A DNA stretch of 64,000 nt from Rhodothermales bacterium (GCA_039944855.1 JBDUXZ010000020.1:377145-441144); one strand, 5' to 3'. Positions 1-64,000 are shown, counted from the first letter of the stretch. The notes: generated by a model from the sequence alone, not told the origin. Program-made: numbers and translations.

Positions 1-87
1 GACGAGGTGAGCCCGGCGACGCGGGACGTGCTCGTCCGCGCCGCCAAGATCCTCGCCAGCGTCTCGGGCACGATCACGTACCGCTAG
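1..87 (+). CDS. 3' end of an unidentified CDS that starts upstream of the window
   Basis: Frame 1 is open from base 1 to TAG at 85-87 (...DEVSPATRDVLVRAAKILASVSGTITYR*). Codon third positions are GC-rich like the neighbours. Too short to assign a family. Confidence 0.3.
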   Translation, partial: DEVSPATRDVLVRAAKILASVSGTITYR

Positions 88-113
88 CGCGCCACCTCTT
101 TTCTCCTCTCTCG

Positions 114-374
114 ATGGACTGGATCGACCTCCTGCAGTGGCCCGCGATGGCCGTCACCGTCGTTGCCACGGGGCTCGTCGGCACGCAGCGGCCCGGCTGG
201 CGCGAGGCTGGCTTCTGGCTGTTCCTCGCCTCGAACGCGCTCTGGATCGCGTGGGGCTGGCACGACGCGGCGTGGGCGCTCGTCGTGCTCCAAGTGGTGC
301 TCATCGGGTTCAACGTGCGCGGCGCGTACTCGAATGAGGAGGAGCGCGAGGAGGAGCAGGACGACGAGGCGTAG
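114..374 (+). CDS. Small integral membrane protein (about 3 TM helices), function unknown
   Basis: 86-aa ORF with three hydrophobic stretches (AMAVTVVATGLVG, GFWLFLASNALWIAWGW, WALVVLQVVLIGF) and an acidic tail EEEREEEQDDEA. The Trp/Asn-rich helices recall PnuC/SemiSWEET-like small transporters, unconfirmed. Confidence 0.5.
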   Translation: MDWIDLLQWPAMAVTVVATGLVGTQRPGWREAGFWLFLASNALWIAWGWHDAAWALVVLQVVLIGFNVRGAYSNEEEREEEQDDEA

Positions 375-412
375 CCTACTTTACGATCTCCCGTCACCAA
401 TCCCTTCGCCCG

Positions 413-670
413 ATGGACGACCTCCAGACCCGCTTCGACGAAGCCGCCGACGCCGCGCAGAACCTCGACGAGCGGCCCGATAACGCCACGCTCCTCCGGC
501 TCTACGCCCTCTACAAGCAGGCCACGGCCGGCGATGTGGAGGGCAAGCGCCCCGGCTTCACCGACTTCGCCGGCCGCGCCAAGTACGACGCCTGGGCCGA
601 GCTCGAAGGGACCGACCCCGACGAGGCGAAGCGGGACTACGTCGTGCTCGTGGAGGAGCTCACCGGCTGA
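413..670 (+). CDS. Acyl-CoA-binding protein (ACBP/DBI family)
   Basis: 85 aa with the ACBP hallmarks: F..A...V..L...P.N...L.LYALYKQAT.GD, then a basic/aromatic KYDAW segment (GRAKYDAWAEL). Size is typical of the single-domain family. Confidence 0.85.
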   Translation: MDDLQTRFDEAADAAQNLDERPDNATLLRLYALYKQATAGDVEGKRPGFTDFAGRAKYDAWAELEGTDPDEAKRDYVVLVEELTG

Positions 671-894
671 GCGATGCCGGGCCGGCGGGGTTATCTTCGG
701 GCCGCCCTGCTGCCGCCGCTCTCCCACCGCCTGGACGCACGGACGTCTCCTCCTCGGCATCGCCGAGGGGCGCGGGCTCGGCTGCGCCGAGCCTCCGCAC
801 GTGAGCGCCTCGCCCGCCCAGGGCCGACGTTGAGGCGGGCCGCATCCACGCCGACCGCTCGCTGTCTCCTTCGGCTTCGCCCAACGCCCACCGT

Positions 895-3009
895 ATGCCC
901 CCGCCCTCCGAGAAGCTCCAGCGCACACTGACGCTGTTCGACGTCTACGCCATCAGCACGGGCGCGATGTTCAGCTCGGGGTTCTTCCTCCTCCCCGGCC
1001 TCGCCACGGCAAAGGCGGGGCCGGCCGCCATCCTCGCCTACTTCCTCGCCGGCGTGCTCGTGCTGCCGGCCATGTTCAGCCAGGCCGAACTCGCGACGGC
1101 GATGCCGAAGGCGGGGGGGACGTACTACTTCCTCGACCGCAGCCTCGGCCCGGTCGCGGGCACGGTCGGCGGGCTGGGGACGTGGCTCGCGCTCATCTTC
1201 AAGAGCGCCTTCGCGCTGATCGGGATGGGAGCGTACCTCGTCCTCTTCCTCGACCTCCCCATCAAGCCGGTCGCCCTCGCCCTGACCGCGGCCTTCACGG
1301 TGCTGAACATCTTCGGGGCGAAGGAGACGAGCGGGCTCCAGCGCATCCTCGTGGTGACGATCGTCGGCGTGCTGGCCTTCTTCGTGGCGCAGGGGCTCTT
1401 GGAGATCTTTTCGGGCGACGTGGCAGCGACGCACCGCCTCCAGTTCGAGCCGTTCCTGCCGTTCGGCACCGGCAGCCTCGTCGCGACGATCGGCCTCGTG
1501 TTTGTCTCCTACGCCGGGCTGACGAAGGTGGCGAGCGTGGCCGAGGAGGTGCAGGACCCCGACCGCAACATCCCGCTCGGGATGTTCCTCTCGCTCGCGA
1601 CGGCGACGCTGCTCTACGTCGTCGGCGTCTACATCATGGTCGCCGTCCTCGACCCGGTCGAGCTCCGCGCGGACCTCACGCCGGTGGCTACGGCGGCCGA
1701 GGCGTTCTTCGACTGGTTCCCGGAGCCGGTCGGGCTCATCCTCATCGTGGCTGCGGCGATCGCGGCGTTCGCCTCCACGGCGAACGCGGGCATCCTCTCC
1801 GCCTCGCGTTACCCCCTCGCGATGGGGCGGGACCACCTCGTGACGCCGCGGTTCGCACACATCGGGAAGACGGGGACGCCGGTCCTCTCCATCCTCGTCA
1901 CGTCCGCGCTGATGGTCCTCATCATCGTGGCGTTCTCGGCCGAGGGCGTCGCCAAGCTCGCGAGCGCGTTCAACCTCCTCGTCTTCGGCCTCCTCAACCT
2001 CAGCGTGATCGTGATGCGCGAGAGCCGGATCCCGTCGTACGTGCCGGGCTACCGCTCGCCGCTCTACCCGTGGATGCAGATCGCGGGCATCGTCACCGCC
2101 GCCGTCCTCATCACGACGATGGGCGCGCTCTCGATCGGGTTCACGCTCGCCGTGATCGTCGTCGGCATCGCGTGGTACTTCTACTACGCCAGCGCCCACG
2201 TCGAGCGCGAGGGGGCGATTTACCACTTGTTCGAGCGGCTCGGGCGGCGGCGCGACGAGGGGCTCGACAGCGAACTGCGGACGATCCTGAAAGAGAAGGG
2301 GATGCGCGACGAGGCCCCGTTCGAGAGCCTCGTCACCCGCGCCGCCGTGCTCGACCTCGACGCATCGGTGCCGTACGAAGCGCTCATCGACCGGAGCGCG
2401 GCCGTGCTCGCCGACCGCCTCGGTGTGCCCGCCGAGCGGCTCCGGCAGGGGTTCATCGACGCGTCGAGCTACGGGGCGACGCCCGTCGTGGCGGGCGCGG
2501 CGCTGCCGCACCTCCGCCTGCCCGACATCGCGCAGGCGGAGCTCGCGCTCGTCCGCTGCCGCGCGGGCATCCGGCTCGAAACGGTCGCCGAGGAGGCGGA
2601 CGGCACGCGCGCGGCGTCGGAGGCGGTCTACGCCATCTTCTTCCTCGTCAGCCCGGCCGGCCATCCCGGCACGCACCTCCGCATGCTCGCCGGCCTCGCG
2701 AGCCGGCTCGACGAGGAGCACTTCATGGAGGAGTGGCAGGCGGCGACGAACGAGAAGGAGCTGAAGGAGGCGCTCCTCCACCACGAGCGCTACCTCTCGC
2801 TCCACCTCGACCCCGGCACGGCCGCCGCGGATTTCGTCGGGAAGGCGCTGCGCGAGCTCCGGCTCCCGCCCGGCAACCTCGTCGCGCTCGTCCGGCGGCG
2901 CGGCCGGCTCCTCGTGCCGAGCGGCAGCACCGTGCTCGAAGAGGGCGATCAGATCACGCTCATCGGGAATCCCGAGGGCATCGCCCGGCTCTACGAGACG
3001 TACGGCTGA
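895..3009 (+). CDS. APC-superfamily amino acid/cation permease fused to a PTS-EIIA-like domain and a TrkA-C (RCK_C) domain
   Basis: The N-terminal ~430 aa are polytopic with an APC-type start (LTLFDVYAISTGAMFSSGFFLLPG). The middle region carries ALPHLRLPD...AVYAIFFLVSP, which is EIIA(Ntr/Fru)-like. The C-terminus LRLPPGNLVALVRRRGRLLVPSGSTVLEEGDQITLIG is a TrkA-C signature. Confidence 0.85.
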   Translation: MPPPSEKLQRTLTLFDVYAISTGAMFSSGFFLLPGLATAKAGPAAILAYFLAGVLVLPAMFSQAELATAMPKAGGTYYFLDRSLGPVAGTVGGLGTWLALIFKSAFALIGMGAYLVLFLDLPIKPVALALTAAFTVLNIFGAKETSGLQRILVVTIVGVLAFFVAQGLLEIFSGDVAATHRLQFEPFLPFGTGSLVATIGLVFVSYAGLTKVASVAEEVQDPDRNIPLGMFLSLATATLLYVVGVYIMVAVLDPVELRADLTPVATAAEAFFDWFPEPVGLILIVAAAIAAFASTANAGILSASRYPLAMGRDHLVTPRFAHIGKTGTPVLSILVTSALMVLIIVAFSAEGVAKLASAFNLLVFGLLNLSVIVMRESRIPSYVPGYRSPLYPWMQIAGIVTAAVLITTMGALSIGFTLAVIVVGIAWYFYYASAHVEREGAIYHLFERLGRRRDEGLDSELRTILKEKGMRDEAPFESLVTRAAVLDLDASVPYEALIDRSAAVLADRLGVPAERLRQGFIDASSYGATPVVAGAALPHLRLPDIAQAELALVRCRAGIRLETVAEEADGTRAASEAVYAIFFLVSPAGHPGTHLRMLAGLASRLDEEHFMEEWQAATNEKELKEALLHHERYLSLHLDPGTAAADFVGKALRELRLPPGNLVALVRRRGRLLVPSGSTVLEEGDQITLIGNPEGIARLYETYG

Positions 3010-3075
3010 GCCAGGCCCGGGCGTACCTTTCGTTCCCTCTCCCCGCCATCCGATCTCCGTCATCCGAACCATCCC

Positions 3076-3693
3076 ATGCGCCCGCTCCCGTTCCGCCCGC
3101 TCGTCGCCCTCGTCCTGCTCGCCGCCCTCACCCTCGGCGGCTGCTCCAGCCGCGCCGCCCTCGACGAGGGGCCGAGCGAGATCGAGCTGCTCCGCGAAGA
3201 CCTCAACGCGGCCTACGCCGAGATCGACCGCTTGAAGGCGCAGAATGCGTCAATGGAGCGGCAGCTCCGCGAGGCGATGGACCGCGCCGCTGGCGGGGCC
3301 AGCAACGGCGAGCGCGGCGAGACGGTCGCCGTGCTCCCGACGGACATCCTCTTCGCCTCCGGCAGCGCCGAGCTCACGCCGGAGGGTGTCGCCGAGCTCG
3401 CCAACGTCGCCGCCCGCCTCCGGGCCGAGTATCCCGGCCGCGAAGTCCGCATCGAAGGCTCGACCGACGACAAGCCGATCGGGCCGAACCTGCAGTCGAA
3501 GTACCCGAGCAACTGGGAGCTCTCGGCCGCGCGCGCGAGCATGGTCGCCCGCCACCTCCAGTGGACCCACAACCTCGAGGGGACGGACATGGAAGTCGTC
3601 GGGCTGGCGCAGTACCACCCGCTGACGTCGAACGCGACGCCGGAAGGGCGGCAGCAGAACCGCCGCGTCCGCATCGCGGTGATGGGCGAATAA
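3076..3693 (+). CDS. OmpA/MotB-family lipoprotein (coiled-coil N-terminal part, peptidoglycan-binding OmpA_C domain)
   Basis: Lipobox LTLGGC after a signal peptide. The OmpA_C motifs are present: ILFASGSAELTPEG, GSTDDKPIG, SNWELSAARA, NRRVRIAV. Confidence 0.85.
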   Translation: MRPLPFRPLVALVLLAALTLGGCSSRAALDEGPSEIELLREDLNAAYAEIDRLKAQNASMERQLREAMDRAAGGASNGERGETVAVLPTDILFASGSAELTPEGVAELANVAARLRAEYPGREVRIEGSTDDKPIGPNLQSKYPSNWELSAARASMVARHLQWTHNLEGTDMEVVGLAQYHPLTSNATPEGRQQNRRVRIAVMGE

Positions 3694-3753
3694 GCGAACC
3701 CTCTGGGCGAGCGAGCCCGGTGCGTCCGAGAAACGTGCCGCGCCCCACCTGCC

Positions 3754-4620
3754 ATGGCCCCATCGAACGCCGCGCCGACGCGCCCCGTCGCGGAGACCCT
3801 CACGGAGTACGGCCGCGGGCTGGCCGGGGGCCTCCTGTTCAGCCTCCCCCTCCTCTACACGATGGAGGTCTGGTGGCAGGGGCACCTCGCGCCGCCGGGC
3901 CGGCAACTCGCCTACGTCGTCGGGATGTTTGGCCTGCTGGTGGCCTACACCCACGTTGTCGGATTGAGACAGGATCGGAGCCTGCAGGAGAACCTCCACG
4001 AGGCGCTCGAAGCCGTCGCGCTGGGCCTGTTCGCCGCGGCCGTCGTCCTGACATTGGCGGGCCGGCTGTCGCTGGAAGGCATCTCGGCCGTGACCTTGGG
4101 GAAGCTGACGATGGAGGGGATGGTGACTGCCATCGGCGTGGCCGTCGGGACGACCCAGCTTGGGGCGAGCGAGGGGGAACAGGACTCGGGCGAGGAGAGG
4201 GACGAGCCGGAGCCGCGCGGCCTGCTGGCCGAGGTGGCCTTCGCCCTGCTCGGGGCCGTGCTCGTCGCATCGAACGTGGCACCGACCGAGGAGATCTTGC
4301 TCATCGCGGTCGAGACACACACGGTATCGCTGCTGCTGATCGTCGTGCTGTCGCTCGGGTTCGCGCTGGGCATGGTGCGGTACGCGGGGTTCCGGGGAGC
4401 CGGCCGGCTGGAGGACGACCCGCTGGCCGGGCACCCACTCTGGGGTAGCGTGGTCACGTACGCCGCCGCCCTCGCGGCCTCGGCGGCGATGCTATGGGCG
4501 TTCGGCCGGTTCGACGGGGCGGGGTGGTCCGAAGTGGTGCGGCAGATCGTCGTGCTCGGGTTGCCGGCCGTCCTCGGCGCGGCGGCCGGCCGGCTTCTGC
4601 TCGGGGGGGAACCGTCATGA
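3754..4620 (+). CDS. Polytopic membrane protein, probably the TIGR02587/DUF2391 family (from memory)
   Basis: 288 aa with several TM helices. The N-terminal motif YGRGLAGGLLFSLPLLYTMEVWW matches my recollection of TIGR02587. Its stop overlaps the next start (ATGA at 4617-4620). Confidence 0.6.
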   Translation: MAPSNAAPTRPVAETLTEYGRGLAGGLLFSLPLLYTMEVWWQGHLAPPGRQLAYVVGMFGLLVAYTHVVGLRQDRSLQENLHEALEAVALGLFAAAVVLTLAGRLSLEGISAVTLGKLTMEGMVTAIGVAVGTTQLGASEGEQDSGEERDEPEPRGLLAEVAFALLGAVLVASNVAPTEEILLIAVETHTVSLLLIVVLSLGFALGMVRYAGFRGAGRLEDDPLAGHPLWGSVVTYAAALAASAAMLWAFGRFDGAGWSEVVRQIVVLGLPAVLGAAAGRLLLGGEPS

Positions 4621-4991
4621 GCGACGAAAAGCAACGGGCCAACGTGCTGGAGAAGATCGTCGCCGGACTCGGGGCGCTGCTGCTCCTCGCCGTCGTCGCA
4701 CTCCTCGTGCTCGATCTCGCGAGCCACGCGGGCGAGCCGGCCGATCTCCGGGTGGCGCTCGGGGCGCCGGTCTCTCGAAGCGGACAGGTGTTCGTGCCGG
4801 TGCGCGTGCGGAACGTGGGCGGGCACACAGCGGAGGAAGCGGTGATCGAAGTCTGCGCGAGTAGCTCGAATTGCGCCACGGTGTCCTTCTCGTATGTCCC
4901 CCGCGGCTCGGCGCGCGAGGGAGTAGTCGGCTTACGGGCTCCGCTGGAGGCAGCGCCCACGGCCCGTGTGACGAGCTACCGTACGCCGTGA
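4617..4991 (+). CDS. Single-TM protein, probable TIGR02588-type partner of the preceding gene
   Basis: The ATG at 4617 overlaps the upstream TGA. The protein begins MSDEKQRANVLEKIVAGLGALLLLAVVALLVL (one TM), followed by a small beta-rich domain. The ORF-track start at 4494 lies inside the previous gene and was rejected. Confidence 0.55.
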   Translation: MSDEKQRANVLEKIVAGLGALLLLAVVALLVLDLASHAGEPADLRVALGAPVSRSGQVFVPVRVRNVGGHTAEEAVIEVCASSSNCATVSFSYVPRGSAREGVVGLRAPLEAAPTARVTSYRTP

Positions 4992-5090
4992 GGGGGAGGC
5001 GCCCGCGTCGCGGGCTCGTCAGCGTGGAGAGGCCCGGAGCCCGACGCGCGCTGATGGGTTAGACCCGGGCGCCGTCACGCTCTTCCGACC

Positions 5091-5801
5091 ATGCTCGTCC
5101 CCTTCCTCGCCGCGCTCTTCCTCGCCACCGTCCACGTCTTCGCGGGCAAGCTCCGCTTCCTCGACGCCGTCCCGCGCTCGGTGTGGCTCTCGGGGGCGGG
5201 CGGGGCGAGCGTGGCGTACGTCTTCCTCCACCTCCTCCCCGAACTCGCCCACGGGCAGGAGACGCTCGCCGAGGCGATGGGCGAGGCGCTCCACTTCCTC
5301 GACGCGCACGTGTGGATCCTGGCGCTCGTCGGGCTCTCCGCGTTCTACGGGCTCGACAAAGCGGCGCGGGAGAGCGAGGGCGAAGGCGAGCACGTCGAGC
5401 GCGGCGTGTTCTGGCTCCACGTCGTCTCGTTCGGGCTCTACAACGCGATCATCGGCTACCTCTTGCTCCACCGCGAGGACCCGACGCCCGCCGCCCTCGC
5501 GACGTACACCACCGCGATGGCGCTCCACTTCGTCGTCAACGACTACGGGCTGCGGCAGAACCACCCGCGCCTCTACCACCGCATCGGGCGGTGGCTGCTC
5601 GGCGCGGCGGTCGTCGCGGGCTGGGTCGTGGCGGCGCTCGTCCGGTTACCCGAGCCGGTCGTCGTGGGCGCGGTGGCGTTCCTCGGCGGCGGCGTGATCC
5701 TCAACGTGATGAAGGAGGAACTCCCCGAGGACCGGAAGAGCCGGTTCCTCCCGTTCGCTGTCGGCGCGACGCTCTACGCCGCGCTCCTCGCCGTCACCTG
5801 A
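5091..5801 (+). CDS. Integral membrane protein, possible ZIP-like divalent-metal transporter (function uncertain)
   Basis: 236 aa with about 7-8 TM helices. His/Glu-containing helix motifs ([31 protein letters not shown]) loosely resemble ZIP metal-binding helices. Confidence 0.55.
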
Positions 5802-5888
5802 GCCCTGCCCGTTCCGCGTGCCGAACGCTGTGGATCGAACGCCGCGCGGGCTCGCGCGTTCTGCTTCTTCTCTCACCTCTCCCCTCCC

Positions 5889-6383
5889 ATGTTCGACACC
5901 GCGAACGAAGACCTCGTCATCCTCGCCGAGATCGCCCTCGCCCTCGTATGCGGCGGCGCGATCGGGCTCGAACGCGAGCTCGCCGGCAAGTGGGCCGGCC
6001 TCCGCACGAACATGCTCGTCTGCTTCGGCGCCGCCCTCTTCGTGAAGACGAGCCAGATCATCGTGCTCACGACGGTCCCGCTCTGGGAGAGCTCCGGCCT
6101 CTCCGACTCCGCCTTCAGCGCCGACCCCGTCCGCATCGTGCAGGCCATCGTCGTCGGCGTCTCGTTCGTCGGTGCGGGGGCCGTCTTCCGCGACCCGGAC
6201 AAGAACGTCGCGCGCGGGATGACGACGGCGGCGACGCTCCTCGTCGTCGCGCCCATCGGGATCGCCGTGGCCGAGGGGCGCTACCTCCTCGCCGTCGGCG
6301 CGACGGTCCTCGTCATCCTCGTCCTCCGCGTGCTCGACTGGGTCGAAGAGCGCTTCATTCCCGACCGCACCGACGCCTCGTGA
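5889..6383 (+). CDS. MgtC/SapB family membrane protein
   Basis: The N-terminal region [41 protein letters not shown] is the MgtC signature (GxERE...AGxRT). The 164-aa size fits the family. Confidence 0.85.
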
Positions 6384-6727
6384 TCCCCATCCCCGACACC
6401 GACGACGCCCTGCTCGCCGAGTGCGACGTGGACACGTTCCGCTCCGGCGGGAAGGGCGGCCAGCACGCGAACAAGACGGAGTCCGCCGTCCGGCTCCGCC
6501 ACCGCCCGAGCGGCCTCGTCGTGACGAGCCAGCAGGAGCGGAGCCAGCACCGGAACAAGCAGATCGCGCTCGACGAGCTCCGCCTCCGCCTCGTGCGGCT
6601 GAACTTCAAGCCGCCCCGCCGCGTCAAAACCAAGCCGACGAAAGCGTCGAAACGCCGTCGGGTCGAGGCCAAGCGCAAGCGCTCGGAGAAGAAAAAGCTC
6701 CGCCGCCCGCCCCGTCTCGGCGACTGA
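6380..6727 (+). CDS. arfB: ArfB-like ribosome-rescue peptidyl-tRNA hydrolase (RF-1 domain with GGQ, basic C-terminal tail)
   Basis: [21 protein letters not shown] places the GGQ motif at residues 26-28 from GTG 6380, as in E. coli ArfB. The Lys/Arg-rich tail is [27 protein letters not shown] overlaps the mgtC-like stop (GTGA). The remainder of track ORF 5183-6727 is a shadow frame. Confidence 0.75.
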
Positions 6728-6755
6728 TTCCCCTCTCCCCTCATCCGATTCTGTC

Positions 6756-7019
6756 ATGGCGAAGAACCACGGACCGAGCGTCAAAAAAGACGACACCTAC
6801 GAAGAACTCCGCGATAAGGGCTACTCCAAAGAGAAGTCCGCCCGCATCGCGAACGCGCAGGCGAACGGCGGGCAGCACCCGTCGAAGAAGGGCGGCCACG
6901 CGAAAAAGTACGAGGATCGCACGAAGGACGAACTCTACGAGCAGGCGAAGCAGGTTGGCATCGAGGGCCGCTCGAAGATGAGCAAGAGCGAGCTGATCGA
7001 CGCGCTCCGCAACCACTGA
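6756..7019 (+). CDS. Small hydrophilic protein with a C-terminal Rho_N/SAP-like helix-extended-helix domain
   Basis: 87 aa. The C-terminus TKDELYEQAKQVGIEGRSKMSKSELIDALRNH matches the Rho termination factor N-terminal domain pattern. The N-terminal part is basic and probably disordered. Confidence 0.7.
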   Translation: MAKNHGPSVKKDDTYEELRDKGYSKEKSARIANAQANGGQHPSKKGGHAKKYEDRTKDELYEQAKQVGIEGRSKMSKSELIDALRNH

Positions 7020-7085
7020 GTGATCGCGGAGTGTTCCGGTGGGGGCGGGAGGTGGTAGGTTTGGCTTCTCCCAACGCCCCTGCCG

Positions 7086-9434
7086 ATGAAGCGCTCGCTC
7101 GTCCTCGTCCTCCTTGCCGTCGCCCTCGCGACGGCGGCCACGGCCCAACCGGACCGGCCCTTACGCCCGGTCCCCCTCGTCGCTGGGCAACCCGATACCG
7201 TCCTCGTCGCCGATCTCTTCCCGGACTCCGACGGTCTTTCGTTCGGGGCGAGCGACGAGGTCGAGGCGCGCTACGATGCCGCAGTGGGCACGCTCGCCCT
7301 CACGGCGCGGAGCGACTTCGAAGGGCTCGCGCTCGTCCCGTTCCGCCAGCGCGGCGAGGCCTTCGTGCTGCCCGTCCGCTCGCGCGTCCTGACGCCGCAT
7401 CGCTTCACGTTCCGCGCCACCGCGCCGGTCAGTGAGGTGTTCGTCATCGGCCAGTTCAACGACTGGAGCCGGAGCGCGACGCCGCTCGCCGATCCCGACG
7501 GCCACGGCGTGTGGGAGACGACGGTGCCGCTCGAGCCGGGCCGCTACGAGTACAAGTTCACCGCCGACGGCGCCGAGGTCCTCGACCCCGATAACCCGGC
7601 GCGCGTGCCGAACGGGCTCGGCGGGACGAACAACGTGCTCACGATCCCGCCGCGCCACACCGCCTCGGTCGATCTCCTCACGCTGTCCGCCACCGACGAC
7701 CACCTCCGCTTCGCTTTCCTGCGCGACGGCGCGCCCGCGCCCGTGCGCCCCAGCGACGTGGTCGCGCTCGTCGGGAATCGGCCGGTGGCGAGCGAGGCCG
7801 TTTCCGTCGAGGGGCACGAGGTCCGTGTGCGCCGCATGCCTGAGATGGACGGCGAAACCGCCCGCGTGGCGGTTCGGCAGGGCGGCCAGGCGACACGCTT
7901 CGCGACGGTAACGCTCGGCGACGACTTCGCGTGGCGCGACGCCGTGCTCTACCAGATCCTCGTCGACCGCTGGGCCGACGGCGACCCGGCGAACTCCGTC
8001 CCCGTTCCGCACGACTCGGTCGCCGCGCGGGCGAACTACCACGGCGGCGATTTGCAGGGCATCCTCGACAAGATGAACGAGGGCTACTTCGACTCGCTCG
8101 GCGTGAACGTGCTCTGGCTCTCGCCCGTCGTCGAGAACACGGACCGGGCGTACCGCGAGTACCCGCCGCCGCACCGCTATTACACCGGCTACCACGGCTA
8201 CTGGCCGACCGACCCCGAGGCCGTCGAGGGGCGCTTCGGAGATATGGACCTGCTGCGCGACGTCGTCGACGCGGCGCACGCGCGGGGGATGAAGGTGCTG
8301 CTCGACTACGTCGCCAACCACACCCACGAGGAGCACCCGTACTTCCAGCAGCACCGCGACTGGTTCGGCGTGCTCGATCTCCCCGATGGGCGGAAGAACC
8401 TCCGGCTCTGGGACGAGCACCGCCTCACGACGTGGTTCGAGCCCTACCTCCCCAGCTTCGACTTCGAGGGCTCGGAGGAGGCCTTGCAGGTGATGACCGA
8501 CAACGCCGTGTGGTGGATCGAGACGAGCGGGGCCGACGGCTTCCGCCACGACGCCGTGAAGCACATCCCCAACCGCTTCTGGCGCACGCTGACGCGGAAG
8601 CTCCGCGCCGTCGACTCCGTCCGCGTCGCGGAGGGCGAGCCGCCGCTCTACCAGATCGGCGAGACGTTCGGCTCGTACGACCTCATCGCCAGCTACGTCA
8701 CTCCCGGCCAGCTCGATGCGCAGTTCAATTTCAACCTCTACGACACGGCGAAGTACGTCTTCCTCGACCCCGACGCCGACTTCGCCGTGCTCGACGCCGA
8801 GATGCAGAAGACGCTCGACGTTTACGGGCCGGACCACGTCATGGGTACCCTCATGGACTCCCACGACAAAGCCCGCTTCCTCGCCTACGCCGACGGCGAC
8901 CTCGCCCGCGACGCCGCCGACGACAAAGAGATCGGCTGGCTGACGGACATCGCCGTGGACGACCCGGCGAGCTACCGCCGCGCCGAGCTCTACCTCGCCT
9001 ACCTCCTCACCACGCCCGGCGTCCCGACGATCTACTACGGCGACGAGATCGGGATGACGGGCGCGAACGACCCCGACAACCGCCGCCCGATGCGCTTCGG
9101 CGACGACGTCACGCCAGACGAGCGGGCGCTGAAGGAAGACGTGGCCGCCCTCGTACGCCTCCGCCGCGAGCGCGAATCGCTACGGCGCGGCGGCTTCCAC
9201 ACGCTCCGCGCCGAGGGCGACTTGTGGGCGTATCTCCGCGCCGGGGCCGAGGGCCGCACGCTCGTCGTGCTCAACAAAGGCGATGCGCCCGAAACCTTTG
9301 CGCTCGATCTCCCCGCGCCGCTCGCGTCCCGCGCCGCGCGGGACGCGCTCACCGGCGAGGCCGTGTCCGTCGCGGGCCGGCGCGTTACGCTCGCCGTTCC
9401 CTCGGTCGGCTACCGCGTCGTGGACCTCGACTAA
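7086..9434 (+). CDS. Secreted GH13 alpha-amylase-family glycoside hydrolase with an N-terminal CBM48/E-set glycogen-binding module
   Basis: Signal peptide MKRSLVLVLLAVALATAATAQ. CBM48-like segment FVIGQFNDWS...GVWETTVPLEPGRYEYKFTADG. GH13 conserved regions: DYVANHT, GADGFRHDAVKHI, YQIGETFG, LMDSHDKARF. Confidence 0.9.
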   Translation: MKRSLVLVLLAVALATAATAQPDRPLRPVPLVAGQPDTVLVADLFPDSDGLSFGASDEVEARYDAAVGTLALTARSDFEGLALVPFRQRGEAFVLPVRSRVLTPHRFTFRATAPVSEVFVIGQFNDWSRSATPLADPDGHGVWETTVPLEPGRYEYKFTADGAEVLDPDNPARVPNGLGGTNNVLTIPPRHTASVDLLTLSATDDHLRFAFLRDGAPAPVRPSDVVALVGNRPVASEAVSVEGHEVRVRRMPEMDGETARVAVRQGGQATRFATVTLGDDFAWRDAVLYQILVDRWADGDPANSVPVPHDSVAARANYHGGDLQGILDKMNEGYFDSLGVNVLWLSPVVENTDRAYREYPPPHRYYTGYHGYWPTDPEAVEGRFGDMDLLRDVVDAAHARGMKVLLDYVANHTHEEHPYFQQHRDWFGVLDLPDGRKNLRLWDEHRLTTWFEPYLPSFDFEGSEEALQVMTDNAVWWIETSGADGFRHDAVKHIPNRFWRTLTRKLRAVDSVRVAEGEPPLYQIGETFGSYDLIASYVTPGQLDAQFNFNLYDTAKYVFLDPDADFAVLDAEMQKTLDVYGPDHVMGTLMDSHDKARFLAYADGDLARDAADDKEIGWLTDIAVDDPASYRRAELYLAYLLTTPGVPTIYYGDEIGMTGANDPDNRRPMRFGDDVTPDERALKEDVAALVRLRRERESLRRGGFHTLRAEGDLWAYLRAGAEGRTLVVLNKGDAPETFALDLPAPLASRAARDALTGEAVSVAGRRVTLAVPSVGYRVVDLD

Positions 9435-9439
9435 ACAGC

Positions 9440-9465
9440 GAAGGGCGACCGTGAGGCCGCCCTTC
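9440..9465. terminator. Hairpin between convergent genes (putative bidirectional terminator)
   Basis: GAAGGGCGACC-GTGA-GGCCGCCCTTC is an 11-bp stem with one mismatch. It starts 6 nt after the amylase stop and ends 24 nt before the stop of the minus-strand gene. Confidence 0.45.
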
Positions 9466-9488
9466 TTGCAGCATCGCGCAATGTAATG

Positions 9489-9806
9489 CTACGGCTTCTC
9501 GAGCGCCACGAAGTCCGCGCGCTCGCCGATGCCGGCGGAGACGGTGTTGACGACGTTCACGTTGAACGTCTCGACGCGCTCGCGCGTGCGGTCGTAGATG
9601 GTCCCGGTGAACTCGACCTCTTCCTGCCCCTCGGCCACCTCGATGGCCTTCTCGTTCTCGGCAAAGAAAACGCCTTTGTATTCCTTGCCACGGAAGGTCT
9701 TAACGGGGTAGGCGTACCCTTGCCCCTCGACCCCGTTGAGTTCCGCTTCCTTCAGCGTGTAAATAGCCACAGTGACCTCTCTCTGTTGATCCGACGAACA
9801 CGTCAC
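9489..9806 (-). CDS. Hypothetical small soluble protein
   Basis: 105-aa ORF with sensible composition (…AIYTLKEAELNGVEGQGYAYPVKTFRGKEYKGVFFAENEKAIEVAEGQEEVEFTG…) and a terminator downstream. No family recognised. The start could lie a few codons further in. Confidence 0.5.
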   Translation of the reverse strand: MTCSSDQQREVTVAIYTLKEAELNGVEGQGYAYPVKTFRGKEYKGVFFAENEKAIEVAEGQEEVEFTGTIYDRTRERVETFNVNVVNTVSAGIGERADFVALEKP

Positions 9807-9886
9807 TCGCCCGCCGGGTGTGTGCGTTCGGCAGCGAGCCTTTAGTTTATCGCTTACGGGTTTCCCCCACGCTTGTTCTCGCCGCC

Positions 9887-10351
9887 ATGCTCCACGCTGT
9901 TCCCACCTCCTGGCTCTCGTCCAAATTCCGAATCGAAGACGGAGGTCGGGACGTCGGGCAGCTCGACCTGGCGGCTATCCGTGAGCGCGCCACGTTCACC
10001 GTCAAAGACGTGGAGTTCGCGTTGTATCGCGAGGGGTTGGTGAGCGGCGATTTCGTGCTGGACTTCCACGGCAGCGCGATCGCCGTCGCGCAAAAGCCGA
10101 GTGCGTTCCGGCAGCGCTTCACCCTGTCGTTCGACGAGCGGCACTACACGTTGGAGGCGGCATCTGTCATGGGGCGAACCTTCGTGCTGCGCGAGGGCGA
10201 CGTGGAGGCGGGGCGCGTCAGCCCGGTCGACTGGTTCAGCAGGAAAGCAGAGATCGACCTCCCCGAGTCCGTGCCACTGCCGATTCAGGTGTTCTGCTTC
10301 TGGCTCGTGCTGATTCTGTGGAAGCGTGCCGCGGCGGCGGCTTCGGGATGA
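9887..10351 (+). CDS. Hypothetical protein: beta-rich domain plus a C-terminal TM helix
   Basis: ATG at 9887 (MLHAVPTSWLSSKFRIEDGGRDVGQLDL...). It ends in the hydrophobic helix IQVFCFWLVLILW. The stop overlaps the next gene's ATG (ATGA at 10348-10351). The fold may be LURP-one/tubby-like, unverified. Confidence 0.5.
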   Translation: MLHAVPTSWLSSKFRIEDGGRDVGQLDLAAIRERATFTVKDVEFALYREGLVSGDFVLDFHGSAIAVAQKPSAFRQRFTLSFDERHYTLEAASVMGRTFVLREGDVEAGRVSPVDWFSRKAEIDLPESVPLPIQVFCFWLVLILWKRAAAAASG

Positions 10352-11502
10352 TGCGCTCCGTCCTCCGCCGCGTTCCACCTCAGGCGTTGCTGCTCGCCAT
10401 CGTCGGACTCGCCGTGGCGCTGCGGGTCGGCGTCGTGGCGGCGAGCGGTGGGGGACTAAGGACGACGGATAGCGGGTACTTTTTCGGATATGCAGAAGAC
10501 ATTCTGTCTGGCGCGCCTACGGCGGACCGGTCGAACGGGTATCCGCTGCTCATTGCCCTACTCTCTCTGGCGCTGCCGGGTGCGTGGGTTTCGATGGCGC
10601 TCGTGACGCTGAATGTCGTGGCGTCGGGGGCGGTCGTTGCGCTCGTCGGGTGGATCGGGAGGAGGGTGGGCGGGTGGGATGTCGGACTGCTCGCAGCGCT
10701 GGGAACGGCGGTGTACCCGAACCAACTCAACTACGTCCGCTACCTCCTCACCGAGGCGCCGGCGACGTTCCTGCTCGTGGCGGCGGTCTGGCTCCTGCTG
10801 CGCCGCCGCGCGCCGATATCGAGTGCGGTCGTAGCGGGCGGATGCCTCGGCCTCGGCGTGCTGTTGCGTTCGTCGCTGCTAGGCGTAGGCGTCTTCCTGC
10901 TCGTCGTGCTCGTCGCGTATCGCCGGCCCTGGCGAGAGGTCGCGGGGCTAGCGGTGGGCGGGGGGCTCATCCTCGCGCTCAACCTCGCGCTCATCGCGAG
11001 CGGCACGATCGCGCCGACGCGGCACACCGGGCCGAACATGCTGATGGCGATCCAATCCTCGTCGACGGAGGGCATCGTGTTTTCCATCGAGGCATTTTCC
11101 GAGGAGGAGCAGGCGCGTCCGCTCGCGACCTACCTCCGTTTTGCCGCCGAGCGGCCCGCGACGTTCGTCCGGCAGCGGGCCTCGGCGCTGTGGGAGCTGT
11201 GGGGGCCGTGGCCTGAACCTGGCGACCCCGACGATCCGAGGACCGTGCCGGTGCGGCTGCTCATCGGGCTACGCTTCGTGCTCATCGTGCTTGCGGCGGC
11301 GGGGCTCGCGCAGCACGTCCGCGACGAGCGGGCGTGGCTGCTCGCCGCCCCGATCCTCGCCATCACCGCGATCCACGTCGTGTTCTTCGCGGTGCCGCGG
11401 TTCACATACGTCGTAGAGCCGCTCGCGGCCGTGCTCGCGGCGTGGTTCGTGGCGGACCTCGCCGCGCGGCACCGACGCGCGGGCTCTAGGGGCGTGCGCT
11501 GA
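10348..11502 (+). CDS. Polytopic membrane glycosyltransferase-like protein (GT39/ArnT/PMT-type, GT-C fold)
   Basis: About 385 aa with more than 9 TM helices. The N-terminal region LLLAIVGLAVALRVGVV....DSGYFFGYAEDIL and the overall pattern of hydrophobic helices are typical of dolichyl/undecaprenyl-phosphate-sugar-dependent GT-C enzymes. Assigned from topology and motifs only. Confidence 0.6.
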   Translation: MMRSVLRRVPPQALLLAIVGLAVALRVGVVAASGGGLRTTDSGYFFGYAEDILSGAPTADRSNGYPLLIALLSLALPGAWVSMALVTLNVVASGAVVALVGWIGRRVGGWDVGLLAALGTAVYPNQLNYVRYLLTEAPATFLLVAAVWLLLRRRAPISSAVVAGGCLGLGVLLRSSLLGVGVFLLVVLVAYRRPWREVAGLAVGGGLILALNLALIASGTIAPTRHTGPNMLMAIQSSSTEGIVFSIEAFSEEEQARPLATYLRFAAERPATFVRQRASALWELWGPWPEPGDPDDPRTVPVRLLIGLRFVLIVLAAAGLAQHVRDERAWLLAAPILAITAIHVVFFAVPRFTYVVEPLAAVLAAWFVADLAARHRRAGSRGVR

Positions 11503-11593
11503 GACACCGGGGGTTCGTGTTTGTTTTGCATTCGTTTATATCCCGGCACGCCCTACCTTGAACGTCTGCCCTCCTCACCCAACCGCTGCGACT

Positions 11594-12871
11594 ATGCTCC
11601 GCCTCGACCGCCGCCACATCGCCCCGTTTATCGACGACGCCACCCGCGACCGCGTGCAGCCCCGCGTCGAAGCCGCCCACCGCGCGGTGCTCGACGGCTC
11701 GGGCGCGGGCGGCGACATGCTCGGCTGGCGCCCGCTCGTCCTCGAGCCCGACACGGACCTGCTCGATGAGATCGTCGAGACGGCGGAGGAGATCCGCGAA
11801 CGCGCCGACGTGCTCGTCTGCATCGGGATCGGCGGTTCGTACCTCGGCCCGCAGGCCATCATCGAGGCGCTCACGCCCGCGTTCTCCAACAGCGACGGGC
11901 CAGAGATCGTCTTCGCCGGGCACCACCTCTCGCCGGGCTACCACGAGGCGCTCCTCGACTACCTGAAGGGGAAGAGCGTCTACGCGAACGTGATCTCGAA
12001 GAGCGGGAGCACGCTCGAACCCGCCCTCGCCTTCCGCTTCATCCGCCGTTTCCTCGAAGACAATTTCGACGACGCGCAGCGCCGGATCATCGTCACGACG
12101 GGGCCGGACGGCGGGCTGCTCAACCCGCTGCGCGATGAGAAGGGCTACCGCAAGTTCATCATCCCCGACGGCGTGGGTGGGCGGTTCTCCGTCCTCACGC
12201 CCGTCGGCCTCCTCCCGATCGCAGCGGCGGGCCACAACATCCGCGGGCTGATGCGGGGCGCGGGCGATGCCACGGCCGAGCTCGAAGAGGTCGCCGGCAA
12301 CCCCGCGCTCGACTACGCCGCCGACCGGTTCCTCCTCCACGAGCAAGGCTACAAGACCGAACTGCTCGCCGTGATGGAGCCCCGGCTGCGCGACTTCGGC
12401 TCGTGGTGGCAGCAGCTCTTCGGCGAGAGCGAGGGGAAGGAGGGCAAGGGGCTGTTCCCGTCCGTCGCGCAGTACACCTCCGACCTCCACTCGCTCGGGC
12501 AGTACGTGCAGCAGGGGCAGCGCTCGCTCGTCGAGAGCTTCCTCCTCGTCGACGCCGCCGGCGCCGGGCCGACGGTGCCGGAAGAGGACGGCAACCCGGA
12601 TCAGTTGAACTACCTCGCCGGGAAGACGTTTGCTGAGATCGACCAGAGCGCGTACGAAGCCACGGCCGCGGCCCACGCGGAGGGCGGCGTCCCGAACTGG
12701 ACGCTCACGCTCCCCCGGCTCAACGCCCGCGCCCTCGGCGAAGCCATCGCGTTCTACGAGCACGCCGTCGCCGTCGGTGGCTACCTCCTCGACGTGAACC
12801 CGTTCGACCAGCCCGGCGTGGAGAACTACAAGCAGAAGATGTTCAAGCTCCTCGGCCGCGACGGGTCGTAG
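11594..12871 (+). CDS. pgi: Glucose-6-phosphate isomerase
   Basis: Family motifs VCIGIGGSYLGP, SKSGSTLEP, RFSVLTPVGLLP, GESEGKEG and NPFDQPGVENYK. Start chosen at ATG 11594 (MLRLDRRHI...), giving about 425 aa like Bacillus-type PGI. Confidence 0.9.
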   Translation: MLRLDRRHIAPFIDDATRDRVQPRVEAAHRAVLDGSGAGGDMLGWRPLVLEPDTDLLDEIVETAEEIRERADVLVCIGIGGSYLGPQAIIEALTPAFSNSDGPEIVFAGHHLSPGYHEALLDYLKGKSVYANVISKSGSTLEPALAFRFIRRFLEDNFDDAQRRIIVTTGPDGGLLNPLRDEKGYRKFIIPDGVGGRFSVLTPVGLLPIAAAGHNIRGLMRGAGDATAELEEVAGNPALDYAADRFLLHEQGYKTELLAVMEPRLRDFGSWWQQLFGESEGKEGKGLFPSVAQYTSDLHSLGQYVQQGQRSLVESFLLVDAAGAGPTVPEEDGNPDQLNYLAGKTFAEIDQSAYEATAAAHAEGGVPNWTLTLPRLNARALGEAIAFYEHAVAVGGYLLDVNPFDQPGVENYKQKMFKLLGRDGS

Positions 12872-12905
12872 ACGGAGCCGAGCCGATTCTCAACAAGACG
12901 ATCCG

Positions 12906-13289
12906 ATGCCCTTCGACTGCCGCATGGAGCCAGACCGGCGACGCGGCATCTTGACGCTGCGCGGCCGAGTCGACGCGGTGGATTTCATCGCCGCCATGCG
13001 TGCCCTCTACGGGCATCCCGAGTGGCAGCCCGATTTCGACGCGCTCTGGGACGCCGGCGGTATCACGCAACTCGTCATCGAACCGGCCGACCTGGGGCCG
13101 ATTTCGGAGGGGTATCGGAACGTGGAGACGCGGATGGGCTCGGGGCGTGCGGCCTTCGTCGCGTCGCGCGACGTCGTCCACGTCATCACCCAGCTTTTGC
13201 TCCACCGGCTGCGCAACCCGAACCGGGAACGCCGGACGTTTGTCCGCCTCGACGACGCGGTGGCGTGGTTGAACGAGCGTGAGGCCTGA
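12906..13289 (+). CDS. Hypothetical protein (possible STAS/SpoIIAA-like small domain)
   Basis: 127-aa ORF with good GC3 bias (…GILTLRGRVDAVDFIAAMRALYGHPEWQPDFDALWD…). No confident family. Confidence 0.5.
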   Translation: MPFDCRMEPDRRRGILTLRGRVDAVDFIAAMRALYGHPEWQPDFDALWDAGGITQLVIEPADLGPISEGYRNVETRMGSGRAAFVASRDVVHVITQLLLHRLRNPNRERRTFVRLDDAVAWLNEREA

Positions 13290-13380
13290 TTCGGGAGGGC
13301 GCCGGTTGGTGACCGACGAAAACTCCCGGCTGCCTCTGCCGTTGAAGCCGTCCTTCACTCTCTCACTCCCCGTCTGCTCG

Positions 13381-14274
13381 ATGCCGCTCCGCCTGCTCTT
13401 CCTCGCTTTCGCCCTCACCGTTTCCGCCTGCGCGCCGACGGGCATCTCCGTGCCCGACACGTCCGAGGTCCCCGTGGGCCCCGTCGTCGTGGAGACCGAC
13501 GACTACGAGAACGAGAACCTCCACGCCGTGCTGTGGACGCAGACGGCGCCCGAGTTCCGCGCGCTCACGCTGCAGACGTTCGCCGCCGCCCGCGCCGCGC
13601 TCCCGCGAGCGCTCGCCGATACGTCGTGGACCGCCGCGCCCGAGCAGCGGGCGATGGGCGGCTACGGCATGCTCCCGCCCGCCGTCGTCCTCGACGTGGA
13701 CGAGACGGTGCTCGACAACGCGGCGTATCAGGCCCGGCTCGTGCAGACCGACGGCGTCTACTCCCGCGAGTCGTGGCAGGCGTGGGTGGACGAGGCGGCG
13801 GCCCCGCCCGTGCCCGGCGTCCTCGCCTTCACGCGCGCCGCCGACAGCCTCGGCATCGCTGTGGTCTACCTCACGAACCGCCGGGCGAGCGAGGAGGAGG
13901 CGACGCGGCGCAACCTGCTCGCCGAGGGCTTCCCCGTCCGCGACGACTTCGACGCCGTCATCACGCGGGGCGAGCGGCCCGAGTTCGAGCCCGGCGACAA
14001 AGGCCCGCGTCGCCGTGCCGTCGCCGAGCAGTTCCGCGTCCTCGCGCTCCTCGGTGACAACCTCGGCGACTTCCTCTCGGACGTGGACACGTCGGTGGAG
14101 GAGCGTGACCGGCTCGCCGCGCCCTACGCCGGGTGGTGGGGCGAGCGGTGGTTCATGCTGCCGAACCCGCAGTACGGCTCGTGGGAGAGCGCGCTCTTCG
14201 ACAACGACTACAGCCTGACCCGGGAGGAGCGGTTGGAGCGGAAGGCGGCGCAGCTCCGCACCGGCCGGGAATAA
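13381..14274 (+). CDS. Class B/C acid phosphatase, 5'-nucleotidase lipoprotein e(P4)-like (HAD superfamily)
   Basis: ATG 13381 gives signal/lipobox MPLRLLFLAFALTVSAC. HAD DDDD-type motifs: VVLDVDETVLDN, VVYLTNR, GDNLGDF. The track start at 13279 adds a non-signal extension. Confidence 0.8.
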   Translation: MPLRLLFLAFALTVSACAPTGISVPDTSEVPVGPVVVETDDYENENLHAVLWTQTAPEFRALTLQTFAAARAALPRALADTSWTAAPEQRAMGGYGMLPPAVVLDVDETVLDNAAYQARLVQTDGVYSRESWQAWVDEAAAPPVPGVLAFTRAADSLGIAVVYLTNRRASEEEATRRNLLAEGFPVRDDFDAVITRGERPEFEPGDKGPRRRAVAEQFRVLALLGDNLGDFLSDVDTSVEERDRLAAPYAGWWGERWFMLPNPQYGSWESALFDNDYSLTREERLERKAAQLRTGRE

Positions 14275-14353
14275 GAGGCGGCGCGCAGGCTTTGCGAAAC
14301 GCGCGTCGGACGGCGGCGTTTATGCGGTTCCTCTCTCCACCTGCCTATCTCCG

Positions 14354-15001
14354 ATGCCCCGCTCCGCCACGCTGCTCGTCGTCCTGCTCGCGCTCTCGCT
14401 CACCGGCTGTCAGCGGGCCTATTTCAACGCGCTCGAACGGATCGGCATCGAGAAGCGCGACGTGCTCGTGGACCGCGTCGAGGAGGCGCGGGACAGCCAG
14501 AACGAGGCGAAGGAGCAGTTCCGCGACGCGCTCGACGAGTTCTCCGCCCTCGTGAACTTCGACGGCGGCGATCTCGAAGACATGTACAACAAGCTGAGCC
14601 GCGAGTACGAGCGGAGCGAGGACCGCGCCGACGAGGTCCGCGACCGGATGGACGCCGTGCACGCCGTCGCCACGGCGCTCTTCGACGAGTGGGAGAGCGA
14701 ACTCGACGCCTACTCTGATCGGAGCCTCCGGCGCGAGAGCGAGCGGCAGCTCCGGGAGACGCGCGCCCGTTACGAGGAGATGCTCGCGGCGATGGAGCGG
14801 GCCGAGCGCAAGATGGCGCCCGTGCTCGAAGCCTTCCAGGACCAGGTGCTCTTCCTCAAGCACAACCTCAACGCCCGTGCCGTCGCCTCGCTCGAAGGGA
14901 CCGTAGACGAACTCGAAACCGACGTGGACGTGCTCATCCGCGACATGGAAGCCTCGATCGCCGAGGCGAATGCGTTCATCGAGCAGATGCAGGCGGGCTG
15001 A
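14354..15001 (+). CDS. DUF2959-family lipoprotein
   Basis: Lipobox LSLTGCQ followed by RAYFNALERIGIEKRDVLVDRVEEARDSQNEAKEQF, which is the conserved start of DUF2959. The rest is all-helical and charged. Confidence 0.8.
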   Translation: MPRSATLLVVLLALSLTGCQRAYFNALERIGIEKRDVLVDRVEEARDSQNEAKEQFRDALDEFSALVNFDGGDLEDMYNKLSREYERSEDRADEVRDRMDAVHAVATALFDEWESELDAYSDRSLRRESERQLRETRARYEEMLAAMERAERKMAPVLEAFQDQVLFLKHNLNARAVASLEGTVDELETDVDVLIRDMEASIAEANAFIEQMQAG

Positions 15002-15166
15002 CGGAGCGCTGTGCGCGGGGCCTGCGGAGTTGGGCGGAGGAGCGGGAGCCGGTGCCGGACGCGCCGGCCGAGGTGGTGTAGCACCTACCGAACTCCCGCT
15101 CTCCTGTGGTCGCATGATACGGCCGCGCATGCGGACAACCGGCGTGTCCATCCATATAGTTTTGGA

Positions 15167-15799
15167 TCACTTATGCGGTGGATCGAGCGAGGCCATGTGC
15201 CGGCGCAGGCTCTCATACCCGAGCCGTTGCTCGGCCTCGGCCCACGGCACCCATTCGACCTGCTCGATCCCCTCCCGCTCCTCCGGTGTGAAGTCGCGCT
15301 CGGGCGTCTCCATGAAGTACCAGTGCGTCGTTTTGACGAGGTAGCGCCCGCCTTCGGGGTAGCCGTGAACCGTCGTCCCGGCCGGCGCGACGATCCGCAG
15401 GTCGTCGATGCCGACCTCTTCGCGCACTTCGCGGACGGCGCACTCCTTTACCGTCTCGCCGGGGTCGAGCTTGCCTTTGGGGAGGTCCCACGCCCCGCGC
15501 CGGTAGATCAGCAGGAGCAGCGTCGCGTCGCCGTCGCGGCGGACGACGTAGCCGCCGGCCGCCGTCACGGGCGCGGGCGGGAGGTATGGATCGCGGTTCG
15601 GGATCGTCCCGTCGCCTTCGACCACGAGGACGCACTCGCCGTCAGCGCACGCCTTTTCGGCGTCGGCGAGGGTCGCGTGCAGGTGGAACCCGGTATCCTG
15701 CGGTGAGATCTTGTGCGCGTCGGCCGCGTCTATGGCCTCGGCCGCGACGCACGCGAACCGCAGCGCGGTCCCTTCCAGCGATGCTCGGTCGTTTCCCAT
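15167..15799 (-). CDS. NUDIX hydrolase with an ~80-aa N-terminal extension
   Basis: The Nudix box GKLDPGETVKECAVREVREEVG is present. Start ATG at 15799 (MGNDRASLEG...). The remaining 470 codons of track ORF 15167-17218 are antisense to the oxidoreductase gene and were rejected. Confidence 0.85.
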   Translation of the reverse strand: MGNDRASLEGTALRFACVAAEAIDAADAHKISPQDTGFHLHATLADAEKACADGECVLVVEGDGTIPNRDPYLPPAPVTAAGGYVVRRDGDATLLLLIYRRGAWDLPKGKLDPGETVKECAVREVREEVGIDDLRIVAPAGTTVHGYPEGGRYLVKTTHWYFMETPERDFTPEEREGIEQVEWVPWAEAEQRLGYESLRRHMASLDPPHK

Positions 15800-15892
15800 G
15801 GGCTCGTCGTTCGTGAGAGGGGAGAGGGGAGCCGGAGTGTACCGCCTCCCCCTCTCCCTTACGGGCCCCGCCCCCATTTTATCCCCCCCCTC

Positions 15893-17368
15893 ATGAGCAG
15901 CTACGAATACGACGTGATCGTCATCGGTGGCGGCGCGGCCGGGCTCACGGCCTCGGGCCTCGCCGCGTCCTTCGGCGCGAAGACGATGATGATCGAGCGC
16001 GCCCGCCTCGGCGGCGACTGCACGTGGACGGGCTGCGTGCCGAGCAAGACGCTCATCAAGGCCGCGAAGGTCGCCCACCACGCCCGCGCCGCCCACCGCT
16101 TCGGCCTCACCGACATGGCGCCGGAGATCCCGTTCGCACGCGTGATGGAATACGTCCGCACGGTCCGCGACGAGGTCTACCACGAGGCCGACCGGCCGGA
16201 GATCTACGAAGACCTCGGCATCGACGTGCACTTCGGCGCGGCCCGGCTCGCCGACCCGCACACGGTCGTGATTGAGGGCGACGCGACGGCGCGGGTGACG
16301 GCGCGGAAGATCGTCCTCGCCACCGGTGGCCGCGCTGCCGTCCCGCCGATCCCGGGGCTCGACAGGGTCCCGCATCTCACGAACGAATCGCTCTTCGAGA
16401 TCGACGCGCAGCCCGGCGCGATCATCGTCGTCGGCGGTGGGCCGATTGGGATCGAGATGGCGCAGGCGTTCCAGCGGCTCGGGACCGACGTGACGGTTGT
16501 CGACATGGCCGACCGCATCCTCGGGCGCGACGATGCCGAGCACGCCGAAATCCTGAAGGGCGTGCTCGAAGGCGAAGGCGTGCAGTTCGTCCTCGGCGCG
16601 GGCGTCGAGCGTGTCGAGCAGGCCGACGGGCAGATCGCCGTCTACGTCAGCATCGGCGACGAACAGCGGACGCTCCGAGCCGATCAGCTCCTCCTCGCCA
16701 CGGGCCGGCGGCCGAACATCGAAGACCTCGGGCTCGCCGAGGCGGGCGTCGTTTTCACCAAAAAAGGCATCCAGGTCGACGACACGTGCCAGACCTCGCA
16801 GGACCACATCTACGCCGTGGGCGACTGCACGGGGGAGTACCAGCTGACCCACATGAGCGAGCACATGGCGAAGGTGGCGATGTCGAACGCCGTCCTCCAC
16901 GTGCCCTCGAAGATCGACCGCGCGCACGTCCCGTGGTGCACCTTCGCCGACCCCGAAGTCGGCCAGCTCGGGGCGACGGAGCAGGAGTTGATCGAGCGCG
17001 GCGAGGACTACGAGGTCTACCAGTTCCCGTACTCGAAGGTCGACCGCGCCATCACCGAGAGCGAGACGACGGGCAACATCAAGGTCTTCGCGACGACGTG
17101 GCGCGGCAAGATCCTCGGCGCGAGCGTGCTCGGCGACCGCGCGGGCGAGCTGATCTCGCTCTACGCCGTGGCGATGAAGAACGGCGTCACGCTCCGCCAG
17201 ATCTCCGACACGATTCATCCGTACCCGACCTACGGCCTCGCCGCCCGCCGCGCCGCCGACCAGTGGTACGCGCGGAAGCAGTTCCCCGTCGTCATCAAGA
17301 CCGTGCAGAAGCTCTTCGGCTACCGCGGCCCCGAGCCGAAAGAGATCGACCCCGACCGGATCGTGTGA
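15893..17368 (+). CDS. FAD-dependent pyridine nucleotide-disulfide oxidoreductase (dihydrolipoyl dehydrogenase/mercuric reductase-like class I)
   Basis: Start MSSYEYDVIVIGGGAAGL (FAD GxGxxG). Redox-active disulfide GGDCTWTGCVPSK. NAD site VVGGGPIGIEMA. Dimerisation-domain motif IHPYPTYG. Confidence 0.85.
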   Translation: MSSYEYDVIVIGGGAAGLTASGLAASFGAKTMMIERARLGGDCTWTGCVPSKTLIKAAKVAHHARAAHRFGLTDMAPEIPFARVMEYVRTVRDEVYHEADRPEIYEDLGIDVHFGAARLADPHTVVIEGDATARVTARKIVLATGGRAAVPPIPGLDRVPHLTNESLFEIDAQPGAIIVVGGGPIGIEMAQAFQRLGTDVTVVDMADRILGRDDAEHAEILKGVLEGEGVQFVLGAGVERVEQADGQIAVYVSIGDEQRTLRADQLLLATGRRPNIEDLGLAEAGVVFTKKGIQVDDTCQTSQDHIYAVGDCTGEYQLTHMSEHMAKVAMSNAVLHVPSKIDRAHVPWCTFADPEVGQLGATEQELIERGEDYEVYQFPYSKVDRAITESETTGNIKVFATTWRGKILGASVLGDRAGELISLYAVAMKNGVTLRQISDTIHPYPTYGLAARRAADQWYARKQFPVVIKTVQKLFGYRGPEPKEIDPDRIV

Positions 17369-17394
17369 CCGAGCCCGCGTTTAGTCGGGCTCGG
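17369..17394 (+). terminator. Hairpin immediately after the oxidoreductase stop
   Basis: CCGAGCCC-GCGTTTAGTC-GGGCTCGG is an 8-bp perfect stem that starts the base after TGA 17366-17368. There is no U-tract. Confidence 0.4.
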
Positions 17395-17415
17395 CGGTGC
17401 GGGCGGACTCGACCG

Positions 17416-17565
17416 CTTCCTCTGAGGGAACGTAGCCGAGGAGCAGTCCCCCTCCTGGACAGGAGGGGCCAGGGGTGGTCGAACGAGGGCTGATGCCATG
17501 CCTCGTCTACCCCCTCCCCCTACGGGGACTCCCCCTGTCCAGGGGGAGGGCTTCCTGAGGAGCAC
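17416..17565. repeat. Pair of G5/C5-rich palindromic (REP-like) elements with a shared core
   Basis: CCCCTCCTG-GA-CAGGAGGGG (17449-17468) and CCCCCTG-TC-CAGGGGG (17531-17546) share the core CTGGACAG/CTGTCCAG in opposite orientation. Each is flanked by CTTCCT(C)TGAGG and GAGGAGCA. The region is non-coding. Confidence 0.45.
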
Positions 17566-17588
17566 TTGGGCAGCTTCACAGACGTGCT

Positions 17589-17810
17589 CTACGTCAGTAC
17601 GTTCGCCGTCCGCTCCCGCTCGGCGGCGTAGCTCAGAGCCGCGAGCACGTCTTGCCGTGTCAGGTACGGGAAGTCGGCCAGTACCTCTTCGACGCTCATC
17701 CCCGACGCGAGGTAGCTCAGCACGTCGTAGACCGTGATCCGTATCTCGCGAATGCAGGGCTTGCCGCCCCGCGTGCCGGGCTCGATGGTGATGAGGTCTT
17801 GGTAATCCAT
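17589..17810 (-). CDS. DUF433 domain protein (antitoxin-like HTH)
   Basis: 73 aa. ITIEPGTRGGKPCIREIRITVYDVLSYLASGMSVEEVLADFPYLTRQDVLAALSYA is the canonical DUF433/COG2442 pattern. Confidence 0.85.
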   Translation of the reverse strand: MDYQDLITIEPGTRGGKPCIREIRITVYDVLSYLASGMSVEEVLADFPYLTRQDVLAALSYAAERERTANVLT

Positions 17811-17847
17811 AGCGCTCGGTAGGCGATCTATCGGCGGGCGGGATGCG

Positions 17848-18210
17848 TCAATGTAACCGCCGGCCCTCTCGTCGGTTCGCGCCGACCGTCCCGAGGTGCG
17901 GCGGCACGACCGCTTCGAGGCGTCGGACGAGGGCCGGGTCCATGTAGGCGTAGTCGTCGGGGATGCCGAGGCAGATCACGCGCTGGCCGTTCAGGTGCTT
18001 CCGAAACACCGTCCTCAGTTTGCGCGCGTGCGCCTGTTCCATCACGAAGATGATGTCGGCCCATGCCACGAGTTCCGACGTGAGCCGCTCCTCCGCGTCG
18101 TTGGCGAGCCCGGCCGAGGCGACCACGATGCCGGGGTGGGCGGCGAAGACCGCTGCGGCCGTCGGGCTGCGGAGGCGGTTCCTGCTACAGACGAAGAGGA
18201 TGTGCTTCAT
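17848..18210 (-). CDS. Small low-molecular-weight protein-tyrosine-phosphatase-like protein (COG4551-type)
   Basis: The N-terminal P-loop ILFVCSRNRLRSPTAA carries the CX5R(S) motif. The 120-aa size fits the family. Confidence 0.8.
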   Translation of the reverse strand: MKHILFVCSRNRLRSPTAAAVFAAHPGIVVASAGLANDAEERLTSELVAWADIIFVMEQAHARKLRTVFRKHLNGQRVICLGIPDDYAYMDPALVRRLEAVVPPHLGTVGANRREGRRLH

Positions 18211-18400
18211 TCCATCATGCGTGCTGTAACACGGGGCTGCTCACCGGCGCAGGGCGAGGACCGCTGACAGTGGCTCAGAGTGCAGGATACGCCGCCGGAC
18301 GGACAACGCGAACACGCTGGTACTCTTCATCAGCGTGCAGTCGCGATTTCGGCGACCTTGTGGCTGGCAACTCGTTAGCTATGAGATAGTTGAAGCACAC

Positions 18401-19420
18401 ATGGCGTACCGCTCCCAACCGCTCTATTTGCTGAAGCCCGCGTACAACACGCCGGAGATCGAGAACGCGATGAACGGCTTCATCGCTAGCTGGCTGGACC
18501 TGCATCAGCTATCGGACGCGCAGAGACTTTACCACTACACAGACTTGGCAGGTCTCAGGGGAATCCTAGCGAGCCGGAGTCTTTGGTTCAGTCACGCCAC
18601 TTCGCTAAATGACCCTCTTGAGATCCAATATGGTCAGGATCTGATAGCCGATGCGCTGAACAGCGCGATGGCGGCTGAGAGCAACGACGAAGCGAGAACG
18701 TTCCTGCGACAGATCACCGTTCAGGTGCAGGCATTCGGGAGGGCTCTGTTCCATTCGTTCGTCGCCTGCTTCTGCGAGGATGATGACTTGCTGAGCCAGT
18801 GGCGCGGCTATGCCGACCGTGGAGGCGGCTACTGCATAGGGTTTGAATTCTCGGATGCAACCAGGACAACCTCTAGCCTCGACAGCCTTGATAAGGGACG
18901 GTCTCCGTTTCTGAGAAAGGTGATCTATGACGAGGATGGCCAGCGCAAGCTGGCTTCGGATTACATCCAACAAGTGACGGACGCAGCGAAGGCGGCGCTC
19001 GCAACAGGGATCTCAAAAGCCTATGGCAGCATGCCTGGATACGTCCCGTCGGTGATGGCGATGCAAGCGGCGAACGTGCTGCTCGACATGATGCTGGTTT
19101 TCAAGCACCGGGCCTTCCGGGAGGAGAAAGAGTGGCGGCTCATCCGGGTCACTATGGACAACCACGAGCCGGAAAGCATCCAGTTTCGTGAAGCATATGG
19201 AGGGCTCGCCCCATTTCGCCCGACTCACGTCTACGATCTCGGCGCGGAGGATGCCGCATCGTTCCCACTACGCGCTATCAGCTTCGGACCGTCGCTGGAA
19301 CCACTTCGAACGCGAGCAGCACTAGAACTTCTTGTCCACCATACGGGCTCTGATGAGAGTCCAATCGGCTTGACCCCTCACCTTGTCCAGATCAAAGGAC
19401 CTGGTTACAGCTTGCGGTAG
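18401..19420 (+). CDS. DUF2971 family protein
   Basis: Start ATG 18401. LYHYTDLAGLRGILASRSLWFSHATSLNDPLE matches the DUF2971 N-terminal signature. GC is markedly lower than the surroundings (hand counts 35/60 and 28/60 for lines 18541 and 18601, versus 42/60 in smc at 19861). Confidence 0.7.
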   Translation: MAYRSQPLYLLKPAYNTPEIENAMNGFIASWLDLHQLSDAQRLYHYTDLAGLRGILASRSLWFSHATSLNDPLEIQYGQDLIADALNSAMAAESNDEARTFLRQITVQVQAFGRALFHSFVACFCEDDDLLSQWRGYADRGGGYCIGFEFSDATRTTSSLDSLDKGRSPFLRKVIYDEDGQRKLASDYIQQVTDAAKAALATGISKAYGSMPGYVPSVMAMQAANVLLDMMLVFKHRAFREEKEWRLIRVTMDNHEPESIQFREAYGGLAPFRPTHVYDLGAEDAASFPLRAISFGPSLEPLRTRAALELLVHHTGSDESPIGLTPHLVQIKGPGYSLR

Positions 19421-19508
19421 GCACATGGGGAGATGTCTGCCGCATGGTTAGGCAGCCTAGGCGTGTTTAAGCGTACCCATTGGCGGCATAAGCAACGGCT
19501 TGCGCTTG

Positions 19509-22500
19509 CTACGCCGCCTCGTCGAGCACCTCGTCGAAGGTTACGCCGACGAGCTTGCTCACGCCCTCCTCCTGCATCGTCACGCCGTACATCCGGTCGG
19601 CCGCCTCCATCGTGAGCTTGTTGTGGGTCACGAGGATGAACTGCGTGCTCGCCGAGAAGGAGCGGATGAGGCCCATGAACCGCTCCACGTTCGAGTCGTC
19701 GAGCGGGGCGTCGACTTCGTCGAGGATGCAGAACGGGCTCGGTTTGACGAGGTAGATCGCGAAGAGGAGCGCGATCGCCGTGAGCGTCTTCTCGCCGCCG
19801 GAGAGCTGGGCGATCCCGCTCGGCTTCTTCCCCTTCGGCCGCGCGCGGATCTCGACGGGGCTTTCGAGCGGGTCGTCGCCGGCGAGCACGAGGTCGGCAC
19901 TCGCGTTCTCGCCGAAGAGGTCGACGAAGAGGCGCTGGAACTCGCGGCGGACGGCCTGGAACGTCTCGTCGAAGCGGGCGGAGGCGGTGGCGTTGATCTC
20001 GCGGATCGTCGAGCGGAGCGAGGCCTCGGCCTGTTCGAGGTCGGCCTGCTGGGCGCGGAGGAAGTCGAGCCGCTCTTTCTCCTCCTCGTAGGATTCGAGG
20101 GCGAGCTCGTTGACGGCGCCGAGCCCGCGCAGCTTCTCGCGGAGGCCGGGGACCTCGCGCCGCGCGGCGTCGGCGTCGAAGTCGGGCGCGGGCGGGTCGA
20201 CCTCGCCGAGGGCGACGCCGTACTCGTCCCACACGCGCTCGGCGACGGCCTCCATGCGGGTGCCGATCTCGCCGAGGCGGACGGCTCCGGCGGCCTGCCG
20301 CTGCTGCGCGTCCTCCCGCAATCGGCGGACGTCGCGGAGGAGCACGTCGGTGTCGGAGATCGCGGAGCGGGCGTCGGAGACGGCGGTCTCGGCCTGCTTC
20401 ACGGCGGTGTCGAGGTCGGCGCGGGCGTCGCGGAGGCGCGTGGCGCGGGCCTCTTGCGTGGCCTTGAGCCCGGCGGCCTCCTCGCGCTGGACGCGGACGC
20501 GCTCGGCCTCGGTCTGGCGGGCCGTCTCGCGCTCGGCGAGCTCGCGGATCGTCCGCTCGGCGCGGTCGCGGTCACGGCGGAGGGCGTCGAGCTGGTTGCG
20601 GGCCTGGACGGTGGCGAGGTGCGCGTCGCTGAAGCGGGCGAGGGCGTCGCGCCCGGCGGCGTCGGCGGCGGCGAAGGCGGCCTCGGCATCGGTGCGGGCC
20701 TGCTGGGCGTCGGCGTGCGCGTGCTGGGCGTCGGCGAGGGCGGCTTCCTGCGCGTCCGTCGCCTCGGCAGCGTCGCGCTCGGCGCGGAGTTCGGCGCGCC
20801 GCGCGTCGAGCCCGGCCTGGCGCTGCGTCTGGGCGTCGACGTCGTACGCGATCTGGCTCGCTTCTCGGTCGGCGTCGGCGAGGGCGCGTTCGGCTTCGCG
20901 GAGCGCGGTCCGGCGGGTGTCGAGGGCGAGGGTGTCGCGCTCGGCGCGGAGTGCCCGGTCCTTCGTTTCGAGCGATGCCACTTCAGACGTCGCGGCGTCG
21001 ACCTCAGCGCGGGCGGCGTCCAGCCGTTCCCGCTGTCCGAGCCGCTCGGCCCCGGCCGACTGCGCCGCGCCGCCCGCGTGGAGGACGCCGCGCGCGCTCG
21101 TCCACTCGCCCTCCGGCGTGACAAACCGGGCGAAGGGGTGCGGGCCGTGCAGCGCCTCGGCCTCGGCGAGCGACGCGGCGAGGAACGTGTCGCGGAGCAG
21201 GAGACGCGCGAGCGGCCGGTACGCTGCGTCAGTTCTGACCACGTCGGCGACGGCGACGGTGCCGTCGGGTGCGGAGTGCTCGGCGTCGGGCGCGTCGGGC
21301 AGCCGGTCGAGCACGACGAAGGTGGCGCGGCCCGCGTCGTCGGCGCGCAGCCGCTCGATGCCCGCGTGGGCCTCGGCTTCGGTCTCGACGACGAGGCACG
21401 ACGCGAACGGCCCGAGCGCGGCGTCGACGGCGGGGCGGTGCTCGGGGTCGCACGCGAGGAGGTCGGCGACGGTGCGCGGCGCGGCGGCCCAATCGGGCTG
21501 CGTGAGGAGCGTCTGCACGGCGTCGGAGAACCCCTCGTAGCTGTCAAGCAGGCTCTGGAGCACGCCCGCCTCGGCCGCCGAGGCGTCGAGCCGCCGGTGC
21601 GCCTCGCGCAGGTCACGCCCGACGGCTTCGAGCTGGGCGTCGAGGTCGGCGCGTTGACTTTCGGCATCGCGCAATGCAGCTTCGGCAACGTCGCGGGCGG
21701 ACTGGGCTTCGGCGCGCGCGGTCTCGGCGGCGTCGGTTCTGCCGGCGGCAGCGGCGAGCGTTTGGTCGATCTCGCGCCGTGCCGTCTCGATGCGGTCGAT
21801 CTCGGCCTCCAAAAAGGCCTGACGGTTCCGCTGCGTGTCGAGCGCGGCGCGGGCGGTCGCGACGGCGTCGGCGGCGCGGCGGGCCTCGGCTTGCGCTGCG
21901 CTGGCGCGCTCGCGGGCGGTCCGGGTAGCGGCCTCGGCGCGGTCGCGCTCGGCGGCGCGCTCGGCCTGCGCCTGCTCGGCGTCGGCGCGGGCTGCGTCGG
22001 CGTCGGCGATCTGTGCTTCGAGGGTTTCGGCTTCGGCGCGGAGCGCGTCGGCGCGGGCGGTGTCGGCGTCGCGCTCGCGGTCGATCCGGTCGAGCGCGGC
22101 GGCGGCGGCGGCGCGGCGCTCGTCGGCGAGGCGGGCCTCGGCCTCGGCCGCGCGGAGCTGCTCGGCGTGGGCGTTGAGCGCGCGCTGGTGCTCGGCGAGG
22201 ACGCACTCGCGGTCGAGCAGGGTGGCGCGGAGCGCTTCGCCCTCGGCCTCGCGGCGCTGGAGTTGGGTCGTCCGTTCCTCCACGGCGTCCCGAAGTGTCG
22301 CGGCTTCGGTTTCGAGCGTCCGGCGCTCGTCGGCGAGGCGGGCGTAGTCGGCGGCGGCGAGGGCGAGTTCGAGCTTGCGGAGGCGCTCGCTGAGGGTCTG
22401 GTGGCGCTGCGCTTTATTGGCCTGCCGCGAGAGGCTGCGGACGTTCTTCTCGATCTCGTCCGTGAGGTCGGCGAGGCGCGTGAGGTCGGCCTGCGTTGTG

Positions 22501-23045
22501 TCGAGGCGGCGGAGGGCCTGGCCACGGCGGAGCTTGTACTTCGTGATGCCGGCGGCCTCCTCGAAGAGGCGGCGGCGGTCGTCGGCGTTCTCCGAGAGGA
22601 TGTCCTCGATCATCTTCAGCTCGATGACGGAGTACGCGCCCGCACCCATCCCCGTGTCCATGAACAGGTCGAGGATGTCCTTGAGGCGGCAGACGGTCCC
22701 GTTGAGGAGGTACTCCGACTCGCCCGAGCGGTAGAGCCGGCGGCTGATCGTGACGTCGGTGTACTCGGTCGGGAGGACGTTGCGGGTGTTCTCGATGGAT
22801 AGGGACACCTCGGAGAGCCCCAGGGCGCGGCGCGTGGCGGTCCCGTTGAAGATCACGTTCTCCATCTTCTCCGAGCGCAGCAGCCGCGCCCGCTGCTCGC
22901 CGAGCACCCACCGCACGGCGTCGATGATGTTCGACTTCCCGCACCCGTTCGGGCCGACGATCGCGGTCACGCCGGGGTCGAAGTGGATGGACGTTTTGTC
23001 GGCGAAGCTCTTGAAGCCGTGGAGCTCGATGCTGCTGAGGTACAT
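19509..23045 (-). CDS. smc: Chromosome segregation protein SMC
   Basis: 1178 aa. N-terminal Walker A FKSF...IVGPNGCGKSNIIDA, long Ala/Glu/Arg coiled coils, a hinge, C-terminal signature LSGGEKTLTA and Walker B FCILDEVDAPLD. Confidence 0.95.
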   Translation of the reverse strand: MYLSSIELHGFKSFADKTSIHFDPGVTAIVGPNGCGKSNIIDAVRWVLGEQRARLLRSEKMENVIFNGTATRRALGLSEVSLSIENTRNVLPTEYTDVTISRRLYRSGESEYLLNGTVCRLKDILDLFMDTGMGAGAYSVIELKMIEDILSENADDRRRLFEEAAGITKYKLRRGQALRRLDTTQADLTRLADLTDEIEKNVRSLSRQANKAQRHQTLSERLRKLELALAAADYARLADERRTLETEAATLRDAVEERTTQLQRREAEGEALRATLLDRECVLAEHQRALNAHAEQLRAAEAEARLADERRAAAAAALDRIDRERDADTARADALRAEAETLEAQIADADAARADAEQAQAERAAERDRAEAATRTARERASAAQAEARRAADAVATARAALDTQRNRQAFLEAEIDRIETARREIDQTLAAAAGRTDAAETARAEAQSARDVAEAALRDAESQRADLDAQLEAVGRDLREAHRRLDASAAEAGVLQSLLDSYEGFSDAVQTLLTQPDWAAAPRTVADLLACDPEHRPAVDAALGPFASCLVVETEAEAHAGIERLRADDAGRATFVVLDRLPDAPDAEHSAPDGTVAVADVVRTDAAYRPLARLLLRDTFLAASLAEAEALHGPHPFARFVTPEGEWTSARGVLHAGGAAQSAGAERLGQRERLDAARAEVDAATSEVASLETKDRALRAERDTLALDTRRTALREAERALADADREASQIAYDVDAQTQRQAGLDARRAELRAERDAAEATDAQEAALADAQHAHADAQQARTDAEAAFAAADAAGRDALARFSDAHLATVQARNQLDALRRDRDRAERTIRELAERETARQTEAERVRVQREEAAGLKATQEARATRLRDARADLDTAVKQAETAVSDARSAISDTDVLLRDVRRLREDAQQRQAAGAVRLGEIGTRMEAVAERVWDEYGVALGEVDPPAPDFDADAARREVPGLREKLRGLGAVNELALESYEEEKERLDFLRAQQADLEQAEASLRSTIREINATASARFDETFQAVRREFQRLFVDLFGENASADLVLAGDDPLESPVEIRARPKGKKPSGIAQLSGGEKTLTAIALLFAIYLVKPSPFCILDEVDAPLDDSNVERFMGLIRSFSASTQFILVTHNKLTMEAADRMYGVTMQEEGVSKLVGVTFDEVLDEAA

Positions 23046-23143
23046 GCGGAGGCGGCGGGGCGGCGCGGTGGGAGTCGTTCGGAAGATAGCCTACACTGAC
23101 CCCCGCTGCCGCCGCCCGCACCGTCGTGTGGACCGAACGCGAA

Positions 23144-23177
23144 ACGCCCCGCCTCGCACGGAGCGAAGGCGGGGCGT
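23144..23177 (-). terminator. Hairpin downstream of the 23203-24036 lipoprotein gene
   Basis: ACGCCCCGCCT-(12 nt)-AGGCGGGGCGT is an 11-bp perfect stem, 26 nt beyond the stop on the minus strand. Confidence 0.5.
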
Positions 23178-23202
23178 CGGAGCCGCAGCGATGTGCGCCG
23201 CT

Positions 23203-24036
23203 TTATTTGGCCGGCATGCGGAAGGCCTCGATGTCGCCCGAGCCGTTGGCGTCGACGTACGTGTTCACGTCGGTGATCGTCGCGTTGCCGTTCACGGCGT
23301 TCATCTCGAAGACGCGCCACGTATCCCCCGGCGTCGCGGCCGGTGCGCGGTACTCGCGGACGAGGCCCTGGTCGTTGTAGACCTGGACGCGTGCTGGAAT
23401 ATCCTGGTCGTTGAGCGTCCCGGCGATGCCCTGTGAGCCGTTCACGCTCTGGTCCGAGAAGTTGTGCACCGAGTAGCGATACATCCCGTCGTTGCTGGGC
23501 GTGACCGTGATGGTTTCAGGCCCCTCTCCACTCGTGTCGTCGGTGTCGAGGTTGGCTACGGTGCCGAAGACTTCGTCGGCGTAATAGACGTGGAAGCGGC
23601 CGTCCTCGCCGTCAGGCCCGGTGAGGTGCGAGTCGAGGTCGCGGGGCTGCGTGCCCCACGAGAGGACGATGCGGAAGGCGCCGGCGGGCGGGGCGACCGT
23701 CGCCACCGTCTGCGGGAGCGTGTTCGCGCCGTCGGTGATCTCCACGTTCGTGAGGACTACGTCGAGGAAGCCGTTGGCGCGGATCGTGACGGTGTACGTG
23801 CCCGTCGCGATGCCGTCGATCGTGAACGTGCCGGTCGAGTCGGTCGTGGCTTCGGCGGAGGCGCTGCCACGGACGAACCGGACGAGGGCGCCCGCGATGG
23901 GATCGCCCTCTTGGGAGTCGACGATGACGCCGGTGATGGTGGCGTCGCCGTCGATGTCGTCGTCTTCAGCGGAGTCGCACCCGATGCCGGCAATCAACAG
24001 GAGGGCGAGGAGGGAGAGGGAGAGCAGACGTTGCAT
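23203..24036 (-). CDS. Lipoprotein with a carboxypeptidase-regulatory-like (CarboxypepD_reg) domain and a YfaP/DUF2135-like C-terminal domain
   Basis: ATG 24036 gives MQRLLSLSLLALLLIAGIGC (lipobox). The segment ITGVIVDSQEGDPIAGALVRF...TDSTGTFTIDGIATGTYTVTI is a CarboxypepD_reg pattern. LSWGTQPRDLDSHLTGP resembles the DUF2135 core. Confidence 0.7.
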   Translation of the reverse strand: MQRLLSLSLLALLLIAGIGCDSAEDDDIDGDATITGVIVDSQEGDPIAGALVRFVRGSASAEATTDSTGTFTIDGIATGTYTVTIRANGFLDVVLTNVEITDGANTLPQTVATVAPPAGAFRIVLSWGTQPRDLDSHLTGPDGEDGRFHVYYADEVFGTVANLDTDDTSGEGPETITVTPSNDGMYRYSVHNFSDQSVNGSQGIAGTLNDQDIPARVQVYNDQGLVREYRAPAATPGDTWRVFEMNAVNGNATITDVNTYVDANGSGDIEAFRMPAK

Positions 24037-24274
24037 GGTAGTAGCTAGGGAAAGGAGAAATTCCGTGGGTGGTGCGCTAGGGAGGTGGGCGGCGCTGAGG
24101 GGCCCCGCGGCCTCCCCATGCATCACGATGTTAGACGATGGGGGAGGTCAATAGTTCGTGTGAGGAGGAGCGAATAGCTTCCAATTTTGCCTGCACCTAC
24201 CCGCTCGGCCCGCTAGCATCGTGAGGGGGGGCGCGGTATGTTTGCAGCCCCGGCCACCCCCTCCCTCCTGCGCG

Positions 24275-24859
24275 ATGCCCTCTACTTCCGGCGACGTGAC
24301 CCGCCTCCTCGACGCGATGCGCAGTGACGCCGACGGTGAAGCGTTCGGCGAGCTGTTCGGGCTCGTGTACGACGAGCTCCACCGGCAAGCGCACCGCCAG
24401 CGCGCGGGCTGGCACAACGCCCGCACCCTCAACACGACGGCCCTCGTCCACGAGGCCTACGCCAAGCTCGTCGACGGGGCCGACGTGCCGTTCGAGAGCC
24501 GGTCGCACCTCCTCGCCGTGGCGGCGAAGGCGATGCGGCAGATCCTCCTCGACTACGTCAAGGCGCAGCGCGCCCAGAAGCGCGGCGGCGACCGCGACCG
24601 CGTCACGCTCGAAGACGGGCTCGCGATCGCCGAGGACGAGACCGTCCGTCTCCTCGCCCTCGACCAGGCCCTCGACACCCTCCACGCGATGAGCCCCGAG
24701 GCCGCGCGCATCGTGGAGTGCCGGTTCTTCGGCGGGATGAGCGTCGAGGAGACGGCCGAGGCCCTCGGCATCTCGGACTCGACGGTGAAGCGGCGCTGGC
24801 GGACGGCCCGCGCGTGGCTCCACCGCGAGCTGAAGGACGCCCCGCTGACGGACGAGTGA
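24275..24859 (+). CDS. ECF-type RNA polymerase sigma factor (Sigma70_ECF/PF07638-like, kinase-associated group)
   Basis: ATG 24275. TRLLDAMRSDADGEAFGELFGLVYDELHRQAHRQ...TALVHEAYAKL is the typical start of this ECF clade. The region 4 HTH is MSVEETAEALGISDSTVKRRWRTARAWL. Confidence 0.85.
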   Translation: MPSTSGDVTRLLDAMRSDADGEAFGELFGLVYDELHRQAHRQRAGWHNARTLNTTALVHEAYAKLVDGADVPFESRSHLLAVAAKAMRQILLDYVKAQRAQKRGGDRDRVTLEDGLAIAEDETVRLLALDQALDTLHAMSPEAARIVECRFFGGMSVEETAEALGISDSTVKRRWRTARAWLHRELKDAPLTDE

Positions 24860-24933
24860 GCACGGCGCGCGTGAGCCCTGCGGCCACCGCACGTCGTGAG
24901 TAGGTACGAGCCCCTCCCGCATTCCCCCGACCG

Positions 24934-27657
<2,724 letters not shown>

Positions 27658-27690
27658 GGAAGCGCTGGGGACAAACCGGGAGCCGAAGGC

Positions 27691-27930
27691 TCACTGTGGG
27701 CGCGGCGGGGCGGAGTGAACGATCGCGCGGAGAATGCGGAGCAGGTCCGCGCTCGTCCACGTCGAGGACTCCGACACACTGTAGCAGTACACCCCCTCGC
27801 ACGCCGGCGTGACGGTGAGGGTGGCCGGAGCGATGTCAGACCACGCGGGGGCGGGGGCAGGTATCGACGCGACGTGGACTTCCCTGTCACCGTGCCTGTG
27901 CGGGGTGCGAGGCATAAGGGCGTAACTCAT
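27691..27930 (-). CDS. Questionable small ORF (79 aa), hypothetical
   Basis: MSYALMPRTPHRHGDREVHV...TWTSADLLRILRAIVHSAPPRPQ. GC3 is acceptable only in the 3' half. No family and no clear terminator. Kept as low-confidence. Confidence 0.2.
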   Translation of the reverse strand: MSYALMPRTPHRHGDREVHVASIPAPAPAWSDIAPATLTVTPACEGVYCYSVSESSTWTSADLLRILRAIVHSAPPRPQ

Positions 27931-28132
27931 GGTCGTGGCGGTGGCGCGTGATACGGGAGCGAGCGTGGGGAGACGACGGATCCACTCCTTGAGCCGGGCA
28001 GGAGGTGATTGGCTTCCTTCAGCAATACGTAGGCTCGCGCCGAGAGGGGCCACGGGATATGTAAAAAAATTCGACGCGCTAGATTTTGCAGATCGAATCG
28101 CTGCAACAAGTGGATAGGTAGCCCTCGGATAA

Positions 28133-28166
28133 GGCGGCCTCGCCCATCAATTTGGGTGAGGCCGCC
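28133..28166 (-). terminator. Hairpin downstream of the 28182-28457 gene
   Basis: GGCGGCCTCGCCC-(8 nt)-GGGTGAGGCCGCC is a 13-bp stem with one G:U/mismatch. It lies 15 nt beyond the stop on the minus strand and is followed by TTAT. Confidence 0.5.
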
Positions 28167-28181
28167 GAACTGTACGACGTG

Positions 28182-28457
28182 CTACTCTGCGTCTTTCTCC
28201 ACGCGATCTGCGTCGTCGATGCGCGGGTTGTCTTTGAGCGCGTCGCTCATCTGGCGACCGGTGTACGTGTTGCCCGCTTCGCCCTGCCGCTTGTCCTCGG
28301 GATCGGGCGTGCGGACTTCCGACCCAGTGTCGGCGTCCTTTTCGAGTCGGTCATCGTGGAGGTCGGCGGCGGTGTCTTTCGAGAGGTTCTGCGCAGGCGC
28401 GTCGTCGCGGTTCGTGACGTTATGGTTGTCCGGGGTATGCTGATCGGGGTGGCCCAT
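28182..28457 (-). CDS. Acidic, low-complexity (probably disordered) small protein, function unknown
   Basis: 91 aa rich in D/E/K/T/P (…DDAPAQNLSKDTAADLHDDRLEKDADTGSEVRTPDPEDKRQGEAGN…). It has its own terminator hairpin. No family recognised. It looks hydrophilin-like (stress protein). Confidence 0.5.
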   Translation of the reverse strand: MGHPDQHTPDNHNVTNRDDAPAQNLSKDTAADLHDDRLEKDADTGSEVRTPDPEDKRQGEAGNTYTGRQMSDALKDNPRIDDADRVEKDAE

Positions 28458-28594
28458 AGCGGAGAGGAAGCGTCAGATGGAGAGGGGCGAGAGGAGGTGG
28501 CAGGGGAGCCGCAAGAACGGCGAAGATTGCTGCCGAACGTTAAACCTACCGGGCGGATGGAGGGTCCCTTCCATCGACGTTTGATGGCGGAGCG

Positions 28595-29065
28595 TTACTC
28601 CGACGGTAGCGAGTTCCACATGTCGTGCGCGATGCGCCACCGGCCGTCGGTCTCGCGTTGCCAGACGATGAGGTACTTGCCCCGGAACGGCGGCCGGTCC
28701 TCGCCGTCCTGCGTCACGGCGCCCTCGTAATACCCCCAGTCGTAGGCGAGATCCCCCGCGACGTGTAGCTCGACGGGCCGCGCCGCGTGGTGCGTGATGA
28801 CGCGGCCTTCGGGGAGCGCCCAGAGGTCGCGGAGCGCCTGGTGCCCGCGCACGAAGTCGCGCCCGCCCGGTGCGGCGATCCCGCCCTCTGCGTAGACGGA
28901 GACGAGGGCATTAATGTCGCCGCGCACGTAAGCAGTCGAGAGCGCGAGCGACTGGTGGAGGATGGCCTCCACGTCATCCGCATTTCCGCTCGTGACCGGG
29001 TCCGACTGAGCGAGGGCGACCGAACTGAGGAGCAGGCAGAGCGCAAAGGCGGGGGAGCGGCGCAT
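28595..29065 (-). CDS. Secreted DUF4440/SnoaL-like (NTF2-fold) protein
   Basis: ATG 29065 gives signal peptide MRRSPAFALCLLLSSVALAQ. The C-terminal GKYLIVWQRETDGRWRIAHDMWNS is the typical DUF4440 ending. Confidence 0.75.
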   Translation of the reverse strand: MRRSPAFALCLLLSSVALAQSDPVTSGNADDVEAILHQSLALSTAYVRGDINALVSVYAEGGIAAPGGRDFVRGHQALRDLWALPEGRVITHHAARPVELHVAGDLAYDWGYYEGAVTQDGEDRPPFRGKYLIVWQRETDGRWRIAHDMWNSLPSE

Positions 29066-29162
29066 GGGAAGGTGGAATGTCAGCAGGAACGGGGCTTTAT
29101 ACGACGAGAGGCCGCCCCGATGGTTGCGGGGCGGCCTCTGCATTCAGGCAGGGGAGGTCGAT

Positions 29163-30152
29163 CTACCGGCTCGTACCGAAGAGGCCCTTCCGCGCCGGGG
29201 CGGGCCGCGCCGGCCACGGTCGCGCGCTCGGGCGGTCACCGCGGGCGCTCGCTCCGTCGCTGGGGACAGCGCGGTTGGACGACGCCCGCGTCAGCGAGAT
29301 GCTTTCTTCGTAACGCACCCGTGTGAGGGAGCCTTCTTCGAGGAGGTACTCCTGTTCAACATAGTCGAGGCATTCCGCTTCGCCCTCGCAATCATCGTCG
29401 GTAAAGCTCATGCTCAACGTGTTGCCGTCAATGTCGTACGACACCAGAATTGTGTCATCGTCGTCGTCATCGAACGTCAGGCGGAGCCGGTCGCCGACCT
29501 TCTCCCACGTACCCCGCTCCGTGCCGTCGTCGTCGCGGATAAGGAGATCCCCGTCTGCTTCGAACTCGAGCTGGAAATCTTCCTCAGCGTCTCTGTACGA
29601 ATCGATCTCCGTCTCCTGGTTGGCCGGCACCGAGCGCGTAGCGAACGTGAGCGAGCCATCCACCGTGACCTCCTCGCTGCCATTCGTGAGGGTGACGTCG
29701 TTCACGGTCAGCACGTTGTTCGAGAACGAGTAGGAGGAGGCTGCATTAGAGAAGTACGTTTGCCCGCTGTCGTCTTCGCTCGTGTAGTACCTCAGAGAGA
29801 GGGAATTGGAATCGAGGAAAAGCTCGAACTGGGGGTATGGCGCGTCGAAGTTCTGATAATTGTGCGAGCCTACGTAGAACGCTAGGTCATCGCCGTCGCG
29901 GTAAGCGTAGCCGAAGTAGCGGAGCGTGCCGGAGAGGTCGCCGGTGACCTGGATACCGCCCTGGCCGGGCTGCGAGCGGTCGATGACTTGTTGCGCCTGG
30001 CTAACGGTAATGAGTGTACGGGATGCCTCCTCGTTGACGTTCCAGCGGCCGACGAGGGCGTCGACATCGTCTTCGTCGTTGGAGTCGCAGGCGACGAGGG
30101 TCAAGCTGAGGCTGAACGCCAAGAGCACACGCGCGAAAAGGGAACGGTTCAT
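29163..30152 (-). CDS. Acidic lipoprotein of unknown function
   Basis: MNRSLFARVLLAFSLSLTLVAC (lipobox). The body is Asp/Glu/Ser/Thr-rich and beta-type. GC is well below the surroundings (29/60 and 32/60 in lines 29401 and 29761), while the last ~40 codons are 46/60 GC and Arg/Pro/Ala-rich. Confidence 0.65.
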   Translation of the reverse strand: MNRSLFARVLLAFSLSLTLVACDSNDEDDVDALVGRWNVNEEASRTLITVSQAQQVIDRSQPGQGGIQVTGDLSGTLRYFGYAYRDGDDLAFYVGSHNYQNFDAPYPQFELFLDSNSLSLRYYTSEDDSGQTYFSNAASSYSFSNNVLTVNDVTLTNGSEEVTVDGSLTFATRSVPANQETEIDSYRDAEEDFQLEFEADGDLLIRDDDGTERGTWEKVGDRLRLTFDDDDDDTILVSYDIDGNTLSMSFTDDDCEGEAECLDYVEQEYLLEEGSLTRVRYEESISLTRASSNRAVPSDGASARGDRPSARPWPARPAPARKGLFGTSR

Positions 30153-30274
30153 ATAGGTGTATCGGGAGTCTTGAGGGCTGGTTGGGGGACATGTTCGTCC
30201 AATGGGCAGATGATACAGCAGTCAAAAGACTTACCCATTAGGCGCGGATAAATATTCTTGCCCGAGCCGTCGCC

Positions 30275-30331
30275 CCATTCGCACTCGGAGGCCGCCCCGC
30301 AGGATACGGGGCGGCCTCCGAGTGCGAATGG
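30275..30331 (-). terminator. Very strong hairpin after clpB
   Basis: Perfect 25-bp inverted repeat CCATTCGCACTCGGAGGCCGCCCCG-(7 nt)-CGGGGCGGCCTCCGAGTGCGAATGG, 9 nt beyond the clpB stop. Confidence 0.65.
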
Positions 30332-30340
30332 GCGATGCGC

Positions 30341-33007
<2,667 letters not shown>

Positions 33008-33349
33008 TTCAGCTACGTGTTCATCGTGTGACTCAGAGCGGGAGGCCGGCCCCGGCTGCCAATCCTACGTCGGCCCTCGGGGCCACGGCTCCCTCGAAAT
33101 GCAGATCGAATACCGTACCACGCGGCGCCCTGTGCCAGGATGACAGGCTGCAAGCCGCAGGGGCGAACGGCGTTCGCCCGGTCGAGGCCGGTAGCCTTCC
33201 CGGGCAGGGCGCAGCACGCTACGCCCCTACGTTCCACGCGGCCTCCCGCCACGAGGCCTCGCGCGAGACATCAGCTGTGATCGAAACAGCCGCGCGGCTT
33301 CGCCATTCAATCCCCTCCCTTCTCTCTCACCTCTTCCGCACCTCCCGAC

Positions 33350-33688
33350 ATGGCAGACACCTCCGTTAAAAAAGTCGACTCCTCCCACTCCCCGTCCGGC
33401 GACCTCGGGCAGACCTACCTCGCCTCCGGCACCCGCCTCGCGATGCGGCTGTGGGACATCGCCCCGACCGACGGCCTCGGCAAGCACGCACGCCCGTACG
33501 AGACCGTCGGCTACGCGATCGAGGGCAAGGCCGTGCTCCACCTCGGCGATCAGAAAGTGACGCTCGAAGCGGGCGACTCGTGGGTCGTGCCCGAAGGGGC
33601 CGAGCACCAGTACGTCATCCACGAGCACTTCAAGGCCGTTGAGGCCACCGCGCCGCCCGCCCGCGTCGACGATCGCGACGACGGCTGA
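33350..33688 (+). CDS. Cupin-domain protein
   Basis: 112 aa. The pattern GYAIEGKAVLHLGDQKVTLEAGDSWVVPEGAEHQY is the two-motif cupin beta-barrel core. Confidence 0.8.
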   Translation: MADTSVKKVDSSHSPSGDLGQTYLASGTRLAMRLWDIAPTDGLGKHARPYETVGYAIEGKAVLHLGDQKVTLEAGDSWVVPEGAEHQYVIHEHFKAVEATAPPARVDDRDDG

Positions 33689-33723
33689 TCGCTCGCGCAA
33701 GCTCTTGTACGTGTAGGATTAGT

Positions 33724-33749
33724 GGCCCCCGTCGACCTCAGCGGGGGCC
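33724..33749 (+). terminator. Hairpin downstream of the cupin gene
   Basis: GGCCCCCG-(10 nt)-CGGGGGCC is an 8-bp perfect stem, 36 nt after the stop. Confidence 0.4.
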
Positions 33750-33867
33750 GCGCTGCATCGTGGCACCTCCTCGATTTATCTATAGATCGGGGCTGTCGGG
33801 CCGATAATCACGGGACTCCCCCGCCGCCGTTGCCCCACCCGGCGTCTGCTTAACACGGCCCGATCTT

Positions 33868-36444
<2,577 letters not shown>

Positions 36445-36468
36445 CCACCCGTTTCCTTCGTCGGCGCG

Positions 36469-36493
36469 CGGGCGGGGGCGCCGCCCCCGCCCG
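36469..36493. terminator. Hairpin between convergent genes (bidirectional terminator candidate)
   Basis: CGGGCGGGGG-CGCCG-CCCCCGCCCG is a 10-bp perfect stem with a 5-nt loop. It lies between the HK stop (36444) and the minus-strand OMP stop (36520). Confidence 0.5.
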
Positions 36494-36519
36494 AACCGAT
36501 CGCGCGTTCGCTCGATGCC

Positions 36520-37242
36520 TCAGAACCGGACCGTCACGCCGAGCTGCGGGAGGAGGAGGTCGGTGCGGGACCGGGTCACGTCGAACGTCAGGTTGCCGTC
36601 GCGGTCCGTGTCGATGCTGCCCTCGCGGAGGTAGTCGGCCTCGCCACCGAAGAGGTAGCGCACGCGGGCGTCGACGAAGACGGAGATCGCGCGGCCGGTG
36701 CCTTCGGGCCGCCCGCTGTAGACCTGCGCCATCACGCCGCCGCCGATGCCGTACGAGAACGCGCCGTCGTCGAAGTTCGTCGAGGAGGCGATGTCGCGGT
36801 CATCGTTGAAGTCCACGTCTTCGATCCGGCTCTCGGTGAAGAGGTAGCTGAAGCCGACGAGGGCGTCGGCATAGGGACGGAACGCGCCGATCGGCGGCTG
36901 GAGCCGGACGAAGGCGTGGCCGAGCGCGATGTTGTTCGTCGTCACGACGTCGACGTCGACGCGGCCGAGCGCGCCGCCGCCGAAGCGTTCGCGGATCGTC
37001 TCCTGCCCATAGACGACGAACGTGCCGGCGAGGCCGAAGCCGACGGGCGTGTTCGGGACGTGGACCACGAACTCGGCACCGAGGCCGTAGCCGACGCCGT
37101 CAATGCGGTCGGCGAAGGCGCCCTGCGGGATCGCGAGGACGAGGCCGGCGCCGCCGCTGCCGTACTGAGCGTGGGCCGAGGTGGGGACGAGGAGGGCGAG
37201 GAGGGCGGCACCGAGAAGGGCCGTGCGATACGAGGTAGGCAT
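36520..37242 (-). CDS. Outer-membrane beta-barrel protein (OMP_b-brl/porin-like)
   Basis: Signal peptide LLALLVPTSAHAQ, alternating hydrophobic beta-strand pattern, Gly/aromatic-rich composition, and a C-terminal strand ending ...LGVTVRF with terminal Phe. Confidence 0.7.
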   Translation of the reverse strand: MPTSYRTALLGAALLALLVPTSAHAQYGSGGAGLVLAIPQGAFADRIDGVGYGLGAEFVVHVPNTPVGFGLAGTFVVYGQETIRERFGGGALGRVDVDVVTTNNIALGHAFVRLQPPIGAFRPYADALVGFSYLFTESRIEDVDFNDDRDIASSTNFDDGAFSYGIGGGVMAQVYSGRPEGTGRAISVFVDARVRYLFGGEADYLREGSIDTDRDGNLTFDVTRSRTDLLLPQLGVTVRF

Positions 37243-37357
37243 AGTCGGGGTGATCTGTGGGTGAGGGCGTTGAGCGCGCTACGGGAAGAGCCGCCCCTCA
37301 GGTGCACAAAGCAACCCGGCAACGTGTGAAGAGTCGCTGAGATAGGGCGAGGACCCG

Positions 37358-39670
37358 CTACTCGATCCCGTTGCCGATCGCGAAGCCGATGCGCTCGCCG
37401 CGCGGGCTCTCCTGCTTCAGCTTCTCCGCGAGCTTACGGTACTCCTTCTCCATCTCCGGCGTCACGCTCGCCCGCGTGTCCTCGAGTGCCTGCTCGAACT
37501 GCGCGGCCGTCACCGCCGCCTCGCCGTCCTCCATCACGCCGTCCTTGAGCGCCTCGCGGAGGGCGAGGAGCCCGGCGCGGCGGACGAGGTTCTCGAGGTC
37601 GGCCCCGGTGTAGCCCTCGGCCTGCTCGGCGATCGCGCCGAGGTCCACGTCGGCGGTGAGCGGCATCGTGGCGGTGTGGATCCGGAGGATCGTCCGCCGG
37701 CCCTCGGCCTCGGGGACGGGCACGTAGATCAGCTCGTCGAAGCGGCCCGGCCGGAGGAGCGCCGGGTCGAGGAGCGTCGGTCGGTTCGTGGCGCCGATCA
37801 CGACGACGCCCTGCATCTCTTCGAGCCCGTCCATCTCGGCCAGGAGGGTGTTCACGACGCGCTCCGTCGCCGCCGGCTCACCCAGCCCGCCGCCGCGTTG
37901 GGGCGCGAGGGCGTCGATCTCGTCGAAGAAGATCACCGTCGGGGCGACCTGCCGGGCGCGGGCGAAGAGCCGGCTCACCTGCTTCTCGCTCTCGCCGTAC
38001 CACTTCGAGAGGAGGTCGCTCGACTTCATGGCGACGAAGTTGGCCTCGGCCTCGCGGGCGACGGCTTTCGCGAGGAGGGTCTTCCCCGTGCCGGGCGGGC
38101 CGTAGAGGAGGAACCCCTTCGCGGGGCGGATGCCGATCTTCCGGAACGCCTCGGGGTTCTTCAGCGGCAGCTCGATCCCCTCGCGCAGCGCCTCCTTCGT
38201 CTCGTCGAGCCCGCCGATGTCGTCCCAGCCGACGTTCGGGACCTGGATCATGATCTCGCGGAGGGCGGAGGGCTGCACGTTTTTGACCGCCTCCATGAAG
38301 TCGTGCCGCGTGACGATGAGCTTGTCGAGCACCTCGGGCGGGATCTCGCGCTGCTCGAGGTCGATCTCGGGGAGGTGGCGGCGGAGCGCTTCGATCGCGG
38401 CCTCGCGCGCGAGCGCCGAGAGGTCGGCGCCGACGAAGCCGTAGGCCATCCGCGCGATCTCGTCGAGGCGGACGTCGTCGGCGAGCGGCATCCCGCGCGT
38501 GTGGATGTTGAGGATCTCGCGGCGGCCCGGGAGGTCCGGCACGCCGATGACGATCTCGCGGTCGAACCGGCCCGGCCGGCGCAGCGCCTCGTCGATCGCG
38601 TCGACGCGGTTGGTGGCGGCGATGACGACGACGTTCTGGCGCGGCTCCAGCCCGTCCATCAGCGTGAGGAGCTGGGCGACGACGCGGCGCTCGACCTCGC
38701 CCGTCTCGCCGCGGCTCGGCGCGATCGAGTCGATCTCGTCGATGAAGATGATCGACGGCGCGTTCTTCTGCGCGTCCTCGAAGATCTCCCGCAGCCGCCC
38801 CTCGCTCTCGCCGTAGTACTTGCCCATGATCTCGGGCCCGGCGATGTGGAAGAATTGCGCGTCGCTCTCGGCGGCGACGGCGCGCGCGAGGAGTGTCTTG
38901 CCCGTGCCGGGCGGGCCGTAGAGGAGGACGCCCTTCGGCGGGTCGATGCCGAGGCGGGAGAACAGCTCGGGGTGCTTGAGCGGGAGCTCGACCATCTCGC
39001 GCACCTGGTCGATCGTCTTGCCGAGCCCGCCGACGTCGTCGTAGGTGATGCCGAGCTGCATGGCCTCCTCGGGCTCGGCGAACTGCGGGAGCAGCTCGAT
39101 CTCGGTCTCCTGCGTGACCTGGACGATGCCGCGCGGGCTCGTCGAGATCACCGTGAGGCGGATCTCCTGCAGGCCGAAGGCGCGTTGCTGGAAGAACGCG
39201 CGCATGACCTCCTCGGGGAACTGACCGCCGTCCATCCCCGGCTGCTTGCGGTAGACGCTCGTCGAGATCACGTCGCCGGCGGTGAGCGGGCGGCCGAGGA
39301 GCGTCCGCATCAGCGCCTCGCCCGGCCCGGTGAGCTGGATGTTCTTCTGCGCCGGGGCGACGGTGACTTTCTTCGCCGGCCGGATCTCGGCCTTCCGAAT
39401 CTCGACGTGGTCGCCGAGGCCGACCTGCACGTTCATCCGCTGGAGCCCGTCGAGCCGGATGATGCCGAGCCCCTCGTCCTGCGGGTACGGCGGGAGCGCG
39501 ACGGCGGCCGTCGTCCGCTTGGCGAGGATCTCGATGATGCCGCCCTGCCCGAGCCCGAGCGTGTCGAGGGCGTCCTGGCTGATGCGGGCTGCGCCTTTCC
39601 CCACGTCGGGGTTCTGGGCCCCGGCGACTTGGAGGCGGACGGTGTCGGTGGCGGTCGGCTGGTCGGGCAT
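37358..39670 (-). CDS. CDC48/VCP/VAT-type double-ring AAA+ ATPase
   Basis: ATG 39670. The N-terminal segment ([36 protein letters not shown]...GDHVEI) is CDC48_N-like (double-psi barrel). D1 has [15 protein letters not shown] with [10 protein letters not shown]2 has [15 protein letters not shown] with [12 protein letters not shown] regions are present in both. Confidence 0.9.
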
Positions 39671-39798
39671 GGTCGGAGGGGAGAGAGGCGGCGAACGAGG
39701 AGGCGAGATGAGACGGATTTCCCCCGCCGAGGTTCGCGTGGAACGGGACGCTTCGTGGTTCTTTCGATAGCTTGCCCGCTCCGCACCCTCCCGCACCT

Positions 39799-40734
39799 AT
39801 GCGCGTCGCTCATCCCTCGTCCGTCGGCTTTCCCCTCGCGCTCGCGCTCCTGCTCGGCGGCGGCGTGGCCGCAATCGCCGTGCAGTCGGCGGCGTTCGGG
39901 CCGTGGGGCGTGCTGCTCGGGGTCGTCGCGGCCGTGCTCGTGCTGTGGTTCGGGCTGCGCGGGGCCGTGCGCCGGTGGCGGGCCGTCCGCCGTCCGCTCG
40001 CCGAGGCGCGGCGCGACTGGCTGCGGCGCCACGTCCCGCTCTACGCCCGGCTCGACGACGACAGTGCGCGCCGCCGCTTCGAGCGCGACGTGCAGATCGC
40101 GCTCGCCGAGGCGCGCTTCGAGGGCGTTGGCGGGGTGGAGGTGACGGACGACCTCCGGCTCGGCGTCGCGGCCGGCGTCGCGCTCCTCCTCCACGGCCGG
40201 CCGGACTGGGATCTCCGCCTCGACCGGACCTTCCTCTTCTACCCCGGCCACTTCGGCGACGATTACACCGGGCTCGACCCTGCGTACGACGGGATGGTCC
40301 ACCCGCAGGGGCCGGTGATCCTCTCCGCCCCCGCCGTGCGCCGGAGTTGGGAGCGGCCCGAGGAGGGCTCGAACGTCGTCCTCCACGAGCTCGCCCACCT
40401 CTTCGACTACGACGACCTCTATGCCGACGGCGTCCCATCCCTGCTCGACCCCGGCTCGGTGGAGCCGTGGACGGCGCTCGTCCGCCGCGAGACGGCGCTC
40501 ATCGAGCGAGGCCAATCGATGCTCCGTCGCTACGCGGCGACGAACGCCGCCGAGTTCTTCGCGGTGACGACGGAGGTGTTCTTCGAGCGGCCCGCCGCCC
40601 TCGCCGAGCGCCACCCCGAGCTGTTCGAGACGATGACGGCGCTCTACGGCCTCGACCCGCGCCCGCCCGAGGGGGCCGTCTCCACGGAGCCCGAGGGACC
40701 GACGGAGTCGCTCATGGCGCGGCGCTGGCGGTGA
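39799..40734 (+). CDS. Membrane-anchored M90 (MtfA-like) zinc metallopeptidase
   Basis: ATG 39799. Two N-terminal TM helices. The HExxH motif occurs in VVLHELAHLFDY, with downstream E in NAAEFFAVTTEVFFERP, typical of the MtfA/peptidase M90 family. Confidence 0.75.
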   Translation: MRVAHPSSVGFPLALALLLGGGVAAIAVQSAAFGPWGVLLGVVAAVLVLWFGLRGAVRRWRAVRRPLAEARRDWLRRHVPLYARLDDDSARRRFERDVQIALAEARFEGVGGVEVTDDLRLGVAAGVALLLHGRPDWDLRLDRTFLFYPGHFGDDYTGLDPAYDGMVHPQGPVILSAPAVRRSWERPEEGSNVVLHELAHLFDYDDLYADGVPSLLDPGSVEPWTALVRRETALIERGQSMLRRYAATNAAEFFAVTTEVFFERPAALAERHPELFETMTALYGLDPRPPEGAVSTEPEGPTESLMARRWR

Positions 40735-40863
40735 TACCAGGCAGCGGAGCCGAAGAGCCTGAAGGCTCGGCGAAGCCCATCTCTCATGCTGCGAGGCGGA
40801 GACCCGAGAGATCCCTCGACGAGCTCGGGATGACACGGGGCAGAGTGGGAGGCTGAACGGGTC

Positions 40864-42795
40864 TCACTCGCCTCCCGTCCAGCCGACGACGGGGTCGATG
40901 GAGTTGGTCGAGACGGAGTGGTAGCCGGGGCGGGCTTCGCGGTAGATCTCCTGCGCCATCGTTTGCCCCCAGTCCGTCGCCATCAGGTCTTCGTAGAGCG
41001 GCTTGACGAACTTCCGCCGGCCTTGCCGGGTGAGGAAGCTCTTGAGCGCGGGGAACGCGGGCTCGTAGCGATTCGCGATCGCCGTGCGCAGCCACGCGAA
41101 GAGGATCTCGCTGTTGCCCGTCGCCGTCAACCCGAACGCGGCGTCGAGCGCGGCGAGCTGGTCCGGGCTGAGTTCGTCGGGGAGGGCGTCGAGGAAGTGG
41201 AGCCACTCGTGCGTGGTCCAGTCGTGGGTGTCGAGCTCGTCCGGCGCGGTGCCGCTCGTGAACGCCTCGGCCTGGGCCTCGACGCGGGCGAAGGCTTCGG
41301 AGGCGACGGGCGCGGCGTTCGGGGGCAGGCCGGGGCCGAAGACCCACGCCTCGGGCTGGATCTGCGCCCGCAGCTCGGCGTCGCCCTGGATCAGGTTCGC
41401 GTCGAGGTAGGCGAGGAACCGCTCCGTCGTCATCGGCCGGAAGGCGAACTCGTCGAAGTACTGCCGCAGGAACGCGTCGAAGCGCTCTCGGCCGACGGCC
41501 ATTTCGATCGTGCGGAGGAAGGCGGCGCCTTTGTCGTAGGCGATCGCCGTCATGCCGTCGTCGGGGTCGCGGCCTTTGAGGTCGAGGTAGAGGTGCTGGT
41601 CGGCCTCGGGGAGTTCGCCGAGCTCGTCGGCGAGGCCGCGGCGGCTGAGCGATTCGAGCATCCGGGCGTACTCGGCGCCGTAGACCTCCTCCATGATGCG
41701 GTTCTCGAAGTACGACGTGAAGCCCTCGTTGAGCCAGAAGTCGCTCCACGTCGCGTTCGTGACGAGGTTGCCGGACCACGAGTGGGCGAGCTCGTGCGCG
41801 ATGAGGCTCACGAGCGAGCGGTCGCCCGCGAGGATCGTCGGCGTGGCGAACGTGAGGCGGGGGTTCTCCATCCCGCCGAACGGGAACGACGAGGGGAGGA
41901 CGATGACGTCGTAGCGGCCCCAGCGGTACGGCCCGTAAAGCCCTTCGGCCGCGTCCATCATCTCCTCCATATCGGCGAACTCGTACGCCGCGGCGTCGAC
42001 GACGGCGGGCTCGGCCCAGACGCCCGTGCGCGGCCCGACGGCCTCGAACTCGAGGTCGCCAATCGCGAGGGCGATGAGGTAAGGCGGGATCGGCTCGCGC
42101 ATGCGGAAGCGGTACGTCGTGCCGGTGCCGTCGTCGGTGGGGGTGCCCTCGGGCGTGAGCATCTCGGCGCTCATCACGGCCACGAGCGGCTCGGGCACGG
42201 TGATCTCAGCGGAGTAGGTCTGGCGGATGCCGGGGCTGTCCTGCGTCGGCACCCACGTCCGGGTGAGGATGGCCTGGCCCTGCGTGAAGAGGAAGGGGTA
42301 GTCGCCGCCCGTCGTCTGCGCGGGGCTCAGCCACTGCACGGCCGCCGCGGCGTCGGGCGCCGTGCGGTAGCGGACGACGACCTGGTCGCCGGCCTCGGGG
42401 AGCGCCACGCGCAGGGGCTGGCCGAGAAAGGGGTCGGCTGTGCCGAGCGCGAAGTCCAGCGGGGTGCCATCGACCGTCGTGACGGCCTCGATCGTGAGGT
42501 CGCGCGTGTCGAGGATGACCTCCTCGGCGTCGGGCGCGCGGTCGACGGTGAGGGTGGCGGTGCCGTGGAGCTGCTTCGCGTCGAAGTCCGCCGTGAGGGC
42601 GAGCGCGACGTCGGTGACGCGGGCCTCCGCGGGATTCGCGTAGGAGTGGACGTCGTGCGGCAGCGCGAGCCGGGTGGCGAGGACCGTGGGAGCCGGCGGC
42701 TCGATGGCGTTGACGGAGACCGTCGTGACGGGCTCAGTGCGGGCGCAGCCGGCGAGGGCGACGAGCAGGCAGAGGAGGGCGAGGCGAGCGAGCAT
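40864..42795 (-). CDS. M1-family aminopeptidase (leukotriene A4 hydrolase/cold-active aminopeptidase-like), lipoprotein
   Basis: Lipobox LVALAGC. Exopeptidase motif FGGMENP. Zinc site HELAHSWSGNLVTNATWSDFWLNEGF. The C-terminal part is Leuk-A4-hydrolase_C-like and helical. Confidence 0.9.
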   Translation of the reverse strand: MLARLALLCLLVALAGCARTEPVTTVSVNAIEPPAPTVLATRLALPHDVHSYANPAEARVTDVALALTADFDAKQLHGTATLTVDRAPDAEEVILDTRDLTIEAVTTVDGTPLDFALGTADPFLGQPLRVALPEAGDQVVVRYRTAPDAAAAVQWLSPAQTTGGDYPFLFTQGQAILTRTWVPTQDSPGIRQTYSAEITVPEPLVAVMSAEMLTPEGTPTDDGTGTTYRFRMREPIPPYLIALAIGDLEFEAVGPRTGVWAEPAVVDAAAYEFADMEEMMDAAEGLYGPYRWGRYDVIVLPSSFPFGGMENPRLTFATPTILAGDRSLVSLIAHELAHSWSGNLVTNATWSDFWLNEGFTSYFENRIMEEVYGAEYARMLESLSRRGLADELGELPEADQHLYLDLKGRDPDDGMTAIAYDKGAAFLRTIEMAVGRERFDAFLRQYFDEFAFRPMTTERFLAYLDANLIQGDAELRAQIQPEAWVFGPGLPPNAAPVASEAFARVEAQAEAFTSGTAPDELDTHDWTTHEWLHFLDALPDELSPDQLAALDAAFGLTATGNSEILFAWLRTAIANRYEPAFPALKSFLTRQGRRKFVKPLYEDLMATDWGQTMAQEIYREARPGYHSVSTNSIDPVVGWTGGE

Positions 42796-42841
42796 GGGCG
42801 AGAGCGGTCGTAGTTGAAGATCGCCGAATATACCCTACACG

Positions 42842-42877
42842 GCGGCGGGCGCTCCCCCGAAGAGGAGCGCCCGCCGC
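42842..42877 (-). terminator. Strong hairpin directly downstream of the 59-codon ORF
   Basis: GCGGCGGGCGCTCC-(8 nt)-GGAGCGCCCGCCGC is a 14-bp perfect stem, 23 nt beyond the TAA of ORF 42901-43080 on the minus strand. Confidence 0.55.
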
Positions 42878-42900
42878 ACTAGCCAACCCGAGCGTGCAGC

Positions 42901-43080
42901 TTAGGAGGGATCGTCGCTCGGATCGCCGCCCATCTGGAAGATGACCGCGTCCTGCGTTCCCGTCATCCCCGGGCCCCGCGTCACTGAGGCGAGCGCGCCG
43001 AGCCGCTCGAGTGACGGCGGCGCGAACGGTTTGCGGAGGGGAGCGGGGGAGGCCTGCGGGGTCTGCGTGTGGTCGTTCAT
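42901..43080 (-). CDS. 59-aa candidate RiPP precursor with lasso-peptide-type leader and core (not in the ORF track)
   Basis: Hand translation: MNDHTQTPQASPAPLRKPFAPPSLERLGALASVTR|GPGMTGTQDAVIFQMGGDPSDDPS*. F-17, P-14, L-12, G-8 and T-2 fit the lasso leader motif. The core has G1 and D9 and ends in Ser. The ORF is flanked by hairpins on both sides. Confidence 0.5.
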   Translation of the reverse strand: MNDHTQTPQASPAPLRKPFAPPSLERLGALASVTRGPGMTGTQDAVIFQMGGDPSDDPS

Positions 43081-43125
43081 AGGAGTGCTCTGTCGAGTGT
43101 CGGAAAAGGAAAGTAGGGGAGAGGT

Positions 43126-43162
43126 GCCGCGCCCGGGCCCCGGAGGGCGGCCCGGGCGCGGC
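43126..43162 (-). terminator. Hairpin after the 43169-45184 gene
   Basis: GCCGCGCCCGGGCC-(9 nt)-GGCCCGGGCGCGGC is a 14-bp perfect stem, 6 nt beyond the stop on the minus strand. Confidence 0.55.
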
Positions 43163-43168
43163 CCTCGG

Positions 43169-45184
43169 TTAGCGGACGACGGTCACGCGCTGCGTCGCCA
43201 CGGCCGAGTCCGCCGCGAGCCGGACGAGGTACGTCCCCGGCGCCAGCGACGCCGCGTCGAGCGACACCTCGTAGCGCCCCGCCTCGACGGCCTCGTCGAG
43301 AAGCGTCGCCACGGCGCGGCCGAGCACGTCGTAGACGACGACACGGACCGAAGCGGCTTCGGGCACGTCGACGGTGAGCGAGCCGCGCTCCGTCATCGGG
43401 TTGGGGTACGCCGCCGAGAGGCCGAACGCCGTCGGGAGTGCCGCGCCCTCCACCGCCGTCGCGCCGCGCTCGGCCGTGAACATGGCCTCCGTGAGGTCAG
43501 CGTGGGTGATCGCCACGGGGCCGTCGCCGTCGCCGCGGGCAAGCGCGGCGCACTGGCTCTGGGCGAAGGGGTGGTATCGCATCGGGGAGAAGTCATCGCA
43601 CTGCGCTTGGAAGATCGCCTCGTTGCGGTGGAAGAACCCGTAGATGACATCGTTCCCGAGGTAGACGAGCGAGGCGATGATGTTGGGCTGGATGGCCGGA
43701 ATCGACGTTCCCGTCATGACCGCGTCGCGGTCGAGGATGGCGAGGCCGCCGAAGACGCTGCGGATCTGCCCAAAGTCCGAGTAGACGGTCTCCTCGCCCG
43801 AGGCTAGGTCTCCAAAGAGATCGAAGGAGACGTAGACGTTCTGGTAGGTTGCGGCGAGCGAGCACCCGGAGGCGTCGAGGTCGATGGAGCCGAGGCCGGT
43901 GTTGCGGATGGCGATGGCGTTGCCGTCGCCGGCAGCAGCGACGTCCGAGAGGATGAGATCCTCGCACGTGGCTTCGGGCTCGTCACCTTCCACGATGATA
44001 TCGACCTCCACGGTCGTCGACCGTTGGGGCATTCCATCGTCAGTGGCTTCCACGTCGATGGTGTACATACCCCCCGCGGCGATGGAGCCGGAGCAGGTGA
44101 CGGTGGTCACGCCGCCGGCCGGGCCGAACGTCGTTTCGCATTCGACATCGCCCGCATCCGAGGTCGTAACCGAAGCGATGGTCTGATCGACTTCCGGCGG
44201 GATGAACTGGACCGTGAAGTTGATCGGGTCGCCCGCAGCTACCATGATGGGCGAGTCGGGCTCGGAGAGGACGACCGGCGGGATGTTGCTGGACCCTTCG
44301 CCCCCCGTGTCGAAGCAGACCTGGCCGTTGTCGAGGAAGTCGACGCCGTCGTTGTTACCGCCGGGGCCGTCGTACGCCGTACCGTCCTCGTTGAAGCGGC
44401 CGTACTGGAAGAAGTCAACGCCGTTTCCACGGTTCGCGCCGACGGTAGCGGGGCTACCGCCCAAGCCACCGGAACCGCCCGATGCGCCGCCGGTGGTCCA
44501 GTCCATGTTGCCGTAGCTGAAGCAGACGTTGTTGCCACCGGGGAGCGTCGGGCCGTCGGCGATGACGACCTGGAAGGTGTTGCGCAGGTCGTTGGTGGGA
44601 GCGAAGTACGACACGTTCTCCCAGTGGGCTACGAAGACGGTTTGCCCATCGAGCGTCGTCTGCTTATAAGCGACTTCCCCGCCGTTCCTCGTATCCACAT
44701 CACCCCAGAATGGAGCGACCATGACGAGCCCGGCGAGCGGGAACCCGGACGGGGTGAACCCGCCGAAGCAAGTGTCGAACGTGACGTTGCCGTTGTTGTT
44801 GAGACAGACGTTGTTGTAGGTGCTCCCGTAGAGTTCGAAGGTGAACGGGAGGGGGAAGAACCCGGTCGAGCCGTCGTCGTTGGCCGGGAAGAGGGTCCAG
44901 GACCCATCGTTCATGTACGGAACGAGGAGGCCGCCGCCATGCGCGGCCACATCGTCCGATGCGTCACGAGCGGACGGTGCGGCGGGGGCCTGCAGGCTGG
45001 AGGTCTCGGCGGTCCGAGACTGGCTCAGCTTCCAGATCTCGTAGCCCTCCGGATCCGTATTCGGATCGGGCGCCTGCTGGGCCTGCGCTGGGAGCGCGAG
45101 GAACACGCTCGCGAGGAGCGCGAGCATGGTGAGGAGCAGGGGGAGCCGAAAGAGCTGCCCACCTAGACTGTGACGTTGGTTCAT
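43169..45184 (-). CDS. Secreted T9SS cargo protein with a NIDO (nidogen-like) domain, an Ig/cadherin-like domain and a Por C-terminal sorting domain
   Basis: Signal peptide. NIDO-like core FPLPFTFELYGSTYNNVCLNNNGNVTFD...VAPFWGDVDTRNGGEVAY. The C-terminal AYPNPMTERGSLTVDVPEAASVRVVVYDVLGRAVATL...GTYLVRL...TQRVTVVR is a T9SS CTD. Confidence 0.8.
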   Translation of the reverse strand: MNQRHSLGGQLFRLPLLLTMLALLASVFLALPAQAQQAPDPNTDPEGYEIWKLSQSRTAETSSLQAPAAPSARDASDDVAAHGGGLLVPYMNDGSWTLFPANDDGSTGFFPLPFTFELYGSTYNNVCLNNNGNVTFDTCFGGFTPSGFPLAGLVMVAPFWGDVDTRNGGEVAYKQTTLDGQTVFVAHWENVSYFAPTNDLRNTFQVVIADGPTLPGGNNVCFSYGNMDWTTGGASGGSGGLGGSPATVGANRGNGVDFFQYGRFNEDGTAYDGPGGNNDGVDFLDNGQVCFDTGGEGSSNIPPVVLSEPDSPIMVAAGDPINFTVQFIPPEVDQTIASVTTSDAGDVECETTFGPAGGVTTVTCSGSIAAGGMYTIDVEATDDGMPQRSTTVEVDIIVEGDEPEATCEDLILSDVAAAGDGNAIAIRNTGLGSIDLDASGCSLAATYQNVYVSFDLFGDLASGEETVYSDFGQIRSVFGGLAILDRDAVMTGTSIPAIQPNIIASLVYLGNDVIYGFFHRNEAIFQAQCDDFSPMRYHPFAQSQCAALARGDGDGPVAITHADLTEAMFTAERGATAVEGAALPTAFGLSAAYPNPMTERGSLTVDVPEAASVRVVVYDVLGRAVATLLDEAVEAGRYEVSLDAASLAPGTYLVRLAADSAVATQRVTVVR

Positions 45185-45610
45185 AGCGAATACCCTCGTT
45201 AGAGGTCAGGGTGAAAGAGTCTGGAAGAGATCGTCCGCGTGGTGGGTGGCGCGGAGCGCACGCTCTCTGAAGTCCGGGTGAGTCAGGGACAGCCATATCG
45301 GCGACTGCACCATCGTCTGGGGAGGTGGGATGCTTGGTGAAGATCGATTACATCCACCTAGTTATTTATCACGCGCCTGCTCACATGGTCAAGAGAGTCG
45401 GGGCATAGAGATAGGGTAGTTGTGGCGCGTACACTATGCGCCATCCGTACGCTCCCTCATCTCCCGTAGAGATAACAACCAGCCTTCGTTATGCCGGCAC
45501 GTGGTCGTGGGCGTTCAGTCGTCGATCTAATAACGAAAACATTACGCTCTGGGGATCATAGGCGAAGTCCCTCACCCATCACGTCCCAACACCGCCCATC
45601 GCGTTCTGCC

Positions 45611-46561
45611 ATGCCCCTGCTCGCCTCCGCATACTCGGCGCCCCTCGGTTTCTCCAACCCGCACCTTCAGACCGTCTTCGCCGGCCGCCTCCGCCGCGTC
45701 GACGGGCCGGGCTACGAGCGCGAGCGGATCGCCACGCCCGACGGTGACTTCCTCGACCTCGACTGGACGCGCGTCGGGGCGGACCGCCTCGTCGTGATCT
45801 CGCACGGGCTCGAGGGCAGTGCTGACCGGGCCTACGTCCGGGGCATGGCGCGGGCGCTGAACCGCCACGGGTGGGACGCGCTCGCGTGGAACCTCCGCGG
45901 GTGCAGCGGCGAGCCGAACCGCCAGCTCCGCCTCTACCACAGCGGGGCCACCGACGACCTCGACGCCGTCATGCAGCACGCGCTTCAGCGCTACGACGAG
46001 GTCGCGCTCGTCGGCTTCTCGCTCGGCGGCAACCTCACGCTGAAGTACCTCGGCGAGCAGGGCGAGGCCGCGCCCGTCGCCCGCGCCGTCGCGTTCTCCG
46101 TGCCCGTCGATCTCGCGGCCTCGTCGGTGGCGCTGGGGCGGTGGGCGAACGGGCTCTACATGCGCTACTTCCTCCGCAGCCTGAGCGGGAAGGTCCGCGC
46201 GAAGGCCGAGCAGTTCCCCGACGCGGTCAGCACCGACGGGCTCGGCGGCATCCGCGACTTCCGCGGCTTCGACGACCGCTACACCGCGCCGCTGCACGGT
46301 TTCGACGACGCGGCCGACTACTGGCACCGGAGTTCGAGCCAGCACTTCCTCGACGCCATCCGCGTCCCGACGCTCCTCGTCAACGCCGCCGACGATCCGT
46401 TCCTCGCGCCGTCGTGCTACCCCACGGAGGCGGCCCGGCAGAGCGAGCACCTTACGCTGGAGGTGCCCACGCACGGCGGCCACGTCGGCTTCGTGCGCTT
46501 CGGCGCGGACGGAGAATACTGGTCCGAGCAGCGCGCCGCCGAGTTCCTCGACGCGGCGTGA
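45611..46561 (+). CDS. Alpha/beta-fold hydrolase (YheT/ABHD1-3-like)
   Basis: ATG 45611. NPHLQTVF..., HGLEGS, nucleophile elbow GFSLGGN, C-terminal GGHVGF. This is the typical COG0429 arrangement. Confidence 0.85.
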   Translation: MPLLASAYSAPLGFSNPHLQTVFAGRLRRVDGPGYERERIATPDGDFLDLDWTRVGADRLVVISHGLEGSADRAYVRGMARALNRHGWDALAWNLRGCSGEPNRQLRLYHSGATDDLDAVMQHALQRYDEVALVGFSLGGNLTLKYLGEQGEAAPVARAVAFSVPVDLAASSVALGRWANGLYMRYFLRSLSGKVRAKAEQFPDAVSTDGLGGIRDFRGFDDRYTAPLHGFDDAADYWHRSSSQHFLDAIRVPTLLVNAADDPFLAPSCYPTEAARQSEHLTLEVPTHGGHVGFVRFGADGEYWSEQRAAEFLDAA

Positions 46562-46570
46562 GCCTCGGCG

Positions 46571-48085
46571 TTATCGGATGACGAGCACCTTACGCGTGGC
46601 CGTGCGCTCGCCGTCGGTGAGGCGAACGAAGTAGACCCCGGCGGGCAGGCCGCGCGTGGCCCACGTGACGGAGCCGGAGCCGGCCGGCCGGCGGCCCGCG
46701 TCCAGCACGGCGACCTCGCGCCCGAGCACATCGAACGCCGTGAGGGCCACGTCCCCGGCGTCGTCAAGCGTGTACGGAATCGTGGCGATCGAGCGGACAG
46801 GGTTCGGGAACGGCACGCCGAGGCCGAACGCGTCGGGCGCGGTGTCGTCCTCGGCCGCCGTCGTCGTGAGGGCGAAGACGAAGGCGGCGCCGGTGTCCTC
46901 GGCGTCGCCGTCGGCGTCGGGGCTGCCGACGACGGTGAGGCCGTCGCGGAGGGCGACGTCGTTGCCGAAGAGCGCGGTCTCCTCCAGCCCGGCGACGCTC
47001 AGCCGGTTCTCCGGGGCCCAGACGCCGTTCTCACGGTCGAACGTGTAGACGGCCCCGGCCGCCACGTCCGTGCCGTCGAGCGGGGCGCCCACCGCCGCGC
47101 GGTCGCCCTCCACGCTGACCGACGTGCCGAACTGCGCGTTGTCCTGCGGGGCGACGGAGATGAGCCGGAAGGCCTGCACCCACGGGGTCGCGCCTGCCCC
47201 CGTGCGCTCGAAGACGTACGCTGCGCCCTGCTCGTTGGGCGTCGAGAGCGGGGCGCCGACGAAGATCGCCGTCCCGTCCGTGGCGACGTCGAAGCCGAAG
47301 CGGTCGTTGGGCTCGACGGCGTCGGGCGAGAGCTTCTGGACTTGCTGCCACGTGCCGTCCCCGTCGCGCTCGAAGACGTACGCCGCGCCGGGGCTGTCGG
47401 GCACGATCTCGTTGAAGAGGCCGACGACGAGCACGTCGCCGCGGAGCGCAACGGAGAAGCCGAAGCGCTCGCCGGGGCCGGCGTCGGCGGCGGTGAGCTG
47501 CTGGGCGAAGCTCCACGCGCCGGAGGCGTCGCGCGTGTAGAGGAAGACGGCCCCCGCCTCGTCCCCAGCGGCGTCGTTTGCGAAGGCTCCGACGGCGGCG
47601 GTGGCGTCGCTGATCGCGACGGCTGCGCCGAACTGCTCTTCGAGCGCCGGCGTCGGCGCCTTCAGCTTGGCGACGTCGAGCCAGTCGCCCATCGCATCGT
47701 CCCGGCGGAAGACGTAGGCCGCGCCGCTGTTGATCTCCCCCTCGCTCTCATACGGCGCCCCGATGAGGACCTCGGTCCCATCGAAGTCGGTGGCGGCACC
47801 GAAGGCGGGGTCGAACTCGCCGCCCGTTTCGAGGCTGCTCGGGACGAGCTGCTCGTCGAGCGTCCACGTGTCCGCGCCGGCCTCGCGGACGAAGACGAAC
47901 GCCCGCCCAATCGCCCCGGCCTCGCCGGGCTCGCCGACGACGATGTAGTCGCCGCTGAGCGCGACGGCGCTGCCGAACTGGCTGCCGGGCGTGGGGTTCG
48001 GGTCGGTCAGCGTCTGGAGGAGGGCGGGCTGGCCGAGCGCGGGCGCGGCGGCGAACAGGACGAGGAGCGCGAGGAGGCGGGACAT
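46571..48085 (-). CDS. Secreted beta-propeller protein with FG-GAP-like repeats and a T9SS C-terminal sorting domain
   Basis: Seven-fold repeat of ..FG.SVA..GD..VVG.P....G..GAAYVF.R... The C-terminal PFPNPVRSIATIPYTLDDAGDVALTAFDVLGREVAVL...GVYFVRL...TRKVLVIR is a T9SS CTD. Confidence 0.8.
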   Translation of the reverse strand: MSRLLALLVLFAAAPALGQPALLQTLTDPNPTPGSQFGSAVALSGDYIVVGEPGEAGAIGRAFVFVREAGADTWTLDEQLVPSSLETGGEFDPAFGAATDFDGTEVLIGAPYESEGEINSGAAYVFRRDDAMGDWLDVAKLKAPTPALEEQFGAAVAISDATAAVGAFANDAAGDEAGAVFLYTRDASGAWSFAQQLTAADAGPGERFGFSVALRGDVLVVGLFNEIVPDSPGAAYVFERDGDGTWQQVQKLSPDAVEPNDRFGFDVATDGTAIFVGAPLSTPNEQGAAYVFERTGAGATPWVQAFRLISVAPQDNAQFGTSVSVEGDRAAVGAPLDGTDVAAGAVYTFDRENGVWAPENRLSVAGLEETALFGNDVALRDGLTVVGSPDADGDAEDTGAAFVFALTTTAAEDDTAPDAFGLGVPFPNPVRSIATIPYTLDDAGDVALTAFDVLGREVAVLDAGRRPAGSGSVTWATRGLPAGVYFVRLTDGERTATRKVLVIR

Positions 48086-48205
48086 GGTCGCGACGGTCTG
48101 GCGAGAAGGGAGAGGGGACGCGCGAGAGGTGCGGGAGATGCGCGCCCGCCTCTAACCGCCCCGAAAGCCGCTTCGTTCCGCCCGTTCGTCCTCACGCGCG
48201 CGTGC

Positions 48206-48916
48206 TCACCCCGCGCTGCCCGCCGAGTCGACGGGAGTCTCGATGAGCCGGTCGGCGTCCACCCACCCGTCGTGGAGCTCGATCAGGCGGCTGCCGTAAG
48301 CCGTCCACCGCTCGGAGTGGGTGACCTGGATCACCGTCACGCCGTCGTCCTCATTGAGGATGCGGAACGCCTCCATCACCTCCTCGCCCTGCGAGCTGTG
48401 GAGGTTGCCCGTCGGCTCGTCGGCGAGGATGAGCCGGGGCCGGATGATGAGCGCGCGGGCGACGCCGACGAGCTGCTGTTGCCCGCCCGAGAGCTGGTGC
48501 GGGAAGAGGTCGCGCTTAGCGACGATGCCGAAGCGGTCGAGCATCTCGGCCACGCGGGCCTGCCGCTCGGCCTTGGGCACCTTCGTGTAGAGCAGCGGCG
48601 TCTCGAGGTTCTCGTACACCGTCAGCTCGTCGATGAGGTGGTAGGCCTGGAACACGAACCCGATGTGCTCGCGGTGGAGCGCCGTCCGCTGCCGCTCGCT
48701 GAGCTGGTGGACGGGCTCGCCCTCGAAGAGGTACGCGCCCTCGCTCGGCTCCTCCAGCATCCCGATGATGTTCATGAGCGTGGACTTCCCCGCACCGCTC
48801 GGGCCCTGGATCGTCACGAACTCGCCCTCGCGCACGGTGAGGTCCACGTTGCGGAGGACGTACGTTTTCTGGAGGCCTTGCTTAAAAAACTTGCTGATGC
48901 CGCGGAGCTCGATCAT
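48206..48916 (-). CDS. ABC transporter ATP-binding protein (MacB/LolD-type)
   Basis: Walker A GPSGAGKSTL, Q-loop, signature LSGGQQQLVGVARAL, Walker B LILADEPTGNL and H-loop VTHS. Confidence 0.9.
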   Translation of the reverse strand: MIELRGISKFFKQGLQKTYVLRNVDLTVREGEFVTIQGPSGAGKSTLMNIIGMLEEPSEGAYLFEGEPVHQLSERQRTALHREHIGFVFQAYHLIDELTVYENLETPLLYTKVPKAERQARVAEMLDRFGIVAKRDLFPHQLSGGQQQLVGVARALIIRPRLILADEPTGNLHSSQGEEVMEAFRILNEDDGVTVIQVTHSERWTAYGSRLIELHDGWVDADRLIETPVDSAGSAG

Positions 48917-48968
48917 GGGAGTTGGAGTTTGGACTTCTGATTTCGGATAGGGGAGCGATCATGCCGTG

Positions 48969-51344
48969 CTACTGATCCCGCAGCACGTCCGCTGGCTTCA
49001 CCTTCACGAGCCGGTGAGTCTGCATCGAAAGCATCATCGTCGCCAGGAGGAAAACGAGGACGTTGGAGAGGACGAAGGGCGCAGCGCCGAGTGATATCTC
49101 CACCGGCGCGAGGAACAGCACCGTGCGGAGGCCCAGGTAACACAGGGGCGTGGCGATCAGCGTAGCGAGGCCTAACATGACCAGGAACTCGCGGTTGACC
49201 AGCAAGACGATCTGCCCCGCTGGGGCACCCAGCGCCTTGCGCACGCCGACCTCCTTGATTCGGCCCGCGGCGCGTTGCGAGGCGATGCCGAACAACCCCA
49301 TGCAGGAGATGAGGAGGGCGAAGAGCGCGAGGTACGCGATCAGGACAGAGAGGCCCTTCAAGGACTGGGGCGTGAAGACCTCGGCCTGAGCGAAGGCGTC
49401 GAACGGGGTGCCCGGGAACGCGCGCTCCCACCGATCGCGGAGGGTGGCGGCCACCGGGTCCGTGGCCCCGGTCTCGACCCGGATCACCATGAATCGGTGC
49501 TGCGAGACGTCGGCCAGCCCCATCACGACCGGGACGGCCGTGCCCATCAGCGGGGCCAGCAAGAAGTCGTCTACGACGCCGACCACCGCGAAGGCTGAGC
49601 CGCCGATCCGCACGGACTCCCCGACGGGGTCGGCCCACCCCTGCTCCGCGGCGAAGGTCTGGTTGACCACGACCGACCGCGCGCTGTCTGCCCCGAACAT
49701 AGAGCCGAACGCCCGCCCGGCCGCCACACCGAGGCCCACGGTCGCCAGGTAGTCGGGTCCGACTCCGAAGTGGACCACCTCCCGGTCGGCGTCCGCCACC
49801 TGGACGGTGAGGCGTCGGCGCGTGGCACCGATGTGATGGGCGGCCCCCGCGACCTGACGCACCTGGCTCATCGCGGAGGCCTCGCGGCGGAGCCAGGCGT
49901 GCTGCTCCGGGCTCTGGGTCGGGACCACGAGAAGGGAGGATGGGTCGTAGCCCCAGTCACCGCCGAGGAGCTTGTCGTCGAGCGAGGCCGTGAACACGGC
50001 GAGGCAGATCGTGATGAACGCCAGCACGAACTGCACGGTCGTCAGGGTGCGGGTGAGGCCCTTCTTCTCCGCCAGCTTCAGCTTCCCGCGCAGGACCTCG
50101 ATGGGCTGGAAGGCGGAGATGTAAAAGGCGGGATAGGCCCCGGACACCAGGCCGATGAAGGCGAGCAGCCCGACCAGGAACACCCAGAACCCGGGGGCAC
50201 CCAGGAGGTCGAGGGGGATCGGCCGGGCGAGCCGCGCATTCATGAACGGGAGGGTCACGGTCCAGGCCAGCAGGATCCCGCCCAGCAAGGCCAGCAGGCA
50301 GAGCACCACGTTCTCCGTGAGGAACTGCGTGATGAGTTGCCTCCGCTCCGCGCCCAGCGTCTTGCGGATCCCGATCTCTTTGAGGCGGCGTGCGGCGGTC
50401 CCCAGCGAGATGGTGACGTAGTTGAAACACGCGACGAGCAGCATCAGCACGGCGATCACGCCTAGCATCAGCGACTCCCACACCAGCGGTTCCTGCATGG
50501 CCCGGGCCTCGATGGTCCAGGCTGTCAGCCAGTCCGGGTGCCGGACGCTGTCGAGGAAGAACGACGTTGCCTGCCGGACCTCACCGGCGGCGTTTTGGAC
50601 AGGCACGTAGCGGTCGAGTTGCGCTGCGACGGAGCGGGCATCGTCCGGTTGCCGAAGCAGAAGGAAGGTCGCCTCCGTGAAAGCCGCCCAGTCCCCTGAG
50701 TCGGCGAGGCCGAGCGCACGTTGCTTCTCGTAGCCTACCAAGAGATCGAAACGGAAGCTGGCGTTGCGTGGGAAGGGGGCCGCGACGCCCGCCACGGTTA
50801 GCGTCTCGGCCGTGCCGTCTCCGCCGGTCGTCTCCCCGAACCGAACGTCGAGCGTCTGGCCCACCACATCGTACCTGCCGAAATACTTCATCGCCATCTC
50901 CGCGCTCAGGATCACGGCGTCGGGATCGGCTAGGGCCGCCCCGCGCCCGTGAAGCAAGGGGAAGGTGAGCACCTCGAAGAACCCCACGTCGGCGAAAGAC
51001 ACCGTCTCGTGAAAGGCGTCACCGTCGGTCCGCACCATCGCCGGGTGGTGGGCGACGCGGACGGCGCGCTCGACCTGGGGAATGTCGGCGACGAGGGCCG
51101 GGCCGAGGGGGGCGGGAGCGGTACCCCAGCGTTGCGGTCCGGCGTCGCGGTCCACCGTGTGCCCGACGAGGAAGAGGCGCTCGCCGTTCGCGTGGAAGTC
51201 GTCGTTGACGTTGATCACACGCACGATGAGGAACAGCGTGATCGCGCACGCCACGGCGGCTGACAGGCCGACGAGGTTGATCAGTGAAGCCACCTTGTTC
51301 TTCTGCACGTTGCGGAAGCCCAACAGCAGGTAGTTCTTGAGCAT
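48969..51344 (-). CDS. MacB/FtsX-type ABC permease, duplicated (two MacB_PCD + FtsX modules, ~790 aa)
   Basis: N-terminus MLKNYLLLGFRNVQKNKVASLINLVGL. Two FtsX 4-TM modules, each with EIGIRKTLGA / EVGVRKALGA loops. C-terminus ADVLRDQ. Confidence 0.9.
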   Translation of the reverse strand: MLKNYLLLGFRNVQKNKVASLINLVGLSAAVACAITLFLIVRVINVNDDFHANGERLFLVGHTVDRDAGPQRWGTAPAPLGPALVADIPQVERAVRVAHHPAMVRTDGDAFHETVSFADVGFFEVLTFPLLHGRGAALADPDAVILSAEMAMKYFGRYDVVGQTLDVRFGETTGGDGTAETLTVAGVAAPFPRNASFRFDLLVGYEKQRALGLADSGDWAAFTEATFLLLRQPDDARSVAAQLDRYVPVQNAAGEVRQATSFFLDSVRHPDWLTAWTIEARAMQEPLVWESLMLGVIAVLMLLVACFNYVTISLGTAARRLKEIGIRKTLGAERRQLITQFLTENVVLCLLALLGGILLAWTVTLPFMNARLARPIPLDLLGAPGFWVFLVGLLAFIGLVSGAYPAFYISAFQPIEVLRGKLKLAEKKGLTRTLTTVQFVLAFITICLAVFTASLDDKLLGGDWGYDPSSLLVVPTQSPEQHAWLRREASAMSQVRQVAGAAHHIGATRRRLTVQVADADREVVHFGVGPDYLATVGLGVAAGRAFGSMFGADSARSVVVNQTFAAEQGWADPVGESVRIGGSAFAVVGVVDDFLLAPLMGTAVPVVMGLADVSQHRFMVIRVETGATDPVAATLRDRWERAFPGTPFDAFAQAEVFTPQSLKGLSVLIAYLALFALLISCMGLFGIASQRAAGRIKEVGVRKALGAPAGQIVLLVNREFLVMLGLATLIATPLCYLGLRTVLFLAPVEISLGAAPFVLSNVLVFLLATMMLSMQTHRLVKVKPADVLRDQ

Positions 51345-51377
51345 GAGGGTTGGTCTGTAATCAGGGTTGGTTCGTAA

Positions 51378-51656
51378 TCAGGGTTGGGCGGGCGTCGGCG
51401 CTTCGCGCTGCGTGCGGAGCCGGAACATCACAGGCACGCGGTCGGCCGTCGGCGTGCCGATCTGGACGAGCAGCCACTCGTCGCCGTGGGCGGCGATGAA
51501 CGCGCGGAGCGCGTCGACCCGCGAGTCCATCTCTTCGGGCCACTCCAGCGTCTCGACGCGGTACTGCAAGCGCTGCTTCTCCCCGTCGATCATCACGTCG
51601 AGGTCGATGGTCTGGGTTTGGTCGATCGGGGGGATCGGGACGCAGATCTGGCTCAT
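51378..51656 (-). CDS. 92-aa soluble acidic protein of unknown function embedded between two permease genes
   Basis: ATG 51656: MSQICVPIPPIDQTQTIDLDVMIDGEKQRLQYRVETLEWPEEMDSRVDALRAFIAAHGDEWLLVQIGTPTADRVPVMFRLRTQREAPTPAQP. Gaps of 35 and 33 nt to the flanking genes, same strand. The rest of track ORF 51378-53177 is a shadow frame. Confidence 0.55.
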   Translation of the reverse strand: MSQICVPIPPIDQTQTIDLDVMIDGEKQRLQYRVETLEWPEEMDSRVDALRAFIAAHGDEWLLVQIGTPTADRVPVMFRLRTQREAPTPAQP

Positions 51657-51691
51657 GGGAAGGCCGAGGTTAGGAGGCAGAGGGCACGGAG

Positions 51692-54070
51692 CTATTCGTA
51701 GCGGAGCGCTTTGACGGGGTCGGTCGTCGCCGCGCGGAGGGCCTGGTAGCTCACGGTGAGGAGCGCCACGGCGAGGGCGAGGCCGCCGGCGAAGAGGAAG
51801 ACGCCGGGCCCGAGCGCGATGCGGTAGGCGAAGTCGGCCAGCCAGTCCCGCATCACGAAATACGCCAGCGGCGCCGCGATCACGAACGCTACACCGACGA
51901 GCGCGAGGAACTCCTTCGACAGCAGCGCCACGAGGCCGGGCACGCTCGCGCCGAGCACCTTCCGCACGCCGATCTCCTTCCGCCGCTGCTCGGCCGTGAA
52001 CGTCGCGAGCCCGAAGAGTCCGAGGCAGGCGATGACGATCGCGAGGACGGTGAAGCCGCGCGAGAGGCGCGCGAAGTTGGCCTCTTCCTGATACTGCCGC
52101 GCGAACTCCTGGTCGAGGAAGCTGTACTCGAACGGGTAATCCGGGTTGACCGCGCGCCACGCGACTTCGACGGCAGCGAGCGTCCCGGTCACGTCGGCGG
52201 GGCGGAGCTTGACGGCGAGCAGCGGGTTCTGCGCCGGCTGGTAGAGCATCATCAGCGGCTCCACCTGGTGCCGCACCGAGGCGTAGTGGAAGTCCTTGAC
52301 CACGCCGACGACGGTCCGCTCGGTCTCGCCGAACGTAAGGTGCTTGCCGACGGCGTCCGTCCACCCGAACGCCCGCACGGCCGCTTCGTTGAGGAGCACG
52401 GCCTCCGTCGTGTCGGTGCCGAAGGCGGGGGAGAAGTTGCGCCCGGCGGCGAGTTCCATGCCCATCGTCGGGAGGAACTGGTCGTCGATGCCGAGGGCGC
52501 TGATGATCCAGACGTCCTCCTCGCTCGCACCCTCGGGGAGCACGCCGCGCCGGCCGAGCTGGCGGCCCGGCATCGACGTCGCGCCCGCGATTCCGGCGAC
52601 GGAGGGCGCGCGGCGGAGCGCTGCTTCGAGCGCGTCGGCGTTGCGCTGGAGCTGAGCGTCGCCGAGTTCGAGCACGAGGACCTGGTCGCGCTGGTAGCCC
52701 ATGTTCTTGTCCATGATGAACCCGAGCTGCTCTGACACCACGAGCGCCCCGACGATCATCACGACCGACGCGGCGAACTGCGTCACGACGAGCGCGCGCC
52801 GCAGCAGCCCGCCCCGCGCGCTCCCGCCGAACGACCCCTTGAGGACGGCCGCCGGCTGGAACTGCGAGAGGACGAACGCGGGGTACGCCCCGGCGAGGAG
52901 CGCGACGAACAGCATCACGCCAACCAGCAGCAGCGCGAACGTCGGGTCGGCGAGCACGCCGAGCGCGAGCTGCTTGCCGAGCGCCGCGTTGACGACGGGC
53001 AGCGAGGCCGCGACGAGGCCGAGCGCGACAGCGAACGCGAGCACGCACAGCAGCAGCGACTCGCCGAGGTGCTGCCACACGAGCTGCGAGCGGTTCGCCC
53101 CCATCGACTTGCGCAGCCCGACCTCGCGCGCCCGCTCCGCCGACCGCGCCGTCGCGAGGTTCATGAAGTTGAAGCACGCGATGAGGAGCACGAACACGGC
53201 CACGGCCGAGAGCCCGACGACGTAGCCCTGATCGCTCTTGCCCGTGCTCTCGTCGAAGAGGATGTCGGACGAGCGGAGGTGGACGTCGGCGAGCGGCTGG
53301 AGCGTCACCGAGAAGTTATCGCCGACCTCGTTCCGGCGGATGATCTCCTCCATTCGAGGGAGCACAGACGCCGCCGCGGCCGGGTCGCGGAGGACGACGT
53401 AGGTCGTCAGGCTGATGCTGTTCCACGAGTCGAGGAACTGCCGGAAGCCGTCCTCGTCGGGCCCCGGCACGAGCGACTGGAGGAGGTCGAACTGGAGGCT
53501 CGACGCGACGGGTGGATCGGCGGCGACGCCCGTCACCCGCACGTCCGTGTCGTGGTTGAGCGTGATCGTCTGCCCGAGCGCCTCGTCGTCGCCGAAGAGG
53601 CGTCGGGCCGTGGACTCGGTGAGGACGACGGTGTTCGGCTCGGCGAGGGCCGTCGCCGCGTCGCCCGCGCGGAGCGGGAAGTCAAAGACGACGAAGAACG
53701 ACGGCTCGGCGAGGACCGTCGCCTCAGCGTAGAGGTCCGTGTCCCCGACGGTCATCAGCTGCCGCCCGACGCCGTTGAGCCGGACCGATTCCTCGACCTC
53801 GGGCAGTTCCGCCTCCATCGTCGGGCCGAGTGCCGGGAGCGTGATGCCGACGCGCGTGCTCGTGACGCCGAGCGCCTCGTCGATCGTCAGCACGCGGAAG
53901 ATCCGGTCCGCCTTCGCGTGGCCCCGGTCGAAGGCGAGGTCCTGGCGGACGCTCAAGAAGATGAGCAGGGCACACGCCATCCCGATGGCGAGGCCGGCGA
54001 TGTTGATGAACGAGAAAGCCTTCCGCTTGGCGAGGTTGCGGAGGGCGATTTTGAGGTAGTTCGTCAGCAT
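51692..54070 (-). CDS. MacB/FtsX-type ABC permease, duplicated (~792 aa)
   Basis: Start chosen at ATG 54070 (MLTNYLKIALRNLAKRKAFSFINIAGL) by analogy with the paralogues. It has EVGLRKSMGA and EIGVRKVLGA loops and the C-terminus DPVKALRYE. Confidence 0.9.
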   Translation of the reverse strand: MLTNYLKIALRNLAKRKAFSFINIAGLAIGMACALLIFLSVRQDLAFDRGHAKADRIFRVLTIDEALGVTSTRVGITLPALGPTMEAELPEVEESVRLNGVGRQLMTVGDTDLYAEATVLAEPSFFVVFDFPLRAGDAATALAEPNTVVLTESTARRLFGDDEALGQTITLNHDTDVRVTGVAADPPVASSLQFDLLQSLVPGPDEDGFRQFLDSWNSISLTTYVVLRDPAAAASVLPRMEEIIRRNEVGDNFSVTLQPLADVHLRSSDILFDESTGKSDQGYVVGLSAVAVFVLLIACFNFMNLATARSAERAREVGLRKSMGANRSQLVWQHLGESLLLCVLAFAVALGLVAASLPVVNAALGKQLALGVLADPTFALLLVGVMLFVALLAGAYPAFVLSQFQPAAVLKGSFGGSARGGLLRRALVVTQFAASVVMIVGALVVSEQLGFIMDKNMGYQRDQVLVLELGDAQLQRNADALEAALRRAPSVAGIAGATSMPGRQLGRRGVLPEGASEEDVWIISALGIDDQFLPTMGMELAAGRNFSPAFGTDTTEAVLLNEAAVRAFGWTDAVGKHLTFGETERTVVGVVKDFHYASVRHQVEPLMMLYQPAQNPLLAVKLRPADVTGTLAAVEVAWRAVNPDYPFEYSFLDQEFARQYQEEANFARLSRGFTVLAIVIACLGLFGLATFTAEQRRKEIGVRKVLGASVPGLVALLSKEFLALVGVAFVIAAPLAYFVMRDWLADFAYRIALGPGVFLFAGGLALAVALLTVSYQALRAATTDPVKALRYE

Positions 54071-54104
54071 CGGCGGTAGCGGCGAAGGGGCTGGACTCCC
54101 CATT

Positions 54105-54121
54105 ACAAGCGATATGCCAGC
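54105..54121 (-). promoter_or_regulatory. Candidate sigma-54 (-24/-12) promoter of the permease operon
   Basis: Coding strand reads GCTGGCATATCGCTTGT, i.e. CTGGCAT-N5-TTGT versus the consensus YTGGCAC-N5-TTGCW. It lies 34 nt from the start codon. An identical 17-mer sits at identical spacing upstream of the paralogue at 57763. Confidence 0.4.
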
Positions 54122-54171
54122 CGCGTCACCCGGCCTAAACGCGAGCACGACGCGGGTGCGGCGGCGGCCGG

Positions 54172-54205
54172 TGTGCGCCAGCGCCCACCCGCTGTGCGCC
54201 AGCGC
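54172..54205 (-). promoter_or_regulatory. Tandem 13-bp direct repeat (candidate activator/enhancer-binding site)
   Basis: TGTGCGCCAGCGC-CCACCCGC-TGTGCGCCAGCGC on the plus strand, with a 21-bp period. It is 50 nt upstream (in the coding sense) of the 17-mer. The same block occurs at 57866-57899. Confidence 0.4.
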
Positions 54206-54411
54206 GCAACGCGTGCCGACCGGCGCGGGAGGCGCCACGCGGACGGTGCGACGGTTCGATGAACGGCGGGGGAGTCGGAATGGGATGAATAGGTTGCGGG
54301 TTGCTAGTATTTGATTCCTTTGGTTTAAAGCAAGCGCGCTAACCCGCTGCCGACTACCTTGAAAGCGGCTTCGGCCCGACCTGCTCCGATCACCTCAACC
54401 CCCGTTGCGCT

Positions 54412-55287
54412 ATGCGATACGTTTCTCTCCTGCTCCTCGCAGGCTTCCTCTCCCCCGTGATCTCCCCCGCTGCCGCGCAAGACGGTCCCGTGTTCTACAT
54501 GACCCAGCACAAAATCCATCAGGCTCGGGTGGACAGCCTCACCGCGCTCACGGAGAAGTACGACATCCCGTGGCACAACTTCGTCGCAGACAACGTGGAG
54601 GGCTACGAGCGGTGGCACATGCGCCACGACACCGGCAACGAGTACAACTTCATGACCGTGACGATGTACCCCGACTGGGATATGGTCCGCGGCGATGAGA
54701 TTCCGTTCGACGACTTCGGTCCGGGGTTCGCCGCTTCGATGGGCATGACCGTGGAGGAAATGGAGGCCGAGGACGGCATGGTCAATACGGCGTTCGAATG
54801 GGCCTATGACGGCTCCGAACACATAGACCAGATCTGGCGACCCATCGCGCGGGCTATCCGGAGTGGGAACGAAGACGGCGACATGAAGCCGGACATGGTG
54901 GCGTACATGACGCAGTTCAAGATCAAGCCTTCGCGCATGGATAGCCTCGTCGCCCTCATCCAGACCTACGACGTCCCGTGGCACACCTTCGTCGCGGAGA
55001 ACGTCGAGGGGTACGAGCGCTTCTGGATGCGCCACGACACCGGCAACGAGTACAACTTCATGGTGGTCACGAACTATCCGAACTGGGACATGATGGACAG
55101 CGTCCCGTACGACGAGCTCTTCCCGAAATTCGCCGCCTCGCAAGGCATGACGATGGAGGAGGCCGAGGGGATGGGCGTAGAGGAGAAGTTCAACTGGGCT
55201 TACGAAGGGGCCGAGCACATGGACCAGATCTGGCGGCCCATCGTGGCGGCGGACATGGGCATGGAGAAGATGGACGAGATGGAGTAG
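54412..55287 (+). CDS. Secreted protein made of two tandem homologous ~120-aa domains, function unknown
   Basis: Signal peptide MRYVSLLLLAGFLSPVISPAAAQ. Residues 27-146 and 163-278 align: VFYMTQHKIHQARVDSLTALTEKYDIPWHNFVADNVEGYERWHMRHDTGNEYNFM versus VAYMTQFKIKPSRMDSLVALIQTYDVPWHTFVAENVEGYERFWMRHDTGNEYNFM. Both end in DQIWRPI. Confidence 0.7.
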   Translation: MRYVSLLLLAGFLSPVISPAAAQDGPVFYMTQHKIHQARVDSLTALTEKYDIPWHNFVADNVEGYERWHMRHDTGNEYNFMTVTMYPDWDMVRGDEIPFDDFGPGFAASMGMTVEEMEAEDGMVNTAFEWAYDGSEHIDQIWRPIARAIRSGNEDGDMKPDMVAYMTQFKIKPSRMDSLVALIQTYDVPWHTFVAENVEGYERFWMRHDTGNEYNFMVVTNYPNWDMMDSVPYDELFPKFAASQGMTMEEAEGMGVEEKFNWAYEGAEHMDQIWRPIVAADMGMEKMDEME

Positions 55288-55317
55288 AACGGGCGTCTCT
55301 CGCCGTTCGCTGAACGC

Positions 55318-55352
55318 CACGCGGCCCGCCGGTTCTCCGGTCGGGCCGCGTG
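55318..55352. terminator. Hairpin between convergent genes
   Basis: CACGCGGCCCG-(13 nt)-CGGGCCGCGTG is an 11-bp perfect stem between stop 55287 (+) and stop 55391 (-). Confidence 0.5.
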
Positions 55353-55390
55353 TGCTTGGGGCCGACGACTCGGCACGAGCGCGCCGATCT

Positions 55391-57763
55391 CTACTCGGTG
55401 CGTAGGGCCTTGACCGGGTCGGCGGTGGCGGCGCGGAAGGCCTGCGTGCTCACCGTCACCAGGGCAATCGCGAAGAGGAGTGCACCAGCGATGAGGAATG
55501 GTCCCGGCCCGAGCCCGATGCGATAGGCGAAGCCGTCGAGCCACGCGTCCATCCCGAGCCACGCTAGCGGCACCGCTATGACGAACGCCACGCCGACGAG
55601 CAGCACGAAGTCGCGGGCGAGGAGCAGCACGAGATTCGCCACGCTCGCGCCGAGCACCTTTCGCACGCCGACCTCGCGCGTCCGACGCTCCGCCGTGAAC
55701 GAAGCCAGCCCGAACAGCCCGAGGCACGCCACGAAGACGGCGAGGAACGCGAACACGCTCACGATCTGCCCCGTCCGCCGCTCGTTCCGGTAGAGCCGGT
55801 CGTACACGTCGTCGAGGAAGCGGTACGAGAACGGGCGGTGTGCAGCGAACTGGCCCCAGACGGTCTCGACGTGGTCCAGCCCGGCGCGCGTCTCGCCCGG
55901 CGCGAGGCGGATAGCGAGGTTGAACACGTTGCCCGGATCGTACCAGATGGAGAGGGGCTCGATCGTCTCGTGGAGCGAGCGGAAATGGAAGTCCTCGACG
56001 ACGCCGAGCACCTCGCCCCACCGGCTGTCCACGGCCACGCGCCGTCCCACCGCTTCCTCCGGGGTCCAGCCGAGCCTGGCGACGGTCGTCTCGTTGAGGA
56101 TGTGCAGATAGTTTGCCGAGTCCGGCTCCGGCGGGTCTGCCGGGAAGCCGCGCCCGGCGACGAGCTGCAGCCCGAGCCCATCCACGACGGTGGCCTGTGC
56201 GGGGAGGCCTTTGATCAGAAACTCGTCTTCCTCAGCGAGGCCTTCCGCGTGGAAGCCGGAGGTCCAGCCGAGCTGGCCGGGAATCTGGTTGATGCCCGCC
56301 GTCGCCACGATGCCGGGGTGCTGGCGCAACGCCACCTCCATCGCCGGGTATTTCTCCAGCAGGATCTGGTCGTTGAGCGGGAGCACGACGAGGTGCTCCT
56401 TGTCGAACCCGAGCGCCTGATCACCCATGAAGCGGAGCTGGCTGAGGACGACGAGCGTCCCCGCGATCAGGAACGCCGAGATCCCGAACTGGAGCACGAC
56501 GAGCCCCTTGCGCAGCCACGTCGCGCCGCCGCCCGCGATGGCTCGGCTGCGGAGCACGCGCGCGGGGTGGAACGCCGAGAGGTAGAACGCCGGATAGCTC
56601 CCGGCTACCAAGCTCACGACGAGGAACGTCCCGGCGATGAGGGCCACGACCCCCGGCTCGCCGAGCGCCGCGAACCCCAGCGCCTTGCCGCTGAGCGCGT
56701 TGAACGCCGGCAGCCCGAGCCCGACGATCCCGAGCGCGAGCAGCACCCCGCCGAGCGTGAGGAGGGCCGACTCGCTATAGAACTGCCCGACGAGTTGTCC
56801 CCGGTACGCCCCGAGCGACTTCCGCAGCCCGACCTCTTTGGCTCGCTGCCCGGCGCGCGCCGTCGCGAGATTCATGTAGTTGATGCACGCGATCAGCAGG
56901 ATCAGCAGCGCCACCGTCGCGAACCCGTAGACCGCCGTGCGGTCGCCCGTCGCGTCGAGGTCGTACGCGATGTCGGTGCGGAGGTGGATATCGGTCAGCG
57001 GTTGGAGCGCGAGGATGCGGACGTTCTCCTCGTTCTCGGCCCGGAGCCGCTCGGTGAGTGCATCGATCTTCGTCTGGAGCGGCGCGGCGGCCTCGGCGTC
57101 TGGGAGGCGGAGGAAGGTGAAGAAGTTGGCCGAGCCCCACTGCTCGTTCTTCGCCCAGTTCTCCCGAGAGGCAAAGGATGCGAGGAAGTCGAACGAGAAG
57201 TGCGAGGTCGCGGGTACGTCCTCCATCACGCCTGTCACCTCGAACGCCTGATCGTTATTACGGACGATCGTCTGCCCGAGCGGGCTCGCGTCGCCGAAAA
57301 ACTTCTCGGCCGTCGACGCCGTGAGCACGGCCGTGTTGGGACGATTCAGTGCCGTCGCCGCGTTGCCTGCGAGGAGGGTGAACCCGTCGAAGACGTCGAA
57401 GAACGTCGAGTCGGCGAAGTAGAAGTGGTTGTCGTCGAAGATCCGCTCCCCCGCGCGGACCACGCCGCCGTGGGCCTCGATGCGGGTGGCGGCGAGCACC
57501 TCGGGAAACTCCCGCCTCAGGAGGGGCGCGACGATGTTGGGACTGATCGCGATCGTCGCGTCGAGCTGTGGGACCTCCACGTTGACGCGGTAGACCGACT
57601 CGGCGCTGGGGTGGAAGCGGTCGTAGCTCAACTCCTCGCGCACGAAGAGGAGCAGGAACAGGCAGCACGCGAGGCCGACCGCGAGGCCGACGATGTTGAG
57701 CGCGGCGTACCCGGGCTGACGGCGGAGATTCCGGAGGGCGATGCGGAGGTAGTTCGTCAGCAT
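55391..57763 (-). CDS. MacB/FtsX-type ABC permease, duplicated (~790 aa), apparently monocistronic
   Basis: Start at ATG 57763 (MLTNYLRIALRNLRRQPGYAALNIVGL) by paralogue alignment. It has EVGLRKSLGA and EVGVRKVLGA loops and the C-terminus DPVKALRTE. The track start at 57832 adds 23 non-conserved codons. Confidence 0.9.
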   Translation of the reverse strand: MLTNYLRIALRNLRRQPGYAALNIVGLAVGLACCLFLLLFVREELSYDRFHPSAESVYRVNVEVPQLDATIAISPNIVAPLLRREFPEVLAATRIEAHGGVVRAGERIFDDNHFYFADSTFFDVFDGFTLLAGNAATALNRPNTAVLTASTAEKFFGDASPLGQTIVRNNDQAFEVTGVMEDVPATSHFSFDFLASFASRENWAKNEQWGSANFFTFLRLPDAEAAAPLQTKIDALTERLRAENEENVRILALQPLTDIHLRTDIAYDLDATGDRTAVYGFATVALLILLIACINYMNLATARAGQRAKEVGLRKSLGAYRGQLVGQFYSESALLTLGGVLLALGIVGLGLPAFNALSGKALGFAALGEPGVVALIAGTFLVVSLVAGSYPAFYLSAFHPARVLRSRAIAGGGATWLRKGLVVLQFGISAFLIAGTLVVLSQLRFMGDQALGFDKEHLVVLPLNDQILLEKYPAMEVALRQHPGIVATAGINQIPGQLGWTSGFHAEGLAEEDEFLIKGLPAQATVVDGLGLQLVAGRGFPADPPEPDSANYLHILNETTVARLGWTPEEAVGRRVAVDSRWGEVLGVVEDFHFRSLHETIEPLSIWYDPGNVFNLAIRLAPGETRAGLDHVETVWGQFAAHRPFSYRFLDDVYDRLYRNERRTGQIVSVFAFLAVFVACLGLFGLASFTAERRTREVGVRKVLGASVANLVLLLARDFVLLVGVAFVIAVPLAWLGMDAWLDGFAYRIGLGPGPFLIAGALLFAIALVTVSTQAFRAATADPVKALRTE

Positions 57764-57797
57764 GAGCGGGCGGAGGCTGAGTGTGCTGGGGACCAGC

Positions 57798-57814
57798 ACA
57801 AGCGATATGCCAGC
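57798..57814 (-). promoter_or_regulatory. Second copy of the sigma-54-like 17-mer
   Basis: Coding strand GCTGGCATATCGCTTGT, again 34 nt from the start codon (57763). Confidence 0.4.
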
Positions 57815-57865
57815 GTCCCCCGAGTCGCTCAAATAAGAGCGATGGGCGCGTGCGCGGCCGGTCGG

Positions 57866-57899
57866 TGTGCGCCAGCGCCCACCGGCTGTGCGGCAGCGC
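57866..57899 (-). promoter_or_regulatory. Second copy of the tandem 13-bp direct repeat
   Basis: TGTGCGCCAGCGC-CCACCGGC-TGTGCGGCAGCGC on the plus strand, with one mismatch in the distal unit and a 21-bp period. It is 51 nt from the 17-mer. Confidence 0.4.
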
Positions 57900-58047
57900 G
57901 CAGGTCGTCGCTATATGCCTAGGCATTCAGGGTATGAGGAAGTGCCTTGGCCGGCGAGGCTTGGCTCCCCTAGAATATCTGGGTATACGAGGTCGAGGCT
58001 GCCGCTCCGGCATCCTCTTCCCGTCCTCGACCCTAGCCTGCCCAGCT

Positions 58048-59901
58048 ATGCCTCCTCGCTACGCGCTGTCCTTCGCCCTCTTCGCTCTCGTCTTCACGCT
58101 CGCACCGACGCTCCACGCGCAGTCGTTCACCCGCGTGACCACCGGCCCCGTTGCCACCCACAGCGATAACAGCCTCGGCGTCGCGTGGGGCGACTACGAC
58201 GACGACGGCGACCCGGACCTCTTCGTGGCGAACGGCGGCCAGCCGAGCCGACTTTACCGCAACGACGGCGACGGCACGTTCTCGGCCGTCGCCAACGGCC
58301 CGGTCGTCACGACGCTCGGCGATTCGCGCGGTAGCGTCTGGGCCGACTACGACAACGACGGCGATCTCGACCTCTACGTCAGCAACCGGGGCGGGAACGT
58401 GCCGCCGCCCGTCACGCAGCCTGCGCAGGCGAACTTCCTCTACCGCAACGACGGCCCGCCGACCTTCGGCTTCACCCGCGTCAACGACATGCCGCCCGCG
58501 ACGGAAGCCAATTTCACGTGGAGCAGCAGCTGGGTCGATTACGACAACGACGGTGACCTCGACCTCCACGTGCCCGACAACCTCCACGCGGCCGACGACT
58601 TCTTCTACGAGAACGACGGCAGCGGGCAGTTCACGTCGGTGACGCCCACGTTCGTCGAGCCCGGCTCCGAGCCGAGCACGGGCGTCGCGAGCTGGATCGA
58701 CTTCGACGGCGACGGCGATCAGGACCTGCTCCTCGCCAAGAGTGGGCGCTTCCTGCCGGGCCAGGCCGAGAACCACCGCCTCTTCCGCGGCCTCCTTGCG
58801 GACACCGGCACGCTCGGGTTCGAGGAGGTCACCACGGGCGGCGTCGTGACCCATTTCGACAACGACTTCCAGGCGAGTTGGGGCGACTATGACAACGACG
58901 GCGATCCCGACCTCTTCCTCGGCCACGCCGGCGGGCCGCGCGGCGTCTCGAACTACCTCTACCGCAACGACGGTGACGGCGTGTTCACCGCCATCACGAG
59001 CGGCCCCGTCGTGACCGACACCGACGGCACGCTCGGCAGCGGCTGGGGCGACTACGACAATGACGGTGACCTCGACCTGCTCGTCGCGAACGGCGGACTC
59101 GACAAGCTCTACCGCAACGACGGGGACGGCACGTTCACCTCGATGACATCGGCCGACGTAGGGTCCATCGTCTCGACCTCGGGCAACTCCTGGGGCGCGG
59201 CGTGGGCCGACTACGACAACGACGGATTCCTCGACGCCGTCGTCGTCAACGCGGCCACGGGGCCGGGTGGCAACTCGAACGCTCTCTACCGCAACACCGC
59301 CACGAACGGCAACCACTGGATCAACATCCGCGTGGTCGGTACCACGTCGAACCGCTCCGGCATCGGGGCCGTCGTCCGCGTGAAGGCGACGATCTCGGAT
59401 GCGCCGACGTGGCAGACCCGCTACATCATGGGCAGTCCGACGGGCGACCGCAGCCAGGACGACCTCCGCGCGCACTTCGGTCTCGGCGATGCCACAGAGA
59501 TCGACTCGGTCGTCGTCGCGTGGCCGTCGGGGGCGGAAGACGTGTACGAGGCTGTGGGGAGCAACGCGTTCTTCCGCGCCGTCGAAGGCGGCGACCTCCT
59601 GCCGGTCGCGAGCGAAGATGCTTCCGTACCGAGTGGCGACGAGGCGGGGCTTCGGCTCGACCTCCACCCGAATCCGGCGCGGGACCGGGCGGCGCTGTCG
59701 TTCACGCTCGCGCGACCGGGCGTAGTGCGGGTGCGGATCTACGACGTGCTCGGGCGGATCGTACGGACACCTCCGGCAGAGCAGCACGCGGCCGGTGAGC
59801 AGCAGGTGACGCTGGACGTGGCGGGCCTGCCCGCCGGCGTCTACCTCATCGCGGTCGAGGCGGGCGGGCAGCGGCGGGTGGAGCGGATGGTGCGGTTGTG
59901 A
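58048..59901 (+). CDS. CRTAC1-family secreted protein (FG-GAP/VCBS repeats, ASPIC/UnbV domain) with a T9SS C-terminal sorting domain
   Basis: ATG 58048 with a signal peptide. Repeated WGDYDNDGDLDLFVAN...LYRNDGDGTF units. UnbV/ASPIC core NHWINIRVVGTTSNRSGIGAVVRV. C-terminal CTD HPNPARDRAALSFTLARPGVVRVRIYDVLGRIV...GVYLIAV. Confidence 0.85.
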   Translation: MPPRYALSFALFALVFTLAPTLHAQSFTRVTTGPVATHSDNSLGVAWGDYDDDGDPDLFVANGGQPSRLYRNDGDGTFSAVANGPVVTTLGDSRGSVWADYDNDGDLDLYVSNRGGNVPPPVTQPAQANFLYRNDGPPTFGFTRVNDMPPATEANFTWSSSWVDYDNDGDLDLHVPDNLHAADDFFYENDGSGQFTSVTPTFVEPGSEPSTGVASWIDFDGDGDQDLLLAKSGRFLPGQAENHRLFRGLLADTGTLGFEEVTTGGVVTHFDNDFQASWGDYDNDGDPDLFLGHAGGPRGVSNYLYRNDGDGVFTAITSGPVVTDTDGTLGSGWGDYDNDGDLDLLVANGGLDKLYRNDGDGTFTSMTSADVGSIVSTSGNSWGAAWADYDNDGFLDAVVVNAATGPGGNSNALYRNTATNGNHWINIRVVGTTSNRSGIGAVVRVKATISDAPTWQTRYIMGSPTGDRSQDDLRAHFGLGDATEIDSVVVAWPSGAEDVYEAVGSNAFFRAVEGGDLLPVASEDASVPSGDEAGLRLDLHPNPARDRAALSFTLARPGVVRVRIYDVLGRIVRTPPAEQHAAGEQQVTLDVAGLPAGVYLIAVEAGGQRRVERMVRL

Positions 59902-59940
59902 GCGAGGATGCCGACGGAGAGTAGAGACAGGCTTTTCCCC

Positions 59941-59969
59941 TTGACACACAAGGGGTGGATCCCTACGTT
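59941..59969 (+). promoter_or_regulatory. Sigma-70-like promoter candidate for the PadR operon, overlapped by a small palindrome
   Basis: TTGACA-17 nt-TACGTT, 36 nt before ATG 60005. The palindrome CCCCTT-GACACAC-AAGGGG (59937-59955) overlaps the -35 element. 28 of 37 positions are shared with the region upstream of 61707. Confidence 0.3.
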
Positions 59970-60004
59970 TCGGGCCTCTCCCCTGCTCTCCGACCGCCGC
60001 TCCG

Positions 60005-60349
60005 ATGCCCCGCAAACCCGGCGAGCTGCTGCAAGGCACGCTCGACATGCTGATCCTGAAGACGCTCACCGCCGGGCCGATGCACGGCTACGCCATCGTG
60101 CGTCGCCTGCAACAGGTCTCCGACGAGGCACTCGTCGTCGAGGAGGGCTCGCTCTACCCGGCGCTCTACCGCATGGCGGCGAAGGGCTGGATCGAGGCCG
60201 AGTGGGGCACGTCGGAGAACAACCGCCGGGCGAAATTCTATCGACTCACGTCGGCGGGAAAGCGCCAGCTCGATGAGGAGGTCGCGTTCTGGGAACGGTT
60301 CACGACCGCCACGGCAAAGGTGCTTCAGTTCGCGCCGACGGAGGGCTGA
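60005..60349 (+). CDS. PadR-family transcriptional regulator
   Basis: LKTLTAGPMHGYAIVRRLQQVS...EGSLYPALYRMAAKGWIEAEWGTSENNRRAKFYRLTSAGKRQL is the canonical PadR winged-helix pattern. Confidence 0.9.
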   Translation: MPRKPGELLQGTLDMLILKTLTAGPMHGYAIVRRLQQVSDEALVVEEGSLYPALYRMAAKGWIEAEWGTSENNRRAKFYRLTSAGKRQLDEEVAFWERFTTATAKVLQFAPTEG

Positions 60350-60352
60350 GCC

Positions 60353-61600
60353 ATGCCTGCCCGCTGGCCCCGCCCGCTGACGCCGCACCGCCGCCGCGCC
60401 CTCGCTTGTGAGATCGAGGAGGAACTGCGGACGCACCTCGCGCTGCGGGCCGACGACAACCGCCGCGCGGGGATGGCCCCCGCCGAGGCCGAGGCTGACG
60501 CGCTCGACCGCTTCGGCGACGTGGAGCACATCGCGGCGGCCTGCCTCTGGGCCGAGCAGACGCATCCGTTGCGCGAGGTGCAGCGGCTTGTCGTGACCGG
60601 GCTCGTGTTCGCCGTCGGGTTCGGGGCGTTCGCCGCCGCGTTCTCGCTCGCCGTCGCCGTCTTCGTCCGCCCGCTCCGTTTCGACGACGCCGACAGGCTC
60701 GTCCGGTCCGGGGCGGGCTGGGAGGACGCGCTCGTCCCGCCGGACGTCGTCGCGCGGTGGCAGGCGGAGGGCACCAGCTTCGAGCGCCTGACGGCGTTCA
60801 ACGCGCTGGATTTGGCCCTCGGCGGTGACGCGCCCGACGAGCGGGTCGAGGTGATGCTCATCAGCGACGACTACTTCCGTGTCTTCCGCGTCGCGCCCAT
60901 CGTGGGTCGCACCCTCAGCCACGGCGAGCGCGAGGAGATTCTGATCAGCGACGGACTCTGGGAGCGACGGTTCCAGCGGAGCCGTTCGGCGCTCGGCGCG
61001 ACGCTCGACCTCGACGGGCAGCCGCACACGGTCGTCGGGGTGATGCCCGAGGCGGCCCAGCTCTCGCACCGCGTCGACCTGTGGCACCGGCTCCCGGCGT
61101 CGTGGCCGGCCGACCGGGGGCTCTACGTCGTCGGCCGGCTCCGCGAGGGCGTGACGCTGGCGGAGGTCCGCGCCGAAGTCGCGCCGCTGACGATCGCGCA
61201 GGCCCCCACGCTCCACCCGCTGAAGCAGCTCTATGCTGACCCCGTTCGTCCCATGGCTTGGCGAGCGTTCGGCCTGTCGGCCCTCGTGCTGCTGGCGCTG
61301 GCGTTCGCGGCGCTGCGGCACGCGCATGGTCGCGCGCGTCGGGCCGCACTCTACGGCGGCGACGACGCCGACCCGGCGGTGCAGATCGGGATGGCGGTGG
61401 GGGCCGCGCTCGCCGGCCTCGTCCTCGCGCATGCCACGCAGGCGCTGGTCTACGACGACCTCCTCGGCCGGTGGGGCCCGATGTTCGACCGCGGGCTCGA
61501 CGGACCCGTCGTGCTCGGCGTGCTTGGGGTCGGGCTCGCCGTGGGGGTGTTGCTCGTGGCGGGCTCACAGCAGAGAGGGGGGGTGCGGCACCGGGCATGA
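60353..61600 (+). CDS. Permease-prefix-domain protein with a MacB_PCD-like periplasmic domain (half-size, divergent ADOP/FtsX-like)
   Basis: The N-terminus EIEEELRTHLALRADDNRRAGMAPAEAEADALDRFGDVEHI is the prefix typical of PadR-linked FtsX permeases. It continues with a TM helix, a ~200-aa periplasmic domain and 3 weakly conserved TM helices. Only 415 aa. Confidence 0.65.
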   Translation: MPARWPRPLTPHRRRALACEIEEELRTHLALRADDNRRAGMAPAEAEADALDRFGDVEHIAAACLWAEQTHPLREVQRLVVTGLVFAVGFGAFAAAFSLAVAVFVRPLRFDDADRLVRSGAGWEDALVPPDVVARWQAEGTSFERLTAFNALDLALGGDAPDERVEVMLISDDYFRVFRVAPIVGRTLSHGEREEILISDGLWERRFQRSRSALGATLDLDGQPHTVVGVMPEAAQLSHRVDLWHRLPASWPADRGLYVVGRLREGVTLAEVRAEVAPLTIAQAPTLHPLKQLYADPVRPMAWRAFGLSALVLLALAFAALRHAHGRARRAALYGGDDADPAVQIGMAVGAALAGLVLAHATQALVYDDLLGRWGPMFDRGLDGPVVLGVLGVGLAVGVLLVAGSQQRGGVRHRA

Positions 61601-61642
61601 GGCGCGCAACCCGGGTCGGAGGATGGGGCACGATCATTCCCC

Positions 61643-61671
61643 TTGATAGACTAGGTGTGGGTTCCTATTCT
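61643..61671 (+). promoter_or_regulatory. Sigma-70-like promoter candidate, similar to the PadR promoter
   Basis: TTGATA-17 nt-TATTCT, 36 nt before ATG 61707. It is preceded by the same TTCCCCTTGA context as at 59935. Confidence 0.3.
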
Positions 61672-61706
61672 ACCCTAGACTCTCTAGGCAACAGACCCCT
61701 CGCTTC

Positions 61707-62906
61707 ATGCGCATCGCTACGCTCGGCCTCCTCCTCCTCGGTTTCACAGGGGCCGTCTCGGCCCAGACCGTGACCACGTTCACCGAACCGTTCACCGCGA
61801 GCGGTGGCGTCTCCGTCGGTCCGGACGGCGACATCTACGTCGCCGATTTCGGGCGCTTCCTCAACCAGAACGGCGGCACGACGGTCTACCGCGTCACGCC
61901 GGAGGGCGACGTCTCCGTCTTCGCCACGGGCTTCGCCGGAGCGTCGGGCAACGCGTTCGACGCCGAAGGCAACCTCTTCCAGTCGAACATCGGCGGCAAC
62001 CGGATCTCGAAGATCACACCCGACGGAACGGTGACGACATACGCGACGGAAGGTATCGTCGCGCCCGTCGGCGTCGCCGTTGATGCCGCGGGGAACGTGT
62101 ACAACACGAACTGCCAGTCGCCGGGCCGCATCTCGAAGACGACGCCCGACGGCACCACGACGACGTTCGCGTCGAGCCCGCTGATGAGCTGCCCCAACGG
62201 CCTCACGATCGATGACGACGGCAACCTCTACACGGCCAACTTCAACAACGGCCGCATCGTCAAGATCACGCCGGACGGGGCGGCGAGCGAACTCGTTTCG
62301 CTCTCGAATGCGCCGATCGGCAACGGGCACCTCACGTTCGCGAACGGACGGCTCTACGTCTGCAACTGGGGCGGCTTCATCTACGAGGTGACGCTCGGCG
62401 GCGTCGCGCGCGTGCTCGCCGGCTCGGGCACCGGCCTCGCCGACGGCCCGGCGGCCGAGGCGCAGTTCTTCCGTCCGAACGGCATCTCGGCGAGCATGAC
62501 GGGTGATACGCTGTACCTCAACCAGACGGCCGAACTCGTCGCGCTCCCGCAGATCCACCCGAACACGGTGCGGATGATCACAGGCGTACGGCAGACGGTG
62601 GACGCCGCCGACGAAGCACCGGACGCCGACGGTCTCGGCCTCGCTCCGAGCGCGCCGAACCCGTTCCGCTCGGCCACGCGGATCGCGTACACGCTGCCGC
62701 ATCCGATGCCGGTCTCGCTCCGCGTGTACGACGTGCTCGGGCGCCCCGTCCGCACGCTCGTCGAGCGGGTCGAGGCGGGGGGCACGCACGAGGTGCGGTG
62801 GGACGGGCGGAGCGACGGTGGGCAGCGGCTCGCCGCGGGCCTGTACCTCTACGCGCTCGCCGGGCTCGACCGCCGCGTCGTGCAGCGGGTGACGCTGTTG
62901 CGGTGA
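61707..62906 (+). CDS. Secreted NHL/SMP-30-like beta-propeller protein with a T9SS C-terminal sorting domain
   Basis: Signal peptide. Six repeats of the type G.A.D..GN.Y.....N.I.KITPDG. C-terminal CTD APNPFRSATRIAYTLPHPMPVSLRVYDVLGRPVRTL...GLYLYAL...VQRVTLLR. Confidence 0.8.
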   Translation: MRIATLGLLLLGFTGAVSAQTVTTFTEPFTASGGVSVGPDGDIYVADFGRFLNQNGGTTVYRVTPEGDVSVFATGFAGASGNAFDAEGNLFQSNIGGNRISKITPDGTVTTYATEGIVAPVGVAVDAAGNVYNTNCQSPGRISKTTPDGTTTTFASSPLMSCPNGLTIDDDGNLYTANFNNGRIVKITPDGAASELVSLSNAPIGNGHLTFANGRLYVCNWGGFIYEVTLGGVARVLAGSGTGLADGPAAEAQFFRPNGISASMTGDTLYLNQTAELVALPQIHPNTVRMITGVRQTVDAADEAPDADGLGLAPSAPNPFRSATRIAYTLPHPMPVSLRVYDVLGRPVRTLVERVEAGGTHEVRWDGRSDGGQRLAAGLYLYALAGLDRRVVQRVTLLR

Positions 62907-62907
62907 G

Positions 62908-64000
62908 CTATTCGTAACGGAGAGACTCGACGGGGTCGGCCGAGGCGGCGCGGAGGGCCTGGGCGCTGACGGCGACGAGCGCAATCGCGAGGGCCGCGAG
63001 CCCGGCGGCGACGAACACGCCGAGCCCGAGGTCGATCCGGTACGCGAACCCGTCGAGCCACCGGCTCACGACGAGGTAGGCGAGCGGCACGGCCACCACG
63101 AACGCGACGCCGACAAAGCGGAGGAAGTCCTTCGAGAGCAGCGCGAGGATCGACGACACGCTCGCGCCGAGCACCTTGCGGATGCCGATCTCTTTCGTCC
63201 GCTGCTGCACCGCAAAGGCGACGAGCCCGAACAGTCCCATGGCTGCAATCGCAAGCGCGAGGAGGGTGAAGAACGACACGGCCCGCCCGAGCATCCGCTC
63301 CTGCGCCGCGAGCGCCGCGAAGTTGTCGTCGAGGAAGCGGGTGCGGAGGGGCTCGTCCGGCGCGAAGCCCTGCCAGAGTGTTTGCATCCGGTCGAGGAAG
63401 TCGGCCGTGTCCGCGCCGCCGAAGCGCACGATCAGCTGGCTCCCTCCGGGGGCGTACTGTACGACGGTCGGCTCGATCCGCTCGCGCAGCGACCGGAAGT
63501 GGAAGTCGCTCACGACGCCGACCACGACCTCATCCTCGTTGACGACCTGCCCGATGGGGTCCGCGCCGAGGCCGAGCACCGCTACGGCGGCCTCGTTGAG
63601 GATGAGCGCGCTGCTGTCCGAGGCGAGGTCGCTGGAGAAGGGGCGCCCGGCGACGAGGCGCATCCCGAGGGCGGAGAGGTAGTGCTCGTCGCCCCGGAAG
63701 GTCTGAAGCGTCAGCGCCTCCTCCATCGTCGGGGTCTGGTAGGTGTACATCATCACGCCCGAGCCGGTCGGAACGCGCCCGGCGAGGCTGGTCTCCTCGA
63801 CGTGGGGCAGCGCGTCGAGCGACCGCCGGAACGCTTCGCCCCGGTCGCCGAGCACGCCCATATTCTCGACGAAAACCACGCCGTCCGGCGCGAGCCCTTT
63901 GTCGACGCGCTGCATGAACGTGAGCTGCTGGTAGACCACGAGGCTCCCCACGACGAGCACGATCGCGATGGCGAACTGCCCGACGACGAGCGCGCCGCGC
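62908..64000 (-). CDS. MacB/FtsX-type ABC permease, C-terminal ~360 codons (gene continues beyond the window)
   Basis: The frame stays open to the window edge. The second MacB_PCD and FtsX module carries EIGIRKVLGA and the C-terminus DPVESLRYE, paralogous to the three complete permeases. Confidence 0.85.
   Translation of the reverse strand, partial: RGALVVGQFAIAIVLVVGSLVVYQQLTFMQRVDKGLAPDGVVFVENMGVLGDRGEAFRRSLDALPHVEETSLAGRVPTGSGVMMYTYQTPTMEEALTLQTFRGDEHYLSALGMRLVAGRPFSSDLASDSSALILNEAAVAVLGLGADPIGQVVNEDEVVVGVVSDFHFRSLRERIEPTVVQYAPGGSQLIVRFGGADTADFLDRMQTLWQGFAPDEPLRTRFLDDNFAALAAQERMLGRAVSFFTLLALAIAAMGLFGLVAFAVQQRTKEIGIRKVLGASVSSILALLSKDFLRFVGVAFVVAVPLAYLVVSRWLDGFAYRIDLGLGVFVAAGLAALAIALVAVSAQALRAASADPVESLRYE

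Follow-up and report, generated by a model that had tools for sequence, protein, structure and literature searches.

Tandem upstream dyads and a sigma-54-type promoter element shared by two paralogous FtsX/MacB-type permease genes, and their probable control by an NtrC-family activator

Promoters of the NtrC/glnAp2 type (also DctD/dctA, NifA, ZraR and AtoC) have a -24/-12 element, i.e., GG and TTG(C) at a fixed spacing, together with two same-face dyad-symmetric sites ~85-110 bp upstream, and are activated by a regulator with a Response_reg domain, a sigma-54 AAA+ domain and a Fis-type HTH, which is paired with a histidine kinase. In the BceRS-BceAB and MacAB-type modules, which detoxify peptides or antibiotics, an FtsX-fold permease and an ABC ATPase lie beside a TCS that apparently controls them, BceR being an OmpR-type, sigma-70-dependent regulator. 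A third system is the ADOP/PadR pair of Acidobacteria (TIGR03434/TIGR03433), in which the permease has a duplicated architecture. In Acidobacteria, Bacteroidota and Rhodothermota the duplicated FtsX/MacB-type (ADOP-like) permeases belong to large families of paralogues; at least one species contains them as abundant proteins, and neither a substrate nor a signal is known for them (PMC3914696). A 2025 in-silico survey (PLoS One, PMC12316311) reported that predicted sigma-54 promoters are overrepresented in front of COG0577 FtsX-like permeases of Bacteroidia, Opitutia and gamma-Proteobacteria, and in its accessible text this association is called the first such evidence. That text gives the enrichment at the level of COGs; an activator, a UAS or an example from Rhodothermota is not named in it. 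Our literature search found no experimental study of sigma-54 with FtsX/MacB permeases in Bacteroidota or Rhodothermota, or of rpoN in Rhodothermales.

The window, i.e., the whole 64-kb stretch of DNA analysed here (69% GC), contains two genes for such permeases, A and B, which share two blocks in their upstream regions. The initial annotation had read these blocks as a UAS for an enhancer-binding protein plus a sigma-54 promoter. Both halves of this reading are supported by the comparative evidence presented below, and we consider it likely that A and B are each transcribed from a sigma-54 promoter activated by an NtrC-family enhancer-binding protein (bEBP) at two tandem dyads.

Genes of the window and the shared upstream blocks

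Permeases A and B, proposed to be paralogues in the initial annotation, are 44% identical, and each is composed of two MacB_PCD+FtsX units. Permease C is ~31% identical to both. The three proteins align with TIGR03434 over its full length, with scores that are all under the curated cut-off of 622 bits, and are therefore described here as ADOP-like and not as ADOP members; an exact-protein look-up of permease A gave no match on record. The gaps in the A operon are of 33-52 nt, and permease A, the 92-aa ORF, permease C and the ABC ATPase, which is the last gene, probably form one operon. The 92-aa ORF family is a conserved small component of the permease cluster. A 90-aa homologue was also seen in L121, between the last permease and the ABC ATPase. 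Promoters A and B both sit in divergent intergenic regions (Table 1). Beyond promoter B, a PadR gene is directly followed by a prefix-domain ADOP-type gene that may be truncated or frameshifted, so that the window holds two differently regulated classes of duplicated FtsX permeases. Secreted proteins with FG-GAP, NIDO or NHL/SGL-type repeats are encoded around the permeases (46571-48085, 43169-45184, 58048-59901 and 61707-62906); three of these four carry a T9SS C-terminal sorting domain, and the one at 61707-62906 matched FlgD_ig and not Por_Secre_tail. A bEBP gene was detected in the window neither by a motif scan nor by tblastn with a related bEBP, and neither an MFP gene nor a histidine kinase partner gene is present within the 64 kb.

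Table 1. Features of the window that are relevant to promoters A and B.
Feature	Position	Strand	Remarks
ABC ATPase, 236 aa (ABC_tran)	48206-48916	-	47% identical to the ATPase of the L206 operon
Permease C, 791 aa, third paralogue	48969-51344	-	TIGR03434, 210 bits; without promoter motif of its own
Small ORF, 92 aa, between A and C	51378-51656	-	no Pfam match; probably co-transcribed with A
Permease A, 792 aa, ADOP-like, DarB-like	51692-54070	-	TIGR03434 (ADOP), 325 bits
Promoter A, sigma-54-type -24/-12 element gcTGGCATatcgcTTGT	54105-54121	-	GG at 54118/54117, GT at 54106/54105
Promoter A, possible third half-site CCGCACC (weak)	54155-54161	-	17 nt after the right half of dyad 2
Promoter A, proximal putative UAS dyad 2 TGGGCGCTGGCGCACA	54172-54187	-	centre ~-87; GG 53 nt beyond dyad end
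Promoter A, distal putative UAS dyad 1 TGCGCGCTGGCGCACA	54193-54208	-	centre ~-108; 1 mismatch to TGTGCGC-N2-GCGCACA
Secreted protein, unclassified family	54412-55287	+	divergent from A
Permease B, 790 aa, paralogue of A	55391-57763	-	TIGR03434, 296 bits; apparently monocistronic
Promoter B, sigma-54-type -24/-12 element	57798-57814	-	same 17-mer as A
Promoter B, third half-site-like GCGCACG	57849-57855	-	17 nt after the right half of dyad 2
Promoter B, putative UAS dyad 2 TGGGCGCTGGCGCACA	57866-57881	-	GG of -24 element 54 nt beyond dyad end
Promoter B, putative UAS dyad 1 TGCGCGCTGCCGCACA	57887-57902	-	
FG-GAP/UnbV_ASPIC protein with T9SS sorting domain	58048-59901	+	divergent from B
PadR regulator, ADOP-associated subfamily	60005-60349	+	TIGR03433, above cut-off; 2 kb from promoter B
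ADOP-type gene, 415 aa, permease-prefix domain 1 + MacB_PCD	60353-61600	+	directly after PadR

The block proximal to the genes is a 17-mer, GCTGGCATATCGCTTGT, which had been annotated at an equal distance from both start codons. As described, the two copies are identical, and 34 nt separate each of them from its ATG (54070 and 57763, minus strand). No third match was present in the window at up to 3 mismatches, and two matches were obtained in 0 of 100 dinucleotide shuffles. Furthermore, the motif TGGCAY-N5-TTGY occurs in the 64 kb only at these two sites (0.07 expected). Of the 10 bases specified by the extended consensus TGGCAC-N5-TTGC, the core TGGCAT-N5-TTGT has 8; its GG and 10-nt spacing are intact, and its -12 doublet is GT instead of the near-invariant GC. 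The -24/-12 element of promoter A is kept at the orthologue promoters of L121 and L123. Transcription from such elements begins ~12 nt downstream of the -12 element, and is here predicted to start near 54093 (A) and 57786 (B) on the minus strand, giving a 5′UTR of ~23 nt. A scan for sigma-70 promoters and terminators found nothing on the permease strand, where no sigma-70-like hexamer pair is present, its sole result being a sigma-70-like site for the divergent FG-GAP gene, and a scan for an ORF with an RpoN box found none in the window or in the fetched loci of relatives.

On the other strand, the divergent FG-GAP/T9SS gene is preceded by a sigma-70-like TTGGCC-N18-TAGAAT (57947-57976, +), the counterpart of which in L121 is TTGCCT-N18-TAGAAT. 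A GG-N10-GC match, GGAAGTGCCTTGGC, overlaps this site and lies 35 nt from the B dyads (45 nt in L121). It could be a divergent sigma-54 promoter that shares the UAS of B, the conserved TTGNCC-N18-TAGAAT being the simpler explanation.

The distal block had been described as two copies of a 13-mer, GCGCTGGCGCACA, and these are present at 54172-54184 and 54193-54205 and at 57866-57878 and 57887-57899 (one mismatch), 8 nt apart, with the proximal copy beginning 50 nt (A) or 51 nt (B) upstream of the 17-mer. The description as two 13-mers proved too narrow, since in a pairwise alignment the conserved block is a continuous one of ~41 nt, with 39/41 positions identical including the 8-nt spacer. Each repeat unit is an imperfect 16-bp dyad, TG[C/G]GCGC-TG-GCGCACA, of the form TGT-N10-ACA (consensus TGTGCGC-N2-GCGCACA), which resembles the format of a NifA-type UAS. 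At both A and B the dyads are exactly 21 bp apart and hence lie on one face of the helix, in the region ~70-150 bp upstream of the promoter where the sites of a UAS, usually two or more, are located. Tandem dyads (up to 3 mismatches, 20-21 bp spacing) were found twice in the window and in none of 100 first-order Markov simulations. The exact 16-mer CTGGCATATCGCTTGT was found at 120 loci in 596 Gb of genome contigs, all of them chance matches in unrelated contexts, a pattern of this length being too short for so much DNA. The DNA between the dyads and the 17-mer, which was said to be unconserved, is not entirely so, as there is a third half-site-like sequence, GCGCAC/CCGCAC, 17 nt past dyad 2 in both copies. 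It was found at the same offset at the L121 A-orthologue, and is absent from L206, L205 and L121 B and from the promoters with a 42-44 nt spacing. In L121 this third half-site belongs to a long inverted repeat (fold z = -4.7).

Related loci and the linked NtrC-type regulator

The window and eight related high-GC (Rhodothermales-like) contigs or genomes were systematically scanned for tandem dyads plus GG-N8-TTG. The 11 dyad-pair promoters that resulted are those of A and B in the window, two each in L121 and L209, and one each in L123, L205, L206, L207 and L210. Their common layout is dyad, 4-5 nt, dyad, 42-44, 53-54 or 62 nt, and GG-N8-TTGN, with GG-N8-TTG on the permease/MFP side in 11/11 and on the opposite side in 2/11. 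The genes that they face are a permease gene, a small gene in a permease cluster, or an MFP/ABC ATPase/permease operon. The dyad-to-promoter distances fall into classes about one helical turn apart and are periodic at ~10-10.5 bp (Rayleigh R = 0.89-0.91), with a nominal p of ~1e-4 that is optimistic because the promoters are related and not phylogenetically independent. G(-13) does not vary among the relatives, the base that follows it may be T, C, G or A, and some of the -24 elements are GGTAC, GGAAC or GGTCC.

In the closest relative, L121 (89% identity to permease A), the A-orthologue shares both its dyads and GCTGGCATATCGCTTGT with the window. The B-orthologue also has the dyads, followed by another promoter, aaGGCATAGGGCTTGCgt, which has a proper GG-N10-GC and is located 62 nt past the dyads versus 54 nt in the window. 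This comparison suggests that the promoter-proximal region of B was turned over or converted between the window and L121, with the overall layout kept. The region compared in L121 is 2487-2723, in which the B-orthologue has AGGCATAGGGCTTGC at 62 nt and a spacer that cannot be aligned with that of window B. In L123 (59% identity) the dyads TGTGCGCCGCCGCACG and TGTGCGCCAGCGCGCA, separated by 5 nt and with a 21-bp period, are followed 44 nt on by GCTGGCATATGGGTTGT; here, as judged from the sequence, the asymmetric dyads are inverted relative to the promoter, and period and distance are kept, as would be expected of a DNA site and not of a leader RNA. L209 has a second dyad pair with GGTCCgggccTTGCT before a 207-aa gene within the permease cluster, and a single dyad with the same promoter before a further permease gene. 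At the L122 orthologue neither dyads nor the promoter motif were found, and at the L208 orthologue TGGCAT-N5-TTGA is present and dyads are not. A palindromic REP-like element, (C)TGGTGGCCACCAG, occurs in nearly every intergenic region of the L123/L124 permease array (e.g., at ~1700-1880, 4300-4450, 6850-7100 and 7850-8000 of L123).

A metagenome scan provided more distant homologues (37-46% identical, n=74), mostly from lower-GC Bacteroidota. The canonical GGCAT-N5-TTGC is present within 300 nt upstream in 11 of the 74, versus ~1.6 expected from the background rate. The homologues inspected have two TGT-N10/11-ACA dyads ~21-22 bp apart (e.g., TGTACAAAAACGAACA, 5 nt, TGTTTCAAAAACGAACA), mostly 43-55 nt upstream of GGCAT-N5-TTGC, with the exception of L159, where this distance is 110 nt. 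Dyads upstream of a permease or MFP gene were found in the low-GC loci L149, L159, L165, L179, L180, L194, L195, L199 and L200. The half-site core CGNACA is kept across the phylum, and the remaining positions of the site drift with base composition. The presence of the same dyads and promoter in low-GC homologues indicates that the regulatory layout is old, widespread and phylum-wide. The RpoN-like reading of the 17-mer is strengthened both by the GG-N8-TTG of all 11 dyad-linked promoters and by the canonical sequence in the low-GC homologues.

The initial annotation had asked whether an activator gene sits beside another paralogue, and this was observed in four relatives, L206, L209, L210 and L165, in which the dyads are placed between the bEBP and MFP genes. 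In L206 (58% permease identity) the genes of an NtrC-type regulator and of a histidine kinase are oriented divergently to an MFP/ABC-ATPase/permease/permease operon, and the regulator has the domains Response_reg, Sigma54_activat and HTH_8 (i.e., receiver, sigma-54 AAA+ and Fis-type HTH). The intergenic region contains CGTGCGCTGCCGCACA-ggcgg-TGGGCGCCAGCGCACA, which is identical to the window B block at 33 of 37 positions; aGGAACggcccTTGCA follows 43 nt after the dyads, and the ATG is 32 nt farther. A homologue search with the L206 regulator revealed the same divergent arrangement of regulator and operon in L209 (Rubrivirga sp. S365) and L210, where the tandem dyads are followed after 43 nt by GGCACgcctcTTGG (L209) or GGCACcgccgTTGT (L210). 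In L165, a distant Bacteroidota contig, a bEBP gene is divergent from MFP/ABC/permease genes, with dyads and GGCATcgtacTTGC in between. Six of these bEBPs do not differ in their C-terminal HTH, GLTRKSLYRRIEKYGL, and carry either a GAFTGA or a GSFTGA loop, and intact Sigma54_activat/GAFTGA regulators are found in Rubrivirga, Rubricoccaceae and other Rhodothermales. The regulator scores under every NCBIfam equivalog cut-off (PrsR, AtoC, NtrC and ZraR). The MFP is DarC-like, and the permeases are DarB-like with scores under the cut-off.

Alternative readings of the conserved blocks

The dyads could be operators of the PadR protein encoded nearby, the real promoter being of the sigma-70 or Bacteroidota type. 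PadR proteins bind to inverted repeats. The PadR gene of the window is of the ADOP-associated subfamily and close to promoter B, PadR regulators partner with ADOP-type permeases, and PadR genes flank the permease arrays of L121 and L122. We rejected this reading, which we regard as very unlikely, because it is bEBP genes, and not PadR genes, that accompany the dyads: in L206, L209, L210 and L165 they adjoin a bEBP gene, and no PadR was found among the called genes of the first three or in L165 over 1-4300. Furthermore, the PadR gene of the window has its own downstream partner, the prefix-domain ADOP-type gene, and is part of a separate gene set on the downstream side of the FG-GAP gene, and L122 has no dyad pair, including upstream of its PadR gene, where a different long inverted repeat is present. 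The position of the dyads, ~85-110 bp upstream of the predicted start and helically phased to GG-N8-TTG, is also the geometry of an activator and not of a repressor.

A bEBP was the only regulator repeatedly found adjacent to the dyads, and its Sigma54_activat AAA+ domain and GAFTGA loop also bear on the possibility that the dyads are the target of a classical, sigma-70-dependent response regulator and that TGGCAT-N5-TTGT is a coincidence. The variable -12 GC, and the fact that neither the window nor the fetched loci showed an rpoN gene, would agree with such a regulator. We judge it highly improbable, given the GG and TTG at a fixed 8-nt spacing in 11/11 dyad-linked promoters, the low-GC relatives with canonical GGCAT-N5-TTGC, and a permease strand that has no sigma-70-like hexamer pair.

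The similarity between A and B might also be a relic of duplication or gene conversion, or reflect a dispersed REP/MITE-like repeat, in either case with no regulatory role. The 17-mer is identical at 17/17 positions, although RpoN needs only ~8, and the window B promoter resembles that of A, whereas the L121 B-orthologue differs in -24/-12 sequence and spacing (62 vs 54 nt); taken together, these two observations suggest local conversion or turnover. As an explanation of the blocks, an origin of this kind without function is extremely unlikely. A longer dispersed repeat, which the initial annotation had named as a possible refutation, was looked for, and only two copies, equidistant from paralogous ATGs, occur in 64 kb. 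The element is also kept at orthologous promoters elsewhere, and the layout persists where the permeases are 37-60% identical and the flanking DNA cannot be aligned, with TGT-N10-ACA and GG-N8-TTG retained while the base composition of the sites changed between genomes.

Finally, that the blocks are a cis-regulatory leader RNA (a riboswitch or attenuator) transcribed from a promoter farther upstream is likewise extremely unlikely, and the initial preference for protein-binding sites holds: the GC-rich palindromes could form hairpins, and the leader folds of B (z = -2.5) and of the L121 A-orthologue (z = -4.7) are better than those of shuffles, but the predicted folds differ between copies, those of A (z = +0.3) and L206 (z = +1.4) are no better than shuffles, the dyad centre of only 2 nt is below the size of a hairpin loop, the window has 0 Rfam matches at gathering score, the L123 block is inverted relative to the gene, and in four genomes the block adjoins the gene of a DNA-binding activator.

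Proposed mechanism and comparison with known systems

In the sigma-54/bEBP reading that we favour, an RpoN -24/-12 promoter, TGGCAT-N5-TTGT, would drive each permease gene from a start ~23 nt before the ATG. A histidine kinase partner would phosphorylate the NtrC-family response-regulator bEBP, and the phosphorylated activator would oligomerise on the tandem 16-bp dyads, located near -87 and -108 on the same helix face. DNA looping would then bring the dyad-bound activator to the closed complex of the RpoN holoenzyme, which it would open by hydrolysing ATP. Its gene would be located outside the window, as the relatives suggest, in which it lies next to a "core" MFP/ABC-ATPase/permease operon that has the same UAS and promoter. 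Since the window has no activator gene and the core operon of the relatives is beside the bEBP gene, permease A (with the small ORF, C and the ABC ATPase) and permease B appear to be dispersed satellite members of the bEBP regulon. No gene for the bEBP, the kinase partner, the MFP or RpoN lies in the window, so their presence in this genome is assumed from the relatives; RpoN dependence, which protein binds here and how far the operons extend are likewise what we infer. The permeases are MacB-, DarB- and ADOP-like, and the inducing signal is for this reason perhaps an envelope-active compound.

A broader and rather doubtful proposal is that one conserved NtrC-type TCS, across Bacteroidota and Rhodothermota, might control both an adjacent MacAB-like pump and dispersed "orphan" duplicated FtsX permeases, by means of sigma-54 promoters and a tandem TGT-N10-ACA UAS common to them. 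The orphan paralogues might associate with one shared ATPase and adaptor. If this were true, the swarms of ADOP-like paralogues would constitute a single inducible envelope-defence or export regulon. The UAS motif, the promoter and the candidate TCS offer a direct experimental handle on ADOP-like permeases, and the UAS motif enables members of the regulon to be predicted genome-wide. What is new here is the candidate activator, the UAS consensus, the spacing rules and the satellite-promoter organisation; the advance is incremental, because the arrangement is a conventional sigma-54/bEBP one and the association with FtsX-like permeases had already been noted in the accessible text of the in-silico survey (PMC12316311).

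The elements upstream of A and B resemble those of NtrC/glnAp2-type promoters in the -24/-12 sequence with its fixed spacing and in the two same-face dyads, and the relatives supply a regulator of the same domain composition with its histidine kinase. They differ from that type in their targets, which are duplicated FtsX/MacB-type permeases, in the -12 C, which is replaced by T or variable, and in the half-site, TGTGCGC, which is their own and has a CGNACA core across the phylum. With the BceRS-BceAB and MacAB modules they share an FtsX-fold permease and an ABC ATPase, to which the core operons add an MFP, beside a TCS by which they are apparently controlled. In contrast to those modules, the candidate regulator is a sigma-54 bEBP, and the permeases, each of ~790 aa, are multi-paralogous, ADOP-like proteins with an internal duplication. 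A, B and C have the same duplicated architecture as the permeases of the ADOP/PadR pairs of Acidobacteria; unlike these, they have no prefix domain, and A and B are preceded not by PadR but by a putative UAS and sigma-54 promoter.
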